Shown one piece after another: positions 1 through 64,000 of a stretch of 64,000 bases of DNA. The notes under the pieces were generated by a model. The model saw only the letters and a program-made list of their open reading frames with translations, had not been told where the DNA came from and searched no databases. The translations under genes were made by a program, and so were the position numbers. The stretch is from an uncultured Bacilli bacterium (GTDB lineage Bacteria > Bacillota_I > Bacilli_A > RF39 > UBA660): assembly GCA_947626855.1 (NCBI GenBank), contig CANQTT010000001.1, positions 11,695-75,694 of the forward strand, written 5' to 3'. How positions within the stretch are numbered: position 1 is the stretch's first letter; the number at the start of each line of letters is the position of its first letter.

Positions 1-5
1 TCTTT

Positions 6-1460
6 TTATAACTCTTTAGAATGGTTATAAGTTGAAATCGGTTCAAAAGAATTAACATACTCATTAAATTGTTTAAAACTCATTCCTTCAGGTATCTCAG
101 GAATCTCTGTTAATATTCTAATATCGTTTTCATGGAATCCACTTGTAATGTTTTTAATAGCACTTTCAACACTATGATATTTATGAATACCTCTCTTTAA
201 AAAATTAGAATGTTCAAAATGATACCAAGCATCTTGGTATTTAAATAATACAAAACAATGCATTCTTACTTCCTTATCAAAATTATCAGCAGTTTCATAT
301 CCTCTATGACAGTATAATTTTGTTTCTAATCCCATTTTATCAAAAAATAGTTTAATTAACTTGGCTTGTTCAATGCAAGTACCGATTCCTGTTTTTAATA
401 TTTCATGAATCGAACTAATTCGATAATTTTCTCTAAAACCTTTAAGGTTATTTAAATGTCTATTTCCTAATTTATCTATCCAACCATATTCAATATTGAT
501 GTCCATATAATCCATCAGTTCGGAGGCACTTTTTATCTCTTCAAAACGTAATTCATCTTTAAAGGAAACAATTTTAGAAGCATCTATAACATCTTTTTTC
601 AATTCTTCCTCTCTAGGATTTTCAACAAGCTGTTTTAAAAAATACACCATATCATAAATAGCAAGACGTTGAGATAGAAATAAAGTATTTATTAACTCAG
701 GATAATATTTTTCTATATATAATTTAATACTTGTATAATCACTTGAATTAGTATATTGTTCCGTTCCTTCACTCGCAAATTTCCACGGTTTTCTAATCAT
801 TCTAAATAAAATGCCTAATTCAAAATCTTTTGGGGCATATATTGAACGTTCAAAATCAATTAAAGTTATTTTCCCATCCTTATAAAATATATTATCAAAA
901 TGTAAATCATTATGTACCAATACGAAATGATCACTTTTTAAATATCTATCAAATTTTGCGTAAGCATAATCGATAAGTTGTAATTCATCTTCCGTAAAAA
1001 TAGAAAGTTCTTTAGCCTTTGCATATAATGATGCGAATTGTTTTTGCCAGTAATCAAGCCAATCATATTCTTGTCCGATATTGGAATGAAATTTTTTCAT
1101 GGCAGTACATAACTGTTTTATAATTTCCTCTCTTTGCTCTTCCGAAAAAGTATGCCATACATTATACAAAGAAACACCTTTTACTTTTTCTATAATTTCA
1201 TAAAAATAAGGAACTTCTCCTTTATCAGTACTTACATAATATAATTTAGGGATTAAATCATTGTTCTCATTTGCTCTATAAAAATCTATTTCTTTTTTAA
1301 AATTTTCTTCGTTGTGATAATCCGTACATATTTTAATTATGAAGGAATCATTGATACTATAAATCGTATTTGTAAAGCCAACAGGAATTCTTTTGATATC
1401 TAGATTTTCTCCCAATATTTTCCTATTTCTATTTATAATTAAATCAATAATTTCTTGCAT
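6..1460 (-). CDS. CotS/APH-family protein kinase-like phosphotransferase fused to a C-terminal transglutaminase-like (Cys-His-Asp) domain
   Basis: N-terminal two-thirds has phosphotransferase motifs HNDLHFDNI and LIDFE typical of the CotS/CotI/YtaA spore-coat kinase family. C-terminal ~130 aa has GTCIEQAKL (Cys), MHCFV (His) and Asp spacing typical of the transglutaminase-like superfamily. Adjacent to the cotJ operon. Confidence 0.55.
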   Translation of the reverse strand: MQEIIDLIINRNRKILGENLDIKRIPVGFTNTIYSINDSFIIKICTDYHNEENFKKEIDFYRANENNDLIPKLYYVSTDKGEVPYFYEIIEKVKGVSLYNVWHTFSEEQREEIIKQLCTAMKKFHSNIGQEYDWLDYWQKQFASLYAKAKELSIFTEDELQLIDYAYAKFDRYLKSDHFVLVHNDLHFDNIFYKDGKITLIDFERSIYAPKDFELGILFRMIRKPWKFASEGTEQYTNSSDYTSIKLYIEKYYPELINTLFLSQRLAIYDMVYFLKQLVENPREEELKKDVIDASKIVSFKDELRFEEIKSASELMDYMDINIEYGWIDKLGNRHLNNLKGFRENYRISSIHEILKTGIGTCIEQAKLIKLFFDKMGLETKLYCHRGYETADNFDKEVRMHCFVLFKYQDAWYHFEHSNFLKRGIHKYHSVESAIKNITSGFHENDIRILTEIPEIPEGMSFKQFNEYVNSFEPISTYNHSKEL

Positions 1461-1622
1461 AATTACTCCCCCAATCTGTATAATTGTATCACATTTTAAA
1501 GATTTATTGGTAGTAATATACTCTTTTCATTTTATCCTATTTCTGAAGAAAAAGAAAAAGCCCATAATAGCAAGCACTACGAACTTTTATCTTTAACACA
1601 AATATGTGCATAAAATTCATTA

Positions 1623-1699
1623 TGGGGCGGATATAGGGATTCGAACCCTAGCATAATGGAACCACAATCCACCGTGTTAACCCCTTCACCATATCCGCC
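1623..1699 (-). tRNA. tRNA-His (anticodon GUG) with encoded G-1 and CCA
   Basis: Reverse complement reads GGCGGATATGGTGAAGGGGTTAACACGGTGGATTGTGGTTCCATTATGCTAGGGTTCGAATCCCTATATCCGCCCCA. This folds as a cloverleaf with acceptor stem GCGGATA/TATCCGC, anticodon loop TTGTGGT (GTG) and T-loop GGTTCGAATCC. The extra 5' G is characteristic of tRNA-His. Confidence 0.85.
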
Positions 1700-1793
1700 A
1701 TGTACAAAAGTACATATATAATTATAACATAAAAAGAGAAAAAAGCAAGAGAACGAATAACGTATTTTCATATTTTTCATAAAATATATTGGG

Positions 1794-2159
1794 GTGTTTA
1801 GAATGTACAACAAACAAATAGAATTATTTGAGCCTTATCAAGGATTCATACGAGGAAATATGTTTCCAGAACTATTTGATCAATACGGTAAAATCTATGA
1901 TGTAAAACCCATGAACGAACAAGCAGAACTTTTAACTTATATCGATATCTTTGATTTTGCTCTTATCGATTTAAATTTATATTTAGATGTCTTTCCGGAG
2001 AATGCTAAAATGATTGAATTATATAATAATCTTCTACAAGAAAAAAAGATGATGATGAAAAAATATGAAGAAAGTTATGGTCCCCTCACTACTAACAGTG
2101 AGGCATTAAATACAGTGCCTTGGAGTTGGGATAATAATCCATGGCCATGGGAGGTGTAA
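1794..2159 (+). CDS. cotJB: Spore coat protein CotJB-like, with an N-terminal extension possibly CotJA-like
   Basis: LTYIDIFDFALIDLNLYLDVFPENAKMIELYN matches the CotJB family. It lies immediately upstream of, and 1 nt from, the CotJC Mn-catalase-like gene. N-terminal FEPYQGF...FPEL may correspond to CotJA. Confidence 0.6.
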   Translation: MFRMYNKQIELFEPYQGFIRGNMFPELFDQYGKIYDVKPMNEQAELLTYIDIFDFALIDLNLYLDVFPENAKMIELYNNLLQEKKMMMKKYEESYGPLTTNSEALNTVPWSWDNNPWPWEV

Positions 2160-2160
2160 G

Positions 2161-2742
2161 ATGTTTAAGTATGTAAAAAAATTAGAATATCCTGTTAATA
2201 TCCGCAAAAAAGATTTAAAGATGGCTAAATTATTATTATCACAATATGGTGGACCTAATGGAGAATGGGCTGCAGCTATGCGTTATTTAAATCAGAGATT
2301 TACCATGCCAGATGAAAGGGGAAAAGCACTTCTTACCGACATTGGAACAGAAGAAATGAATCATGTTGAAATGATTGCTGCTATGGTAGATCAACTAATG
2401 CAAGGAGCAATGCCTGATGAATTAGAAAAAGCAGGATTGAGTACACAATATGTGGAATATGACCATGCTCTTTTTCCAATGGATGCAAATGGAGTTCCTT
2501 ATACTTCTGCCTATATTGAAGCAACAGGAGACTATTTTGCCGATTTAGAAAGTGATATGGCTGCGGAACAACGGGCAAGAGTTACTTATGAAAATCTAAT
2601 CAATATTACCGAAGATCCTGACTTATTAGGACCGCTTTCCTTTTTAAGGCAAAGAGAAGTAGTTCACTATCGTAGATTCAAAGAATTAAAAGACTATTAT
2701 CATGAAAAATATAGTAAAAAAAATCAAAAAATGGATAGTTAA
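2161..2742 (+). CDS. cotJC: Spore coat protein CotJC (manganese catalase family)
   Basis: GPNGEWAAAMRYLNQRF and EEMNHVEMIAAMV are di-metal ligand motifs of the Mn-catalase/CotJC family. Length 193 aa. Operon partner of the CotJB-like gene. Confidence 0.8.
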   Translation: MFKYVKKLEYPVNIRKKDLKMAKLLLSQYGGPNGEWAAAMRYLNQRFTMPDERGKALLTDIGTEEMNHVEMIAAMVDQLMQGAMPDELEKAGLSTQYVEYDHALFPMDANGVPYTSAYIEATGDYFADLESDMAAEQRARVTYENLINITEDPDLLGPLSFLRQREVVHYRRFKELKDYYHEKYSKKNQKMDS

Positions 2743-2756
2743 TAGCTACCCATTTT

Positions 2757-3761
2757 TTATGCACTTTTTTGTTCATAATCTTTTTCTAATTTTGATACAT
2801 TTTCTAATAAAATACCAATTCCATCAATCGTCGCTGTTGCAGAATCAGCAGCAACTCTAACCGGAATATCCAACTCAAAAGATAATAATTTATCTAACCC
2901 ATTTAAAGAAGCACTACCTCCTACTAAGATAATTCCTTCTTTAGCGATATCCCCAGAAACTTCTGGATGAATTTCTTCCAACACTTCTTTAATAATATCA
3001 ATTAACTCATAGATATCTTCTTGAATGGCTTCTTTTAAATCTGTAGAACTAATCGTTATCGTATGTGGTAAGTTTGTTATTAAATCTTTACCACTCACTT
3101 CTACTTCTTTTTCTTTTTCAAAAAGAGAGCTTCCTTCTATCTTAATTTTTTCCGCTGTAGCATCCCCTATTAAAAGATGATATTTTTTCTTTAAATAACT
3201 AATAATTTGTTTATCAAATTTTTCTCCCGCAATATCGATAGAAATGCCTTTAATGATTTGATTGGAAGACAAAATGGCAAGGTTGGTTTGACCATGACCG
3301 ATGTCTATTATCATACTTGCTTTTCTCTTGTCCATATCCATTCCAGCTCCTAAGGCACTAGCTTTCATTCCATTTACTAAAATGGTAGATCGAGCTCCCA
3401 TTCTTTCCCCTATTTCTTGAAAAGCACTCATCTCTACCCCAGAGATTTCTTGGGGAACACTCATGACAATTTTTGGTTTAAAGAAAGATCTTTTGATAGA
3501 AGTTCTCTTCAAAAAATAATTCATTAATTTATCAGAAAGATCAAAATCAGCGATAATTCCTTTCCGAATAGGATGAACGATTTTTATCTTGTCTGGACAC
3601 TTTCCAAACATTTCCTTAGCTTGAGTTCCGTAAGCAACAACTTCTTTGGTCTCTACATCGATTGCTACCACACTAGGTTCTTTTAAAAGTAATCCCTGAT
3701 TTTTTTGAAAAATAGAGATGGAAGAGGTACCAATATCTACTCCAATAGCCTTTCCCAACAT
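2757..3761 (-). CDS. mbl: MreB/Mbl actin-like cell-shape protein
   Basis: GIDIGTSSISI phosphate-1 motif and LVGGSASL of the actin/MreB fold. Directly downstream of spoIIID as in B. subtilis spoIIID-mbl. Start is ambiguous: the ORF track uses GTG at 3773, an ATG lies at 3761. Confidence 0.75.
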   Translation of the reverse strand: MLGKAIGVDIGTSSISIFQKNQGLLLKEPSVVAIDVETKEVVAYGTQAKEMFGKCPDKIKIVHPIRKGIIADFDLSDKLMNYFLKRTSIKRSFFKPKIVMSVPQEISGVEMSAFQEIGERMGARSTILVNGMKASALGAGMDMDKRKASMIIDIGHGQTNLAILSSNQIIKGISIDIAGEKFDKQIISYLKKKYHLLIGDATAEKIKIEGSSLFEKEKEVEVSGKDLITNLPHTITISSTDLKEAIQEDIYELIDIIKEVLEEIHPEVSGDIAKEGIILVGGSASLNGLDKLLSFELDIPVRVAADSATATIDGIGILLENVSKLEKDYEQKSA

Positions 3762-3801
3762 AAAACCACCCACAGTATGAATTATTATACCATAACTCCC
3801 T

Positions 3802-4059
3802 TTAGTTTGTATCTAATTTCTCATACTTTTTACGCGTAGACTCTCCTCCACGGATATGTCTTACATTGGTATGATATTTTAAAATGTCTTCCACTTCTAA
3901 ATAAAGGCCTGGATTTAATGTTTCTAGTCTTTCATGTAAATCTTTATGAACTGTACTCTTCGATACTTTAAATACCCTAGAAATTGCTCGTATGGTATCT
4001 TTCGTTTGAATCATATACTTGGCTTCTAGTAGAACTCTTTGATTAATTTTTGAATTCAT
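3802..4059 (-). CDS. spoIIID: Stage III sporulation protein D (SpoIIID), mother-cell HTH transcription factor
   Basis: 85 aa. IRAISRVFKVSKSTVHKDLHERL helix-turn-helix is typical of SpoIIID. Conserved spoIIID-mbl neighbourhood. Confidence 0.8.
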   Translation of the reverse strand: MNSKINQRVLLEAKYMIQTKDTIRAISRVFKVSKSTVHKDLHERLETLNPGLYLEVEDILKYHTNVRHIRGGESTRKKYEKLDTN

Positions 4060-4098
4060 TTATCACCTCTACTACCAATATATGAAAAAAAAAGAGTA

Positions 4099-4719
4099 TT
4101 ATAATGTTTTATCATAATACTCTTCTGGATTTACAGAAATATTATCAATCATTAATTCAAAATATAAGTGAATTCCTAGTTCGCTATTCATAGTAGATTC
4201 CCCTGCTCTACCAATTAACATTCCTTTTGTTACCATATCTCCTTTTTTAACAGCGATATCAGTAATACTTTGATAGACTGTCTGCATATTAGAAGAATGT
4301 TTAATGGTTACTATATTTCCTAATAACGTATCTTCTTTCACATCAACCACTTCTCCATCCATAACTGCTATGGCATCAAAGGTTTCTCCATCCATAGAAT
4401 AACTTACGCCCGTACTCTGAATATAAGTGTCCTCATAATAAATAATAGAATTCTTTTGCTCCTCTGCAGAACCCCTGTAATCGTAATAATTTTGTGCGAT
4501 CTTTACATTGGCATTCGTATAAGGCCTTCCTATCGTAATAGATTGTTCACTAACAACTGGTAATTCAAATTCTTGCAAAATATTGTAAGCATGATTAGGT
4601 CCCATTATCGTTGCTATAGATGCACGATTAAAACTGGTTACTAGAAATCCTATTATTAATAAAATAACACCTGCTCCAATAACTACATAAACAACTGGTT
4701 TTGTTAAATATTCTTTCAT
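4099..4719 (-). CDS. Membrane-anchored degenerate LytM/M23 domain protein, SpoIIQ-like
   Basis: N-terminal TM helix. M23 fold ending GIHLYFEL (HxH degenerated to HxY). The YxxHxGxD motif is replaced by STGVSY (His to Ser) as in B. subtilis SpoIIQ. Located between spoIID and spoIIID. Confidence 0.55.
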   Translation of the reverse strand: MKEYLTKPVVYVVIGAGVILLIIGFLVTSFNRASIATIMGPNHAYNILQEFELPVVSEQSITIGRPYTNANVKIAQNYYDYRGSAEEQKNSIIYYEDTYIQSTGVSYSMDGETFDAIAVMDGEVVDVKEDTLLGNIVTIKHSSNMQTVYQSITDIAVKKGDMVTKGMLIGRAGESTMNSELGIHLYFELMIDNISVNPEEYYDKTL

Positions 4720-4764
4720 TTTCTCACCTCTATTAAAAGTGTGAGCATATTTCTTTTTTTTATA

Positions 4765-5682
4765 CTAATTTTTTATTTTTTTTAATTCTACACCCGTATA
4801 ATAATATTTTAATATCTCATCATAGCTATATCCTTCTTGAGCCATTCCTTCCGCACCATATTGACTCATTCCTACCCCATGACCATAACCTTTGGTAGAA
4901 ACAGTAACAGAATCCTTTTCTACATCAATAGAAAAAGCACTCGATCGAAGTCCAAGTAAAGAAGCGATTTCTTTTCCTGTATAAGTCTTTTCATTGATTT
5001 GAATTTCTTTAATTTTTCCAGCCTTAGTAGAATCGATGACGTTTACGGATATCTGACTGGTATTAGAAAGCTTTAACTTTTTTAAAAAGTCTTCCCTGGT
5101 AAAAATTTCTTCCTCTTGAAAGACAGGAGAAATTTTATCCCATTCGCTTTTAACGCTTCGTAAATACGGTACTTTTGACACAAATACATCTTCACTATTT
5201 TCCGTATATCCTGTACTAGTAGAAAAGAATAATGCTTCGGCTATTTTACCATTATAAACAATGTATTCATAAGAAGTAGAAGCTACTGCATCCACTATCT
5301 TTTGATAATACACATCATACTTATCTTTCCATTTCTGCTTTAGAGTATCCTGGTCTAAATAGACTTGATTTAAAACAGTATCAATAACATCATAATCATC
5401 TTTTCGATTCTTTAAAATTTGATACATCACATAACTTCTAGAAGCTACTGCTTGAGCTTTTAAAGCTTCTTCTTGAAAAGAAGCAGGCATTTCCCCTGCT
5501 ACTACCCCAATAACGTATTGTTCTAAAGGAACTTCGTCAATTTGACCTGTTTTAGATCGTAAGATTCTGACGATTGTATTCCTAGAAAATTGAAAAGTAC
5601 TTTCTTGTATTCGAAAAAAATACCAAATAATAATCGTAGGTATTACTATCATTAGAAAAGAAAAAAGTAGTACTTTTTTCAT
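4765..5682 (-). CDS. spoIID: Stage II sporulation protein D (SpoIID), cortex/septal peptidoglycan lytic transglycosylase
   Basis: SpoIID/LytB domain (YVIGVVAGEMPASF, AQAVASRSY, GYGHGVGMSQYGA). N-terminal signal anchor. Confidence 0.8.
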   Translation of the reverse strand: MKKVLLFSFLMIVIPTIIIWYFFRIQESTFQFSRNTIVRILRSKTGQIDEVPLEQYVIGVVAGEMPASFQEEALKAQAVASRSYVMYQILKNRKDDYDVIDTVLNQVYLDQDTLKQKWKDKYDVYYQKIVDAVASTSYEYIVYNGKIAEALFFSTSTGYTENSEDVFVSKVPYLRSVKSEWDKISPVFQEEEIFTREDFLKKLKLSNTSQISVNVIDSTKAGKIKEIQINEKTYTGKEIASLLGLRSSAFSIDVEKDSVTVSTKGYGHGVGMSQYGAEGMAQEGYSYDEILKYYYTGVELKKIKN

Positions 5683-5704
5683 GGATATCCTCCTTTAAAA
5701 ACTA

Positions 5705-5899
5705 CTACGTTAATTGCGAAAAATAAGCAAAATCATATAAAAAATTGGTTACAAAATAAGATAAGGCAAAACTCATCATTAAGTAAAAAATTTTTATCTG
5801 AAGTACTCTTCCTCTTTTAAAAAAAGATTCTATGCGGAGAGATTCTAATACCCAAATAGAAATAGGAAGAGTAACAATATATAATGCCATTTTAACCAT
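5705..5899 (-). CDS. Small hydrophobic hypothetical protein (64 aa)
   Basis: ORF only. Two predicted TM segments. Overlaps the rpiB stop by 8 nt. Confidence 0.25.
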   Translation of the reverse strand: MVKMALYIVTLPISIWVLESLRIESFFKRGRVLQIKIFYLMMSFALSYFVTNFLYDFAYFSQLT

Positions 5900-6329
5900 G
5901 ATAATGATCTACCTGCTCTCTTCTTCTAACATGTCTTTCTTCCATAGATGGAGAAGTACTAAAAAATGTCTTTAAAATATCTTTTAACTGTTCAACAGGA
6001 ATTCTAGAACCTATCGCAATGACATTGGCATCATTATCTTGTCTTGTTACTTGTGCCTCCCATACATCATTTACTTTGGCACACCTTACACCAGACACTT
6101 TATTACAAGCAATACTCATACCAATACCACTGCCACAGATTAATACTCCATAATCAATTTCTTTCGCAACGACTGCTTTTCCCACTTTAAAAGCATATTC
6201 TGGATAATCTACAGATTCTTCCGTATCTGTTCCATAATTAACAACAGTATATCCTAAACTTTTTAAATATTTTGTCAATTCTTGTTTTAAAGCAACTCCA
6301 CGATGATCATTTGCAATTCCTATTTTCAT
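5892..6329 (-). CDS. rpiB: Ribose-5-phosphate isomerase B (RpiB/LacAB family)
   Basis: MKIGIANDHRGVALK...ICGSGIGMSIACNK are RpiB family motifs. 145 aa. Confidence 0.8.
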   Translation of the reverse strand: MKIGIANDHRGVALKQELTKYLKSLGYTVVNYGTDTEESVDYPEYAFKVGKAVVAKEIDYGVLICGSGIGMSIACNKVSGVRCAKVNDVWEAQVTRQDNDANVIAIGSRIPVEQLKDILKTFFSTSPSMEERHVRRREQVDHYHG

Positions 6330-6390
6330 TTCACACCTCTACTCTCTATTATAGCACAAAAAGAGCAAATCCTTTCAGATTTGCTTCCTT

Positions 6391-9300
6391 TTAATAATCA
6401 GATTGAACCAATAAAACTTGATTTAATGTTGTGTTGCCATATTTAAAACTATATTGGTAATTATAACCACCTAAGTTTCTAAAATCAATTCTTTTTGTTC
6501 TTGAAACTTCAATATATCTAGATTTTCCAGGATAGTTATTATCGTATATTTCAAAATAAAGTTTGTTACTATCTTGATTATCTACGAGAACTCTAATGAG
6601 ATTTACGGCATGACCGCTCTCTTCCTCTTCTTCCTCTCCTTCTTCATTTTCTTTAACACTTGTATAATAGTATCCTAAAACAACTGGATTTTTTTCTTGA
6701 ATTTTTTGAATTGCTCTTTGATAAATATTTTCAGAATTTAAAGAAAATTCTGATTTGTTGTCATTATATTGTTCAATATGAAGTCTATAAATTACTTTCG
6801 CTAAATTCTCATCATCTGTTGCTTTATTATTAGCAATATTATTTAAATCTCCTATCATTGGATATTCTATTGTAATATTCTTCTTTTCATCGTAAATACT
6901 CGTTTTAATTTCTCCACCTAAATCAGCAATTTGTTTCCGATATTTCTCGCGAATTCTTAAAGAGCCATTTTCTGTTTCTTCCCAGAAATCACTAATATTT
7001 CCGTAATCGAAAAATATTTTAAATTCATCTGCTTGATAATCATATAAGCTACCTAAAGAACTTCTTAAGACAGAGCTTGAATTCAAAGAATAACCCGTTG
7101 AATGAAGTTTTTCAGGTGGAATATCATCAGTCATTTCTACAATATCCCCTAGGCTATTAGGTAAAACACCACGGTAGAAATAATTGGCAAGCATTGCAAT
7201 ACCATAGCAATTTCCATCTTGAGTATTAGTAGTAAGAAAGTTATGAAAAGGTAATCCATCTCTTTGTGGTAAGAATTTACTGTCATAGAGTACTGTACTA
7301 TCTGTTTTTCCATCACCATTGATATCTACTTGTCCGTGACTCATATCTACCAATAATTGGTCATAAACAGCCTCTAATACATTCGTTGAACCAGCATAAT
7401 AGAATCCACATCCTGTACCTTCAGAAATCTCTGTTAAAACATCTTTTTCTACATCGCCAAGTCCTATTACACAAACACGAACATTTTTTTCTTTGGCATT
7501 GTTAATGATTCTTGTAGCATTTGCTCCTAAATTTCCAGATGTATTAATTCCATCTGTCAATAAAACCATATAGTTATTATTTTCTGGATTTGGGAAACTA
7601 TCTATACCAGTATTTAATGCCTCAATAATATCAGTTCCATTTTCATTGTGTTCCATATCATGAATTTGATCAAGAGCATCCTCAATTAAAACTTTGTCCT
7701 TGGTAAACTCTGTATAAGAATAATAAGTTCCTGAAAATTCAGCTACACTGAATTTATAGGCTCCTTCTAATTTTTCTAAAAGTTTTTTAGATAAAGAGAC
7801 TCTTTTAAATTCAGAATCATTTCCTACTGCTCCAGTACTACTATTATGTCCCATTTCAATCATTTGCTCTTCTGAATACATAGAAACAGAATCATCAAGG
7901 GCGAAAAGGACATCCGTTTCTCCAATAAGATTAAATTTAAGAGCATCTCCTATAAAAAATCTTCCTGCACGATTTGTTGTTACTGTTAATGTCTTTGCAT
8001 TCGTATCTAATACAGCATCAATAGCACTTAATTCACCAGTTTCAATATCTTGTTCATATAGCGTTAAATTAGCTTCATTTAGTCCTTTTTCTTGCACTTC
8101 TTCTACTGAATAGTTAATAATGATTTGAGCATTGGATACCGTTCCTGATGGTGTAAAAGAATACATATTTCCTAGTAAGCCACGTGCACTGCCCATAGCA
8201 CTGTTTGGGTAAACATCAATTTCTGATTCGGTAATATTTCCTGTTCCAGTAACAGAAACATTCACATTATCCTTACTAACATTTGTCTCATGAGTAGATT
8301 CTCCATCTAAAATGCCATCTCCATCTGTATCTTCTACTAATGGATCTGTTTGTAAGAGTAATTCTGCTCCATCATTAAGACCATCTCCATCTGTATCTGC
8401 TTTTAGAGGGTCTGTTTTAATTTCTAATTCATAGGAATCATCCACACCATCTTTATCCGTATCAGCAAGATAAGGATTAGTTCCTAGTTCTTTTTCACGA
8501 CTGTTGATAATACCATCAAAATCTTCATCACCATTTGGATCGATATCTGGAACAGTTTCCATAAATTGAAAAGAAGCTATTTTATCTAGATTAATTACAC
8601 TGATTTCTTTTGTAATTGTTTTACCACTTGGAGATTTTGCCGTTATCGTATAAGTACCAGCATCTTCTGGTAAATTCCATGTAGCAACCTGGTCTTCTAC
8701 GGTTACTTCTCCAGCATCAACAATATAGGTAATATCTTTAATTTCTTTATCATTTTTACCAAATGCTTGAGCCTTTAAAGATATTTGACTAACAGCTGTA
8801 CAATCTACATCGTAATCACCAAAATCCTCAACCCAAGATAACTTTGTAAAATCATGGAAATGTTGATAAGCAAAATATCCTCCAACAGTCAAAACAATAA
8901 GGGCAAGGACTGCGATTTCCACATACCGAAATTTATAAATAAATTTCTTTACCTTTCTCATGAAATTATGGAAAGACTCCTCTACATCAATGGTTTTAAC
9001 CAAAGGAGCTTGCATCATACCTTGTTGAAAAGGTGTTGGTGCTCCACAAGTTCCACAGAATGGAGTATTTGGATCAATCTCACTTCCACAAGTTCCGCAG
9101 AAGAATTTTTTCTTCTCTGCAGGTTCTCCACAAACGCCACAAAAAATACTGCCTTCTTCTAATTCATTTCCACACTTGCCACAAAATCTTTTAGCAGGTG
9201 TTTCTTCTGATTCATCCTCTTTTTTTTCAACGGATTTCTTTTCTATCGTTTTCTTTGATTCCTTCAAAGAATCTTTTTTGTCTTTTTTTTCGGGAGTAAT

Positions 9301-19206: not shown

Positions 19207-19407
19207 TTATTTTCCTAAGGCATAATGCACCGCATAGATTCCAATTGCTACTAAATAAAGGGCATCTACTAAGCGGAAATTTACTAAAAAACTACAAAAT
19301 ACTAAAAAGGCTATAAGGGATAGTATCCAAAAAACTTCCTTTACCACAATTTTTTCTTTTGTCGCCATAATTTTCTCCTCACAAGAATGAGTATAACATA
19401 AATTCAT
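19207..19407 (-). CDS. Small membrane hypothetical protein
   Basis: ORF only. Two hydrophobic segments. Real start possibly the internal MATKEK. Confidence 0.25.
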   Translation of the reverse strand: MNLCYTHSCEEKIMATKEKIVVKEVFWILSLIAFLVFCSFLVNFRLVDALYLVAIGIYAVHYALGK

Positions 19408-19471
19408 TTTTAGGAAAGGAAAAACATATCGACAAATTTAGTCATTTTACAGGATTTTACAAAAAAAAGGA

Positions 19472-21025
19472 CTACTGATTTAGTCCCTCTAAAAACTTTT
19501 CTTTATCAATACGGGCAAATAAAGGCTCTGGATCATGAACGGCTTTTCCGCTTTCTAAACTACCAAATTGATAGATACTTTCAAAGTCTGTTTTGTCAGT
19601 ATTTAACTGTTGATAAATCTTTTCAGATGTTTCTGGCAAAAAGGAATGAAGTAAAATTGCTCCAATACGAATGGATTCTAATAAATGATAAATTACAGTT
19701 TGTAATCTTTCTATCTTTCCCTCTTTAGCCAATGTCCATGGAGTCGTCTCATCGATGTATTTGTTGCTTCTTCTAAAGATCTCAAAAACAGCATCAATAG
19801 CATCTGCTACCCTTAGATTTTCCATCGCATCTATAGTCTTTGTAATCGCTTTTGATACAGTATCTTTCAAATCCTCATCTAAATCTTCCATCGTTCCCAT
19901 TTCTGGGACTACTCCATCAAAATACTTTTTATCCATAGAAATAGTCCGATTAACTAAATTTCCCAAGATATTAGCAAGATCAGAATTATATCGTTCAATC
20001 ATTAATTCATATGTTAAATTTCCATCATTCGCAAAAGGAATTTCATGAAGAACATAATAACGAACCGCATCTACACCAAATAAATCTGCTAAATCATCTG
20101 CATAAATAGCATTTCCTCTACTTTTGCCAATTTTATCATTGTTGGTAAGAAGCCATGGATGACCAAATACTTTCTTTGGTAAATCTAGTCCTAGTGACCA
20201 TAAAAAACAAGGCCAATAAATAGTATGAAAACGAATAATATCTTTCCCAATCAAGTGAAGATCGGCTGGCCAATATTTTTGAAACTCTTCTGTTGGAGTG
20301 TCTGGATCATAACCGATATTCGTAATATAATTTGTCAAAGCATCTAACCATACATACACAACATGTTTAGGATCAAAATCCACTGGAATCCCCCAACTAA
20401 AAGATGTCCTAGATACACAAAGATCCTGTAATCCTGGTTTAATAAAGTTATTAAGCATCTCATTCTTACGAGATTCTGGCTGAATAAAATCAGGATGACT
20501 TTCTATATACTCCACTAACCGATCTTGATATTTTGATAATTTGAAAAAATAAGCTTCTTCTTTTGCCTCTTTTACTTCTCTTCCACAATCAGGACATTTT
20601 CCATCTACTAATTGAGATTCTGTCCAAAAGGATTCACAAGGAGTACAATATAAGCCCTTATATTCCCCTAAATAAATATCTCCTTGATCATACATTTTCT
20701 TAAATATCTTTTGAACTTCTTCTTCATGTTTTTTATCCGTTGTTCTAACAAATCGATCATAACTCGTATTCATCTTATCCCAAATAGAACGAATGGTTCC
20801 TGCTACCTTATCTACATACTCTTGAGGAGTAACACCTGCCTCTTTGGCTTTTAATTCAATTTTTTCACCATGCTCATCTGTACCTGTTTGAAAATATACA
20901 TCATAGCCCTGTGCTCTTTTAAAACGAGCTATAGCATCGGCTAAAATGACTTCATAAGTATTTCCAATATGAGGTTTTCCAGATGTATAAGCAATGGCTG
21001 TTGAAATATAATATTTTTCTTTCAT
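19472..21025 (-). CDS. metG: Methionyl-tRNA synthetase (short form, no C-terminal tRNA-binding domain)
   Basis: HIGNTYEV (HIGH) and KMSKS-equivalent KIGKSRGN motifs. Zinc knuckle CPDCG. Confidence 0.9.
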   Translation of the reverse strand: MKEKYYISTAIAYTSGKPHIGNTYEVILADAIARFKRAQGYDVYFQTGTDEHGEKIELKAKEAGVTPQEYVDKVAGTIRSIWDKMNTSYDRFVRTTDKKHEEEVQKIFKKMYDQGDIYLGEYKGLYCTPCESFWTESQLVDGKCPDCGREVKEAKEEAYFFKLSKYQDRLVEYIESHPDFIQPESRKNEMLNNFIKPGLQDLCVSRTSFSWGIPVDFDPKHVVYVWLDALTNYITNIGYDPDTPTEEFQKYWPADLHLIGKDIIRFHTIYWPCFLWSLGLDLPKKVFGHPWLLTNNDKIGKSRGNAIYADDLADLFGVDAVRYYVLHEIPFANDGNLTYELMIERYNSDLANILGNLVNRTISMDKKYFDGVVPEMGTMEDLDEDLKDTVSKAITKTIDAMENLRVADAIDAVFEIFRRSNKYIDETTPWTLAKEGKIERLQTVIYHLLESIRIGAILLHSFLPETSEKIYQQLNTDKTDFESIYQFGSLESGKAVHDPEPLFARIDKEKFLEGLNQ

Positions 21026-21510
21026 TTTCTTTCCTCCTTGTTTGTACTTCCAATAGCTCCCTTTCTAACGGAAACAATTTCTTCCTCATCGTCTACCATC
21101 AAAAATTTTACAAAAATTCCTTGTACAATACGATCTCCTTTTTTGATAACAAAGTCTTCTTTTCCTTCATTTTGTAAACTAACCATAGCATGGCCTTCAT
21201 TAGTTTCATTATTGTAAAAATCACTTTCAAAGATTCCTACTTGATTGGTCAGACGTACATTATATTTAAAACCTGTACTACTTCTTACGACAAGCATCAT
21301 CATTTCATCTTCATTCATCATGATTTTAATTCCTGTTGGTATCTTCTTGATTTCTCCTGGAGGAATGACACAGTCAATAGGACTTTTAAAGTCATATCCT
21401 GCACTATATTTCGTATGCCTTTTAGGAAGCTCAAATGCTTCATATTCTTCCCGCGAAGAATTAATATCTTTCTTCCATTGCTTAAAACTAATTTTCTCAA
21501 ATTTTCTCAT
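21022..21510 (-). CDS. dUTP diphosphatase (YncF/YosS-type trimeric dUTPase)
   Basis: SAGYDF, VVRSSTGFK, IFESDFYN, KKGDRIVQ and GAIGST correspond to dUTPase motifs 1-5 of Bacillus YncF-type enzymes. Overlaps the metG start by 4 nt. Confidence 0.65.
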   Translation of the reverse strand: MRKFEKISFKQWKKDINSSREEYEAFELPKRHTKYSAGYDFKSPIDCVIPPGEIKKIPTGIKIMMNEDEMMMLVVRSSTGFKYNVRLTNQVGIFESDFYNNETNEGHAMVSLQNEGKEDFVIKKGDRIVQGIFVKFLMVDDEEEIVSVRKGAIGSTNKEERK

Positions 21511-21527
21511 CTTTTACACCTTCTTAC

Positions 21528-21768
21528 AAAAAAAATCACACCCTGAATAAGGGCGTGATGACGCGGTACCACCTTAATTTTTATATAAATTTCTTTATAT
21601 ACTCTTTCCCTTAACGCGGTTCTTCGTTTTATTCTTTCCCATAAAAAGCTCCAGACCCATTCGAAATAATTCTCATTTACTTGCTTTCACCTAACCAAGC
21701 TCTCTTTAAAATTGTCGTTATTCTTCTTTCCTTCAATGCCTTTGAATGGCTTCATTATAGCATATCTT
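21528..21768 (-). promoter_or_regulatory. T-box riboswitch leader (putative Met specifier) with terminator/antiterminator, upstream of dut-metG
   Basis: Minus strand carries the T-box sequence AATTAAGGTGGTACCGCG and a terminator hairpin ATCACGCCCT-TATTC-AGGGTGTGAT followed by T8. Stem I region has AGAGAG and AGUAAAUGAGAA (candidate AUG specifier). Confidence 0.7.
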
Positions 21769-22203
21769 TTAACATTCTTCAAGATATTTTTTTAAAAAGA
21801 AAGTGAGGAAAGAAAGCAGTTCTTGATATTTTTCATCTTTCGTACAAAACACCATTTTTCCTACTTCTTTGTTCTCTAAAAGAATAGGAGATTCTAAAAA
21901 ATCTTTCTCCTTTTTTTTCTCCTCTAATTTTTTTAAAGAGAGATGGGGAGGATAACTAATAATTTGCTTTTCTTCTAAAAGAAAGCCTTCGATATGATAC
22001 CGTTCATAAACGGTTGTTAACAATACTTCTCCTAAATGCTTTATTTCTTGAATACTAGAATATTTTGCAATTGCAATCGTATCTTCTTTGACAGTTAATT
22101 CTAATAGATCACCAGTATGAATATTTAAACTCTTTCTTACATCTTTTGGCAAAACTAACCTGCCTAAATCATCAATTCTTCGAACAATAGTAGTTTTTGA
22201 CAT
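21769..22203 (-). CDS. AbrB/SpoVT-family transcriptional regulator (swapped-hairpin N-domain plus C-terminal domain)
   Basis: N-terminal RRIDDLGRLVLPKDVRKSL matches the AbrB/MazE/SpoVT DNA-binding fold. In B. subtilis abrB flanks metS and spoVT flanks mfd. Confidence 0.65.
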   Translation of the reverse strand: MSKTTIVRRIDDLGRLVLPKDVRKSLNIHTGDLLELTVKEDTIAIAKYSSIQEIKHLGEVLLTTVYERYHIEGFLLEEKQIISYPPHLSLKKLEEKKKEKDFLESPILLENKEVGKMVFCTKDEKYQELLSFLTFFLKKYLEEC

Positions 22204-22239
22204 ACAAACTCCCTTCTAATAGTAGTTTGTTTTTTTTCC

Positions 22240-22308
22240 TTTTGTTTATACTTTGAATTTTTAAAATTGTGTGTTATAATCAGATAATGCTTGAAAGGAG
22301 TATTTAGT
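22240..22308 (+). promoter_or_regulatory. Putative sigma-A promoter (extended -10 TGTGTTATAAT) and RBS for the CBS-pyrophosphatase gene
   Basis: TGTGTTATAAT at 22270-22280. AAAGGAG at 22294-22300, 8 nt before the ATG at 22309. Confidence 0.4.
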
Positions 22309-23931
22309 ATGAAGGCCACTTTCATTATTGGTCATAAAAAGCCAGATACAGATAGTGTTTGTAGTGCGATTGCGTTAGCTTATTTAAAGAATACATTAGG
22401 AATGAATGCTATTCCTAGAATTTTAGGACCTATCAATAATGAAACAAAATTTGTTTTAAATTATTTTCATGTTAAAGAACCTATGTATCTAAATGATGTA
22501 AAACTTCAAATTAAAGATATTGATTACGGAAAAAATCTAGTATGTGAAAAACAGGAATCTCTGTATGATGCAGTCATGTATATGCAACAATATCACTTAA
22601 GCTCTATTCCCATAGTCAATCATAAAAGAAAATTTTTAGGTTTACTTTCCATGAAAGACATTACCAAAGAATTAATCAGTTGGGACTATGATATCTTAAA
22701 AACTTCTTATGATAATATTTTAAAAACACTACATGCCGAGGAAATTCTCCGTTTTGACGAAGAAATAACAGGTAATGTATTGGTTGCCTCTTTTAAAAGT
22801 ACTACTTTTATTCAAGATATTGCTTTGGATAATTCCTCTATTTTAATTGTCGGAGATCGCCATAGCATTATTGAATATGCCGTCGAATCAGGAGTAAAAT
22901 TACTGATTATTACGGGAAATAATGAGATTAAAGAAAAGCATTTAGAAATCGCTAAAAAGAATCACGTAAACATTGTAAAAACACCCCTTAGAACGTTTAA
23001 TATTGTCAAAGTAATTGGCTTGTGTAATTATGCTGAAACCCTTATGTACAAAGATAATATTGTTGCTATTCAAGAGAAGGATTATGTAAAAGATTTTATT
23101 GAACTATCTAATAGACTGCGCTATAAAGTATTTCCAGTATTAAACCCAATTAAAGAATGTTTAGGGGTTGTTCAAATAGCTGATACGATTAATAAACATC
23201 GGAAAAAAGTAATTCTAGTAGATCACAATGAAATCGATCAGAGTGTAGATGGTCTTGAAGAAGCAGAAATTGTTGAGATTGTAGATCACCATAAAATTGG
23301 TACAATTGGAACTTCTCTTCCTATTAATTTTAGAAATATGACATTAGGATGTACTTGTAGTATTGTTTACCTATTATTTCAAGAAAATAAAGTAAAAATT
23401 CCCAAAGAAATTGCTGGAATTATGTTAGCAGCTATTATTTCGGATACTTTATTGTTCCGTTCTCCAACGACAACTGAACTAGATAAAGAAATCGCTCAAA
23501 AATTATCTAGTATCGCCGGGGTAAAAATTGAAAAATTTGGATATGAGATGTTTAGAAATGGCTCTTCTTTAAAAGGAAAAAGTATGGAAGATATTCTTTA
23601 TACCGATTTTAAAGATTTTTCTCTTGAAAATAATAAAATTGGAATTAGTCAATTCAATACTTTAAATATTGAGGAACTAGAAGAGCTTAAAAACGATTTC
23701 GTGAAAACACTTGCTAAAATCAAAGAAGCTCAAGGGTATCAGATGCTATTATTATTCGCAACCGATATTATCAAAGAAGGATCTTATATTTATTATACGG
23801 AGGAAAGTAAAGAGATTCTAGAAAAAGCATTCGATATTGAAAATCTTAGTCAAGGTTACTTTCTTCCATCTATTGTCTCAAGGAAAAAACAAATCATCCC
23901 TGCCCTTGTTGAGGTATATGAGGAAAAATAA
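22309..23931 (+). CDS. CBS-domain family II (DHH-DHHA2) inorganic pyrophosphatase
   Basis: DHH N-domain (HKKPDTDSVCSAIA, DHH-like VDHNE), a central CBS pair, and C-terminal DHHA2 (DHHKIG...GCTCS). Start moved to the ATG at 22309 behind the RBS. Confidence 0.75.
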   Translation: MKATFIIGHKKPDTDSVCSAIALAYLKNTLGMNAIPRILGPINNETKFVLNYFHVKEPMYLNDVKLQIKDIDYGKNLVCEKQESLYDAVMYMQQYHLSSIPIVNHKRKFLGLLSMKDITKELISWDYDILKTSYDNILKTLHAEEILRFDEEITGNVLVASFKSTTFIQDIALDNSSILIVGDRHSIIEYAVESGVKLLIITGNNEIKEKHLEIAKKNHVNIVKTPLRTFNIVKVIGLCNYAETLMYKDNIVAIQEKDYVKDFIELSNRLRYKVFPVLNPIKECLGVVQIADTINKHRKKVILVDHNEIDQSVDGLEEAEIVEIVDHHKIGTIGTSLPINFRNMTLGCTCSIVYLLFQENKVKIPKEIAGIMLAAIISDTLLFRSPTTTELDKEIAQKLSSIAGVKIEKFGYEMFRNGSSLKGKSMEDILYTDFKDFSLENNKIGISQFNTLNIEELEELKNDFVKTLAKIKEAQGYQMLLLFATDIIKEGSYIYYTEESKEILEKAFDIENLSQGYFLPSIVSRKKQIIPALVEVYEEK

Positions 23932-23951
23932 AATGATATTCCATCTGGATA

Positions 23952-26900
23952 TCATTTTATTTTTTTAGATTCATTAATAATTTTAAGCAAATCCATTAGA
24001 TAATAAATGTAGTGTTTATCAAGATTGATAGTATCTAGGGTAATGATTAACTCTCTATTTTTCATACCAAAGCGAAATTTACGAGTTAAGGAACAAACTT
24101 TTAAGAACAGTTCATCCCCATTGATGTTGTCAGTAAGTTCTTTAGGAAGATGAACTTCAATAAAGTTTTTCGTTTGAATAATTTTTTTAATGTTAAGTTT
24201 TTTAGCCTCTGTTTCAAATAATTCTTCTCGCATATAAATAAGAACTTCTTCTTTTAAAGTACCAAAACGATCTTCTAATTCCTGTTTTACTTTTTCAAAA
24301 TCTTCTTCAGTATGGATTTCATTAATCATCTTATGAATTTCAATTTTAAGGTCTTCTTCTTTTACATAATCATCAGTGATTGTCGTAGATACTTCCAAAA
24401 GTGGTTGATCTGTTGTTTCTTCTTCTTCAACTTTCTCCCCTTTTAGTCGTTTTACTTCATCATTTAACATTCGAATAAATAATTCTACGCCAACACTATC
24501 TACAAAACCAGCTTGTTCACTTCCTAAGATATCTCCTGCTCCACGGATAGCAAGATCACGCATAGCAATACTAAATCCGCTTCCTAGTTCTGTAAATTCT
24601 TTAATAACACTCAATCTCTTTGTTGCCACATCACTTAGTATCTTTCCTTTGTTATACATGAGATAGCAATAAGCAATTTTATTACTTCTTCCTACCCTTC
24701 CTCGGATTTGATAAAGTTGAGATAACCCAAAGCGATCGGCATCGATAATAATTAATGTATTAACACTTGGAATATCGATACCTGTTTCAATAATAGTCGT
24801 ACAAAGGAGTATATCATATTCCTTTTCCATAAAATGAATCATGACATCCTCTAAAATATCTTTATCCATTTTTCCGTGAGCAGATACAATTCTAGCTTCT
24901 GGGACTAAAGACTGTATTTCACGAGCTTTTATTTCCATATCTTCGATATGATTATAAAGAATAAATACTTGCCCTTTTCGTGCTAATTCTTTATAAATAG
25001 CATCTTTTATAATCTGTTTATTTTCTTCTAATACATAAGTTTGAATGGGATAACGATTCGTTGGCGGTGTTTCAATCAAAGAAAGACTTCTAACTCCTGT
25101 CATAGACATTTGAAGAGTACGAGGAATTGGCGTTGCAGAAAGTGTTAAAACATCAATATTATTTTTATATTGTTTTATTTTTTCTTTATGTTTTACACCA
25201 AATCTTTGCTCCTCATCAATTACTAATAGACCTAGATTTTTAAATACGACATCGTCACTTAAAATACGATGAGTTCCAATGAGAAGATCAACTTTTCCTT
25301 GTTTTAATCTTTCCAAAATAACCTTTTGTTTTTTAGCAGGGACAAAGCGATTCATAAGTTCTATTTCTACTGGATAACTTTTAAAACGTTCTAAAGCATT
25401 ATGATAATGCTGATTAGAAAGAATGGTTGTTGGACATAAAAATGCTACTTGTTTCCCTGACATAATGGCTTTAAAAATGGCACGAAAAGCCACTTCTGTC
25501 TTTCCATATCCAACATCTCCACAAAGAAGTCGATCCATAGGATGATTACTTTCCATATCCTTTTTTATTTCGTCAATTACTCTTAATTGATCTTGTGTTT
25601 CTTCATAAACAAATTCTTTTTCAAAAGCTATTTGCTCCTCATCATCCTTTTGAAAAGCAAATCCTTCCGTACTTTCTCGTAAAGCATAAAGTTCTAAAAG
25701 TTCAGAAGCTATATTTTCTAGTTTTTCTTTTACTCTTAGTTTTGTTTTCTGCCATTCTATGCCCCCTAATTTATTTAATCTTGGAGCTATTCCATCAGAA
25801 GCAGAATATTTACTGATTAATTCCAATTTTTCAACAGGAATATAAAGTTTATCTCCTCCCTTATATTCCAACATTAGATAATCTTTTTTTAAGCCGTTTT
25901 TTGTTAGAGTTTTAATTCCACAATATCTACCAATTCCATGGACATTATGAACGATATAATCCCCTATCTCTAGCTTATTAATATCTCTTACTTTACTACC
26001 AATTTTAAAGTTGGTCTTATAAGCAGATACTACTTCTCGTTTATTAAATATTTCTTTTTCACTGATAACAACATACTTGTCGAAAATATAGCCTTCTGAA
26101 ATTTTCGTAAGAATGATATTAATTTTATCTGGAAATAATTTCTGAAGATTTGTTAATACAAAATAAGGGTTTTCTAAAAAATCCATCAATTTATTTACAA
26201 GATAGCGATTACTAATCGCAAGAATAACCGTATAGCCATCTTTTAAATATTGATTTAATCGTTTATTAATCTCACTCTGTTTGCCTTGAAAATTGTCTAT
26301 TGGAAAGGTGGAATAATGATTTATTTTTTTTACCGTTGGAAGATCATTATCAAAGTTTACAAAATATAGTACTTCTTTTGGAAGTTCAAAAGGAAACATA
26401 TATTCTATATCTTCTTGATTATTGGTTCGATATTCTTCTATCTCTTCTAATAAAATTTTAATATTTGCTTCTAATTCTTGAAAATCGTTTAGAACAATAC
26501 AAGGATTTTCCACATAATCATAGAGATGAGCGGGAGTCACATACCGTGGTAAATATTTTTGTTTTTCTTCTTGCTCAATAGGTGTTCCCGTTAGAAATTC
26601 TGTACTTGGTGATAAAGAGATTTCTTTTAAGCGAGCAATAGTTAGTTGTGTTTCTACATTAAATTCTCGTATGCTTTCTATCGTGTCTCCCCAAAATTCA
26701 ATACGGATAGGATTTTCTCTACCAATAGGAAAAATATCTAAAACATAGCCTCGAACCGCAATTTCACCTGTTTTATTGACTAAAATTTCTCGTTGATAAC
26801 CAATGCAATATAGTTTTTCCACTAATTTTGCAATTTCTATTTCATCACCCATTTTTAAGGATAAATAACTATCTAAATAGACTTTTTTAGGTGGTAAAAA

Positions 26901-27242
26901 ACGAAGATAACCCATTAAATTCGTCACTATAATACATTTTTCTTCTGTTATTTTTTTTAGAGTCTCTAACCTGGTAATTTTAAATTCTGGAGAAATCGCC
27001 AATGCCTCACTAGTTAAAAAATCATCCATTGGGAAAAAATATACAGAATCTGTATAATTTAAGATTTTTTGAAAATAAGTATTCGCTTCATAGAGAGAAG
27101 AACACACAAAAATAAGGGAATGATTCTCTTTTTCTAACCGCTTTACAAGATATTGTACTTTTAATTCAGGAGTAAGACCAGATATTCCCTCTTCCTGATA
27201 AGAGAAATGACTTTTTTCAAATAAAGAAATAAGATTTTGCAT
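23952..27242 (-). CDS. mfd: Transcription-repair coupling factor Mfd
   Basis: UvrB-homology N-region, RNAP-interacting domain, SF2 helicase motifs ([26 protein letters not shown]) and TRG motif. pth-mfd adjacency. Confidence 0.9.
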
Positions 27243-27282
27243 GCATATCTCTCCTTTCTACACGGAAAAAATGATAAACTTT

Positions 27283-27843
27283 TTATTTACCATTATATTT
27301 ATTCATTAAATTTTCAAAACTTAACTTAGAATAATCTTGAAAAATAGGAATGATTTGATTTAAAGTTTGGTCAAGAAGTTCCTTTTCTTCTTTGGAAAAA
27401 TGACCTAATACATAATCTTTAGTATCCATTAATTTATTATTAGAAATACCAAATTTAATGCGTTTATATTTCGTTGTACCTAAGTGCTGCTCAATATTTT
27501 TAATTCCATTGTGTCCCCCACTACTTCCTTGATAGCGAAGCCTCATACTTCCAACAGGAGTATCTAAATCATCATAAAGAATTAAAATATCATCTATTTT
27601 TATTTTAAAAAACTGTACAAAATCACTAACTACTTCGCCAGAAAGATTCATATATTTTTGAGGTTTTAAAAATATATACTTTTCTCCTTCATAGATAGCA
27701 TCAGCATATAACCCTTGAAATTTTTCTTTATTAAAATTTAGTTTTAAGAAAGAAGCTAATTTATCAAGAGCCATAAAGCCTACATTATGTCTCGTATTTT
27801 CATACTCTTTTCCAGGATTTCCTAGTCCAACAATTAATTTCAT
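27283..27843 (-). CDS. pth: Peptidyl-tRNA hydrolase
   Basis: MKLIVGLGNPGKEY...TRHNVGF N-terminal motif. Confidence 0.9.
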   Translation of the reverse strand: MKLIVGLGNPGKEYENTRHNVGFMALDKLASFLKLNFNKEKFQGLYADAIYEGEKYIFLKPQKYMNLSGEVVSDFVQFFKIKIDDILILYDDLDTPVGSMRLRYQGSSGGHNGIKNIEQHLGTTKYKRIKFGISNNKLMDTKDYVLGHFSKEEKELLDQTLNQIIPIFQDYSKLSFENLMNKYNGK

Positions 27844-27844
27844 A

Positions 27845-28690
27845 CTAATGATCCTCCTGCTTTAAATATTCCTGATAAACCTCATTTTTTTTCATTCCTC
27901 GTTCTTTGGCAACTTGTTTCATTGCATCCATTTTATTCATTCCTTCTTTTAAATAGATATTGATGTGTTCTTTTAAAGAAAGAGAAGAAAAATCAAATTT
28001 CTCTTTATTTCCCTCTACTATGATAACCATCTCGCCTTTCGCATCCATTATTTGAGGAAGAATTTCGGAAATGGTTCCACGGTAGACCTCTTCATACTTC
28101 TTAGTTATTTCCCGGGAAATACTAATTTGTCTATTTCCCAAAATTTTTTGCATACAAGTTAAGGTTTCTTCTATCCGATGAGGAGCCTCGTAAAAGATTA
28201 AAGTGGCTCTTTCACTCTTCAAAGAAGATAACTCTTTTTCTTTTTTAGAAGTTTTACTATTTAAAAATCCATAAAATAAGAATGGCATAGGAGCAATTCC
28301 TGAAGTAATAAGAGCGGGAACGAGAGCAGTCGCTCCAGGAAGAGCAACTACATGATATCCAGAGGCAATGACAAAACGAGCCAATTCATATCCTGGATCA
28401 CTTATGACTGGTGTTCCTCGATCACTTACCAAGCCAACCATTTTGCCATCCTGCAAATATTCTAGAATTTTTTGATGATTCTTTTCCTCATTGTGTTCAT
28501 GATTGGCAATCATCTTCTTTTTGATACCTAAATAGTTTAATAAAAGTCCAGTTTCTCTTGTATCTTCACAGAATAAAACATCAACACTCTCTAATGTTTT
28601 AACGGTTCGATAGGTTAAATCATCCATATTTCCAATTGGTGTTGGAATTAAATAGAGAGTGGGAGTTCCATCATAACTTTTTTGGCTCAT
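27845..28690 (-). CDS. rsmI: 16S rRNA (cytidine1402-2'-O)-methyltransferase RsmI (YabC-like tetrapyrrole-methylase fold)
   Basis: LYLIPTPIGN start and EDTR motif of the RsmI family. Conserved position next to the yabB-like methyltransferase. Confidence 0.8.
   Translation of the reverse strand: MSQKSYDGTPTLYLIPTPIGNMDDLTYRTVKTLESVDVLFCEDTRETGLLLNYLGIKKKMIANHEHNEEKNHQKILEYLQDGKMVGLVSDRGTPVISDPGYELARFVIASGYHVVALPGATALVPALITSGIAPMPFLFYGFLNSKTSKKEKELSSLKSERATLIFYEAPHRIEETLTCMQKILGNRQISISREITKKYEEVYRGTISEILPQIMDAKGEMVIIVEGNKEKFDFSSLSLKEHINIYLKEGMNKMDAMKQVAKERGMKKNEVYQEYLKQEDH
28117..28130. promoter_or_regulatory. Perfect Noc-binding-site (NBS) palindrome ATTTCCCGGGAAAT inside rsmI
   Basis: 14/14 match to the B. 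subtilis NBS consensus, with palindromic flanks (TATTTCCCGGGAAATA). Only such site seen in the window. An extended GC-palindrome is rare in this AT-rich sequence. Confidence 0.55.
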
Positions 28691-28699
28691 ACTATCACC

Positions 28700-29425
28700 T
28701 CAATTGTTTTCAAAGTATTTTTGAATTTCGTCAGTATATTCTCCATTCTGTTGATGGCTATAAAGAGGCGGAAGAATTTTTATTCCTGGTTTTCCCATTT
28801 TTCTTCCCTCAATGAGTAGAATATTGGCTTCCTCATTTGGATGTGGATAAACCAATTCTATTTTCTTAGGTTCAATATGATACTTTCGCATGGTTTCTAA
28901 AATATCAATGAGTCGTTCTGGACGATGAACAATCCCAAGTACTCCGTTATAGGCAAGTAGCTTACTACTGATTTGAATGCATTGTTCTAGATTTAATGTA
29001 ACTTCATGACGGGCAATCGTCTTGTATTCACTCTCATTTATATTAGAAGATTTTTGATATTTAAAATAAGGGGGATTACAAGTAATAACATCAAAAGAAT
29101 CTGGCTCGAGACTTTGAGCTACTACATTAATATCACCCTCTAAAATGGTAATTTGCTTTTCTAAATGATTATACAATACGGATTCTTGAGCTAATTTCGC
29201 TATTTCTGGTTGAATTTCCACTCCAATAATAGGACAATCTACTTTCGTTGATAAAATAAGAGGAATGGGAGCATTGCCGGTTCCAATATCCAATATTTTT
29301 TTTGTTTTCTTAGGCAAAGTTACAAAATTGGGAAGCAAAATAGAATCTAGGGAAAAGTGAAACATTTCACTATCCTGATAAATGTATAAATTTTTATAGC
29401 CTAATAGATAATTTTTAACTTTCAT
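28700..29425 (-). CDS. SAM-dependent tRNA (adenine-N6) methyltransferase, YabB/TrmN6-like
   Basis: DIGTGNAPIPL SAM motif I and NPPY catalytic motif. Confidence 0.7.
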   Translation of the reverse strand: MKVKNYLLGYKNLYIYQDSEMFHFSLDSILLPNFVTLPKKTKKILDIGTGNAPIPLILSTKVDCPIIGVEIQPEIAKLAQESVLYNHLEKQITILEGDINVVAQSLEPDSFDVITCNPPYFKYQKSSNINESEYKTIARHEVTLNLEQCIQISSKLLAYNGVLGIVHRPERLIDILETMRKYHIEPKKIELVYPHPNEEANILLIEGRKMGKPGIKILPPLYSHQQNGEYTDEIQKYFENN

Positions 29426-30209
29426 CTATTTCTTTCTCTAACTCTACAATGCCTACATCCGGAATATTTACTCGATAAGTCCCCTTTAAAACATCAATAC
29501 TGATGACTTTTCCTTCGCCTTTTTCGGTGACTACTTTCTTTCCTACTTTTGGTAAGCCCTTGCGACAATCTTTATAGCATTCATCTTCATATTTTAGACA
29601 GCATAATAATCTTCCACATACTCCATTAATTTTGGTTGGGTTTAAGGCAATATTTTGATTCTTTGCCATATTGATAGATACAGAATCAAAATCTGTTAAA
29701 AATTTAGCACAACAAAGAGGTCTTCCACAAGATCCATAACCACCAATTTCTTTTGCTTTATCACGAACCCCTATCTGTCGCAATTCAATTCTAGTTTTAT
29801 AAATATTGGCTAAATCTTTCGCTAATGCCCGAAAATCTACTCTTTCATCTGCCATAAATCTAAAAAATAGTTGCGAACGATCTAATGTGAAACTAGCATC
29901 GATAACGTACATATTTAACTTGTATTTTTGAATCAATTCTTTACATTTTTTTAATGCTTTCTTCTCGTCGGCAGCATTTTTTTCTTGCTTTTCTATATCT
30001 TCCGCGGTTGCCTTTCGAAGGACAGGACTTAAAGGAGATATTAATTTTTCATCAGGGATTTCAAAGATTTCTGTGTCTACATATCCTAATTGCAATCCTC
30101 GTTCTGTTTCAACGATGACTTTATCTTGAATTTCATAACTTTCTTCCTTAGGCGAAAAATGATAAACCTTACCATTATCCTTAAATTTTATACCTATCAC
30201 TTTTATCAT
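29415..30209 (-). CDS. ricT: PSP1-domain protein RicT/YaaT
   Basis: PSP1 C-terminal domain with Cys cluster GSCGRPLCC...CGRLLCC. Conserved position after holB. Confidence 0.75.
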   Translation of the reverse strand: MIKVIGIKFKDNGKVYHFSPKEESYEIQDKVIVETERGLQLGYVDTEIFEIPDEKLISPLSPVLRKATAEDIEKQEKNAADEKKALKKCKELIQKYKLNMYVIDASFTLDRSQLFFRFMADERVDFRALAKDLANIYKTRIELRQIGVRDKAKEIGGYGSCGRPLCCAKFLTDFDSVSINMAKNQNIALNPTKINGVCGRLLCCLKYEDECYKDCRKGLPKVGKKVVTEKGEGKVISIDVLKGTYRVNIPDVGIVELEKEIDES

Positions 30210-31174
30210 TTTTTCACCTCCATTAAATCAATTACTAGCTTGTCCATCAGCATCGTAGCATTTACGTTATATTTTATTTTTTCACTTAATTCTAAAATTC
30301 GTTCTATTTTTTGGGAAATAGATAAAATCGTATTTTCTTTGGCAATTTCCATAATAGAATTTTCATATTCCTTAAAGTAATCTATTTTTTTCCCTAACTG
30401 ATAATTTAAAACATCTTTATAATACAATATAAACCAATTAAATACAAGGTACAAAGAATTTTTGTCTGGAAATGTCTCTAAAAATGCTTTATTTTTATAA
30501 ATAATGGTTTGGTATCCTTTTTTTTCAAAATAATTCAAATATTCAACCATACATTCTATTTTTTGATCAGACTCTTCTGTTTGTAAAAAATTCTCAATAT
30601 CTTCTAGTGTGTGAAAAGAATAATAAGCTAGTCGTTTTTTTAAACTAAAATCTGAGTTAATGGTGTAATTTTCCTTTTTTAAAGATAATACCTGACATCT
30701 AGAAACAATAGTATTCATCACTTGATAAGCATTTTCTACTAACAAAATCGCAATAATTCCTGGTACCGGCTCTTCTAAAAATTTTAAAATAGAATTAGCA
30801 GAATACGTATTTAACTTATCAGCTCCATCAATAATATATATTTTTTGATTTCCAACTAAAGCTTTACGATTAAACTCCTGCTGTAACTCTTCTAATTGCT
30901 CTTTTTTAATCCATTGTCCATCTGGTTGAATAATCTTCAGTTCCAAAAAGTTTCCATCGTCTATGGTCTTACATTGATAACATTCTTTACAATTTAAGGC
31001 ATTTGTATAGTGATGGGGGCATAATAAATATTTTGCAAATGTCTTTGCAAAATCAAGCCCTTTTGAATAACCATTCAATTCAATGAGATAAGCATGGGTA
31101 ATTGTATTTTTTTGAATAGCATTTAATAGTGTTTTATAAACAATTGGTTGATCTATCTGAAAATCATCTAACAT
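30206..31174 (-). CDS. holB: DNA polymerase III delta' subunit
   Basis: AAA-like clamp-loader fold lacking an intact Walker A (HAYLIELNGYSKG). Zinc module CKECYQC. Conserved position. Confidence 0.75.
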   Translation of the reverse strand: MLDDFQIDQPIVYKTLLNAIQKNTITHAYLIELNGYSKGLDFAKTFAKYLLCPHHYTNALNCKECYQCKTIDDGNFLELKIIQPDGQWIKKEQLEELQQEFNRKALVGNQKIYIIDGADKLNTYSANSILKFLEEPVPGIIAILLVENAYQVMNTIVSRCQVLSLKKENYTINSDFSLKKRLAYYSFHTLEDIENFLQTEESDQKIECMVEYLNYFEKKGYQTIIYKNKAFLETFPDKNSLYLVFNWFILYYKDVLNYQLGKKIDYFKEYENSIMEIAKENTILSISQKIERILELSEKIKYNVNATMLMDKLVIDLMEVKK

Positions 31175-31188
31175 ACTACCCTCCTACA

Positions 31189-31383
31189 TCAATAAACATA
31201 TACCAATATTAGAACTAAAGCCAATAGGGCCGGAACACCTAAAATAGCGACAGAAGAAACCGTTATCACATTAATAGGAATCATTAAATTTAAAGGTTGT
31301 ACCAATAAATTATATCCATAAAGCAAAAAAGAACTAATAATGATTTTTCTAAGAATTTTTAATACTTTTTTCATACTTTTCAC
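31189..31383 (-). CDS. bofA: BofA-like small membrane protein (pro-sigma-K processing inhibitor family)
   Basis: 64 aa. C-terminal PINVITVSSVAILGVPALLALVL resembles B. subtilis BofA. Sits in the B. subtilis recR-yaaL-bofA position. Confidence 0.5.
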   Translation of the reverse strand: MKSMKKVLKILRKIIISSFLLYGYNLLVQPLNLMIPINVITVSSVAILGVPALLALVLILVYVY

Positions 31384-31418
31384 CTAGTAAAATGTATTCT
31401 TAGATTTTCTATTCAGAA

Positions 31419-32027
31419 CTAATCATCATTAGATATTTTTTTTCGATTTTCTAGAGCTAATTCCAATGTTAAAGAATCTACATAGTCCATATCCGCTCCT
31501 AAAGGAACTCCATGAGCAATTTTAGAAACAAGAACATTTGTATTAGATAATAATTTTGAAATATAAAGAGACGTTGTTTCCCCTTCAACACTAGGTTTCA
31601 AAGCTAAAATAACTTCTTCTATTTTTTCTTCTTTGATTCGATTAATTAATTTTGGAATGTGGATATCTTCTGGATTCACACCATCTAAAGGAGATATTAA
31701 GCCATCTATAACATGATAATAGCCATGAAAAGTACCTAATTTTTCAAATAAAAGAATATTTTTAGGATTTTCAACCACACATAAAATTTTAGGATCTCTC
31801 GTATTATCCTTACATACCTCGCATAAACTATCCTCTGCAAGGTTATTGCATCTTTCACATTTTTTTATTTTTGTTTTTACATCTCTTAAGGAATTAGAAA
31901 AGACTTCTAAGACTTCGTCATCAAAAGTAAGGGTTGATAGAGCTAAACGCTCAGCTGTCTTTTCCCCTATTCCCGGAAGTTTCTGAAAGCATTCCATTAA
32001 ATTTTGAATAGTTGCTGGATATTTCAT
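31419..32027 (-). CDS. recR: Recombination protein RecR
   Basis: HhH motif LPGIGEKTAERLA, C4 zinc finger CERCNN...CEVC, and Toprim domain. Confidence 0.9.
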   Translation of the reverse strand: MKYPATIQNLMECFQKLPGIGEKTAERLALSTLTFDDEVLEVFSNSLRDVKTKIKKCERCNNLAEDSLCEVCKDNTRDPKILCVVENPKNILLFEKLGTFHGYYHVIDGLISPLDGVNPEDIHIPKLINRIKEEKIEEVILALKPSVEGETTSLYISKLLSNTNVLVSKIAHGVPLGADMDYVDSLTLELALENRKKISNDD

Positions 32028-32323
32028 TAAAACAAACCTGGCATTCCTTTCGCATATACTCCCATTTTTTCTTCAATGACTTTATCAATTTGCTTTAAAG
32101 CATCATTCACAGCTACTGTAATCATATCTTGAAGCATTTCTATTTCTTCCTTATCCATGGATTCAGCATCGATCACTACCGCTTTTAATTCTTTTTTACC
32201 ACTCATAGTCACTGTAACAATAGAAGATTTACCAGTAAACTCCATCGCATCTATCTTTTTTTGTGTCTCCATCATATCCTTTTGTAATTTTTTTGCTTGT
32301 TGCATCATTGCCTGCATATTCAT
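32027..32323 (-). CDS. ebfC: Nucleoid-associated protein YbaB/EbfC
   Basis: 98 aa, MMQQAKKLQKDM start typical of YbaB. Between dnaX and recR. Confidence 0.85.
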   Translation of the reverse strand: MNMQAMMQQAKKLQKDMMETQKKIDAMEFTGKSSIVTVTMSGKKELKAVVIDAESMDKEEIEMLQDMITVAVNDALKQIDKVIEEKMGVYAKGMPGLF

Positions 32324-32343
32324 AATTTTTCCTTCTTTCTATT

Positions 32344-34083
32344 TTATCCATCATATTCTATCATATTTTCAAATAAATCATCAATGATATTTTTCTTAGT
32401 TGTAGGGTCTTTTTCAGATTCAAAAATTTTGTGGATATCTATCTTTTCCTCTTGATATTGATACTGATTTTTATTCTTATTATATTCATTTTTGATCGTA
32501 TTCCACTCTTCTTCATCAACAGCAATTAATTGATAATTTTCTTTAAATTGCTTTAGAAAAATTTTTTCTAAAGCCAACAACTCCATGTTAAAGGCCTCAG
32601 CTAAAAGATTAGTTTTATATACGAATATAATATTTTTATTACTAATCGCTTTTAATTCCCCATCGAATAGTAAAGAGATTAATTTACTATAGTCAGGATT
32701 CATTAATAAATCTTTCAAGCTTTCCATCTTTTCTTTAAATAGATTTCTATTTTTTTGAGAAACCGCTACTAAAGCATTATTAATTCTAATTTTTTTTAAT
32801 TCATTCAAATTTTGTAAAGCCTCTTCTGATAAACGGAATGTCAAATCAATGTTTCGTTTTTTTAAAGATGAAGGCTCTGAAACATTTTTTGGAGGTTCTT
32901 GAACATTTACTTTTGCTTGTTGTTCATTAGACTCTTGCTCGATATTTTCTTGCTTCACTTGAGTTTGGGAAATAATTTTATTTTCTACTATTGACTTTAT
33001 AGGAACAATTTCGTTTTCAGGTTCTTCCATCAATTTGATAAATTCTATTTCCAATAAAATTTTATTATTACTAGAATTCTTCATATTTCCCACTAACTCT
33101 GATAAAGAATGAATATAGTCATATAATTTTTTATTATTTACATTTATTTTAATCGTTTCATAATAGTCTACAGTCTCTGGAAAATAATTTGGGACATTGC
33201 AATACAAAATAATATTTTTTAATTCTTCAATAATTTCTTGTACGATTTTAACTAAATTTTTTCCTTGTTCCTCGTATTCCTCTATTTTTTGAAGCATCTC
33301 TACCATATTTTTATCAAAAACCAATTGAATAAACTGTTGTATTTCTTTTTTATTTATAGTTCCATTGATATCATGGATATCATTTAAAGTAATTTCATCA
33401 TTTGCATAGGATACTGCTTGATCCAACATACTAATAGAATCTCGTAAACCACCATCAGACAGAATAGCGATTTCCATTAATGCTTCTTCTGTGATTTTAA
33501 TATTTTCTACATCAGCGATATGTTTCAATCGGTCTACAATTTTATAATTACTAATCTTTTTAAAATCAAATTTTTGACATCTCGATAAAATCGTTCGTGG
33601 AATTTTATGAGGTTCTGTAGTAGCAAAAATAAAAATGATATGAGAAGGCGGTTCTTCCAAAGTTTTCAATAAAGCATTAAAGGCTTGATTTGTTAACATA
33701 TGTACTTCATCAATGATATATATTTTATATTTACTATTAGAAGGAACTAAACTAACTTTATTTCTTATTTCCCGAATTTCATCTACACCATTATTAGAAG
33801 CTGCATCAATTTCAATCACATCTATATTTTGATTATTATTAATTTGTTTACAAGAGATACATTCTTCACAAGGTTTTAAATTTGTTAAATTGGTACAATT
33901 TAGAATTTTTGCATATATCTTAGCAATGCTTGTTTTTCCCGTTCCACGAGGGCCAGTAAATAAGTATGCATGATTTACCATATTATTTTTAATGGCATTC
34001 GTAAGGGTTTTTATAATGACTTCTTGTCCTACAACATCTTCAAAATTTTTGGGGCGATATTTTCGATATAAAGCTTGATACAT
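32344..34083 (-). CDS. dnaX: DNA polymerase III subunits tau/gamma
   Basis: Walker A GPRGTGKTS, zinc module CTNLTNLKPCEECISC, and SRC arginine finger. Confidence 0.9.
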   Translation of the reverse strand: MYQALYRKYRPKNFEDVVGQEVIIKTLTNAIKNNMVNHAYLFTGPRGTGKTSIAKIYAKILNCTNLTNLKPCEECISCKQINNNQNIDVIEIDAASNNGVDEIREIRNKVSLVPSNSKYKIYIIDEVHMLTNQAFNALLKTLEEPPSHIIFIFATTEPHKIPRTILSRCQKFDFKKISNYKIVDRLKHIADVENIKITEEALMEIAILSDGGLRDSISMLDQAVSYANDEITLNDIHDINGTINKKEIQQFIQLVFDKNMVEMLQKIEEYEEQGKNLVKIVQEIIEELKNIILYCNVPNYFPETVDYYETIKINVNNKKLYDYIHSLSELVGNMKNSSNNKILLEIEFIKLMEEPENEIVPIKSIVENKIISQTQVKQENIEQESNEQQAKVNVQEPPKNVSEPSSLKKRNIDLTFRLSEEALQNLNELKKIRINNALVAVSQKNRNLFKEKMESLKDLLMNPDYSKLISLLFDGELKAISNKNIIFVYKTNLLAEAFNMELLALEKIFLKQFKENYQLIAVDEEEWNTIKNEYNKNKNQYQYQEEKIDIHKIFESEKDPTTKKNIIDDLFENMIEYDG

Positions 34084-34107
34084 TCTTCACCTTCTTTACT
34101 ACCATCA

Positions 34108-34581
34108 TTATACACTTTTTGATTTAGAAATTAAAGTTGAAGAGCGTTTCTTTTGAAAGAACTGCTGAAGCAGATCTAAACATTCTGGACAGTCAACTTT
34201 TTGAATTTCTACGATATGATTATTTTTGGAATTAGATAGTAGTTTATCTATACTCTCCACATAACCAAATTTCGCATTTGCGGCTGCATAAACAATCTTT
34301 TTAATTCTTGCCTGGAGAAGTGCTCCACAGCACATGAGACAAGGTTCTAACGTCACATATAAAGTACAATCATTGAGTCTCCAGTCTCCTATCTTTTTGC
34401 ATGCCTGTTCGATTGCTAAAATTTCAGCATGAGCAGTGGCACATTTATTATGTTCTTTTAGATTATGTGCACGAGCAATAATTTCATCATTACATACAAT
34501 TACTGCTCCTACCGGGATTTCTTCCATATCAAAAGACTTTTTTGCTTCTTTTAAAGCTTCTTCCATATATTTATTTTTCAT
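34108..34581 (-). CDS. tadA: tRNA-specific adenosine deaminase TadA
   Basis: Deaminase zinc motifs HAEILAI and PCLMCCGAL. Start set to the ATG behind RBS GGAGAG; the longer ORF-track extension would run through a parS palindrome. Confidence 0.8.
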   Translation of the reverse strand: MKNKYMEEALKEAKKSFDMEEIPVGAVIVCNDEIIARAHNLKEHNKCATAHAEILAIEQACKKIGDWRLNDCTLYVTLEPCLMCCGALLQARIKKIVYAAANAKFGYVESIDKLLSNSKNNHIVEIQKVDCPECLDLLQQFFQKKRSSTLISKSKSV

Positions 34582-34592
34582 AATACTCTCCA

Positions 34593-34610
34593 ATGTTTCA
34601 CGTGAAACAT
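34593..34610. other. parS: parS centromere-like site (ATGTTTCACGTGAAACAT, perfect 18-bp palindrome)
   Basis: Core TGTTTCACGTGAAACA matches the ParB/Spo0J consensus TGTTNCACGTGAAACA 16/16. Lies between the SRP RNA 3' end and the tadA RBS. Confidence 0.85.
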
Positions 34611-34611
34611 A

Positions 34612-34691
34612 CAAAAAAAGCACACACATTCATTGACTCTTAAGGATGCTACCTTCCGGTCCTGACCTGATTCGAGTTTAAATGTTGTGCT
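34612..34691 (-). ncRNA. ffs: Small (4.5S-type) signal recognition particle RNA
   Basis: Minus strand reads AGCACAACAUU...AAUCAGGUCAGGACCGGAAGGUAGCAUCC...AAUGUGUGUGCU+U7. It contains the near-universal domain IV sequence CAGGUCAGGNCCGGAAGGNAGCA with a GGAA tetraloop. The 5' and 3' ends pair (AGCAC/GUGCU, ACAUU/AAUGU) into a single long hairpin ending in a U-tract. Upstream TTGCAT-17-TATATT. Confidence 0.65.
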
Positions 34692-34736
34692 GATATATAA
34701 TATATCTTATTTTAGAAAAAAATGCAATAAACTTTT

Positions 34737-34754
34737 ATGTTTCACGTGGAACAT
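34737..34754. other. parS: parS site (ATGTTTCACGTGGAACAT; reverse complement is the B. subtilis consensus TGTTCCACGTGAAACA)
   Basis: 16/16 match to the canonical B. subtilis parS on the opposite strand. It directly abuts the predicted -35 of the SRP RNA promoter. Confidence 0.85.
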
Positions 34755-34771
34755 ATTTTTTTCTTTCTGAA

Positions 34772-34789
34772 ATGTTTCACGTGAAACAT
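34772..34789. other. parS: parS site (ATGTTTCACGTGAAACAT), embedded in a 27-bp extended palindrome, 18 nt past the gyrA stop
   Basis: Identical to the first site. Extended arms CTGAAATGTTTCACGTGAAACATTCAG. Centre is 35 bp from the neighbouring parS. Confidence 0.85.
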
Positions 34790-34806
34790 TCAGAAAAAGA
34801 GAATGA

Positions 34807-37428
34807 TTATGACTCACTCTCTTTATCAACAGTTTCAGTTATTAAATCTTCCTCTTGGGAAATATTTCCCTCTTCATTATTTCCCATATTAGTTTGGGAA
34901 ATATCTTCTTTTTTGAGAAGAGCAACTGTACTTACTTTTTGATTTTCTTTTAAATTAATTAATTTAACACCTTGAGCTACTCTACCTGTTGAACTAACTT
35001 GTTCTAATGGTAAACGAATGATCATTCCACTATCCGTAATAATCATTAAATCTTCGTTGCCTGTTACTAACTTGAAATCAACGATTGTACCATTCTTTTC
35101 GGTAATATTGAGTGCTTTAACACCTTTACTTCCACGATGAGTCATTCTATATTCTTCTATTTTCGTCTGTTTTCCATAACCATTTTCTGTAATAACGAGA
35201 ACAGATTCATTTTCCAAGGCTACTTCAATACCTACAGCAATACCATCGCCTACTTCGATACCTCGAACACCAGATGCGGTTCTTCCCATGATTCTTACTT
35301 CTGATTCTTTAAAACGAATCATTCGACCATTTGAACTTGCTATTAATATTTCATTTGTTCCATCGGTCTTCTTAACATCTAATAACTCATCATCCTCTTT
35401 TAAACTAATAGCGATTTTACCACTATTACGAATATTATCAAATTCACTAATATTGGTACGTTTAACTAATCCACTTCGAGTACAGAAGACTAAATACTTA
35501 TTTTTCTCTTCTCTTTCGATTTTCAACATCGATTTAACGACTTCTTCTTTTTCTAATGGTAGTAAATTGATAATTGGTAATCCTTTAGATTGTCTACTAA
35601 AGGCTGGTACCTCATATCCTTTCATACGATAAACTCTACCTTTATTCGTAAAGAATAACAAATAGTCATGGGTAGTTACAGAAACTAATTTTTCCACAAG
35701 GTCTTCTTCATTAGTTGTCATACCTTTAATACCTACTCCACCTCTATTTTGAGTCTTATAAGTATCACTAGTAATTCTCTTAATATATCCTTTATTGGTT
35801 AAAGTTACGATAATATCTTCTACTGGAATTAAAGATTCATCATCAATATAATCAATCGCAGTCATATCAATAGAAGTTCTTCTCTCATCAGAATACTTAT
35901 TCTTAATTTCTAACATTTCTTTCTTAATGATATCAAGAACTTTTTGTTCACTTGCTAAAATACTCTTTAATTCTTCAATCAATTTCAATAATTCATTTAA
36001 TTCTTCTTCTATTTTAGCACGCTCTAAACCAGTTAATCTCTTTAAACGCAACTCCAAAATACTATCAGCTTGAATTTGGCTTAAACCAAAACGACTCATT
36101 AAAGCATCTCTTGCTTCTTCATCCGTTTGAGATTCTCTAATAATCCGAATGACTTCATCAATATGATCTAAAGCAATCTTATAACCTTCCAAAATATGGA
36201 CACGATTTTCAGATTTTTTCAAATCAAATCTGGTTCTTCGAATAATTACTTCTTTTTGATGATCAATATACTTTGAAAGAATGGCTTTTAATGGTAAAGT
36301 TTTTGGAGTTAGACCATCTAACATTAAGAAAATAATTCCATAATTTGTTTGAAAAGCGGTGTGTTTATATAAATTGTTTAGAACAACTTGTGGATTTGCT
36401 TCTTTCTTAAGTGTGATGGTTATTTTTACCCCATCCTTCAAATCGGTGTGATAATCCGCAATTCCATCAATAATTTTATTATGAACAAGTTCAGCTACTT
36501 TATTTTTTAATTCCATGGTATTAATTCCATAAGGAACTTCTGTTACAACAATACAATTATGACCATTGATTTCTTCTATAGATGCTCTACTACGAATAGT
36601 AATTGTGCCACGACCTGTTTCATACGCTTGACGAATTCCAGAATTTCCTAAAATGATACCGCCTGTTGGAAAATCTGGTCCTTTAATATATTTCATCAAC
36701 TCTAATGTATCAATATCAGGATTATCAATATAGGCAATACATCCATCGATTACTTCTCCTAAATTGTGAGGAGGAATATTGGTTGCCATACCTACGGCAA
36801 TTCCCATTGTTCCATTTACTAATATGTTAGGAAATCTAGATGGTAAAACTTTTGGTTCTTTAACCGTTTCATCAAAGTTTGGATCAAAATCAACCGTATC
36901 CTTATTAATATCTCTCAATAATTCAAGGGAAATCTTGGATAATCTGGATTCTGTATAACGCATAGCTGCTGCTCCATCACCCTCGATATTACCAAAATTT
37001 CCATGTCCATCAATTAATAAATATCTTTGATTAAAATCTTGAGCCATACGAACCATGGCTTCATAAATGGAAGAATCTCCATGGGGATGATAATGTCCCA
37101 TTACATATCCAACCGTTGTTGCTGATTTTCGATGTGGTTTATCTGGAGTATATCCAGATTCATACATGGACCATAAAATTCTACGATGAACAGGTTTTAA
37201 TCCATCTCTTAAATCTGGTAAAGCACGAGAAGCAATAACACTCATAGAATATTCCAAAAAGGAAGTTTCTACCTCGTTAACGATGTTATTTTCAGCTAAT
37301 CGATCTCTTTCATGAAAATATCCACTAAAATGTGTATTATCTACTAAAGCAGAGTTCTCTTCCACTTCTTCATTTTCAAGATTTTCCTCCGTTGTTTGCT
37401 CTTCTTCTATATTTTTTTCTTCTTCCAT
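34807..37428 (-). CDS. gyrA: DNA gyrase subunit A
   Basis: Active-site region AAMRYTE (catalytic Tyr), QRDR-like segment, and C-terminal beta-pinwheel repeats. gyrB-gyrA adjacency. Confidence 0.95.
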
Positions 37429-37438
37429 ACTTCACCTC

Positions 37439-39358
37439 CTAAATATCTAGATTTTGAACATAACCAGCATTTTCTTCGATAAATTTTCGTCTTGGTTCTA
37501 CTTCATCGCCCATTAATTTTGCAAATACAGCATCGGCAGCCATACAATCTTCTACAGTAATCTTTCTTAAAATACGCTTTTCAATATCCATGGTTGTTTC
37601 ATTTAACTCCTCTGCGTCCATCTCGCCTAGACCTTTCATACGAGCAATTTCGGCCCTTGCACGGACATTTTCAGGAAGACTTTGTAAATATTTTTCTTTC
37701 TCTTCCTCATTTAAAACATACTTTCTAGTTTTTCCATGCATAATTCTAAATAAAGGAGGTTGAGCTGCATAAACATGTCCTTCTTCCACAATAGGTCTAA
37801 AGAAACGATAGAAAAGAGTAAGCAATAATACACGAATGTGAGAACCATCGACATCGGCATCGGTCATAATAATAATTTTATCGTATCTTAATTTTGAAAG
37901 ATTAAATTCTTCCCCTATTCCTGTTCCAAAAGCAGTGATAATGGTTCTAATCTCTTCATTTCCCAATGCTCGATCTAACCGATTTTTTTCCACATTCAAA
38001 ATTTTTCCTCGCAAAGGAAGAATAGCTTGCGTCATAGAGTCTCTACCTTTTTTAGCAGAACCTCCTGCGGAATCTCCCTCGACAATAAATATTTCTGATA
38101 CCTTTGGATCTTTACTTTTACAATCTGATAATTTTCCAAAGAAATTCGTCATCGCTAAATCACTTTTACGTGTGATTTCTCTTGCTTTCTTCGCCGCATT
38201 TCTAGCTCTACAAGCAAGCATTGATTTTTCAACAATTGCCCTAGCTTCATCTGGATTTTCAAGTAAAAATTTTTCAAAACCCTCAGAGAAAACATTATCC
38301 GCTAATTTTCTAACCTCTGAGTTTCCAAGTCTTCCTTTCGTTTGACCTTCAAATTGAGGATTTGGGTGCTTACAAGAAATAATCATAGTAAGACCTTCTT
38401 TAACATCATCACCCGTTAAAGATTCATCTTTCTCTTTCAACATTCCAGATTTTTTTGCATAGTTATTAATAACTCTTGTTAATGCTCTTCGAACTCCCTC
38501 TTCATGAGTACCACCATCATGGGTATTGATATTATTTACAAAGGAATAAATGTTATCATTATATCCGGTGTTATATTGCATTGCTACTTCAAAGAAAACG
38601 CCATCTTCTTCCCCTTCTAGATGAATAATATTTTCATGAATAGGTGTTTTTTCTTGATTAATAAATTTTACATATTCAGAAATACCACCTTCATAAATAA
38701 AGGTTTCTCCCGTTGTATCTTCTTCATTTCGATCATCCCGAAGAGTAATTCTTAAACCACGATTTAAGAATGCTAATTCGCGAATACGAACCATTAACGT
38801 ATTGTAATCATAGACATCCGTATCAAATATCTCAGGATCTGGCTTGAATGTCACAACAGTTCCAGTTCGGTTAGGATCACATTTATCAATTACGTGTAAT
38901 GGTTCTACCGTATGGCCTCCATTTTCAAAACGAATATAATGAACTTGTCCATTTTTATAGACTTTTACTTCTACCCATTTTGATAAGGCATTTACTACTG
39001 AAGCTCCTACACCATGAAGACCTCCAGATACCTTGTATCCGCCGCCTCCAAATTTACCACCAGCATGTAAAACTGTATAAACAGTCTCTACCGTTGATAT
39101 TTTTGTTTTAGGGTGGATATCAACAGGAATACCACGTCCATCGTCCTTTACCGTAATAGAATTTCCTTTATTAATAACAACCTCTATGTTATTACAATAC
39201 CCAGCAAGAGACTCATCAATCGCATTATCTACAATTTCCCATACTAAATGATGGAGACCTTTTACATCCGTTGTTCCAATATACATTCCTGGTCTTTTTC
39301 GTACAGCTTCCAATCCCTCTAAGACTTGGATATCGGAAGCATCATAATGTTCATTCAT
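37439..39358 (-). CDS. gyrB: DNA gyrase subunit B
   Basis: GHKL ATPase motifs (DNAIDE, GLHGVG), Toprim EGDSAGG, and [11 protein letters not shown]. Confidence 0.95.
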
Positions 39359-40481
39359 TTTCTTTCACCTCTTTGATTTTCATTAAATGTCCTGCTTCTA
39401 TTTTAAATAACTTAGATTTCTTAATAAATTTAGGATCTAAATTATTTAATTCTGTAGTAGTAATAATTGTTTGAATATCTTTACTAATATATTTCATTAA
39501 ATTATTTTTCTTATCATCCGATAATTCACTAAAAACATCATCCAATAATAAAATAGGTGTTCCCTCTTTATATTTTTTAAAAATAGGGATTTCCGCTAAT
39601 TTTAAAGCTAAAACAGCAACTCTTTGTTGCCCTTGAGAACCATACAATTTTAAATTCTTATCTGACAGTAAAAATTCTAAATCATCTTTATGAGGACCTA
39701 ACGTCGTCATAGATAACTTTTTATCATATTCTAACTTCTCTTGATATTGCTTTTGTAACTTTTCTTTTAAAGAAGGATCTTTCATGTCAGTAATCTCTAA
39801 ATTGGGAACATATTCAATATGAAACCCCTCTAATCCCATGATATCTTGATAGATTTGGGAACAAGTCTCATTAATTTTTTCAATATATTTGTAACGCATT
39901 TGATAGAGAATAATAGCTTTATCAATTAAATAGGAAGTTACGATATCAAAATAATTTTGATCAATAGATCCTCCCTTTGACCATTTTTTTAAATATTCAT
40001 TACGAATTCTTAACAATTTATTATAATCATTCATAACAATATAATAACTATTGTATAATTGGGATAATTCAACATTTAAGTATTTCCTTCTAAGCTGCGG
40101 AGATCCCTTTAATATTTCTAAATCATCGGGATAAAAAATGATTATATTCATATTTGATATATAATCACTTACTTTTTTAATAGGTGTATCATCAATTTTA
40201 TAATATTTATTATGATTATCGATTTGAATTTCCATTTTTTTATCTAAGAAGTTACCACCGACAATACCAGAAATACACAAGGCTTCTGATCCTTTCCGAA
40301 TTAAATTATTATCAATAAAAGCTCGATGAGACTTTGTTAAACCAAGCACATAAATACTTTCTAGTAAATTTGTTTTTCCTTGAGCATTATCCCCATAAAT
40401 GATATTAATTCCTTTATAGAAACGGGCCGATAATTTTTCATAATTACGAAAATTCCGTAATTCAATTTTTTTTAAAATCAT
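39351..40481 (-). CDS. recF: DNA replication and repair protein RecF
   Basis: Walker [13 protein letters not shown]-like signature and Walker B LLLDDV. Overlaps the gyrB start by 8 nt. Confidence 0.9.
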
Positions 40482-40603
40482 GTGAATACCTCTTTTTGTG
40501 CTTTAATGGCTCATTTTAGACTAAAAAAATAAAACTAATACTCCTATACACATAAAATATTATATCATAATTAAAAAGCATAAAAAAGAAAAAAATAGAT
40601 TTT

Positions 40604-41062
40604 TTATCTATTTTTTTCCAATTTTAACTCATATAATTTTGCCTTTAACATAACAGCTCGACAATATTGATTTTCAATAGAATAAAAAGATACTGGAACT
40701 TCTATTTTTTGATCATTTTGAAACTCAATGGTGGTTCCATAAAAATTAGCCTTATATCCTTTTATTTTATTAAGAGAAACCCATAAATTTTCACTATTTC
40801 GAACAGAACTAGTAGGAAAAAATATAAGATTTCTACTCTCCTCAATAATGATAGGAAATTTAGACTTAATTCCAGTTAAATATTTTGTTCCTTCACAACG
40901 ACCTCGGTAGCTACTTCCATAGAACTTACAGTTGTAATCAATAATTTTATGCACATTCTTGTTCACAACATATTCAACTTCTTCTTCATAGACTTTAGAA
41001 CAATTATCATCAATTGGTACGATTGCTAAAGTAGAAGAATTAATCTCATATTCCTCTAACAT
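40604..41062 (-). CDS. comK: ComK-family competence transcription factor homolog
   Basis: YEINSSTLAIVP, CKFYGSSYRGRCEGT, PIIIEESRNLIFFPT and EVPVSFYSIENQYCRAVMLKAKL align with B. subtilis ComK segments YEVNGATIAVLP, CRFFGSSYAGRKAGT, PIMVDPSNQIFLFPT and ELPISYNSFENQVYRTAWLRTKF. 152 aa, so it lacks the ComK C-terminal tail. Confidence 0.7.
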   Translation of the reverse strand: MLEEYEINSSTLAIVPIDDNCSKVYEEEVEYVVNKNVHKIIDYNCKFYGSSYRGRCEGTKYLTGIKSKFPIIIEESRNLIFFPTSSVRNSENLWVSLNKIKGYKANFYGTTIEFQNDQKIEVPVSFYSIENQYCRAVMLKAKLYELKLEKNR

Positions 41063-41165
41063 ACTACACCTCCACCTAATTCACAACGGAATAGCTCTCT
41101 TATACTCCTTCCACATATCGAAATTTGTTGAATTTTGTAGAAAAAGAACAAAAAAAAGACATATT

Positions 41166-42287
41166 TTAATATGTCCTAATAGGTACTATCAATTGAATTA
41201 ACTGATTGGTTTCCCCATCCGTAATGATGATAGGTCTAATTTCCCCATTGTATTTGATAGCAATTTCTTCACTATTAAATACTTTTACAGCATCCATCAT
41301 ATACTTTGAACTAAAAGCAATTTTGACATTTTCTTCAATTGGTTCTGACAAATCTACTTTTTCTTCAACGTTTCCAATCTCTGGAATATTAGAAGAAATA
41401 AGTAGATAATCCCCTTTGCTTTCTAGTTTTATGATATTTTTTTCTTCTTCATTCGTTAACAAAGAAGCTCGATCGATAGAGTTAAAGAAATTATTTAAAT
41501 TTACCCGAATCGTTGTTAAAAACTCCTCTGGAATTAATTTATTGGTATCTGGATAAGTACCATTAATTAATCTTGACATAATGATTAAACTACCAAAACT
41601 AAAAATAATTTTATTATTAAAGATATGTAACTCTAAGCTTTCATCATCACTATTTAATAATCTGACAACTTCCATTAAATTTTTAGCAGGCACAATAATG
41701 TTGATATCTTGATCTATTTTTTCGCCGAGTTCTATTTCTTTCCTAGCTAAACGATAAGAATCTGTTGCTGTACACTCAAACTTATTGCCTGTAATAATAA
41801 AGTTAATTCCCGTTAAAACAGGTCTAGATTCTTGAGTAGAGGTTGCAAATATTGTTTGATTAATCATGGTTTTAAAAGTTTGTTGATTTAAAATAATCGG
41901 ATTTTTACTGAATTCTAAATCTAGATTAGGAAATTCAGAGGCATTATTACAATTCAATTTAAAAGAAGAAGTATTGGTTGTTATTAATAATTGTGAGGAA
42001 ATGATTTCTTCTAAATTAATGGTTTCATTAGAAAGTTTTCTAATAATATCATAAATATATTTCCCAGAGACAACGATATCTCCTTTTTCTTCAATTTCCT
42101 CAATATCTTTGGCATCAATAAAAGTTTTAATAGCTATTTCATTATCCGTACTCATTAAATAAAGTCCTTCTGATTTTAAATCAAACTTTATACAATTGAG
42201 AATAGGAATTAAATTTTTAGAAGAAATTCCTTTAATAACGTAGTTTAAATGTTCCATTAATATTTTTTGTTTAATTTTTAATTTCAT
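41166..42287 (-). CDS. dnaN: DNA polymerase III beta sliding clamp
   Basis: Three-domain beta-clamp organisation with an MKLKIKQKIL start. dnaA-dnaN adjacency. Confidence 0.9.
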   Translation of the reverse strand: MKLKIKQKILMEHLNYVIKGISSKNLIPILNCIKFDLKSEGLYLMSTDNEIAIKTFIDAKDIEEIEEKGDIVVSGKYIYDIIRKLSNETINLEEIISSQLLITTNTSSFKLNCNNASEFPNLDLEFSKNPIILNQQTFKTMINQTIFATSTQESRPVLTGINFIITGNKFECTATDSYRLARKEIELGEKIDQDINIIVPAKNLMEVVRLLNSDDESLELHIFNNKIIFSFGSLIIMSRLINGTYPDTNKLIPEEFLTTIRVNLNNFFNSIDRASLLTNEEEKNIIKLESKGDYLLISSNIPEIGNVEEKVDLSEPIEENVKIAFSSKYMMDAVKVFNSEEIAIKYNGEIRPIIITDGETNQLIQLIVPIRTY

Positions 42288-42433
42288 AGTACTTGCTCTC
42301 CTTTATATTATTATTTTTATATATTATATTTATTATAGATGTGCATAGATGTGCATAACTTTGTTTTCCCCTTATAATAAAGGAAATAGTCTGTGTTGAT
42401 AATTATGAATTATGAACAAATTGTGCACATAGA
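42288..42433. other. oriC: oriC downstream element: DnaA-box variants and an AT-rich unwinding region between dnaA and dnaN
   Basis: Tandem GATGTGCATA GATGTGCATAA and TTGTGCACA (1-2 mismatches to TTATCCACA/TGTGGATAA), next to the AT-rich run TTATTATTTTTATATATTATATTTATTATA. Confidence 0.6.
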
Positions 42434-43786
42434 TTAATGAATTTTGTTGATAATTTTTTGAATTTCATTATTTAATGCTTCATCTTTTAAAATTTCATTT
42501 TTTATTTTTTCAACAGCGTGCATAACAGTGGTGTGATTTTTGCCGCCAAATTCAATTCCTATTTTAGTAAGGTTCTCTTCCAAATAAATTCTGCAGATAT
42601 ACATAGCAATCATCCTTGGAATAGCAATATTATTGGTTTTCTTTTTACTTTTTAAATCTTCAGCACTAATATTGTAATTTTCACTGACTAACTGGATAAC
42701 TTGATCGATTTTATTCTTTGCCACAAAAGAAATTACAAAGAAATCTTTTAATGCTTCCACCGCTAAATCAAGAGTAATATCTGATCCGTTCATAATGGTT
42801 GCATAGGCATAGACTCTCGTAACAGCTCCTTCTAATTTTCGAATATCCCCTACGCAGTTACTAGCAATATATTCTTTTACTTCTTCTGGGAAGGTATTGT
42901 CTTGTCCATGGAGCTCTATTTTCTTATTAATAATATTCATTCGAAGTTCAAATTCTGGTGGTAAAATATCAATTTGAAGTCCCCAATTAAATCTTGTCTT
43001 TAGTCTTTCCTCTAATTTTTTGATATCTTCTGGGGATCTATCAGAGGATATAATGATTTGTTTATTATTATTATATAATTCATTAAAGGTATTGAAGAAT
43101 TCTTGTTGAGCAGAAGTAGCTCCCACTAAATTGTGAATATCATCAATAATTAAAACATCCACATCGCGATATTTATTTTTAAATTGTTTAATAGATTCCA
43201 TATTGTTTTCATTCGCACTTTTTCTACAAATGTCAACAAAATCAGAAACAAAAGTATCGCAAGGAATATATAATACTTTCATTTTTTTATTATTTTCTAC
43301 AATAAAATTTCCAATGGCATGCATAAGATGTGTTTTTCCTAATCCACTAGATCCATAGATAAATAACGGATTATACATTTTTCCTGGTTGTTCTGCCACT
43401 GCAAGTGCGGAAGTAGCGGCAAATTTATTACTGTTACCAATTACGAAGTTATCGAATCGATAGCGATTATCAAGGTTACTTTCAAAATTACTAGCAGGAA
43501 TTCCAATTTCATCCGTATTTAAAACAATCTTATTTTCTAATTCTTCTTCTGTATAGAATTCAAAATTAAAGTTCGTACCAGTAACTTCTGTAAATTTCTC
43601 AATAATGTCGTCAATATAATTTTCTTTTAAATTCTTTTTATGGATATGGGAAGGTACTAAAACTTTAGCGATCCCCTCTTCTAATCCAATTAATTTTGTT
43701 TCCGAAAACCAAGTTTCATAAGAAATTTCTGATAAGACTTCCTTAATTTTTAACAGAAATAAATTCCACATATTCTCTAAATCCAC
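42434..43786 (-). CDS. dnaA: Chromosomal replication initiator DnaA
   Basis: AAA+ Walker A GSSGLGKTHL, box VII, and C-terminal DNA-binding domain with HTTVMHA. Confidence 0.95.
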   Translation of the reverse strand: MDLENMWNLFLLKIKEVLSEISYETWFSETKLIGLEEGIAKVLVPSHIHKKNLKENYIDDIIEKFTEVTGTNFNFEFYTEEELENKIVLNTDEIGIPASNFESNLDNRYRFDNFVIGNSNKFAATSALAVAEQPGKMYNPLFIYGSSGLGKTHLMHAIGNFIVENNKKMKVLYIPCDTFVSDFVDICRKSANENNMESIKQFKNKYRDVDVLIIDDIHNLVGATSAQQEFFNTFNELYNNNKQIIISSDRSPEDIKKLEERLKTRFNWGLQIDILPPEFELRMNIINKKIELHGQDNTFPEEVKEYIASNCVGDIRKLEGAVTRVYAYATIMNGSDITLDLAVEALKDFFVISFVAKNKIDQVIQLVSENYNISAEDLKSKKKTNNIAIPRMIAMYICRIYLEENLTKIGIEFGGKNHTTVMHAVEKIKNEILKDEALNNEIQKIINKIH

Positions 43787-44200
43787 ATAATCACCCCCAC
43801 TTTAAAGATTTTCTACCTATATTCTACACTATTTGCCTTAAAAAAAAAAGAAAATGTGGATAATTTTTAGGAATCTTTTTATCCACACAACTTTGCTTTG
43901 ATTTTTGAATTCAAAATGGAGTTATGCACATTTTTGTGTCTTTTTTATTCACAAACAATATTCTTTGTGAATTTTTTGTGCACAAATATGTGCATAAATG
44001 TGTATAACTAGGTATTTTATCGTAATTTTAATAGTAAAAAAATGTGCATAACTGAAAAATTATTCACAATCCTTTCGACAAATCTATTTTATGAACATTC
44101 TCTGAATGTGCATGATTTTTTCTCCCTTTCTCTAAAATTGTTTGACAAATAGGAAAAAAATCTATATAATTGATAAAGCAAAGAGGGATTTTATACAATT
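43787..44200. other. oriC: oriC upstream element: cluster of at least 10 DnaA boxes
   Basis: Perfect boxes TGTGGATAA (43855-43863) and TTATCCACA (43879-43887). Variants TTATGCACA, TTATTCACA (x2), TTGTGCACA, TGTGCATAA (x2), TGTGTATAA and TGTGCATGA. Confidence 0.8.
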
Positions 44201-44212
44201 GGAGGTGGAAAT

Positions 44213-44335
44213 ATGAAAAGAACTTATCAACCTAATAATCATAGAAAAAGTAAAAAAATGGGTTTTTTCGCTCGAATGGAAACAAATATTATCAATAATA
44301 GAAGAAAAAAAGGGCGTAAAGTATTATCTCATTAA
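44213..44335 (+). CDS. rpmH: 50S ribosomal protein L34
   Basis: [22 protein letters not shown]...GRKVLSH, 40 aa. GGAGGTGG RBS 6 nt upstream. Below the ORF-track size cutoff. Confidence 0.9.
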
Positions 44336-44337
44336 AT

Positions 44338-44361
44338 CCACTGATCGTCGGTGGTTTTTTT
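44338..44361 (+). terminator. Hairpin plus T-tract between rpmH and rnpA (terminator/attenuator)
   Basis: CCACTGA-TCG-TCGGTGG stem-loop followed by TTTTTTT. Confidence 0.45.
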
Positions 44362-44406
44362 ATTATAACATGGATATCCATATATAATATAGAAAGGGGC
44401 TTATAG

Positions 44407-44736
44407 ATGAAGAAAAAAAATATTTTAAAAAATAATTATGATTTTCAAAGAATTATTCATACCCAAAAGCCCTATCGATATAAGGATTATATTATTTATG
44501 TAGAAAGAACGAATAGTCTTCGTTATCATTTTGGAATTTCTGTTAGTAAAAAATTAGGAAATGCGGTTGTGAGAAATCGCTTAAAAAGGCAGATACGTTC
44601 TATTATTCACGAAAAAGACTATCAAAATAACTTTAATTGTATTATAATATTAGGCAAGGGAATTATAGGTAAAAATTATCAAGAGATGAAAATGAATTTA
44701 CTAGATGCCCTTGGAAAATTAAACTTATACCGTTAG
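44407..44736 (+). CDS. rnpA: Ribonuclease P protein component
   Basis: 109 aa, basic. RNR-like motif VVRNRLKRQIR. rpmH-rnpA adjacency. Confidence 0.85.
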   Translation: MKKKNILKNNYDFQRIIHTQKPYRYKDYIIYVERTNSLRYHFGISVSKKLGNAVVRNRLKRQIRSIIHEKDYQNNFNCIIILGKGIIGKNYQEMKMNLLDALGKLNLYR

Positions 44737-44745
44737 GAGGAAAAA

Positions 44746-45747
44746 ATGAAAAACAAAAGAATAGGACTAACTGTCTTATTAGTTGCTATTTTATGTTTAA
44801 CTGGTTGTACAAAGCAATTAAAAGGACCAGATGGAAAAGTAGTTACTAATAAAGATACAGGACAAGTGTTACCATCTAATATCTTGTGTCAGCCAACTGA
44901 TAAAGATATTATTCAGTTATATGAAGAGAACAAGGTAGCTTTAGAAAAAAAGTATAAGGAAGATTATGAAGCTGGAGATTTAAGCAAGAAAGATTATGAA
45001 AAGAAAATTGATAGTATTGTAGATGTAAAGGATTTTCCATCTTGTGATAAATTCACTATTTTAGGGGATGGAAATAGCGGATTATGGACAACTATTTTTG
45101 TAAGACCATTATCTTGGGTTTTAATTCATATCGGTGATTTTTTAGGAAATTATGGTTTAGCAATTATTTTTGTAACTTTATTAATTCGTTTAATCATGTA
45201 CCCTATTACGGTTAAGACCGCTCGTCAATCTGAGAATTTGAAGAAAGCAAAACCAGAGCTAGATAAGATTGATCAAAAATATAGAAATAAAACAGATCAA
45301 GACAGTATGAATCGTAAAGCTCAAGAGACCATGTTATTATATAAGAAATATAATATTAATCCTTTCTCAGGATGTCTATATAGTTTTATTCAAATTCCAT
45401 TATTCTTTGCTTTCTATGAAGCATTATATAGATTACCAGTTTTATTTGAAGATCATTTATTAGGTTTTGAAATGTCTATGTCCCCTGCTAAGGGAATCTC
45501 TTCTGGCAATTGGTTATATATCCTTTTACCAATCTTAGTCTTTTTAGCAACGTTATTCTCTTTCAAATTGAATAGTGGAGCAGGTATGAGTGGAGAACAA
45601 GCAAAACAGATGAAAATGACTATGAATATTATGAATATTTTAATCACAATCATGTCATTCTCAATGTCAACTGCAATTATTTTCTACTGGATAACGAATA
45701 ATTCCTTTACAATTATTCAAAATTTGATAGTGAAAAGGAGTAAGTAA
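44746..45747 (+). CDS. yidC: Membrane protein insertase YidC/SpoIIIJ (lipoprotein type)
   Basis: Lipobox LTGC after the signal peptide. Five-TM 60 kDa inner-membrane insertase core. Follows rnpA. Confidence 0.85.
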   Translation: MKNKRIGLTVLLVAILCLTGCTKQLKGPDGKVVTNKDTGQVLPSNILCQPTDKDIIQLYEENKVALEKKYKEDYEAGDLSKKDYEKKIDSIVDVKDFPSCDKFTILGDGNSGLWTTIFVRPLSWVLIHIGDFLGNYGLAIIFVTLLIRLIMYPITVKTARQSENLKKAKPELDKIDQKYRNKTDQDSMNRKAQETMLLYKKYNINPFSGCLYSFIQIPLFFAFYEALYRLPVLFEDHLLGFEMSMSPAKGISSGNWLYILLPILVFLATLFSFKLNSGAGMSGEQAKQMKMTMNIMNILITIMSFSMSTAIIFYWITNNSFTIIQNLIVKRSK

Positions 45748-45749
45748 TA

Positions 45750-46346
45750 ATGATTAAGGTGTATAGTTATGAAGCAACCGATGAAGAGACTTGTTATGAA
45801 AAATGTATAGAAGATTTAGATGTATATAGTTCTGATTTGTTAGTAGAGTCTTCTGAAACAGAAGGTAGTTATCACATGAATGTGGTAAAAAAAGAAGATG
45901 TTATGAACTTTATTAGAGAGTATATTCAAACAATTGGGAAAATGATGGGAGTAGATATTCAATTAGAGGTAAGAGAAGATGAAGAGTTTTTCCTAGTTAC
46001 TATGGTATCTAATAATAATCCAATTTTAATTGGTAAGGATGGTCGGACAATGACTGCTCTTCAACTTTTGGTAAGACAAGCCTTACAGACGCAAACTGGT
46101 TTTTCTATCAAAGTAAATTTAGATGCCTCTAATTATCGAGCAAAGAAAGTAAAAAGATTTGAATATGAAATAAAAAATATTGTAAGAGAAGTTCAAAAAA
46201 CGAAAACAGATGCGAAACTAGATCCTATGAATTCTTATCAGAGAAGAATTGTTCATTCTCTATTGAGTGATTTTAATAATGTAACAACGGAAAGTGTTGG
46301 TGAAGAACCAAATCGTTGTGTTGTCATCAAGTACATAGGAAACTAA
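45750..46346 (+). CDS. khpB: Jag/KhpB RNA-binding protein (KH plus R3H)
   Basis: C-terminal R3H motif NSYQRRIVHSLL. Conserved position after yidC. Confidence 0.8.
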   Translation: MIKVYSYEATDEETCYEKCIEDLDVYSSDLLVESSETEGSYHMNVVKKEDVMNFIREYIQTIGKMMGVDIQLEVREDEEFFLVTMVSNNNPILIGKDGRTMTALQLLVRQALQTQTGFSIKVNLDASNYRAKKVKRFEYEIKNIVREVQKTKTDAKLDPMNSYQRRIVHSLLSDFNNVTTESVGEEPNRCVVIKYIGN

Positions 46347-46422
46347 AAGAAAGAGTAAATTCTTTCTTTTTGTGTGATATACTAAGAAAGAAATTTTAAA
46401 AATAGAAAGAAAAGGGATATTT

Positions 46423-47397
46423 ATGAGTTTTATAGAGGAAATAAAAACTGCAGCAAAACAAAGAGGTAAAAGAATTGTTTTACCTGAGGCAATGGATGAA
46501 AGAGTTGTCGATGCAGCCGTTATTGCCCAGCAAGAAGGAATTGCGAAAATAATTTTAATAGGAAAACCATGTAAAGATATTTCTTTAGATGGAATGGAAT
46601 GTATTTTGCCAGAAGAGGATAGTCGATTAGAACTATTTATTGATCAATTGTATGAACTTCGTAAAGAAAAAGGAATGACGAAAGAAGAAGCAAAAAGATA
46701 CCTTCTTACAGATTCCATGTATTTTGCTTGTATGTTAGTAAAATTAGGTTATGCCGATGGAATTGTGAGTGGTGCTTGTCATTCTACTGCAAATACGCTT
46801 CGTCCATCTCTTCAAATTCTTAAGACGAAACCTGGAGTTAAATTAGTATCTTCTTTTATGTTAATGATTGTCCCAAATTGTAGTTATGGAGAAAATGGTA
46901 CTTTTTTATTTTCAGATTGTGGTTTAGAGCAAAATCCAACTTCAGAAAAATTAGCGGCTATAGCTGGTAGTAGTGCTTTAAGTTTTCAAAATTTAGTCCA
47001 TAAAGAACCAAAAGTAGCTTTCCTTTCTCACTCTAGTAAGGGAAGTGCGAGTCACCCAGATGTCGATAAAGTAAAAGAAGCATTAGAAATTGCTCAGAAA
47101 GAGTATCCACAATACGAAATGGATGGTGAATTACAATTGGATGCTGCCATTGTTCCGGAAGTAGCAGCTAGTAAAGCTCCTAATAGCTCTGTAGCTGGGA
47201 AAGCCAATGTTTTAATTTTTCCTGATTTGGATGCTGGTAATATTGGTTATAAGTTAGTACAACGTTTAGCGAAAGCAGAAGCCTATGGACCTATTACGCA
47301 AGGAATGTCTAAGCCAGTTAATGATTTATCACGAGGTTGTTCAAAAGAAGATATTGTAGGAGCGATTGCCATTACAGCTCTTCAAGTAGAGGAATAA
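46423..47397 (+). CDS. pta: Phosphate acetyl/butyryl-transferase
   Basis: Family motifs LPEAMDERV, SGACHSTANTLRP and NDLSRG. 324 aa short form. Confidence 0.7.
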   Translation: MSFIEEIKTAAKQRGKRIVLPEAMDERVVDAAVIAQQEGIAKIILIGKPCKDISLDGMECILPEEDSRLELFIDQLYELRKEKGMTKEEAKRYLLTDSMYFACMLVKLGYADGIVSGACHSTANTLRPSLQILKTKPGVKLVSSFMLMIVPNCSYGENGTFLFSDCGLEQNPTSEKLAAIAGSSALSFQNLVHKEPKVAFLSHSSKGSASHPDVDKVKEALEIAQKEYPQYEMDGELQLDAAIVPEVAASKAPNSSVAGKANVLIFPDLDAGNIGYKLVQRLAKAEAYGPITQGMSKPVNDLSRGCSKEDIVGAIAITALQVEE

Positions 47398-47454
47398 GTT
47401 ATTATTCCTTTTTTGTTAGGAATATGTTAAAATCAAGGAAGTTGAGGTGATAGT

Positions 47455-48807
47455 ATGAAAGATACGATAGCTGCTATTTCAACTGCTTTAGGAGTAGGTG
47501 CTATTTCAATTATTCGTGTCAGTGGAGAAGATAGTATCTCTATTGTTCAAAAAATATGGAAAGGTAAAAATTTAGAAGAAGTTCCAACGCATACCATTCA
47601 TTATGGATATATATATGATAAAGAAGAATTAATAGATGAAGTGTTAGTTTCTGTTATGAAAGCTCCTAAAACATTTACGAAAGAGGATATCATTGAAATC
47701 GATTCTCATGGAGGAATTTCTACCACCAATCGTATTTTAGAATTACTATTAACAAATGGGTGTCGTCTAGCGGAACCTGGTGAATTTACCAAAAGAGCTT
47801 TTTTAAATGGTCGGATTGATTTAATAGAAGCCGAAGGTGTTATGGATTTAATTTCTTCGAAAACAGATAAATCTCGTTCTTTAGCCCTTTCGCAAATGAC
47901 GGGAAATGTCTCTTCTATGATTCATTCTCTAAGAAAATCGTTAGCTGATGTTATTGCTAACATCGAAGTAAATATTGATTATCCAGAATATGAAGATATT
48001 GAAGTTGTGACCATTGAAAAAATAAAAGAAAGTGTTTCTTATGTCAAAAAAGAAATTCAGAATATCTTAAAGAGATCGGAAACAGGTTCTATTATTAAAG
48101 AAGGGATTCAAACTGTTATCGTAGGAAAGCCAAATGTAGGAAAAAGCAGTATATTAAATCGATTATTAGAGGAAGAAAAAGCTATTGTGACGGAAATAGC
48201 TGGGACAACGAGAGATATTGTAGAGGGCGATGTTTCTATTGATGGAATTCTTTTTCATATGATAGATACAGCAGGAATTCGAAAAACAGATGATAAAGTA
48301 GAAAGTATTGGTGTTCAAAAGAGTTTAGAGTGGATTGAAAAGGCAGATCTTGTTTTATTCGTTTTAAACAATGGAGAGGAATTAACAGACGAAGAAAAAA
48401 TATTGCTCAAAAAAGTGCAAGAAAAAACATCTATCCTTATTATTAATAAGATAGATTTAGAAGAAAAGTTATCCCTCCCCTCTCTTTCTCTTCCCATCGT
48501 ACGGATTTCCGCTTTAGAAAATGATGGTATTGACAAGTTAAGAAAAGAAATTCAAAGATTATTTCATTTAGAAGAAATAGAGACTAGCGATTATAATTAT
48601 CTAAGTAGTGCTAGAAGTATTTCCTTATTAAAACAGTGTCTTTCTTCTCTTGATTCCCTTGAAATAGGACTTCAGAAAACTTATCCAGTTGATATGTTGG
48701 AAATCGATTTAAAAACAATATGGAATCTTTTGGGAGAAATAATTGGCGAAACTTATAGTGACGAATTAATAGACAATATATTTAGTCGTTTTTGTCTAGG
48801 AAAATAA
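47455..48807 (+). CDS. mnmE: tRNA modification GTPase MnmE
   Basis: G-domain motifs GKPNVGKSS, DTAG and NKID. C-terminal CLGK (the CxGK motif). Confidence 0.9.
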   Translation: MKDTIAAISTALGVGAISIIRVSGEDSISIVQKIWKGKNLEEVPTHTIHYGYIYDKEELIDEVLVSVMKAPKTFTKEDIIEIDSHGGISTTNRILELLLTNGCRLAEPGEFTKRAFLNGRIDLIEAEGVMDLISSKTDKSRSLALSQMTGNVSSMIHSLRKSLADVIANIEVNIDYPEYEDIEVVTIEKIKESVSYVKKEIQNILKRSETGSIIKEGIQTVIVGKPNVGKSSILNRLLEEEKAIVTEIAGTTRDIVEGDVSIDGILFHMIDTAGIRKTDDKVESIGVQKSLEWIEKADLVLFVLNNGEELTDEEKILLKKVQEKTSILIINKIDLEEKLSLPSLSLPIVRISALENDGIDKLRKEIQRLFHLEEIETSDYNYLSSARSISLLKQCLSSLDSLEIGLQKTYPVDMLEIDLKTIWNLLGEIIGETYSDELIDNIFSRFCLGK

Positions 48808-48872
48808 GAAGAGTTTGATTTGACAAGAAAGAAAATGTGATATACTATTATTAGTAGAAATGAGGGAAGATA

Positions 48873-49622
48873 ATGGAAAATCTTGAAAATCAAGTAGCTA
48901 ATCAAACACAACCAAAATTAGAGCCTGTTGATTCAGAGACAAAAAAACAAGCAATGAAATTATTTAATAGCTTGCTTTTAGATATTGATAAAAATTTTGA
49001 AGAATTAGCGTGGTGGATTCAAATTATTGATGATACCCAAAAAGAAGTTGAAAGCGAAATGAATGCTTATGAAACTGCTAATCCATTGATGGATGTTGAT
49101 TCTGCAGAATATAAAAAATATCTTCAATTCCAAGCTGATAGGAGTTTTCTTAGTCGTATAAAAGATATGATTTATGATAGAGTTTCTGAGAAAGTAACGG
49201 AAGAACAATATGATCAGTTTTTGCAATTAGTAGAGACACGTCCTGATATGTCTCATAATCAAGAAGTGCCGCAACATTTAGAATCAGAACTTTCAGCGGA
49301 GATGGAACTTCCAGATGTAGAGGTAAGTAGTAATCAAATAGAAGTTCCAGAAGTACATAGTGATTCAGTAGTAAGAACTCCACTTACCGATACTAATGCC
49401 CCTGCTACAGCACAAATTTCAGAATCAAAATTTCAAGATGAGGAATTGTCAGCGTTGTTCAAGCAAGGAATTGTGCACGAAGGCTCAGGTTACAGGGATA
49501 AAGATGGCATCCTTTGGATTAGTGAGGAAGAGTATCTAAATTTTTTAAGGGAACAGAATGATTCTTTCGAAAATGTTGAACTAGATGAATATGGAAATGG
49601 TTCTACAGGTAAAAGAATTTAG
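48873..49622 (+). CDS. Acidic hypothetical protein (249 aa) inserted between mnmE and mnmG
   Basis: ORF with its own spacing and an upstream GAGGGAAG RBS. No recognisable domain. Very acidic. Confidence 0.4.
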   Translation: MENLENQVANQTQPKLEPVDSETKKQAMKLFNSLLLDIDKNFEELAWWIQIIDDTQKEVESEMNAYETANPLMDVDSAEYKKYLQFQADRSFLSRIKDMIYDRVSEKVTEEQYDQFLQLVETRPDMSHNQEVPQHLESELSAEMELPDVEVSSNQIEVPEVHSDSVVRTPLTDTNAPATAQISESKFQDEELSALFKQGIVHEGSGYRDKDGILWISEEEYLNFLREQNDSFENVELDEYGNGSTGKRI

Positions 49623-49740
49623 TACAATTTGAGAGAATATAGAATTCTCTCTTTTTTTATTAAGGAAAAAGAAAAAAATGTTGGTTGTGAAAAAATATTT
49701 TCTGTATTATAATAGGAAAGATGAAATGTGGTGAAAGTCT

Positions 49741-51609
49741 ATGTATGAAGTAATTGTAGTTGGAGGAGGTCATGCTGGATGTGAGGCTTCTTTAGCTTGT
49801 GCTAGAAAAGGTCATAAAACTTTATTGATTACAGGAAATATTAAAAATATTGCGGATATGCCATGTAATCCTTCTATTGGAGGAAGTGCAAAAGGCATTG
49901 TTGTAAGAGAAATTGATGCTTTAGGTGGCGAAATGGGGAGAAATGCTGATAAGAGTCTTCTTCAGATGAAAATGCTTAATGTTGCGAAAGGTCCTGCTGT
50001 TCAAGCACTTCGTGCTCAAGCTGATAAAATTACTTATCCTAAGAATATGTTAAAAGCATTACAAGCAGAAAAACACCTAGAAATTAGAGAAGCCTTAGTG
50101 GAAGATTTATTAGTTTCTGATAAAAAAGTCGTTGGCGTAGTGTTAGAAAATGGCGAAGAAATTTCTTCCCAAGTTGTTATTTTAACGACAGGAACCTATT
50201 TAAAAGCCGATATTCTAGTAGGAGATACGAGAACGAGAGAGGGTCCTCATGGAGAAAGACCAAGTAATCATTTAAGTGATAAATTAAAGGAATATGGCTT
50301 TGATATTATTCGACTAAAAACGGGGACTCCTCAAAGAATTGATAAGAGTTCTATTGATTTTTCTAAAACAAAAGAAGAAAATGGCGATAGTGTATGTCGT
50401 ACCTTTAGTTTTGATAATAAAATTTATTATGATGTGAATCATCAAGTTCCTTGTCATCTAATTTATACACAACCTGAAACCCATCAAATTATTCGGGATA
50501 ATTTAAATAAATCTAGTATGTATGGAGGATTATCCGATATTAAAGGTGTAGGTCCTAGATATTGTCCATCTATTGAAGATAAAATTGTTCGGTTTGCTGA
50601 TAAAGAAAGACATCAGTTATTCTTAGAGCCTGAAAGCTTATATTACGATGATATTTATATTCAAGGCTTTTCTACTAGTATGCCAAGGGATATTCAAGAA
50701 AAAATGGTTCATAGTCTTCCTGGATTGGAACATGCTAAAATATTAAAGTATGCTTATGCCATTGAGTATGATGCGATTGATTCTAAGCAATTAAAACAAT
50801 CTTTAGAAACAAAAGTATTAGAAAATTTATATACAGCAGGTCAAATTAATGGAACAAGTGGTTATGAAGAGGCTGCTTGTCAAGGCTTAATGGCTGGAAT
50901 TAATGCTTCTTTAAAACTTGAAAAGAAGGAACCTCTTATTTTAAAGCGAAATGAAGCTTATATAGGTGTTCTTATTGATGACTTAGTGACTAAAGGAATT
51001 ATTGATCCTTATCGTCTGTTAACATCAAGAGCAGAATACCGTCTTTTGTTACGTCATGATAATGCTGATATGAGATTAAGAGAATACGGTTATCAAGTTG
51101 GATTAGTACCACAAGAAAAATATGATCAATTTCAACAAAAAAAGAAAAAAATAGAAGAAATTAAAAATCTTCTTCGAAAGACTAAAATAACGCCTACAGA
51201 AGAAACACAGGCCTATTTGAAGACAATTCCTACTGCTCCTTTAAAAGATGGGCTTAGTCTTTATGAATTTTTAAAGCGTCCGGAGGTAAATTTTTCTCAT
51301 ATAAAACATTTTATAGAGATAGATTCTACGTTGGAGATGGAAGAACAGATTAGTGTAGATATCAAATATGAGGGATATATTGTAAAGGCTAACAAAGAAG
51401 CCGAAAAAATGGTTGATTTGGACAATAAAAAAATACCTTCCGATATTGATTATGATAAAATTCATAATTTAGCGAGTGAGGCAAAACAAAAATTAAAGAA
51501 GATTATGCCGACTTCGATTGGTCAAGCATTACGGATTAGTGGTGTAAATCCAGCGGATATATCTTTAATTATGGTTTATTTAAAAAAGGAGTATCATCAT
51601 GAATCCTAA
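49741..51609 (+). CDS. mnmG: tRNA uridine 5-carboxymethylaminomethyl modification enzyme MnmG (GidA)
   Basis: FAD-binding VIVVGGGHAGCEA N-terminus and a GidA C-terminal domain. Confidence 0.9.
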   Translation: MYEVIVVGGGHAGCEASLACARKGHKTLLITGNIKNIADMPCNPSIGGSAKGIVVREIDALGGEMGRNADKSLLQMKMLNVAKGPAVQALRAQADKITYPKNMLKALQAEKHLEIREALVEDLLVSDKKVVGVVLENGEEISSQVVILTTGTYLKADILVGDTRTREGPHGERPSNHLSDKLKEYGFDIIRLKTGTPQRIDKSSIDFSKTKEENGDSVCRTFSFDNKIYYDVNHQVPCHLIYTQPETHQIIRDNLNKSSMYGGLSDIKGVGPRYCPSIEDKIVRFADKERHQLFLEPESLYYDDIYIQGFSTSMPRDIQEKMVHSLPGLEHAKILKYAYAIEYDAIDSKQLKQSLETKVLENLYTAGQINGTSGYEEAACQGLMAGINASLKLEKKEPLILKRNEAYIGVLIDDLVTKGIIDPYRLLTSRAEYRLLLRHDNADMRLREYGYQVGLVPQEKYDQFQQKKKKIEEIKNLLRKTKITPTEETQAYLKTIPTAPLKDGLSLYEFLKRPEVNFSHIKHFIEIDSTLEMEEQISVDIKYEGYIVKANKEAEKMVDLDNKKIPSDIDYDKIHNLASEAKQKLKKIMPTSIGQALRISGVNPADISLIMVYLKKEYHHES

Positions 51610-52300
51610 AGAATTTGAAGAAGCCTTAAAAGAAATGAAAATAGATTTAACATCTCTTCAAAAGCAGCAATTAGAAACATATTATGAATTATTAGTAGAA
51701 TATAATAAAGTAATGAATTTAACGGGAATTGTCGAAAAAGAAGACGTTTATTTAAAACATTTCTATGATAGTCTTACTCTTGCTAGAGACTTTGATTTCA
51801 ACAAAGAAATGACCCTTTGTGATGTAGGAACAGGAGCAGGTTTTCCAGGTATGGTACTAAAAATTTGCTTTCCCAATTTAAAAATTACTTTAGTGGATTC
51901 TTTAAAGAAAAGAGTAGAATTTTTAAAAAAAGTTGTAGAAGTATTGGGATTACAAGGTATTGAAGTAGTACCAGATCGAGCAGAAGAATATGCGAGAATT
52001 CACCGGGAAACCTTTGATTTTGTAACGGCAAGAGCAGTCGCTCCCTTATCCACTCTTTTAGAATATTGTATTCCCATATTAAAAATAGATGGTTATTTTC
52101 TTCCTATGAAAGGTATTTTAAAGATAGAAGAAAAAGAGACAAAGGCCTTTTCTATTCTTCATGCTGTTTTGGAAAAAGAGGATTGTTTTTTCCTTCCAAA
52201 AGAAAATAGTAAAAGGACGATTTTAGTGATTCGTAAAATGGCTAAGACTCCATTTTCCTTTCCACGAAAGTATGCAGAGATGAAAAAGAAACCATTATAA
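51599..52300 (+). CDS. rsmG: 16S rRNA (guanine527-N7)-methyltransferase RsmG (GidB)
   Basis: SAM motif DVGTGAGFPG. Overlaps the mnmG end. Confidence 0.85.
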   Translation: MNPKEFEEALKEMKIDLTSLQKQQLETYYELLVEYNKVMNLTGIVEKEDVYLKHFYDSLTLARDFDFNKEMTLCDVGTGAGFPGMVLKICFPNLKITLVDSLKKRVEFLKKVVEVLGLQGIEVVPDRAEEYARIHRETFDFVTARAVAPLSTLLEYCIPILKIDGYFLPMKGILKIEEKETKAFSILHAVLEKEDCFFLPKENSKRTILVIRKMAKTPFSFPRKYAEMKKKPL

Positions 52301-52400
52301 TTTCTTTATAAATTTTTCAAAAAAATATTTCCCAATACTTCTTGTATTATTTCCCAAAGTATATTATAATCTTTTTATAAGATGGAAAAGAGGCAGATCT

Positions 52401-53975
52401 ATGGATGAGACAAGAGCTAAAGTTGTAGATTTAGACTTAAATGATATCCTACCTAACCGCTTTCAACCTCGTATTAAATTTAATGAAGATGCTATTATTG
52501 AGCTATCGGAATCTATCAAGGAACATGGTGTTATTCAGCCAATTATTGTAAGACCAATTGGTGATAAATACGAGATTATTGCTGGTGAGCGAAGATATAA
52601 GGCAAGTATTTTAGCTGGAAGAGATACCATTCCAGCGATTATTTCTAGTTTTAATGATAAAGATAGTGCAGAGGTAGCCTTAATTGAAAATGTACAACGG
52701 AGAGATTTAACACCTATTGAAGAAGCTGTATCTTATAAAAAAATACTAGATATGAATTATTTAACGCAAGAACAATTAGCTGTTAAGTTAGGAAAAAGTC
52801 AGTCAGCTATTGCCAATAAGATTCGCCTTTTAAATTTATGTGATGAGGTTCAAGAAGCCTTATTAGAAGAAAAAATTTCGGAAAGACATGCTAGATCCTT
52901 ATTAAAATTAAAAGAAACAGAAAAACAAAAAAGTATGTTAAAAAGAATTATTGAAGAACGTTTAACTGTAAGAAAGACAGAGGAGGAAATAGAAAAAATG
53001 AATACCTTTATAACAAATCCAATTGATGATGTTACCACGAATAATGATAATCCTACTATGAATAGTCAAAATCCTAGTGGACAAACAGAATCAAAACCTT
53101 TAGATATGCAATCTCTATTGATGAGTGAAACCCAGAAACAAGCAGCTGCTGTAGATGCAGCAATGGCTCAACCGGTTGTTCAACCACAACCTTCTGTAAT
53201 GTCAGAGCCAGTTTCCGTATCACAACCATCCGTGAATCCAACTCCAGTGGAGACTACACAATCCCCTCTTCCTGCTGTTGATTTAGTTTCTTCTGGTATG
53301 CCGTCTACTCCAATTGTGGAGACTCCAACAATAGCTTCTCCTTCTATGATTGCTCCAGATTCTCCATCAACAACACCAATGCCTATGTTCACAGTTCCAC
53401 AGATTGATCCTCAAAATTCTCAACCAAGTACAGTAGCAGAAGAAAAGCCTTTCAATATGGCGGATTTGTTGGCAACTCCTGCTCAAAGAAGTACAACAGA
53501 GACTTCTTCTACTCCTTTTGTAGCTCCTACTTCTGTAGGAAGTACGCAAACTATATCAACCCCTGCTGCTCCAGCACCTCAGTCTTCTTCTTTTGGAGCA
53601 CAAACCATTCCAGCTACTCCTATTTTGGAACAAACTCTTCCAACATCCTTTATGCCTGACCCAGTAAGAGCGGAAGATAATAATTCTGAAGGAGATACAG
53701 TAGTAGCTATTTCTAGTACACCATCAACACCTAATGAATCTAGAAGTGAGGAAAAAGTTGATATTCAACCAATTATTATAACGGATTATAATAAGCAGTA
53801 TGATCCAGTATTGCCAGCAAGTGCACAACCTGTTGAAAAGGTTGATTTTAAGCAAATTATTAATTTGATAAGAGAATTAAATAATACCATTGAGAAATGT
53901 GGATATACGATTGAGACTGAGGAATACGATTTGGAGAAAGAGTATCAGGTTGTTTTTAAGATTAATAAAGAATAA
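52401..53975 (+). CDS. noc: ParB/Noc-family DNA-binding protein (Noc-like), with a long Pro/Ser/Thr/Gln-rich extension and a small C-terminal domain
   Basis: ParB N-domain ILPNRFQPR and GERRYKA. HTH LTQEQLAVKLGKSQSAIANKIRLL. IPAII, EEKISERHARSLLKLK and LTVRKTEEEIEKM resemble B. subtilis Noc (IPAII, EKKITERHARALIPLK, LNVKQTEDRVVKM) more than Spo0J. Gene position after rsmG matches noc. About 320 aa of low-complexity P/S/T/Q sequence follow. Confidence 0.7.
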   Translation: MDETRAKVVDLDLNDILPNRFQPRIKFNEDAIIELSESIKEHGVIQPIIVRPIGDKYEIIAGERRYKASILAGRDTIPAIISSFNDKDSAEVALIENVQRRDLTPIEEAVSYKKILDMNYLTQEQLAVKLGKSQSAIANKIRLLNLCDEVQEALLEEKISERHARSLLKLKETEKQKSMLKRIIEERLTVRKTEEEIEKMNTFITNPIDDVTTNNDNPTMNSQNPSGQTESKPLDMQSLLMSETQKQAAAVDAAMAQPVVQPQPSVMSEPVSVSQPSVNPTPVETTQSPLPAVDLVSSGMPSTPIVETPTIASPSMIAPDSPSTTPMPMFTVPQIDPQNSQPSTVAEEKPFNMADLLATPAQRSTTETSSTPFVAPTSVGSTQTISTPAAPAPQSSSFGAQTIPATPILEQTLPTSFMPDPVRAEDNNSEGDTVVAISSTPSTPNESRSEEKVDIQPIIITDYNKQYDPVLPASAQPVEKVDFKQIINLIRELNNTIEKCGYTIETEEYDLEKEYQVVFKINKE

Positions 53976-54096
53976 GACGATTACCAATCGTCTTTTTTTG
54001 TAATATGACTAGAACTCTTCTTCTATTTTTAGTATAATGGATTATATAATTGGTTGGTGATTATGAAAAAATCATTTTAGAAAGTGAGAAATAAAT

Positions 54097-55005
54097 ATGT
54101 TTGAATCTATTTTTAAACCAAGAAGAATTGCAATTTTAACTGATGCACACGCTCTTTTAGAACCATTACAAGCTGCTTTAGATGATATAGAAAAAAGAGG
54201 AATTACAGAAATATATTCCTTAGGAGATAATATTGGCTTTGGACCAAATCCAGGAGAAGTAATTGATTTATTGGCTGAACATAATGTTCAATCTATTGCT
54301 GGTAATTCCGAAGAATATGTTACTTTAGGAATAGAACCTTTTTCTTATATATATATAGATCGATTGAGACAACAAGAATGCTTATGGACAGCTTCTAAAT
54401 TAAATGAACGTCAAAAAGGTATGATTTCTCTTTATCCTCATTCTATTGAATTATTAGTAGGTGGTAAAAAAATAGCTCTTTGTCATTTTATTAATGATGT
54501 TAGGATAGATTATGGTAAAAGGAGTACTTGGAGTTATCAACAAAATTATAATGAGCCTACCACAAGAGCAATGGCTTCTTCTCAATTTCAGTATACGAAT
54601 AGTCCAGAACAACTGAAAGAGATAGAAGAAACAATTCAAAGATTAACGAGATTTTATGGTGAAGATAGTCCTTTATTAAGAGGATATTTATCAGCCCAAG
54701 ATGATCCATTATTTGCTAAAAAAAGAGTAAACTTTTTTGATGCTATTATTCAAGGACATATTCATTTTAAAATTTATGATCGAGATAATCTTACTGAGTT
54801 TTATTCTATTCGTGCTGTCGGAATGGCATATGATAAAGATCCTATAGATACAGCTTCTTACGTCATTTTAACAGAAAAGAAAAATGGATATAAATTAGAA
54901 GAAGTATTGGTAAAATTTGATCGTGAAAAGATGGAATACAGTATACTAAATAGTGATTCTCCTGATTCTACTATTATGAGATATACAGGAACGAGAATTA
55001 GATAG
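54097..55005 (+). CDS. Calcineurin-like metallophosphoesterase
   Basis: Motifs ILTDAH, GDNIGFGP and GNSE fit the metallophosphatase D-x-H / GD / GNHE pattern. 302 aa. Confidence 0.55.
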   Translation: MFESIFKPRRIAILTDAHALLEPLQAALDDIEKRGITEIYSLGDNIGFGPNPGEVIDLLAEHNVQSIAGNSEEYVTLGIEPFSYIYIDRLRQQECLWTASKLNERQKGMISLYPHSIELLVGGKKIALCHFINDVRIDYGKRSTWSYQQNYNEPTTRAMASSQFQYTNSPEQLKEIEETIQRLTRFYGEDSPLLRGYLSAQDDPLFAKKRVNFFDAIIQGHIHFKIYDRDNLTEFYSIRAVGMAYDKDPIDTASYVILTEKKNGYKLEEVLVKFDREKMEYSILNSDSPDSTIMRYTGTRIR

Positions 55006-55027
55006 TATTTTCTATGATTGGAATTGT

Positions 55028-55077
55028 TGAAAATAAAAAGTATATTTTAGAATGTTATCCTCTAAAATATACTTTCT
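55028..55077. terminator. Bidirectional rho-independent terminator
   Basis: 15-bp stem AAAGTATATTTTAGA ... TCTAAAATATACTTT flanked by an A-run upstream and a T-run downstream, between convergent genes. Confidence 0.6.
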
Positions 55078-55081
55078 TTTT

Positions 55082-55366
55082 TTATTTTAAATTTCTATTT
55101 TTTTCATATGTAAAATTAGTTGATTTTATGAAACTAGAATTCGCTTTGTCTTTATTAGAATTTCTATCTAACGTATTTTCAGAATATGGTTTTACAAAGA
55201 AAGCTCTTTTGATTTCATTAATCTCTTCTGCCCGAAATTTCACTAAATCTCCCACATTTACGGAATTATCAATATCACTATCCAAAAACAGATAGCTATC
55301 TTCTGGTGTGACGATTGTACCACTAATCCCATTATATTCTTTTACTTTTCCAATACTAAATGACAT
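55082..55366 (-). CDS. Degenerate cold-shock-domain (OB-fold) like small protein, translationally coupled to the upstream 1336-aa ORF
   Basis: GKVKEYNGISGTIVTPEDSYLFLDSDI...VGDLVKF parallels the CspB pattern GKVKWFNSEKGFGFIEVEG..DVFVHFSAI...EGQAVSF, but the RNP1/RNP2 aromatics are replaced. Its start overlaps the stop of the upstream gene by 11 nt. Confidence 0.45.
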   Translation of the reverse strand: MSFSIGKVKEYNGISGTIVTPEDSYLFLDSDIDNSVNVGDLVKFRAEEINEIKRAFFVKPYSENTLDRNSNKDKANSSFIKSTNFTYEKNRNLK

Positions 55367-58300
55367 AATTTGTATTCACTCCTTTTTCTTGTACATAGAC
55401 TTGAACTAATTTTCTAGCTTCCTCTAATTCTCTTTTAGCCTCTGGATCTGTTGTAATTATTTTTTCATGGATTACTCCTATTGCATCCACATAAAGATAC
55501 CAATCATGATTTGCAAATCCATATCTTACTTCCTTTTCATCCAGAATTGGAAATTCTAAATATTCATAGTTTTCACCAGCCATCAATCTTTGAACAGAAT
55601 CAATTCGTCTTATATAAGATACTATTTCTTTCATTGAATGAACCTCTACAACCTTATCTCGAGCTGGTAAATAAGTAGGAAGATTTCGCTTATCAAAATT
55701 GATTGGAACTAATGCATTATCATCTCTAGAAGTTGCAAGAACAATTGCATATCTGCCAACATCACAATAAGAAAGAGTTAATCCTTCTCGGACATTAGAG
55801 ATACCTAAGTTTTGCGTTGGTAAGCCGTCTGCAGCATATTTATCATGCAAAACAACATTATCGATAGGCATCCATCCATCCCGCTCGTAATCCTCCTGAC
55901 TCCTTTCAATCATGAGTTGAGCAATTCGTTTACAAGCTTCTACAATATCTTTATCTGAGTATAAATAAGGATTACAGGATTTTCTAAGTTCATTTAAGAA
56001 AACAGTATTTCCATTTCGAAAACCACTTACCCTTGAAATATATTCTCCTGTCTCTGGATCTTGAAACCGAATATGGAACCCATTTTTATCTTCTAAACAA
56101 AATCTAAAAAGTCCTTCCCCAAATCCCCCAATTCGCATACAAGCTCCTGTTCTCTCTCCATGCGTAAGATTACATGGGTTAGTAAAATTTCCAACAATAA
56201 CTTGTAATTTCTTTGTCTTTGTTACATCAAGTGTTTGATTAAAGGTTGGAACCGTTACTTCCATTCTTTCATAATTCCTTCTTGTCCATGTAACAGCCTC
56301 TCTTAATCTTATATCTGGATTCATTCTAGAACTATTTTCTTGAGGATCAGCCTTAATAATTCTTGCATCTTCACTTCCTAATATTAAAGAGTAGACATTA
56401 GATGTCGCCGCATAAATCTCTGCTTGCTGAATGATATTAGTAAGACTAAAAGAAACATCATTAGAACCGTTTTGCAATCTTTTCCTTTCAGCACTATAAA
56501 TTTCTGAATAGTAGGAAATAAAAGCGGCAAGATTGTATATATCAGTTTCAATACGAACTGGTGGTTGAGCCATAAAATTTATTAGAACATCTGGAATCGC
56601 TAATGATTTGCTTAAACTTTTTTTCAAACTTTCATACAAAAGCTTTGCTTCTTTATCATTTTTATCAAAAGATAAAATCCTTTCCAAATGTTTCAAATTT
56701 ATTCCTCTTAATATTCTAAAAAAATTAATAGAAGATTCTGGAACATCATATTCCCATTTTACATCATGCATTTGAGAATAATATTGTTGTCTTTCTTCTT
56801 CTGACATTTGCGATATTTTATTTTTCAAAAAACTACCAATAATTTTTTGATGTTTTTGCATGATAAGATTTCTCTCTAAATCATCTGTTCTTCTACGAGT
56901 AACAAAATAATCGATGCAATCCATAGCCAAATCCAAACTAAGTCCTTGACTCATTAATTCTTGTTCTAACTCTTCTTGATAAGTCTGCATTTCTATTAGA
57001 AATTTAGGTAATTTACTTCTAGCATCCATACTATCGATATGACTAGATAAAGACAAATCGGATGCCATTTGTTCCATGCCATGAACTTCTCGATAATTTT
57101 CACGTTCTACCCTTATATAATAGTCCATTATAAAATGTAGCATATCCAAATAGAATTCTCTATCTTCTGTATTAGCTTTTATCTTGCTCGTGATCATTCG
57201 CAATAATTGAAAAGGATTGGAATATTCTCTTGCAATTTCTGCATAAGCACCGTTTTTTTCTTCCATAAATTTTTTATAAAATTTACTATCTAAAAGAAAA
57301 ATTTCTGGTCCCCCAAGCTTTTTAAACTCTTTATTCAATTCTTCATATTGTGCCTTTAAACTTTTTAAATGTTCTGATAAAGATTCATTATATGGTTCAA
57401 GCTGAGCTTGTTCGGATAGTGTCTTTATCTGTTCCCGTAGTGACTCCATTTGATTCGATAGAACAATAACAGAATCAAAAGATTGGTCAATGGAGAGGAT
57501 TAAATTGTGAAAAGAATTAACAATTTCTGGATGTTGTCTTGGAAAACCATATTGTATGACTGAATCATAAGCATTTCGTAATTGATCAATCGTCATTTTT
57601 CGTTGAGAAAATAAATCTAATAAGCGATTGAATTGATTATTATCATACTTAAGAATAGCGGCAAGATTCTCATCTTCTAAATAATGAATAATTCTTAAAC
57701 CAAATCGTTCTTTCAAAGCATCTAGATGAGCAGCATTATACCCTCTTGTTTCTACAAAATATTCTTTTAATATTTTGTATACTTCTTCAGAGCAAACAAA
57801 AGAATGATTATCATCTGAATAAATGACTTCAAATAGTTGATTCCTACTAATTGGAAAAGAAAGAAGTGTTTTCAGAATAATTGGTTTTTTCCAAATAGAT
57901 TTTCCTGTTTTAAGACATTCAGAAATACATTCAAGATAGGTATAGTTTTGTTTAATAACTTCCACAAGTTGTTTTTGTGATTCTTCACTTAATTGTTCAA
58001 ACATATCTTGTGAAGAAAGACTACATAATCTAAAAAAGAGATCATACTTTTTTTTATTTATTAGTTTTTCTGAAAATAATGGATCTATTTTTAATATCAG
58101 TTCTATAATTTTTTCTTGGAATTCATCATTTCGAATTTCTATGACATGATTTAAAAATAATTCACTGTCAAAATTAAAGCTAATTTGACTAATGTCTAAG
58201 ATAGAATTTAAATTGCTAAAAAGGAAATTATTCAAATAATCGGGGCAAGCTTTCATTATGTAATATGAATTTCCATTCAAAATTTCTCTAAAAACTAAGT

Positions 58301-59366
58301 TGATAACTTTTGTTCTAGTTTGCATGGGCACGTCCCAAAACAAAATACTATCGCTGCTGCCACTTGTAACAAAAGCTTCCAAAAAGGTATCGTCTTGTAA
58401 TAAATCATAAGCATTATCTGGAAAAATTCGAAATGCTTTACCGTCTTTCATTTCTGAAAAAATAGTATTATAATCTTCACTATTTTTCTCGATACTGATA
58501 TCATCACTCATTATGTTCAAAGCTAAATCCAAGCGTCCTACTCTTTTGAAATGTTCAATGATTTGAGTTTGTTGCTCTTTCGTTAAAATATGGCAAAAAG
58601 CATTAATCAAAATATCTCCGAAAGTAGTTTCATTCAATATTCGATTTACCAAATAGGACACATATTGTGGATCAATATCAGATTGCTCATCAGCTATCAT
58701 TAAAAGAGTTTGAGTGGGCAAGCGATTAGCAGTGCCGTCATCGATGAGTGCGGCAAGCTTTTTTTTGCGATAATGGTTAAAAAGCAAACTATTAATACAA
58801 TTAGAATGATATTGATGAAAAGGAAAGTTATCTAAAATAAAATCAATATCCGCATCCTTTGACAAATGACAATCCAAGGTAAAAATTTCAAATTTTCCTT
58901 CTTTTAACAATCTTTTAATCAAGTTACTTGATAACCAAATTTTTTCATTAGTTTTTGAATTCCTAATAAGTTTTTGATAAGCTTCTTCCATTAAGGATTG
59001 GTAGATTTCTAGTGGAAAAAGAGATTTTATTTCCCCTTCAAAATTTTCACCAAAATCAAAACAATTATTTATGTATTCCCTAGCATATAAAATACCTATC
59101 TCTAAATCAATGAATTGGCTATTTTCATCAAAAAAAAGAGAATTAAAATTTATATCATAAGTATAAATTATTTTTTTTAGTTCTTCCCATAATTGGTTCC
59201 AGTTCACTTTTTTTTCTATCGCTAAATGTTTAAAAAATGTCAATGCAGCTTCATCATTTTTTAATAGATACAATTCGTTGGGGGTTAAAGAAAAATCCCC
59301 TCTTTGCATTTTTTCTTTTAAATTTTGGACATTTTCTTCATATGTTTCTATGATTTCTTTGTTCAC
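55356..59366 (-). CDS. Large cytoplasmic hypothetical protein (1336 aa) with no recognisable domain
   Basis: Continuous ORF with a GTG start behind GGTGG. No signal peptide or TM. Central coiled-coil-like segment. C-terminal about 330 aa are Gly/Asp-richer and look globular, with Cys (TGACMRIGG) and later His/Asp residues. Confidence 0.6.
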   Translation of the reverse strand: MNKEIIETYEENVQNLKEKMQRGDFSLTPNELYLLKNDEAALTFFKHLAIEKKVNWNQLWEELKKIIYTYDINFNSLFFDENSQFIDLEIGILYAREYINNCFDFGENFEGEIKSLFPLEIYQSLMEEAYQKLIRNSKTNEKIWLSSNLIKRLLKEGKFEIFTLDCHLSKDADIDFILDNFPFHQYHSNCINSLLFNHYRKKKLAALIDDGTANRLPTQTLLMIADEQSDIDPQYVSYLVNRILNETTFGDILINAFCHILTKEQQTQIIEHFKRVGRLDLALNIMSDDISIEKNSEDYNTIFSEMKDGKAFRIFPDNAYDLLQDDTFLEAFVTSGSSDSILFWDVPMQTRTKVINLVFREILNGNSYYIMKACPDYLNNFLFSNLNSILDISQISFNFDSELFLNHVIEIRNDEFQEKIIELILKIDPLFSEKLINKKKYDLFFRLCSLSSQDMFEQLSEESQKQLVEVIKQNYTYLECISECLKTGKSIWKKPIILKTLLSFPISRNQLFEVIYSDDNHSFVCSEEVYKILKEYFVETRGYNAAHLDALKERFGLRIIHYLEDENLAAILKYDNNQFNRLLDLFSQRKMTIDQLRNAYDSVIQYGFPRQHPEIVNSFHNLILSIDQSFDSVIVLSNQMESLREQIKTLSEQAQLEPYNESLSEHLKSLKAQYEELNKEFKKLGGPEIFLLDSKFYKKFMEEKNGAYAEIAREYSNPFQLLRMITSKIKANTEDREFYLDMLHFIMDYYIRVERENYREVHGMEQMASDLSLSSHIDSMDARSKLPKFLIEMQTYQEELEQELMSQGLSLDLAMDCIDYFVTRRRTDDLERNLIMQKHQKIIGSFLKNKISQMSEEERQQYYSQMHDVKWEYDVPESSINFFRILRGINLKHLERILSFDKNDKEAKLLYESLKKSLSKSLAIPDVLINFMAQPPVRIETDIYNLAAFISYYSEIYSAERKRLQNGSNDVSFSLTNIIQQAEIYAATSNVYSLILGSEDARIIKADPQENSSRMNPDIRLREAVTWTRRNYERMEVTVPTFNQTLDVTKTKKLQVIVGNFTNPCNLTHGERTGACMRIGGFGEGLFRFCLEDKNGFHIRFQDPETGEYISRVSGFRNGNTVFLNELRKSCNPYLYSDKDIVEACKRIAQLMIERSQEDYERDGWMPIDNVVLHDKYAADGLPTQNLGISNVREGLTLSYCDVGRYAIVLATSRDDNALVPINFDKRNLPTYLPARDKVVEVHSMKEIVSYIRRIDSVQRLMAGENYEYLEFPILDEKEVRYGFANHDWYLYVDAIGVIHEKIITTDPEAKRELEEARKLVQVYVQEKGVNTNYVI

Positions 59367-59440
59367 ACTACCACCATCCTAAATTTATTATAACAAAAAA
59401 ATACACTCCCTCTGTATACTAAAGTGTATTTTTGTCATTT

Positions 59441-64000: not shown

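Follow-up and report, generated by a model that had tools for sequence, protein, structure and literature searches.

The three palindromes that flank the small SRP RNA gene (ffs) between gyrA and tadA in the window, the whole 64-kb stretch of DNA analyzed here, are most probably functional chromosomal parS sites that make up the origin-proximal centromere of a lineage of uncultured gut Bacilli. We put the probability of this reading at roughly 0.8. The earlier note on this DNA had already called the palindromes parS, and the assignment is supported by their consensus sequence, their position close to the origin and their strong conservation at the same place in related species.

Three palindromes around the SRP RNA gene

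A pattern scan of the window located exact matches to TGTTNCACGTGRAACA at 34594-34609, 34738-34753 and 34773-34788, and no further copy elsewhere in the 64 kb. Each of the three forms an 18-bp palindrome together with a flanking A and T (Table 1), and all agree with the 16-bp consensus TGTTNCACGTGAAACA. In shuffles of the window that preserved dinucleotide composition the mean number of matches was 0.05, even with two mismatches permitted, and six strand-hits were reached in 0 of 100 shuffles. The 271-bp region is 100% identical in an independent metagenome assembly (ERZ27060228, locus L088), so the cluster is not an assembly artefact. The pattern scan, the shuffles and the second assembly thus confirm the three exact matches reported in the earlier note.

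Table 1. Coordinates of the parS sites, the Noc-binding site (NBS) and the neighboring genes and signals in the window.
Feature	Position	Strand	Description
NBS	28106..28121		perfect 16-bp TATTTCCCGGGAAATA, inside the rsmI coding sequence
dnaX	32344..34083	-	downstream of tadA
tadA (tRNA adenosine deaminase)	34108..34581	-	best NCBIfam match NF008113, 138 bits, slightly below the 150-bit curated cut-off
parS site 1	34593..34610		ATGTTTCACGTGAAACAT, exact match; directly after the SRP RNA T-run
small SRP RNA (ffs)	34603..34701	-	RF00169, 62.7 bits against a gathering score of 40; Rfam boundaries approximate
predicted ffs promoter	34699..34727	-	-35 TTGCAT (34727-34722), 17-nt spacer, -10 TATATT (34704-34699)
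parS site 2	34737..34754		ATGTTTCACGTGGAACAT (TGTTCCACGTGAAACA on the minus strand); exact consensus match, tolerated N position
parS site 3	34772..34789		ATGTTTCACGTGAAACAT, exact match; starts 17 nt past the gyrA stop codon
gyrA terminator-like hairpin	34797..34823	-	spans the stop codon, then T-run, then parS site 3; fold z = -5.1
gyrA	34807..37428	-	NF004043, 1149 bits; upstream boundary of the centromere spacer
dnaA	42434..43786	-	with the GC-skew switch marks oriC
Noc-like gene	52401..53975	+	sole ParB-family gene in the window; 524 aa, follows rsmG

The sites are set among gyrA, the small SRP RNA gene, tadA, dnaX, ybaB and recR, which follow one another in that order on the minus strand. 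Site 2 ends 9 nt before the -35 hexamer of the downstream ffs promoter, and a single nucleotide separates site 1 from the tadA ribosome-binding site GGAGAG (CTCTCC on the plus strand, 34586-34591). For the ffs promoter, the ffs terminator and the ribosome-binding site of tadA, the earlier note gave an essentially correct description. Its placement of site 3 just after the gyrA stop codon also stands, but what it took for a 27-bp extended palindrome around that site is an imperfect extended hairpin of ~33 nt (34764-34796) with a one-base bulge. The flanks of site 3 are 88% identical to those of site 1 over 34 nt and the closest relatives carry only two sites (see below), which suggests that site 3 is probably a local, recent duplicate. 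The sites are spaced 144 and 35 bp apart, their context is not repeated, and they do not form head-to-tail repeats of the sopC type.

RNA folding places the start of the ffs helix near 34691 and the end of the T-run near 34611. The ffs promoter (TTGCAT-17-TATATT) was read by eye from the sequence and is conserved in four relatives (L003, L005, L009 and L012). Neither this promoter nor the gyrA terminator was called by a simple consensus promoter and terminator scan, and conservation and folding were used instead. In relatives, an equivalent hairpin followed by a T-run lies ahead of the first parS after gyrA.

The sign of the GC skew changes near 44000, and the dnaA-rpmH spacer (~43787-44200) marks oriC. 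The distance from the parS cluster to dnaA and the skew switch is 7.6-9.2 kb, in agreement with the 8-9 kb from dnaA estimated previously. For the source genome, the cluster would mark the chromosomal centromere and confirm the location of this DNA in the origin region.

Other features of the window were recorded alongside. A ComK-family gene (40604-41062, minus strand; PF06338, E = 4e-41) lies between dnaN and recF, a placement kept in L083 and L210. The usual origin-proximal gene order is broken by a phosphotransacetylase gene between jag and mnmE (46423-47397) and by a 249-aa ORF with no family match between mnmE and mnmG (48873-49622). A 1336-aa ORF on the minus strand (55356-59366) has no Pfam match. 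Farther to the left, a T-box leader on the minus strand (21546-21745), whose 93.1 bits coincide with the gathering score, precedes a dUTPase gene and then a methionyl-tRNA synthetase gene. The left end of the window (1794-5682) carries cotJB, a cotJC-like Mn catalase gene, spoIIID, spoIID, an M23 peptidase gene and mreB, as does L085. These sporulation-type genes suggest an organism that forms spores or once did, with a low-GC (~30%) genome.

parS in the gyrA-dnaX spacers of related Bacilli and in other bacteria

A scan seeded with GyrA yielded the gyrA loci of 80 related species of uncultured gut Bacilli with GyrA identities of 72-92%, whose records are variously labelled Bacilli, Erysipelotrichaceae or Tenericutes. 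These loci contain 289 exact TGTTNCACGTGNAACA sites, and 289 of 289 lie in the intervals from the gyrA end to the dnaX start, 90 kb in total; the remaining 1.30 Mb of the 80 loci contains none. The earlier note had named a palindrome dispersed over hundreds of loci unrelated to the origin as the finding that would overturn its reading. Both the 64-kb window and the relatives' 1.30 Mb are free of additional copies, and a dispersed repeat was rejected as a reading because this DNA has no copies beyond the gyrA-dnaX locus. We instead read the gyrA-dnaX interval as a probable lineage-wide centromere locus, and not as the site of a dispersed repeat or an RNA hairpin.

Copy numbers were counted in the 55 loci that span the complete gyrA-dnaX spacer; the other 25 contigs stop short of dnaX. 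Exact sites per complete spacer range from 0 to 12 with a median of 4: at least one is present in 44 of the 55 loci, at least three in 34 and at least five in 22. L024 and L063 have no copies. An exact site is absent from 11 of the 55 complete loci, several of which retain degenerate copies, and two of the four closest relatives (L004 and L005) have degenerate copies only, so the system can apparently be lost in the clade. Expanded arrays are seen in L017, L037, L048, L066, L074 and L075, with up to 12 sites in 1.65 kb, and a module of NBS, 11 bp and parS is repeated within the expanded arrays of relatives. Of the 25 contigs that end before dnaX, most break off no more than ~1.5 kb from gyrA and often within an array, as if the assembly had failed at the repeats.

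Two sites are present in four close relatives (L003, L006, L009 and L012), where they match window sites 2 and 1 in position: the first immediately precedes the ffs promoter, and the second separates the ffs T-run from the tadA ribosome-binding site. A parS is retained 10-11 nt ahead of TTGCAT in close relatives. More distant ones also carry parS in the tadA-dnaX spacer or in extended non-coding DNA on the upstream side of ffs. The association with the SRP RNA gene that the earlier note had stressed looks incidental, since the sites of relatives occur in any of the three gyrA-to-dnaX spacers.

The spacers differ in structure as well. L075 and L037 each have seven copies at a period of 38-39 bp and are true tandem arrays (38-bp period and 6.4 copies in L075). 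Perfect parS sites of L066 and L048 stand within AT-rich DNA that has otherwise diverged, and Tandem Repeats Finder detected no array structure in these two loci; either their spacers are diverged or their units are longer than 500 bp. Across 284 sites of relatives, conservation of the flanking A and T is 98%. Perfect 16-mers with such conserved flanks in an otherwise diverged spacer argue that selection acts on the parS site itself. A common variant, TGTTCCACGTGAAACA, has one half-site altered at the N position of the consensus and no compensating change in the other half-site. Because the change is uncompensated and falls at a tolerated position, the variation is consistent with recognition by ParB and not with a selected hairpin.

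The lineage would accordingly provide a natural series in which the centromeres, all at a single locus, carry 0 to 12 parS sites, some of them in tandem arrays and some mixed with NBS. Why parS sites cluster and vary in number is treated as an open question in reviews (PMC7333895), and such a series could help to address it.

The earlier note considered so tight a cluster unusual, a judgment that does not hold in general: it rested on a comparison with B. subtilis only. We scanned metagenome contigs for a perfect parS with a second one 8-38 bp on and found at least 120 such loci, with GC contents from 26 to 71%. Among the 120 loci listed, 69 encode a ParA homologue, 55 have the parS pair at most 400 bp from the parA start, and 28 contain three or more parS sites within 300 bp. 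According to reviews, the number of parS copies ranges from 1 to 20-23, clustered near the origin, with 20-23 origin-near sites in Streptomyces coelicolor and Listeria innocua and parS1-4 in P. aeruginosa (PMC7333895; PMC7022226). Together the metagenome loci and the reviews indicate that for bacterial centromeres a tight grouping of parS is nothing out of the ordinary. The lineage-specific aspects are the location away from parAB, the dynamics of copy number and the mixing with Noc sites. A search of the literature for parS adjoining ffs or gyrA, or for ParB or Noc in Erysipelotrichia or Mollicutes, returned nothing relevant.

Individual metagenome loci illustrate the range of settings. L118, an unrelated metagenome contig of 35% GC, has 15 parS sites in 1 kb (1044-2027) about 1 kb upstream of dnaA. 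In L196 a pair lies directly upstream of tadA-dnaX, and pairs adjoin mnmG in L164, L167 and L204.

The Noc-like protein and the search for a cognate ParB

The only ParB-family gene in the window encodes a Noc-like protein that scores 287.5 bits against TIGR04285, below the curated cut-off of 315, with model positions 1-196 of 255 aligned. At positions 173/179/184/201, ParB carries the residues RTAG and Noc the residues QKKR (Jalal et al., PMC7383237). The Noc-like protein has Q173, K179, N184 and R201, three of the four QKKR residues, and neither Q173 nor R201 varies among the 97 orthologues with a readable motif out of the 120 matches listed. In a deep mutational scan, R at position 173 was invariable in parS-specific variants, and the QKKR variant was switched fully to NBS (PMC7383237).

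The window contains one perfect NBS (Table 1), and the same NBS is found ~6.7 kb downstream of gyrA in many relatives. The relatives' loci hold 95 perfect NBS, and their density in the parS spacers is 11 times that in the rest of these loci. An NBS lies at most 60 bp from a parS in 17 species, with an offset of exactly 27 bp ten times. This enrichment and the fixed offset point to ParB/Noc-family biology at the locus. Within the relatives' loci, perfect NBS form a sequence class separate from parS, with no intermediate forms. From the Q173-type residues and the presence of perfect NBS in the window and in relatives, we conclude that the Noc-like protein is predicted to bind NBS and not parS. 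The TIGR04285 score, the Q-K-N-R residues and the perfect NBS in the window also uphold the earlier description of the sole ParB-family gene as Noc-like.

Partial NBS occur at two further places in the window. Between rsmG and the noc-like gene, immediately ahead of the latter, two direct half-sites TATTTCCCAA stand 22 bp apart (52326-52357); they might constitute an autoregulatory site. A further four (GGGAAATA and TATTTCCC) are packed into 50 bp at the gyrA 3' end (34857-34903), 70-110 bp from parS site 3. They code for repeated peptides of the (G/D)(N/I)ISQ type, and their grouping may be a coincidence of this repeated coding. In several relatives, a complete NBS is found ~20 bp from the parS that comes first after gyrA.

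In B. subtilis, Noc requires an N-terminal amphipathic helix to function (PMC4331003). The Noc-like protein of the window has no such helix: it starts MDETRAKVV, six residues before the start of the Noc model, its ORF has no possible upstream extension, and all of its orthologues likewise lack an N-terminal helix. Its linker is ~265 aa long and rich in Pro, Ser and Thr. The noc-like gene of the window species is a single 524-aa ORF in three assemblies. In L083, L084, L209 and L210, which come from different assemblies, the N- and C-terminal halves are in different frames and make up two or three ORFs; this could reflect a real gene split, recurrent frameshifts in the linker or assembly error. 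Specialist interest would center on the lack of a membrane helix in the Noc-like protein and on the missing parAB operon; the three parS sites are textbook elements.

B. subtilis Spo0J and Soj served as tblastn queries against the window and 82 loci. The search for a parS-type ParB or ParA matched only the Noc-like gene, which bears out the previous statement that the window has no soj/spo0J pair. Family scans of the checked window ORFs revealed no ParA and no second ParB, and none was present in the same-species loci that overlap the window and reach ~10 kb past its left end. The neighborhoods of the noc-like gene in four relatives contain no soj-spo0J, nor any other ParA or ParB. A look-up of the protein at the window's right end gave no record. 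A protein search seeded with the N-terminal half of the Noc-like protein retrieved only Q173-type orthologues and no R173-type ParB among the 120 matches listed. Because perfect sites are strongly maintained throughout the lineage, we infer that the cognate parS-type ParB is encoded outside the 64-kb window.

A proposed centromere, alternative readings and known systems

The mechanism we propose follows what is established for ParB and parS. A CTPase of the ParB/Spo0J type, parS-specific and with R at position 173, would nucleate on each 18-bp site, close as a CTP-dependent clamp and then slide onto the flanking DNA. The resulting partition complex, ~8 kb from oriC, would position or organize the origin and load SMC. 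Partition might proceed without ParA, as in Streptococcus pneumoniae and Staphylococcus aureus, since no ParA is encoded near the origin here. The spacers downstream of gyrA would represent a lineage-wide hot spot where parS is gained by duplication and lost by decay, with the window as a small three-copy version in which site 3 is a probable recent duplicate. The Noc-like protein would bind its separate NBS sites and not parS. ParB on the DNA adjoining the ffs promoter and the tadA ribosome-binding site could also affect transcription. One study describes ParB of P. aeruginosa as potentiating repression of the promoters adjoining parS3 and parS4 (PMC5521831), and B. subtilis Spo0J has little such transcriptional effect (PMC7022226).

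Some of these observations would also suit a different protein partner. It is quite unlikely that the Noc-like protein is the only ParB-family protein of the genome and binds both NBS and parS, as a single-protein system with two types of site. Such a system would account for the finding of a single ParB-family gene in the 64 kb around oriC, for the missing soj and spo0J beside the noc-like gene in the window and four relatives, and for the interleaving of NBS and parS at fixed spacing in 17 relatives; ParB variants of dual specificity have, moreover, been obtained experimentally (PMC7383237). Yet all 97 readable orthologues among the matches listed have Q173 and R201, whereas parS-specific variants always carry R173 and the QKKR variant went over fully to NBS, and perfect NBS are kept as a distinct class without intermediates. 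Loss of ParB from the genome, with the palindromes left as decaying neutral DNA, is very improbable. All three window copies are perfect including the flanking A and T, one of them is apparently a recent duplicate, and 289 exact copies persist across the lineage in otherwise diverged spacers, against which stand the mutated copies of L004 and L005, the lack of any copy in L024 and L063 and the failure of tblastn to find ParB in the window and 82 loci.

The remaining alternatives assign the palindromes to transcription, and we consider both extremely unlikely. One of them takes the palindromes for RNA or DNA hairpins, and not for sites of protein binding; as such they could terminate, process or attenuate the transcripts of gyrA, ffs or tadA. 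This would suit the location of every site at the edge of a transcript, the longer hairpin around site 3 and folds whose stability exceeds that of shuffled sequence. However, the parS hairpins have no following U-run, gyrA and ffs have terminators of their own, up to 12 copies occur in the long non-coding spacers of relatives, and the sequence is the universal parS, which in other phyla is found mostly in parAB promoter regions. The hairpin reading was rejected because changes in one half-site are uncompensated in the other. The distances of site 2 to the -35 hexamer (9 nt) and of site 1 to the tadA ribosome-binding site, which it abuts, could alternatively mark operators of an unrelated transcription factor that regulates ffs and tadA, and the 10-11 nt spacing to the -35 hexamer is kept in close relatives. 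In more distant relatives, however, the promoter spacing varies and the arrays reach 1-2 kb from any promoter, and the motif is the exact parS consensus.

We also considered an extension of the parS centromere, which we regard as rather unlikely. After loss of the soj-spo0J genes beside noc, a composite parS/NBS centromere may have arisen downstream of gyrA, where the Noc-like CTPase clamp, with a long disordered linker and no membrane helix, would work alongside a relocated orphan ParB or in its place. If this were true, Noc would have been repurposed from nucleoid occlusion to origin organization.

A functional parS centromere, the reading we favor, can be set beside several known systems. 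The parS sites of B. subtilis are dispersed and mostly lie within genes. The palindromes described here share the 16-bp consensus and the origin-proximal position of the parS-Spo0J system of B. subtilis and other Firmicutes, and their expected role is likewise ParB nucleation and SMC loading. Unlike in B. subtilis, the sites of this lineage all lie in non-coding spacers downstream of gyrA, their conservation extends to 18 bp, and no soj-spo0J operon accompanies noc or rsmG. The doublets and triplets of parAB promoters and the reviewed clusters resemble the present one in having several parS sites within tens to hundreds of bp near oriC; unlike the parAB-promoter pairs, this cluster has no parAB nearby and flanks ffs and tadA.

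The F-plasmid centromere sopC consists of 12 tandem 43-bp repeats, each with a SopB site. The seven-copy arrays of L075 and L037, with their period of 38-39 bp, are similar in design, but they are chromosomal and contain canonical parS, and the three copies of the window are not tandem. Streptococcus pneumoniae and Staphylococcus aureus have ParA-less ParB-parS systems with parS near oriC (PMC7333895). The window resembles them in that ParA is missing from the origin region; the orphan parB is known in the two species and presumed here. As in the Noc-NBS system, the Noc-like gene follows rsmG, its product has Q173, K179 and R201, and the genome contains a perfect NBS. Unlike in that system, the protein combines a linker of ~265 aa with the lack of an N-terminal amphipathic helix, and the NBS of relatives are concentrated in the parS locus. 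On this comparison, the triplet is best regarded as an ordinary chromosomal parS element at a lineage-specific position.

Follow-up and report, generated by a model that had tools for sequence, protein, structure and literature searches.

In the 64-kb stretch of DNA that was analysed (the window), dnaN and recF, near the replication origin, are separated by a gene for a short protein of the ComK family, here called comK(ori), whose promoter region carries tandem repeats of the type bound by Spo0A. On balance we favour a reading in which comK(ori) encodes a functional, vertically inherited short-form ComK regulator that is expressed as its own monocistronic unit, would be gated by Spo0A and sits ∼ 1.2 kb from oriC. 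The arrangement suggests that a ComK-type cell state, signalling for sporulation and the origin are linked in a hard-wired manner. To our knowledge, ComK has been studied almost solely in Bacillus, Staphylococcus and Listeria; the locus described here offers a concrete, testable Spo0A–ComK wiring at the origin for organisms that are not yet culturable.

Genetic context of comK(ori)

The cluster reads dnaA-dnaN-comK-recF-gyrB-gyrA in a single orientation. On the minus strand, dnaA (42434-43786) is located upstream of dnaN (41166..42287), an ORF for the DNA polymerase III beta clamp with Pfam DNA_pol3_beta domains 1-3. comK(ori) itself (40604..41062, minus strand) has an ATG start and encodes 152 amino acids that comprise the ComK core domain only. 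Its downstream neighbour, the recF ORF (39351..40481, minus strand; SMC_N/AAA_15), is followed on the same strand by gyrB (37439-39358) and gyrA (34807-37428). The gaps that flank comK(ori) measure 103 and 122 nt. The genes rpmH-rnpA-yidC-jag are divergent and lie on the far side of oriC, which has one part in the dnaA-dnaN intergenic region (42288..42433, minus strand; DnaA boxes TTATGCACA and TTATCAACA plus an AT-rich stretch) and another in the rpmH-dnaA intergenic region (43787..44212, minus strand; a cluster of eight TTATNCACA DnaA boxes). Boxes of the TTATNCACA form are clustered at 43855-44068 and also occur in the dnaA-dnaN spacer. The distance of ∼ 1.2 kb given above is that between the comK(ori) start and the dnaA-dnaN part of oriC. 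The window has a G+C content of 31%.

An earlier note on this DNA had assigned the dnaN-recF gap to yaaA/remB in other genomes. This is correct for yaaA only, as remB (yaaB) sits between recF and gyrB. The S. aureus order is dnaA, dnaN, yaaA, recF, gyrB, and yaaA (rlbA) is the usual gene between dnaN and recF (PMC10821479). Since recF shares 8 nt with gyrB in the window, neither yaaA nor remB is at its usual site here, and no yaaA-like ORF was seen in the dnaN-recF gap of any locus described below. comK(ori) resembles the S4-domain gene yaaA/rlbA of Bacillus and Staphylococcus in its chromosomal slot, its small size and its orientation, but it is not homologous to that gene and has its own putative promoter and terminator.

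comK(ori) encodes a core-only ComK

Membership of comK(ori) in the ComK family is, judged by its sequence, virtually certain. The 152-aa ORF matches the Pfam ComK model (PF06338) with 140.9 bits (cutoff 22.3, E = 3.6e-41), with residues 3-143 aligned to profile positions 2-147 of 152. The earlier note had proposed a ComK-family gene between dnaN and recF, and the match, well above the cutoff, confirms the proposal for exactly this ORF; because the model is covered almost fully, the similarity is global and not confined to low-complexity segments. All matches listed in two homologue searches (at least 120 homologues in each) carry PF06338. The four ComK blocks that had been recognized before (YEIN..TLAIVP, CKFYGSSYRGRCEGT, PIIIEESRNLIFFPT and EVPVSFYSIENQYCRAVMLKAK) are all present and fall on invariant columns of an alignment that includes the 192-aa ComK of Cytobacillus. 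With the latter protein comK(ori) shares 39% identity and 26 invariant columns, among them G49, S50, G54, R55, F81-T84, N131 and Q132. The predicted AF2 fold of comK(ori) is confident. A search of NCBIfam with comK(ori) returned no matching model, and a sequence search of the PDB returned no related solved structure.

comK(ori) is indeed 40 residues shorter than canonical ComK, but the deficit is not purely C-terminal, as had been stated: compared with the Cytobacillus protein, ∼ 8 residues are missing at the N-terminus and ∼ 30 at the C-terminus. The C-terminal region (∼ 25-35 aa) that is reportedly required for activation by B. subtilis ComK is absent. Its reduced length is what might mark comK(ori) as a decaying paralog or pseudogene remnant, an idea raised in the earlier note that we now consider almost certainly wrong. 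Pairwise dN/dS values between comK(ori) and its close relatives are 0.06-0.22, by which measure the gene is under strong purifying selection. The length of the clade's ComK is kept at 148-163 aa over > 100 lineages, and the full coverage of the Pfam model, the confident fold and the conservation of the Shine-Dalgarno sequence and promoter (see below) all speak against decay. An apparent 192-aa homologue (P0243) was rejected as a gene-calling artefact of genetic code 4; under code 11 it has a stop at ∼ 158 aa.

When 1.84 billion cluster representatives (50% identity) were searched with a profile, 1813 ComK clusters were obtained at E ≤ 1e-3, of which the top-scoring ones are nearly all 146-157 aa long. 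The short form is thus a substantial share of the ComK family, and a large part of the family's diversity consists of ∼ 150-aa core-only proteins of uncultured gut and rumen Bacilli. The gene itself is already annotated, in that the NCBI pipeline labels its product ‘competence protein ComK’ in public MAG records (e.g. MCI7554553.1).

comK(ori) shares PF06338 and the core motifs YEIN, GSSYxGR, PIIIEE..FFPT and NQxxRA with B. subtilis ComK, which governs the K-state and the late competence genes as their master regulator. It differs from this protein in size (152 aa versus 192 aa with an activation tail) and in location, the B. subtilis locus being remote from the origin. B. subtilis ComK without its C-terminal 25 aa has lost activation of comGA but retains DNA binding (PMC3128618). 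A further parallel in architecture is B. cereus ComK2 (BC5250), which is also C-terminally short and has kept the core while missing the activation tail. ComK2 differs from comK(ori) in lacking 22 aa and in being encoded outside the dnaN-recF gap, and it coexists with a full-length ComK1; it is no activator of comGA but a negative modulator of it (PMC3128618). The clade described here offers a natural experiment on ComK function without the activation tail.

The arrangement is conserved

A species-level genome scan (one genome per species) gave 31 loci. Three of these are from Cytobacillus and have canonical 192-aa ComK remote from the origin; the remaining 28 have the order dnaA-dnaN-comK-recF-gyrB-gyrA. 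A profile-guided scan of metagenome contigs added 80 further loci, and in 79 of them dnaN and/or recF adjoin comK with the order unchanged. The exception (L070) encodes a 299-aa fusion and is an apparent chimera. The later tally leaves out one of the 28 genome loci and thus comprises 106 loci (27 genome and 79 metagenome), with both flanks present in 90 and one cut by a contig end in 16. The dnaN-comK-recF context is missing in none of them. The earlier note had described the gene as ‘inserted’; a local oddity is not supported, as 106 of 106 loci share the arrangement.

The same gene order is found on a 1.03-Mb contig and in the most divergent lineages, whose DnaA and RecF are only 41-47% and 35-39% identical to those of the window. 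ComK identity correlates with the identity of DnaN, RecF, DnaA and GyrB (Spearman rho 0.73-0.84, and 0.77-0.84 for DnaN, RecF and DnaA); ComK divergence therefore tracks that of its neighbours, which argues for vertical co-inheritance. On these comparisons the dnaN-comK-recF arrangement is ancient and lineage-wide. Extra ORFs separate dnaN from comK in three lineages (L011, L017 and L117), and the comK-recF junction is uninterrupted in all loci. The succession of dnaN, terminator, 0A boxes, comK, terminator and recF can serve as a synteny marker for the clade.

All source records of the loci are uncultured gut or rumen MAGs, labelled as Bacilli, Tenericutes, Mycoplasmatota, Acholeplasmatales, Erysipelotrichaceae or Candidatus Pelethosoma, and a search for cultured carriers among the homologue records gave MAG labels only. 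No description of the arrangement was found in the literature searched, in agreement with the earlier note, and none of ComK in RF39, Tenericutes or Erysipelotrichia.

comK(ori) as a probable independent transcription unit

dnaN ends in a terminator-like hairpin (41150..41176, minus strand; GGACATAT-TAAA-ATATGTC followed by a T8 run) that has the dnaN stop codon in its loop; the 47-nt stretch with this hairpin folds with -8.9 kcal/mol in RNAfold. The corresponding hairpin of comK(ori) (40582..40619, minus strand; GGAAAAAAATAGAT-AAAAA-ATCTATTTTTTTCT and a T-run) folds with -14.0 kcal/mol. Its core is the palindrome AAAAATAGAT-TTTTT-ATCTATTTTT at 40591-40615, which had been noticed as a terminator-like element following the gene. 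That character is upheld, but the element overlaps the comK stop codon and is not strictly located after it. A hairpin with a T-run is found after dnaN in 81 of 84 and after comK in 94 of 97 non-redundant loci, in the latter case with varying stem sequences; the criterion is a loose one that fires in 24% of random 90-nt control windows. Because their stems are AT-rich, the dnaN and comK hairpins are not listed by a stricter terminator scanner.

A putative -10 element of comK(ori), TATAAG (41099..41104, minus strand), lies inside the conserved sequence GAGTATAAGAG, 11 nt downstream from the proximal one of the boxes described in the next section. It reads GTATAAG in the window's clade and TGTGnTAT(G/T)AT at the same position in divergent clades. 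No -35 hexamer was found at 17 ± 1 nt from this -10. The 5′ leader (41067..41093, minus strand) has a small hairpin (ATTCcgttgtGAAT) and then the Shine-Dalgarno sequence GGTGGAGGTG. The arms of the hairpin vary by subclade (ATTCAA/TTGAAT versus TGTTC/GAACA), as expected of a structure that is kept. recF has a promoter of its own (40559..40569, minus strand) with the perfect extended -10 TATGATATAAT (TRTGnTATAAT), present at essentially every locus.

The two terminators and the separate -10 elements of comK and recF would make comK(ori) an insulated monocistronic unit. From these signals we consider it very probable that the gene is transcribed independently, with some leakage from dnaN possible. 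Read-through from dnaA-dnaN, by which comK would be expressed constitutively with the replication genes, fits the single gene orientation, the short gaps and the fact that AT-rich terminators can leak. We nevertheless regard it as highly improbable, given the hairpin and T8 run at the dnaN stop codon, their counterparts in nearly all loci and a conserved promoter-like module downstream of the dnaN terminator. In the three lineages with ORFs between dnaN and comK (L011, L017, L117), the module of boxes and -10 stays with comK despite the intervening ORFs. Read-through from dnaN, brought up in the earlier note, is thus not favoured as the main mode of expression.

Spo0A-type boxes at the comK(ori) promoter

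The 0A box TGTCGAA is the 7-bp core recognized by Bacillus and Clostridioides Spo0A, which contacts G2, C4 and G5 (PMC3485338). Three tandem boxes of this type (41116..41142, minus strand; TTCTACA-aaa-TTCAACA-aat-TTCGATA) are present in the window at 41116, 41126 and 41136. Read on the opposite strand, the 0A box is TTCGACA, from which each of the three differs by a single base at a contact position; they are therefore weak boxes. Across the clade, two or three direct TTCGACA repeats with a 10-bp period lie between the dnaN terminator and the -10, and one divergent group has perfect repeats (TTCGACAtatTTCGACAaaaTTCGACA).

In the 120-nt regions upstream of comK at 98 non-redundant loci, exact TTCGACA occurs 101 times in the coding-strand orientation and 4 times in reverse. 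Its density there is 8.6/kb versus 0.027/kb per strand in the other 662 kb, a ∼ 300-fold enrichment. Consecutive boxes are spaced by 10 bp (n = 54), 20 bp (n = 38) or 28 bp (n = 1), and a phased triplet with at most 6 mismatches over 21 positions is found in 89 of the 98 loci versus 2 of 1960 shuffles. The most informative box positions are C3, G4 and C6, which pair with the G5, C4 and G2 that Spo0A contacts. Between the proximal box and the -10 there are 11-12 nt, and the TCGACA of the middle box is 21-22 nt away from the -10. The tandem boxes occupy the place of a -35 element. Relative to the putative +1, the boxes are at about -28, -38 and -48, positions that are estimates.

This geometry resembles that of spoIIG and spoIIE of B. 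subtilis, Spo0A-activated sigma-A promoters in which tandem, weak 0A boxes lie over or in place of the -35 and a TCGACA is placed ∼ 21-22 bp from the -10. The comK(ori) promoter differs from these in having three boxes with a strict 10-bp period and a proximal box 11-12 nt from the -10, and in its target, which is a homologue of ComK and not an operon for a sporulation sigma factor. A link from Spo0A to comK has a direct precedent in B. subtilis, where Spo0A~P gates competence and binds PcomK at sites for activation as well as for repression (PMC3297582). For comK(ori), binding of Spo0A to the gene's own promoter is predicted from the boxes; PcomK of B. subtilis has scattered degenerate sites and K-boxes, whereas three phased boxes of the consensus type are found here. 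What is new compared with the precedent is the strength, simplicity and conservation of the link, and in our view the comK(ori) promoter ranks among the clearest non-sporulation Spo0A-box promoters in sequence data.

The window also holds endospore genes, namely those for SpoIID (4765-5682), SpoIIID (3802-4059; Pfam E = 4e-28), BofA (31189-31383; E = 7e-11) and CotJB with a CotJC-type Mn-catalase (1794-2742), which indicate an endospore-forming host lineage. A gene for an M23 peptidase adjoins the endospore genes. spo0A was not found within the 64-kb window; it is reported, and sporulation predicted, for uncultured RF39, ML615J-28 and two RFN20 families (PMC10868615).

From the boxes and their placement we judge control of the comK(ori) promoter by Spo0A to be likely. 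Repression instead of activation is conceivable for a box that falls in the interval from -35 to -10. The repeats might instead serve another factor as its operator, with comK(ori) itself as the most plausible candidate. LytTR-type domains bind direct repeats, the boxes are found at the comK promoter only within the ∼ 660 kb of loci, and B. subtilis ComK autoregulates (PMC3128618). We nevertheless find an operator for a factor other than Spo0A improbable: the motif agrees with the 0A consensus at 7 of 7 positions and is most informative where Spo0A makes its contacts, and the known ComK site, an A/T-tract (AAAA-N5-TTTT), is unlike TTCGACA. The head-to-tail 10-bp period is typical of tandem 0A boxes, e.g. 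at abrB, and the host lineage has sporulation genes.

Other readings of the repeats were rejected. Some copies read TTATCGACA and might be taken for DnaA boxes, yet the oriC boxes of this genome are TTATNCACA, and the conserved core of the repeats, CGACA, has G where DnaA boxes have C. Sites for CodY, sigma-H or other alternative sigma factors, compared by eye, do not fit the 10-bp direct-repeat phasing and the spacing.

Possible functions of comK(ori)

Transcription of comK(ori) would be gated by binding of Spo0A~P to the boxes, most likely by activation, as cells pass into stationary phase or sporulation. The protein is expected to bind DNA via a putative LytTR-like beta-fold core and may establish a ComK-type programme (K-state) that involves DNA uptake, recombination or growth arrest. 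Since the activation tail is missing, comK(ori) may act differently from B. subtilis ComK; without the ∼ 30 C-terminal residues it might work, for example, as an anti-repressor or repressor.

No late competence genes (comG, comE, comF, comC, ssbB, dprA) were found within the 64-kb window. A K-box was defined as two AAAA-N5-TTTT boxes 8, 18 or 31 bp apart, with at most one mismatch allowed. By this definition, no canonical K-box is present in 39000-44500, which covers comK, recF and oriC, where degenerate sites are possible; the whole window has one versus 0.85 expected. The competence label thus derives from family membership alone. That comK(ori) controls DNA-uptake genes has, to judge from its family, slightly less than an even chance of being right.

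These results bear on a further explanation, that comK(ori) is a repurposed ComK-fold protein which does not control DNA uptake and acts as a Spo0A-induced negative or architectural DNA-binding factor. It could be a repressor like ComK2, or a factor for replication initiation, for recF-gyrBA expression or for the state of the chromosome at the onset of sporulation. The region required for comGA activation is missing, K-boxes near comK and com genes in the window are absent, and the promoter has Spo0A-type boxes. The adjacency of comK and recF is unbroken, while the dnaN-comK gap accepts insertions (L011, L017, L117). The short ComK2 of B. cereus lowers comGA and alters > 300 unrelated genes (PMC3128618). 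However, positive evidence for an alternative target is lacking. Neither conserved 0A boxes nor another motif shared among the loci was found in oriC, and the recF promoter, with its perfect extended -10, looks constitutive. The ComK-family members that have been studied are moreover tied to competence genes. We take repurposing to be a serious but rather unlikely alternative, and retain the reading of comK(ori) as a Spo0A-gated short-form ComK regulator.

Its site next to oriC and just upstream of recF would give comK(ori) the highest and earliest-doubling gene dosage, by which its level would be coupled to replication status. A tie of DNA-uptake control to replication status is possible, as the earlier note had suggested; dosage coupling itself, which we propose by analogy, is doubtful. 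The analogy is with S. pneumoniae, in which comCDE and comAB are near oriC and replication stress raises their copy number and triggers competence; an effect of chromosomal position on Spo0A~P pulsing is known for spo0F and kinA (PMC5034851). In both S. pneumoniae and the present clade, the locus of an established or candidate competence switch lies beside oriC; the dosage effect has been demonstrated by experiment in S. pneumoniae, and at comK(ori) it is an analogy only. comK(ori) is placed tighter, inside the dnaA-dnaN-recF-gyrB cluster, and has no sequence-level relation to pneumococcal ComE, a response regulator with a LytTR domain. The locus may be a second case in which regulation of the competence type is hard-wired to the replication origin.

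We also speculate, as a distinctly unlikely extension, that comK(ori) acts as a checkpoint regulator triggered by Spo0A and that its place on the chromosome belongs to the mechanism. Its dosage would double first at each initiation and climb under replication stress. Dosage and Spo0A~P would together decide on entry into a K-state-like condition, or the protein would act directly on the origin, recF or gyrase. If so, evolution would have arrived convergently at a solution comparable to pneumococcal comCDE and the spo0F/kinA effect, here within the dnaA-dnaN-recF-gyrB core.

Other elements of the comK-recF region

The sequence GTGTATARGAG was considered as an operator shared by comK and recF. 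It occurs twice in the window versus 1.6 times expected, which is chance level, and the more convincing explanation is the -10 region at comK and a 5′ hairpin at recF. The palindromes in the 5′ UTR were compared with the LexA (Cheo) box and rejected, as they have the order GTTC-N5-GAAC and not GAAC-N4-GTTC. The recF leader has a conserved, 5′-proximal element (40538..40551, minus strand; GTGTATAGGAGTAT) that forms a small hairpin, GUAU-AGGA-GUAY, with an SD-like loop. The pairing is kept across clades with differing stems, as in AGUAC-UUAG-GUACU and UAGUAC-GGAA-GUACUA.

The recF leader

In the window, recF has a perfect TRTGnTATAAT promoter, followed immediately by a small hairpin at the very beginning of the predicted mRNA leader (40538-40569, minus strand). 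The hairpin, GUAU-AGGA-GUAC, exposes a Shine-Dalgarno (SD)-like loop. We examined the corresponding comK-recF intergenic region in all related comK loci from the genome and metagenome scans (e.g. 6459-6580 in locus L001), and the stem covaries between clades (AGUAC-UUAG-GUACU, UAGUAC-GGAA-GUACUA and GUAU-AGGU-AUAC). The element has no match in Rfam; it looks like a 5' mRNA stabilizer of the STAB-SD or 5'-hairpin type.

Several clades carry an upstream open reading frame of 7-8 codons (MKR.. or MKK..) with a strong SD (GGGGG) just upstream of recF (L010, L011, L014, L015, L019, L020 and the L075-L094 group; e.g. ∼ 6540-6570 in L011). This uORF and the start codon of recF overlap in different frames, and recF has no SD of its own in these clades, an arrangement which suggests that recF translation is coupled to that of the leader peptide. 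In the clade of the window, the SD of recF is instead a plain AAAGAGG, and the ATGAGCCATTAA mini-ORF found upstream of recF is not conserved.

Variation at the comK locus

The comK-recF junction is uninterrupted throughout, whereas lineage-specific small ORFs separate dnaN from comK in three loci: a 207-aa ORF in L011 (5239-5862), membrane proteins of 151 and 155 aa in L017 (4814-5859) and a 61-aa ORF in L117 (870-1055). Despite these intervening ORFs, the promoter with its 0A boxes (TTCGACA repeats phased at 10 bp) remains attached to comK. Upstream of comK in L105 and L115 the repeats read TTCGGTA and TTCGAGA instead of TTCGACA (e.g. ∼ 1700-1750 in L115) and keep the 10-bp period. The change could be a co-evolved shift in the specificity of the binding protein, or decay of the sites.

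Only one of the 107 loci, L070, lacks the dnaN-comK-recF order. Its 299-aa ORF (139-1038) is a fusion in which the first ∼ 104 residues of an origin-type ComK are followed by an unrelated C-terminal part, and neither dnaN nor recF lies nearby on the 2.2-kb contig. Either a chimeric assembly or a rearrangement of the copy is the probable explanation. The public call for the homologous protein P0243 (192 aa; L117 1151-1729) passes three TGA codons, as under genetic code 4. Under code 11 this ComK stops at ∼ 158 aa and the remaining extension is nonsense. P0243 illustrates how genes are miscalled under code 4 on Bacilli contigs of 23% G+C.

Other genes of the window

A 1336-aa ORF (55356-59366, minus strand) has no Pfam match at E ≤ 1e-5. 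Of two nearby ORFs, one of 249 aa (48873-49622) lacks a Pfam match at E ≤ 0.01, and the other, of 394 aa (62463-63647), has marginal ATP-grasp matches only (E ∼ 0.006). The ParB/Spo0J homologue (52401-53975, plus strand) is unusually long at 524 aa; ParB_N and HTH_ParB span only the first ∼ 200 residues, leaving the C-terminal ∼ 320 residues unassigned.

A 144-aa protein whose N-terminal domain is of the AbrB/MazE type (SpoVT/AbrB-like) is encoded upstream of a T-box leader (together 21546-22203; leader 21546-21745; both minus strand) that precedes the dUTPase-metG genes. This neighbourhood matches abrB-metS of B. subtilis; the region upstream of the AbrB-like gene showed no 0A boxes.

Endospore genes cluster at 1794-5682 and 31189-31383 of this 31% G+C genome; the two segments hold CotJB, a CotJC-type Mn catalase, MreB/Mbl, SpoIIID (3802-4059), an M23 peptidase (possibly SpoIIQ-like), SpoIID and BofA. 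FemAB (59441-60775) and MreB indicate a walled cell. Public records label relatives of this genome Tenericutes, Mycoplasmatota or Acholeplasmatales; such mollicute labels of related MAGs are misleading.

Follow-up and report, generated by a model that had tools for sequence, protein, structure and literature searches.

A Noc-like protein with a long, motif-bearing linker and without the membrane-targeting helix in an uncultured Bacilli bacterium

The noc-like gene considered here lies in a 64,000-nucleotide stretch of DNA from an uncultured Bacilli bacterium (the window) and probably encodes a helix-less Noc, that is, an NBS-specific CTP clamp with a long, motif-bearing linker, a partner-mediated link to the envelope or divisome and the capacity for autorepression, with parS left to a separate Spo0J. 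This model is drawn from sequence comparison and structure prediction. An earlier, sequence-only reading had described the product as a Noc-like ParB paralog encoded after rsmG, with the membrane helix absent, a long stretch of low complexity and, at the C-terminus, a small domain, and this core description is borne out by the Pfam and TIGR04285 matches, by composition and by the AlphaFold2 model. The positions of the features discussed below are collected in Table 1.

Table 1. Features of the noc-like gene, its upstream region and candidate binding sites, in window coordinates.
Feature	Position	Strand	Basis and remarks
noc-like gene, 524 aa, monocistronic	52401..53975	+	ORF; Pfam ParB_N and HTH_ParB; TIGR04285; identical protein on independent ENA contigs
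Shine-Dalgarno AAGAGG	52388..52393	+	sequence; 8 nt 5' of the noc-like ATG
NBS half-site 1 (TATTTCCCAAT), just 5' of the putative -35	52326..52336	+	sequence; position conserved in 22/23 loci
Putative promoter TTGTAT-N17-TATAAT	52342..52370	+	inferred from conservation in relatives
NBS half-site 2 (TATTTCCCAAA), fills the promoter spacer	52348..52358	+	sequence; arrangement conserved in relatives
ParB N-terminal (CTP-binding) domain, residues 8-99	52422..52697	+	Pfam ParB_N, E 1e-32; pLDDT >90
N-domain motifs FQPR; GERRYKA (residues 62-68); ENVQRRDL	52461-52472; 52584-52604; 52686-52709	+	
HTH DNA-binding domain, residues 102-201	52704..53003	+	Pfam HTH_ParB, E 4e-34
Specificity residues Q134, K140, N145; R162	52791-52838; 52878-52895	+	alignment
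Disordered acidic P/S/T/A/V/Q-rich linker, residues 205-455	53013..53765	+	composition; pLDDT ~40-50, no secondary structure (AlphaFold2)
Short conserved motif KPLDMQSLL (family K-x-h-[DN]-h-x-x-L-L)	53094..53120	+	family comparison; local pLDDT bump at 232-240
Short conserved motif MPSTPIVE (family P-x-T-P-I-[IV]-E)	53298..53321	+	family comparison
Short conserved motif EEKPFNMADLLA	53439..53474	+	family comparison
Short conserved motif IPATPILEQTLPTSF: second TPI-x-E, then LPxxF	53607..53651	+	family comparison
Near-universal motif PIIITDYNKQYDPVLP, directly ahead of the C-terminal domain	53769..53816	+	family conservation
Noc-type C-terminal (dimerisation) domain, residues 480-524	53838..53972	+	NCBIfam match; family CTD HMM; AlphaFold2
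Terminator-like hairpin and T-run, 3' end of the noc-like gene	53974..53994	+	sequence
Perfect 16-bp NBS TATTTCCCGGGAAATA, inside rsmI	28106..28121		sequence; 14-mer 28107-28120; further half-site at 28132-28142
Three perfect parS: 34594-34609, 34738-34753, 34773-34788	34594..34788		sequence scan
NBS half-site cluster (GGGAAATATTTCCC and ATTTCCC-N10-GGGAAAT), gyrA 3' end, beside the parS cluster	34854..34903		sequence

Residues 1-205 form a ParB/Noc CTP-binding domain followed by the HTH, modelled with high confidence, and both motifs quoted in the sequence-only reading, GERRYKA and ISERHARSLLKLK, are found in the protein. Among 67 family members P18, R20, R24, G62, E63, R64, R65, E96, N97, Q99 and R100 are invariant and Q22 is nearly so (at least 90%); the CTP-motif residues of the family being all invariant, CTP binding is predicted. 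The native protein scores 287.5 bits against the Noc model (TIGR04285, nucleoid_noc) versus 180 bits against the generic parB_part model, and once the linker is deleted it aligns end-to-end with the Noc model (positions 1-255 of 255) at 301 bits, both Noc scores lying below the NCBIfam Noc cut-off of 315 bits. The best-matching solved structures are those of Noc (208 and 190 bits, against 174 and 171 bits for Spo0J), the top Foldseek match is Noc 7nfu (E 5e-22), and the model superposes on the Noc-NBS co-crystal 6y93 with an rmsd of 1.1-1.7 Å at 52-55% identity.

The residues that distinguish NBS from parS binding lead in the same direction. The specificity quartet is QKKR in Noc and RTAG in ParB, and R173 and G201 have been described as absolutely conserved among ParB orthologues (PMC7383237); Q173 and R201 switch specificity to NBS, with a single lysine at either 179 or 184 being enough (Jalal et al., 2020, PMC7383237). 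The noc-like protein carries Q134, K140, N145 and R162 at the positions of Noc Q173, K179, 184 and R201, in agreement with this rule for NBS specificity (Q173, R201 and a lysine at 179 and/or 184), with N at 184 where K is the usual residue. Across 167 relatives the quartet is QKNR in 137 and QKKR in 8 (together 145 of 167), and family-wide Q134 and K140 do not vary, R162 being kept in at least 90%. The sequence-only reading had proposed comparing these residues with those of Noc and Spo0J; the comparison gives QKNR, a Noc-type set in which Q, K and R show little or no variation across the family, and the residues of an ordinary Spo0J were not found.

The small C-terminal domain, which the sequence-only reading rightly recognised but took for an appendage, is an ordinary Noc C-terminal domain by NCBIfam and by a family CTD HMM. 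AlphaFold2 predicts a helix-strand-strand arrangement for residues 483-522 (pLDDT about 93), the best NCBIfam match of the isolated C-terminus is to positions 213-255 of the Noc model (E 0.003), and matches to the C-terminal 75 residues at E ≤ 0.001 come from 215 clusters at 50% identity. An hhalign comparison of the family with B. subtilis Noc returned an N-terminal match only. In a dedicated CTD HMM test with shuffled controls, the family HMM matched the C-terminus of B. subtilis Noc at 24 bits, whereas none of 2000 shuffled sequences exceeded 9.5 bits, and Spo0J CTDs gave no match. We know of no solved structure for the Noc C-terminal domain, and a fold search of the isolated domain model against the PDB produced no significant match, the domain being too small. 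Since the C-terminal domain is the normal Noc one, the low-complexity region represents an insertion into the linker between the DNA-binding and C-terminal domains: what had been read as an appended extension of about 320 aa is indeed low in complexity, but amounts to about 250 aa set between the two domains.

Gene order adds to this picture. In the window, as in all 22 related loci that cover the gene's 5' end, rsmG lies directly upstream. Downstream, soj and spo0J do not follow, as had been stated before, and a tblastn search of the 64 kb with B. subtilis Soj and Spo0J as queries recovered the noc-like gene alone, with neither a ParA nor a further ParB; the ORFs of about 250-280 aa at 16.7-19.1 kb that had come into consideration proved to be KsgA (rRNA adenine dimethylase family), a G5-domain protein and TatD. 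Noc needs no ParA, so that the missing ParA partner of the sequence-only reading is a true absence within the 64 kb but not an oddity. Only in L021 and L022, two loci of deeper relatives, does soj-spo0J lie downstream of the noc-like gene, where a genuine Spo0J, recognisable by R173, G201 and its LGRGL N-terminus (and, in L022, KKRALGRGLESLF), is encoded beside it; in other relatives soj-spo0J is located after UDG-tilS-ftsH, whereas the genes after ftsH (11263-13260) in the window encode a flippase and a VWA protein. Because soj-spo0J comes after noc in L021 and L022 and after tilS-ftsH in the others, its local absence reflects, as far as gene order tells, a rearrangement around oriC. The order rsmG-noc-soj-spo0J retained in deeper relatives argues for a Noc orthologue rather than a Spo0J, and by sequence comparison the gene is a Noc orthologue, not a Spo0J.

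These results bear directly on the idea that the protein is an ordinary chromosome-partition ParB (Spo0J) that binds the three parS sites, with its ParA encoded elsewhere. The ParB_N and HTH_ParB architecture, the perfect parS sites near oriC and the lack of a further ParB in the 64 kb favour it, yet it is largely refuted by the specificity residues, scores, synteny and CTD, and we regard it as very improbable: positions 173 and 201 are Q and R, not R and G, here and across the family; the ParA-stimulating LG(R/K)GL peptide is absent from the N-terminus; Noc outscores Spo0J whether HMMs, sequences or folds are compared; in L021 and L022 a canonical soj-spo0J, distinct from the noc-like gene, lies directly downstream of it; and the C-terminal domain matches Noc, not Spo0J. 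The three parS sites themselves, which the sequence-only reading had listed, are confirmed by our scan (6 strand-matches versus 0.14 expected) and are presumably targets of a separate Spo0J and not of the noc-like protein; no parS was found in the related loci. It is scarcely credible, on the other hand, that the low-complexity region stems from an artefact of annotation or assembly, such as a frameshifted, fused or decaying gene. The family's database entries are often fragments, and the composition of the linker is unlike that of the remainder of the genome, but the gene is one unbroken reading frame with its own promoter-like region and terminator, and the same 524-aa ORF was recovered from independent ENA contigs. 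Moreover, in at least 167 full-length relatives a single frame spans both the N-domain and the C-terminal domain, with a linker of varying length in between, and the C-terminal domain shows strong conservation and a confidently predicted fold, so that an artefactual origin of the linker is refuted by reading-frame conservation across the family.

The most conspicuous departure from Noc is at the N-terminus. Residue 2 of the noc-like protein aligns with residue 24 of B. subtilis Noc, placing the start at about Noc residue 23, and both the N-terminal amphipathic membrane-targeting helix and helix α2 are absent. Inspection of the sequence upstream of the ATG revealed no in-frame ATG, GTG or TTG; this and the alignment agree with the helix loss reported in the sequence-only reading. 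All relatives have only 14-27 residues, mostly acidic, ahead of PNRFQPR, and loss of the helix is thus family-wide. When the sequence was viewed by eye, no substitute membrane-targeting helix was identified elsewhere in the protein, and the linker is net acidic, with short, acidic motifs unlike known amphipathic targeting sequences. In current models Noc binds DNA and membrane at once, contacting the latter directly via the CTP-gated N-terminal helix (PMC4331003, PMC8429893), and this helix was present in every Noc homologue examined, highly conserved and needed for function (Adams et al., 2015). Given that requirement, a helix-less protein may have no nucleoid-occlusion activity. Our literature search found no description of a Noc that lacks the helix or has a long linker.

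The linker, in turn, is far longer than the roughly 30 residues of B. subtilis Noc. Residues 205-455 comprise 15% P, 14% S, 13% T, 8% A, 8% V and 7% Q, with 27 acidic (D and E) versus 7 basic (K and R) residues, and in relatives the linker ranges from about 100 to 600 aa. In the motif that precedes the C-terminal domain, PIIITDYNKQYDPVLP, P457 and P469 are invariant and I458, I459, D462, Y463, K465, Q466, Y467, D468 and P472 are each kept in at least 90%; its core, [TSAN]-D-Y-x-[KNYA]-Q-Y-[DE]-P, occurs in 133 of 167 members. That the linker motifs are conserved speaks for interactions under selection and against a passive role as spacer. A tandem-repeat origin of the linker was considered and set aside, the noc-like gene having no repeats of note. 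Repeated units are present in the linkers of some relatives.

Candidate targets of the protein are present in the window. The sequence-only reading was correct that a perfect NBS exists, but had placed it at 28117-28130, 10 bp away from its actual position at 28107-28120; we estimate the chance expectation for this 14-mer in 64 kb at 31% GC to be about 2e-4. Our survey of about 0.5 Mb of related DNA found five NBS with at most one mismatch in 0.49 Mb, two of them perfect (in the window and in L022) and three with one mismatch, and TATTTCCC is enriched (12 observed versus 1.8 expected). Upstream of the noc-like gene the arrangement tATTTCCCaaa-N9-TTGTAtt-ATTTCCCaaa-TATTATAAT is conserved, and at least two ATTTCCC/GGGAAAT half-sites lie within about 130 bp of the gene in 22 of 23 loci, at protein identities down to about 45%. 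A consensus promoter scan did not call the putative promoter, because its -35 element is weak (3/6). The half-sites in the gene's own putative promoter suggest autoregulation, though they could belong to another regulator.

We propose that dimers of the noc-like protein would nucleate on NBS-type DNA (ATTTCCC-GGGAAAT) and that, as in Noc and ParB, CTP binding would be followed by clamp closure and sliding. The tether that joins the DNA-binding and dimerisation domains, being very long, would enlarge the lumen of this clamp and may offer short motifs to one or more partners, and these would connect the protein to the envelope or divisome in place of direct lipid binding. Through the two NBS half-sites in its promoter the protein would repress its own transcription, and a canonical Spo0J encoded elsewhere would be expected to serve the three parS sites. 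More tentatively, it is possible that the linker motifs replace the lipid-binding helix by docking the CTP-closed clamp on a membrane-anchored or divisome protein (a MinD/ParA-type ATPase, FtsA, SepF or FtsZ), an arrangement that would combine protein-mediated nucleoid occlusion with half-site autoregulation. We think it unlikely that the protein is instead a Noc-derived DNA clamp without nucleoid occlusion, acting as a KorB-like repressor or nucleoid organiser, with the linker an entropic spacer and its motifs residual. Loss of the helix required for Noc function, the conservation of operator-like half-sites in the gene's own promoter and the precedent of KorB, a promoter-repressing ParB-family CTP clamp, all speak for such a role, but a full palindromic NBS lies away from the promoter, inside rsmI, and several linker motifs are conserved at about 45-50% identity, the pre-CTD motif being nearly invariant.

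The helix-less Noc model has implications for how chromosome position might be communicated to the division machinery. The clade retains the NBS specificity residues, CTP motifs, CTD, gene position and NBS sites, while the helix has gone and a long, motif-bearing tether has been gained, and it can be regarded as a natural experiment on which parts of Noc are dispensable in nucleoid occlusion. A helix-less Noc may indicate a protein-mediated route from chromosome to divisome. The hosts, uncultured gut bacteria that are abundant and have reduced genomes, may couple chromosome position to the envelope and division by a route other than direct membrane binding. Two side questions are the effect of linker length, through the clamp lumen, on ParB-family sliding clamps, and chromosomal Noc autoregulation through half-sites.

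Among known systems, Noc of B. subtilis and Geobacillus thermoleovorans (TIGR04285; PDB 7nfu, 7ng0, 7ol9, 6y93) shares with the noc-like protein the CTP-binding N-domain and HTH (50-54% identity over about 200 residues), Q173/K179/R201, the Noc-type CTD, the place after rsmG and ancestrally before soj-spo0J, and a genomic 16-bp NBS that matches the B. subtilis type perfectly. In contrast to Noc, the protein has no membrane helix, has N for K at 184, scores under the NCBI cut-off and belongs to a family with a disordered, motif-bearing linker of 100-600 aa; its gene has NBS half-sites in its own putative promoter. With Spo0J/ParB (PDB 6sdk, 1vz0, 4umk, 6t1f) it has in common the superfamily fold and CTP motifs at 39-48% identity, but not R173/G201, the ParA-stimulating peptide or a Spo0J-like CTD. 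KorB of plasmid RK2 (PDB 8qa8, 8qa9, 1r71) resembles it as a ParB-fold clamp (about 30% identity) with operator-like sites in promoters, a possible and purely functional analogy for autoregulation; KorB differs in being plasmid-borne, in its operator and in working with KorA, and no KorA-like partner was seen here. SlmA of Escherichia coli, a TetR-family nucleoid occlusion factor, offers a possible functional analogy, although its fold is unrelated.

On sequence grounds, the protein encoded by the noc-like gene is a Noc by descent and not a Spo0J, and the decisive evidence is synteny beside a separate soj-spo0J pair. In L021 and L022, the most distant of the database loci recovered, the order is mnmE-mnmG-rsmG-[noc-like]-soj-spo0J-mscS-abgT-ychF, and the adjoining Spo0J is canonical, with KKRALGRGLESLF at its N-terminus, GKSRSH and TMGHAR. 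The NCBIfam Noc model scores 287.5 bits (model positions 1-196) versus 180 bits for the generic parB_part model, and with residues 211-466 deleted in silico the alignment covers all of the Noc model (1-255 of 255) and scores 301 bits. Sequence matches to solved structures are higher for Noc (208, 207 and 191 bits) than for Spo0J/ParB (174, 171 and 165 bits), Noc entries lead the fold comparison (7nfu, E 5e-22), and the predicted DNA-binding domain (DBD) superposes at 1.1-1.7 A on 6y93, a complex of Noc with its binding site (NBS; half-sites ATTTCCC and GGGAAAT). The sequence-only reading had called the protein a Noc-like ParB paralogue; profiles, structure matches and synteny confirm that observation and support its interpretation, with refinements.

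The small C-terminal domain (CTD), which had been described as appended, is indeed present, but it corresponds to a part of Noc itself: the best match of the isolated C-terminus in the whole NCBIfam library is to Noc positions 213-255 (E 0.003). When 211 distinct C-termini of the family were made into an HMM, it matched B. subtilis Noc over its final 42 residues with 24 bits (best of 2000 shuffles, 9.5) and gave no match to Spo0J of B. subtilis or of L022. Over its N-terminal 224 residues, the B. subtilis Noc sequence used agrees with PDB 7ol9. Pfam places ParB_N at residues 8-99 and HTH_ParB at 102-201. AlphaFold2, given a family alignment of 67 sequences, folds residues 4-205 with confidence (pLDDT mostly >90) and leaves residues 209-455 at pLDDT ~40-50 without secondary structure; for residues 483-522 it predicts a helix-strand-strand unit, also confident, that reappeared when the C-terminus was modelled by itself. 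The disordered linker between the two domains (P 15%, S 14%, T 13%, A 8%, V 8%, Q 7%) is net acidic, with 27 D+E versus 7 K+R, and its coding region holds no DNA tandem repeats of note.

The protein is nonetheless a variant orthologue rather than a canonical Noc, since the membrane helix is missing and the score falls below the NCBI cut-off. Residue 2 aligns with B. subtilis Noc residue 24, so the protein lacks helix alpha2 as well as the amphipathic membrane-targeting helix (10 residues), whose absence the sequence-only reading had noted. This is not an annotation slip, because N-termini are short in all 167 full-length relatives, where 14-27 mostly acidic residues precede PNRFQPR; they include the L022 protein, which lacks the helix though its gene still lies beside soj-spo0J. 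In the window, the start codon is secure: a Shine-Dalgarno-type AAGAGG sits 8 nt 5' of it, the in-frame upstream sequence holds no ATG, GTG or TTG, the DNA there overlaps a conserved promoter-like element, and the N-terminus MDETRAKVVDLDLNDILPNRFQPR is kept in relatives with different upstream DNA. A hairpin and T-run lie directly 3' of the stop codon, and independent metagenome contigs encode an identical protein. The Noc N-terminus has been described as extremely conserved, with a predicted helix in every homologue examined (Adams et al., 2015), and we found no literature describing such a helix-less, long-linker Noc.

Across the family the linker measures ~100-600 residues and the whole protein 359-885 aa (median 560). 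Searching the whole library with the last 75 residues gave 215 clusters at 50% identity, 96 of them below 1e-10; the N-domain-bearing members it found are all at least 383 aa, shorter entries being fragments without that domain. Several short linker motifs recur among members only 45-60% identical overall: K-x-h-[DN]-h-x-x-L-L (KPLDMQSLL in the window's protein), P-x-T-P-I-[IV]-E (two copies there), EEKP-h-x-h-x-DLLA, LPxxF, and NPGFVDVDKI, which the window's protein has lost. Directly ahead of the CTD stands the nearly invariant PIIITDYxKQYDPxxP. By appearance, none of the linker motifs resembles a basic amphipathic membrane anchor.

We considered which DNA the protein might recognize. Changes at positions 173, 179, 184 and 201 (Caulobacter numbering) switch ParB (RTAG) to Noc (QKKR) specificity; Q173 reads NBS base 1, R201 reads base 6, and one lysine, at 179 or 184, suffices as the permissive residue (Jalal et al., 2020; PMC7383237). 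The alignment proposed in the sequence-only reading gives Q134, K140, N145 and R162, a Noc-type set and not RTAG. In the 67-member alignment Q134 and K140 never vary and R162 is at least 90% conserved; among the 167 full-length relatives, QKNR occurs in 137 and QKKR in 8. These residues and their conservation predict binding to NBS-type DNA and not to parS, the Spo0J/ParB site. The DNA content agrees with this prediction: the window holds a perfect NBS, as had been noted with coordinates 10 bp too high, L022 has another between rsmG and the noc-like gene, and 0.49 Mb of related loci contain three additional one-mismatch sites. TATTTCCC occurs 12 times in the window versus 1.8 expected, a count reached in 0 of 100 shuffles.

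The gene's own promoter region carries an arrangement common to relatives, tATTTCCCaaaa-N9-TTGTAtt-ATTTCCCaaa-N3-TATTATAAT, in which one NBS half-site lies just 5' of a weak -35 and the second inside the 17-bp spacer, with a perfect or near-perfect -10; a consensus promoter scan did not call this putative promoter. Across the window and L001-L022, this pair of direct half-sites TATTTCCCAAA, 22-23 bp apart and ~40-95 bp 5' of the start, is conserved in 22 of the 23 loci; the same number have at least two half-sites within ~130 bp upstream, and in some loci there is also an inverted third half-site or a complete NBS. A 7-mer identical to the NBS half-site thus keeps its place while the intergenic DNA around it diverges; binding by the noc-like protein itself would best account for this, and the arrangement looks like an autoregulatory operator. 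The conserved operator-like element in this promoter is new.

Features of the window and their coordinates
Feature	Position	Strand	Remark
noc-like ORF	52401-53975	+	524 aa
Upstream half-sites	52326-52336; 52348-52358		upstream of noc-like gene
Putative -35, TTGTAT	52342-52347		
Putative -10, TATAAT	52365-52370		
Perfect B. subtilis-type 16-mer NBS, TATTTCCCGGGAAATA	28106-28121		inside rsmI
The same NBS with further TATTTCCCAAA half-site	28106-28142		half-site 10 bp after NBS
Half-site cluster with parS	34594-34903		half-sites in 3' end of gyrA
SRP RNA gene	34603-34701	-	Rfam RF00169; flanked by parS
dnaA	42434-43786	-	faces plus-strand rnpA-yidC-jag near origin
UDG-tilS-ftsH block	11263-16756	-	16.7-11.3 kb
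Wall and shape genes	2757-5682; 59441-60775		second range = L026 17087-18373
249-aa acidic ORF	48873-49622	+	between mnmE and mnmG
94-aa ORF	55082-55366	-	overlaps 3' end of 1336-aa protein gene
1336-aa protein	55356-59366	-	converges on noc-like gene
T-box leader	21546-21745	-	Rfam 93 bits, just at gathering score
dUTPase-like ORF	21022-21510		overlaps metG start
metG	19472-21025		

The replication origin lies near 44 kb, where GC skew switches sign, and the plus strand runs outward from it through pta, mnmE, the 249-aa ORF, mnmG, rsmG and the noc-like gene, so the position claimed for the gene, after rsmG, holds. The three parS sites already recognized are perfect 16-bp sites; they cluster around the SRP RNA gene, in less than 200 bp of the stretch that separates gyrA from tadA. 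They adjoin the half-site cluster, whose arrangements are unusual (GGGAAATATTTCCC; ATTTCCC-N10-GGGAAAT), and ParB and Noc may share this zone, ~9 kb from oriC, for loading. Since the SRP RNA gene overlaps the tadA start as listed (34629), tadA probably begins instead at the ATG at 34581. As the earlier reading had it, no soj or spo0J follows the noc-like gene. By tblastn, neither a ParA nor a further ParB is detectable in the 64-kb window; three perfect parS sites at a GC content of ~31% argue that the genome would have a spo0J. In other relatives soj-spo0J follows UDG-tilS-ftsH, a block after which the window has a flippase and a VWA protein, while in L013 (5314-10383) tilS-ftsH comes directly after the noc-like gene. 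The UDG-tilS-ftsH and soj-spo0J-mscS-abgT-ychF blocks shift relative to noc/oriC among L013, L021, L028-L031 and the window, a sign that the origin region of this clade has been rearranged repeatedly.

We suggest that the protein, whose CTP motifs are intact, would load as a CTP-dependent clamp at NBS sites and then slide, would repress its own gene through the promoter half-sites, and would recruit one or more partners through the linker motifs, substituting for direct membrane binding. Under the main alternative, nucleoid occlusion no longer takes place and the protein would now serve chiefly as a KorB-like regulator or as an organiser of the nucleoid; the Noc helix is necessary for function (Adams et al., 2015), and the CTP-switch model rests on it (Jalal et al., 2021). 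The window encodes MreB, SpoIID, an M23 peptidase and a FemAB-family protein, so the organism probably builds a peptidoglycan wall and may be rod-shaped. Given this wall and shape toolkit, coupling of division to chromosome position is plausible biology here, even though related MAGs are labelled 'Mycoplasmatota/Tenericutes'.

Several neighbouring features were observed in passing. The 249-aa ORF has no Pfam or NCBIfam match and was found in no related locus (tblastn finds the window only); it is also among the gene calls of L026 and L027, contigs of the same organism. The 1336-aa protein, separated from the noc-like gene by one metallophosphatase gene, has no Pfam match; it and the 94-aa ORF are called as genes on ENA contigs too. 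The T-box leader precedes the dUTPase-like ORF, a gene that does not usually come first in an operon under T-box control. Bacilli-type mnmG-rsmG-noc blocks, some with mnmE, also occur in MAGs whose record titles read Bacteroidaceae, Muribaculaceae or Roseburia (L003, L006, L008, L019, L020 and L022), and these labels are probably binning or labelling errors.
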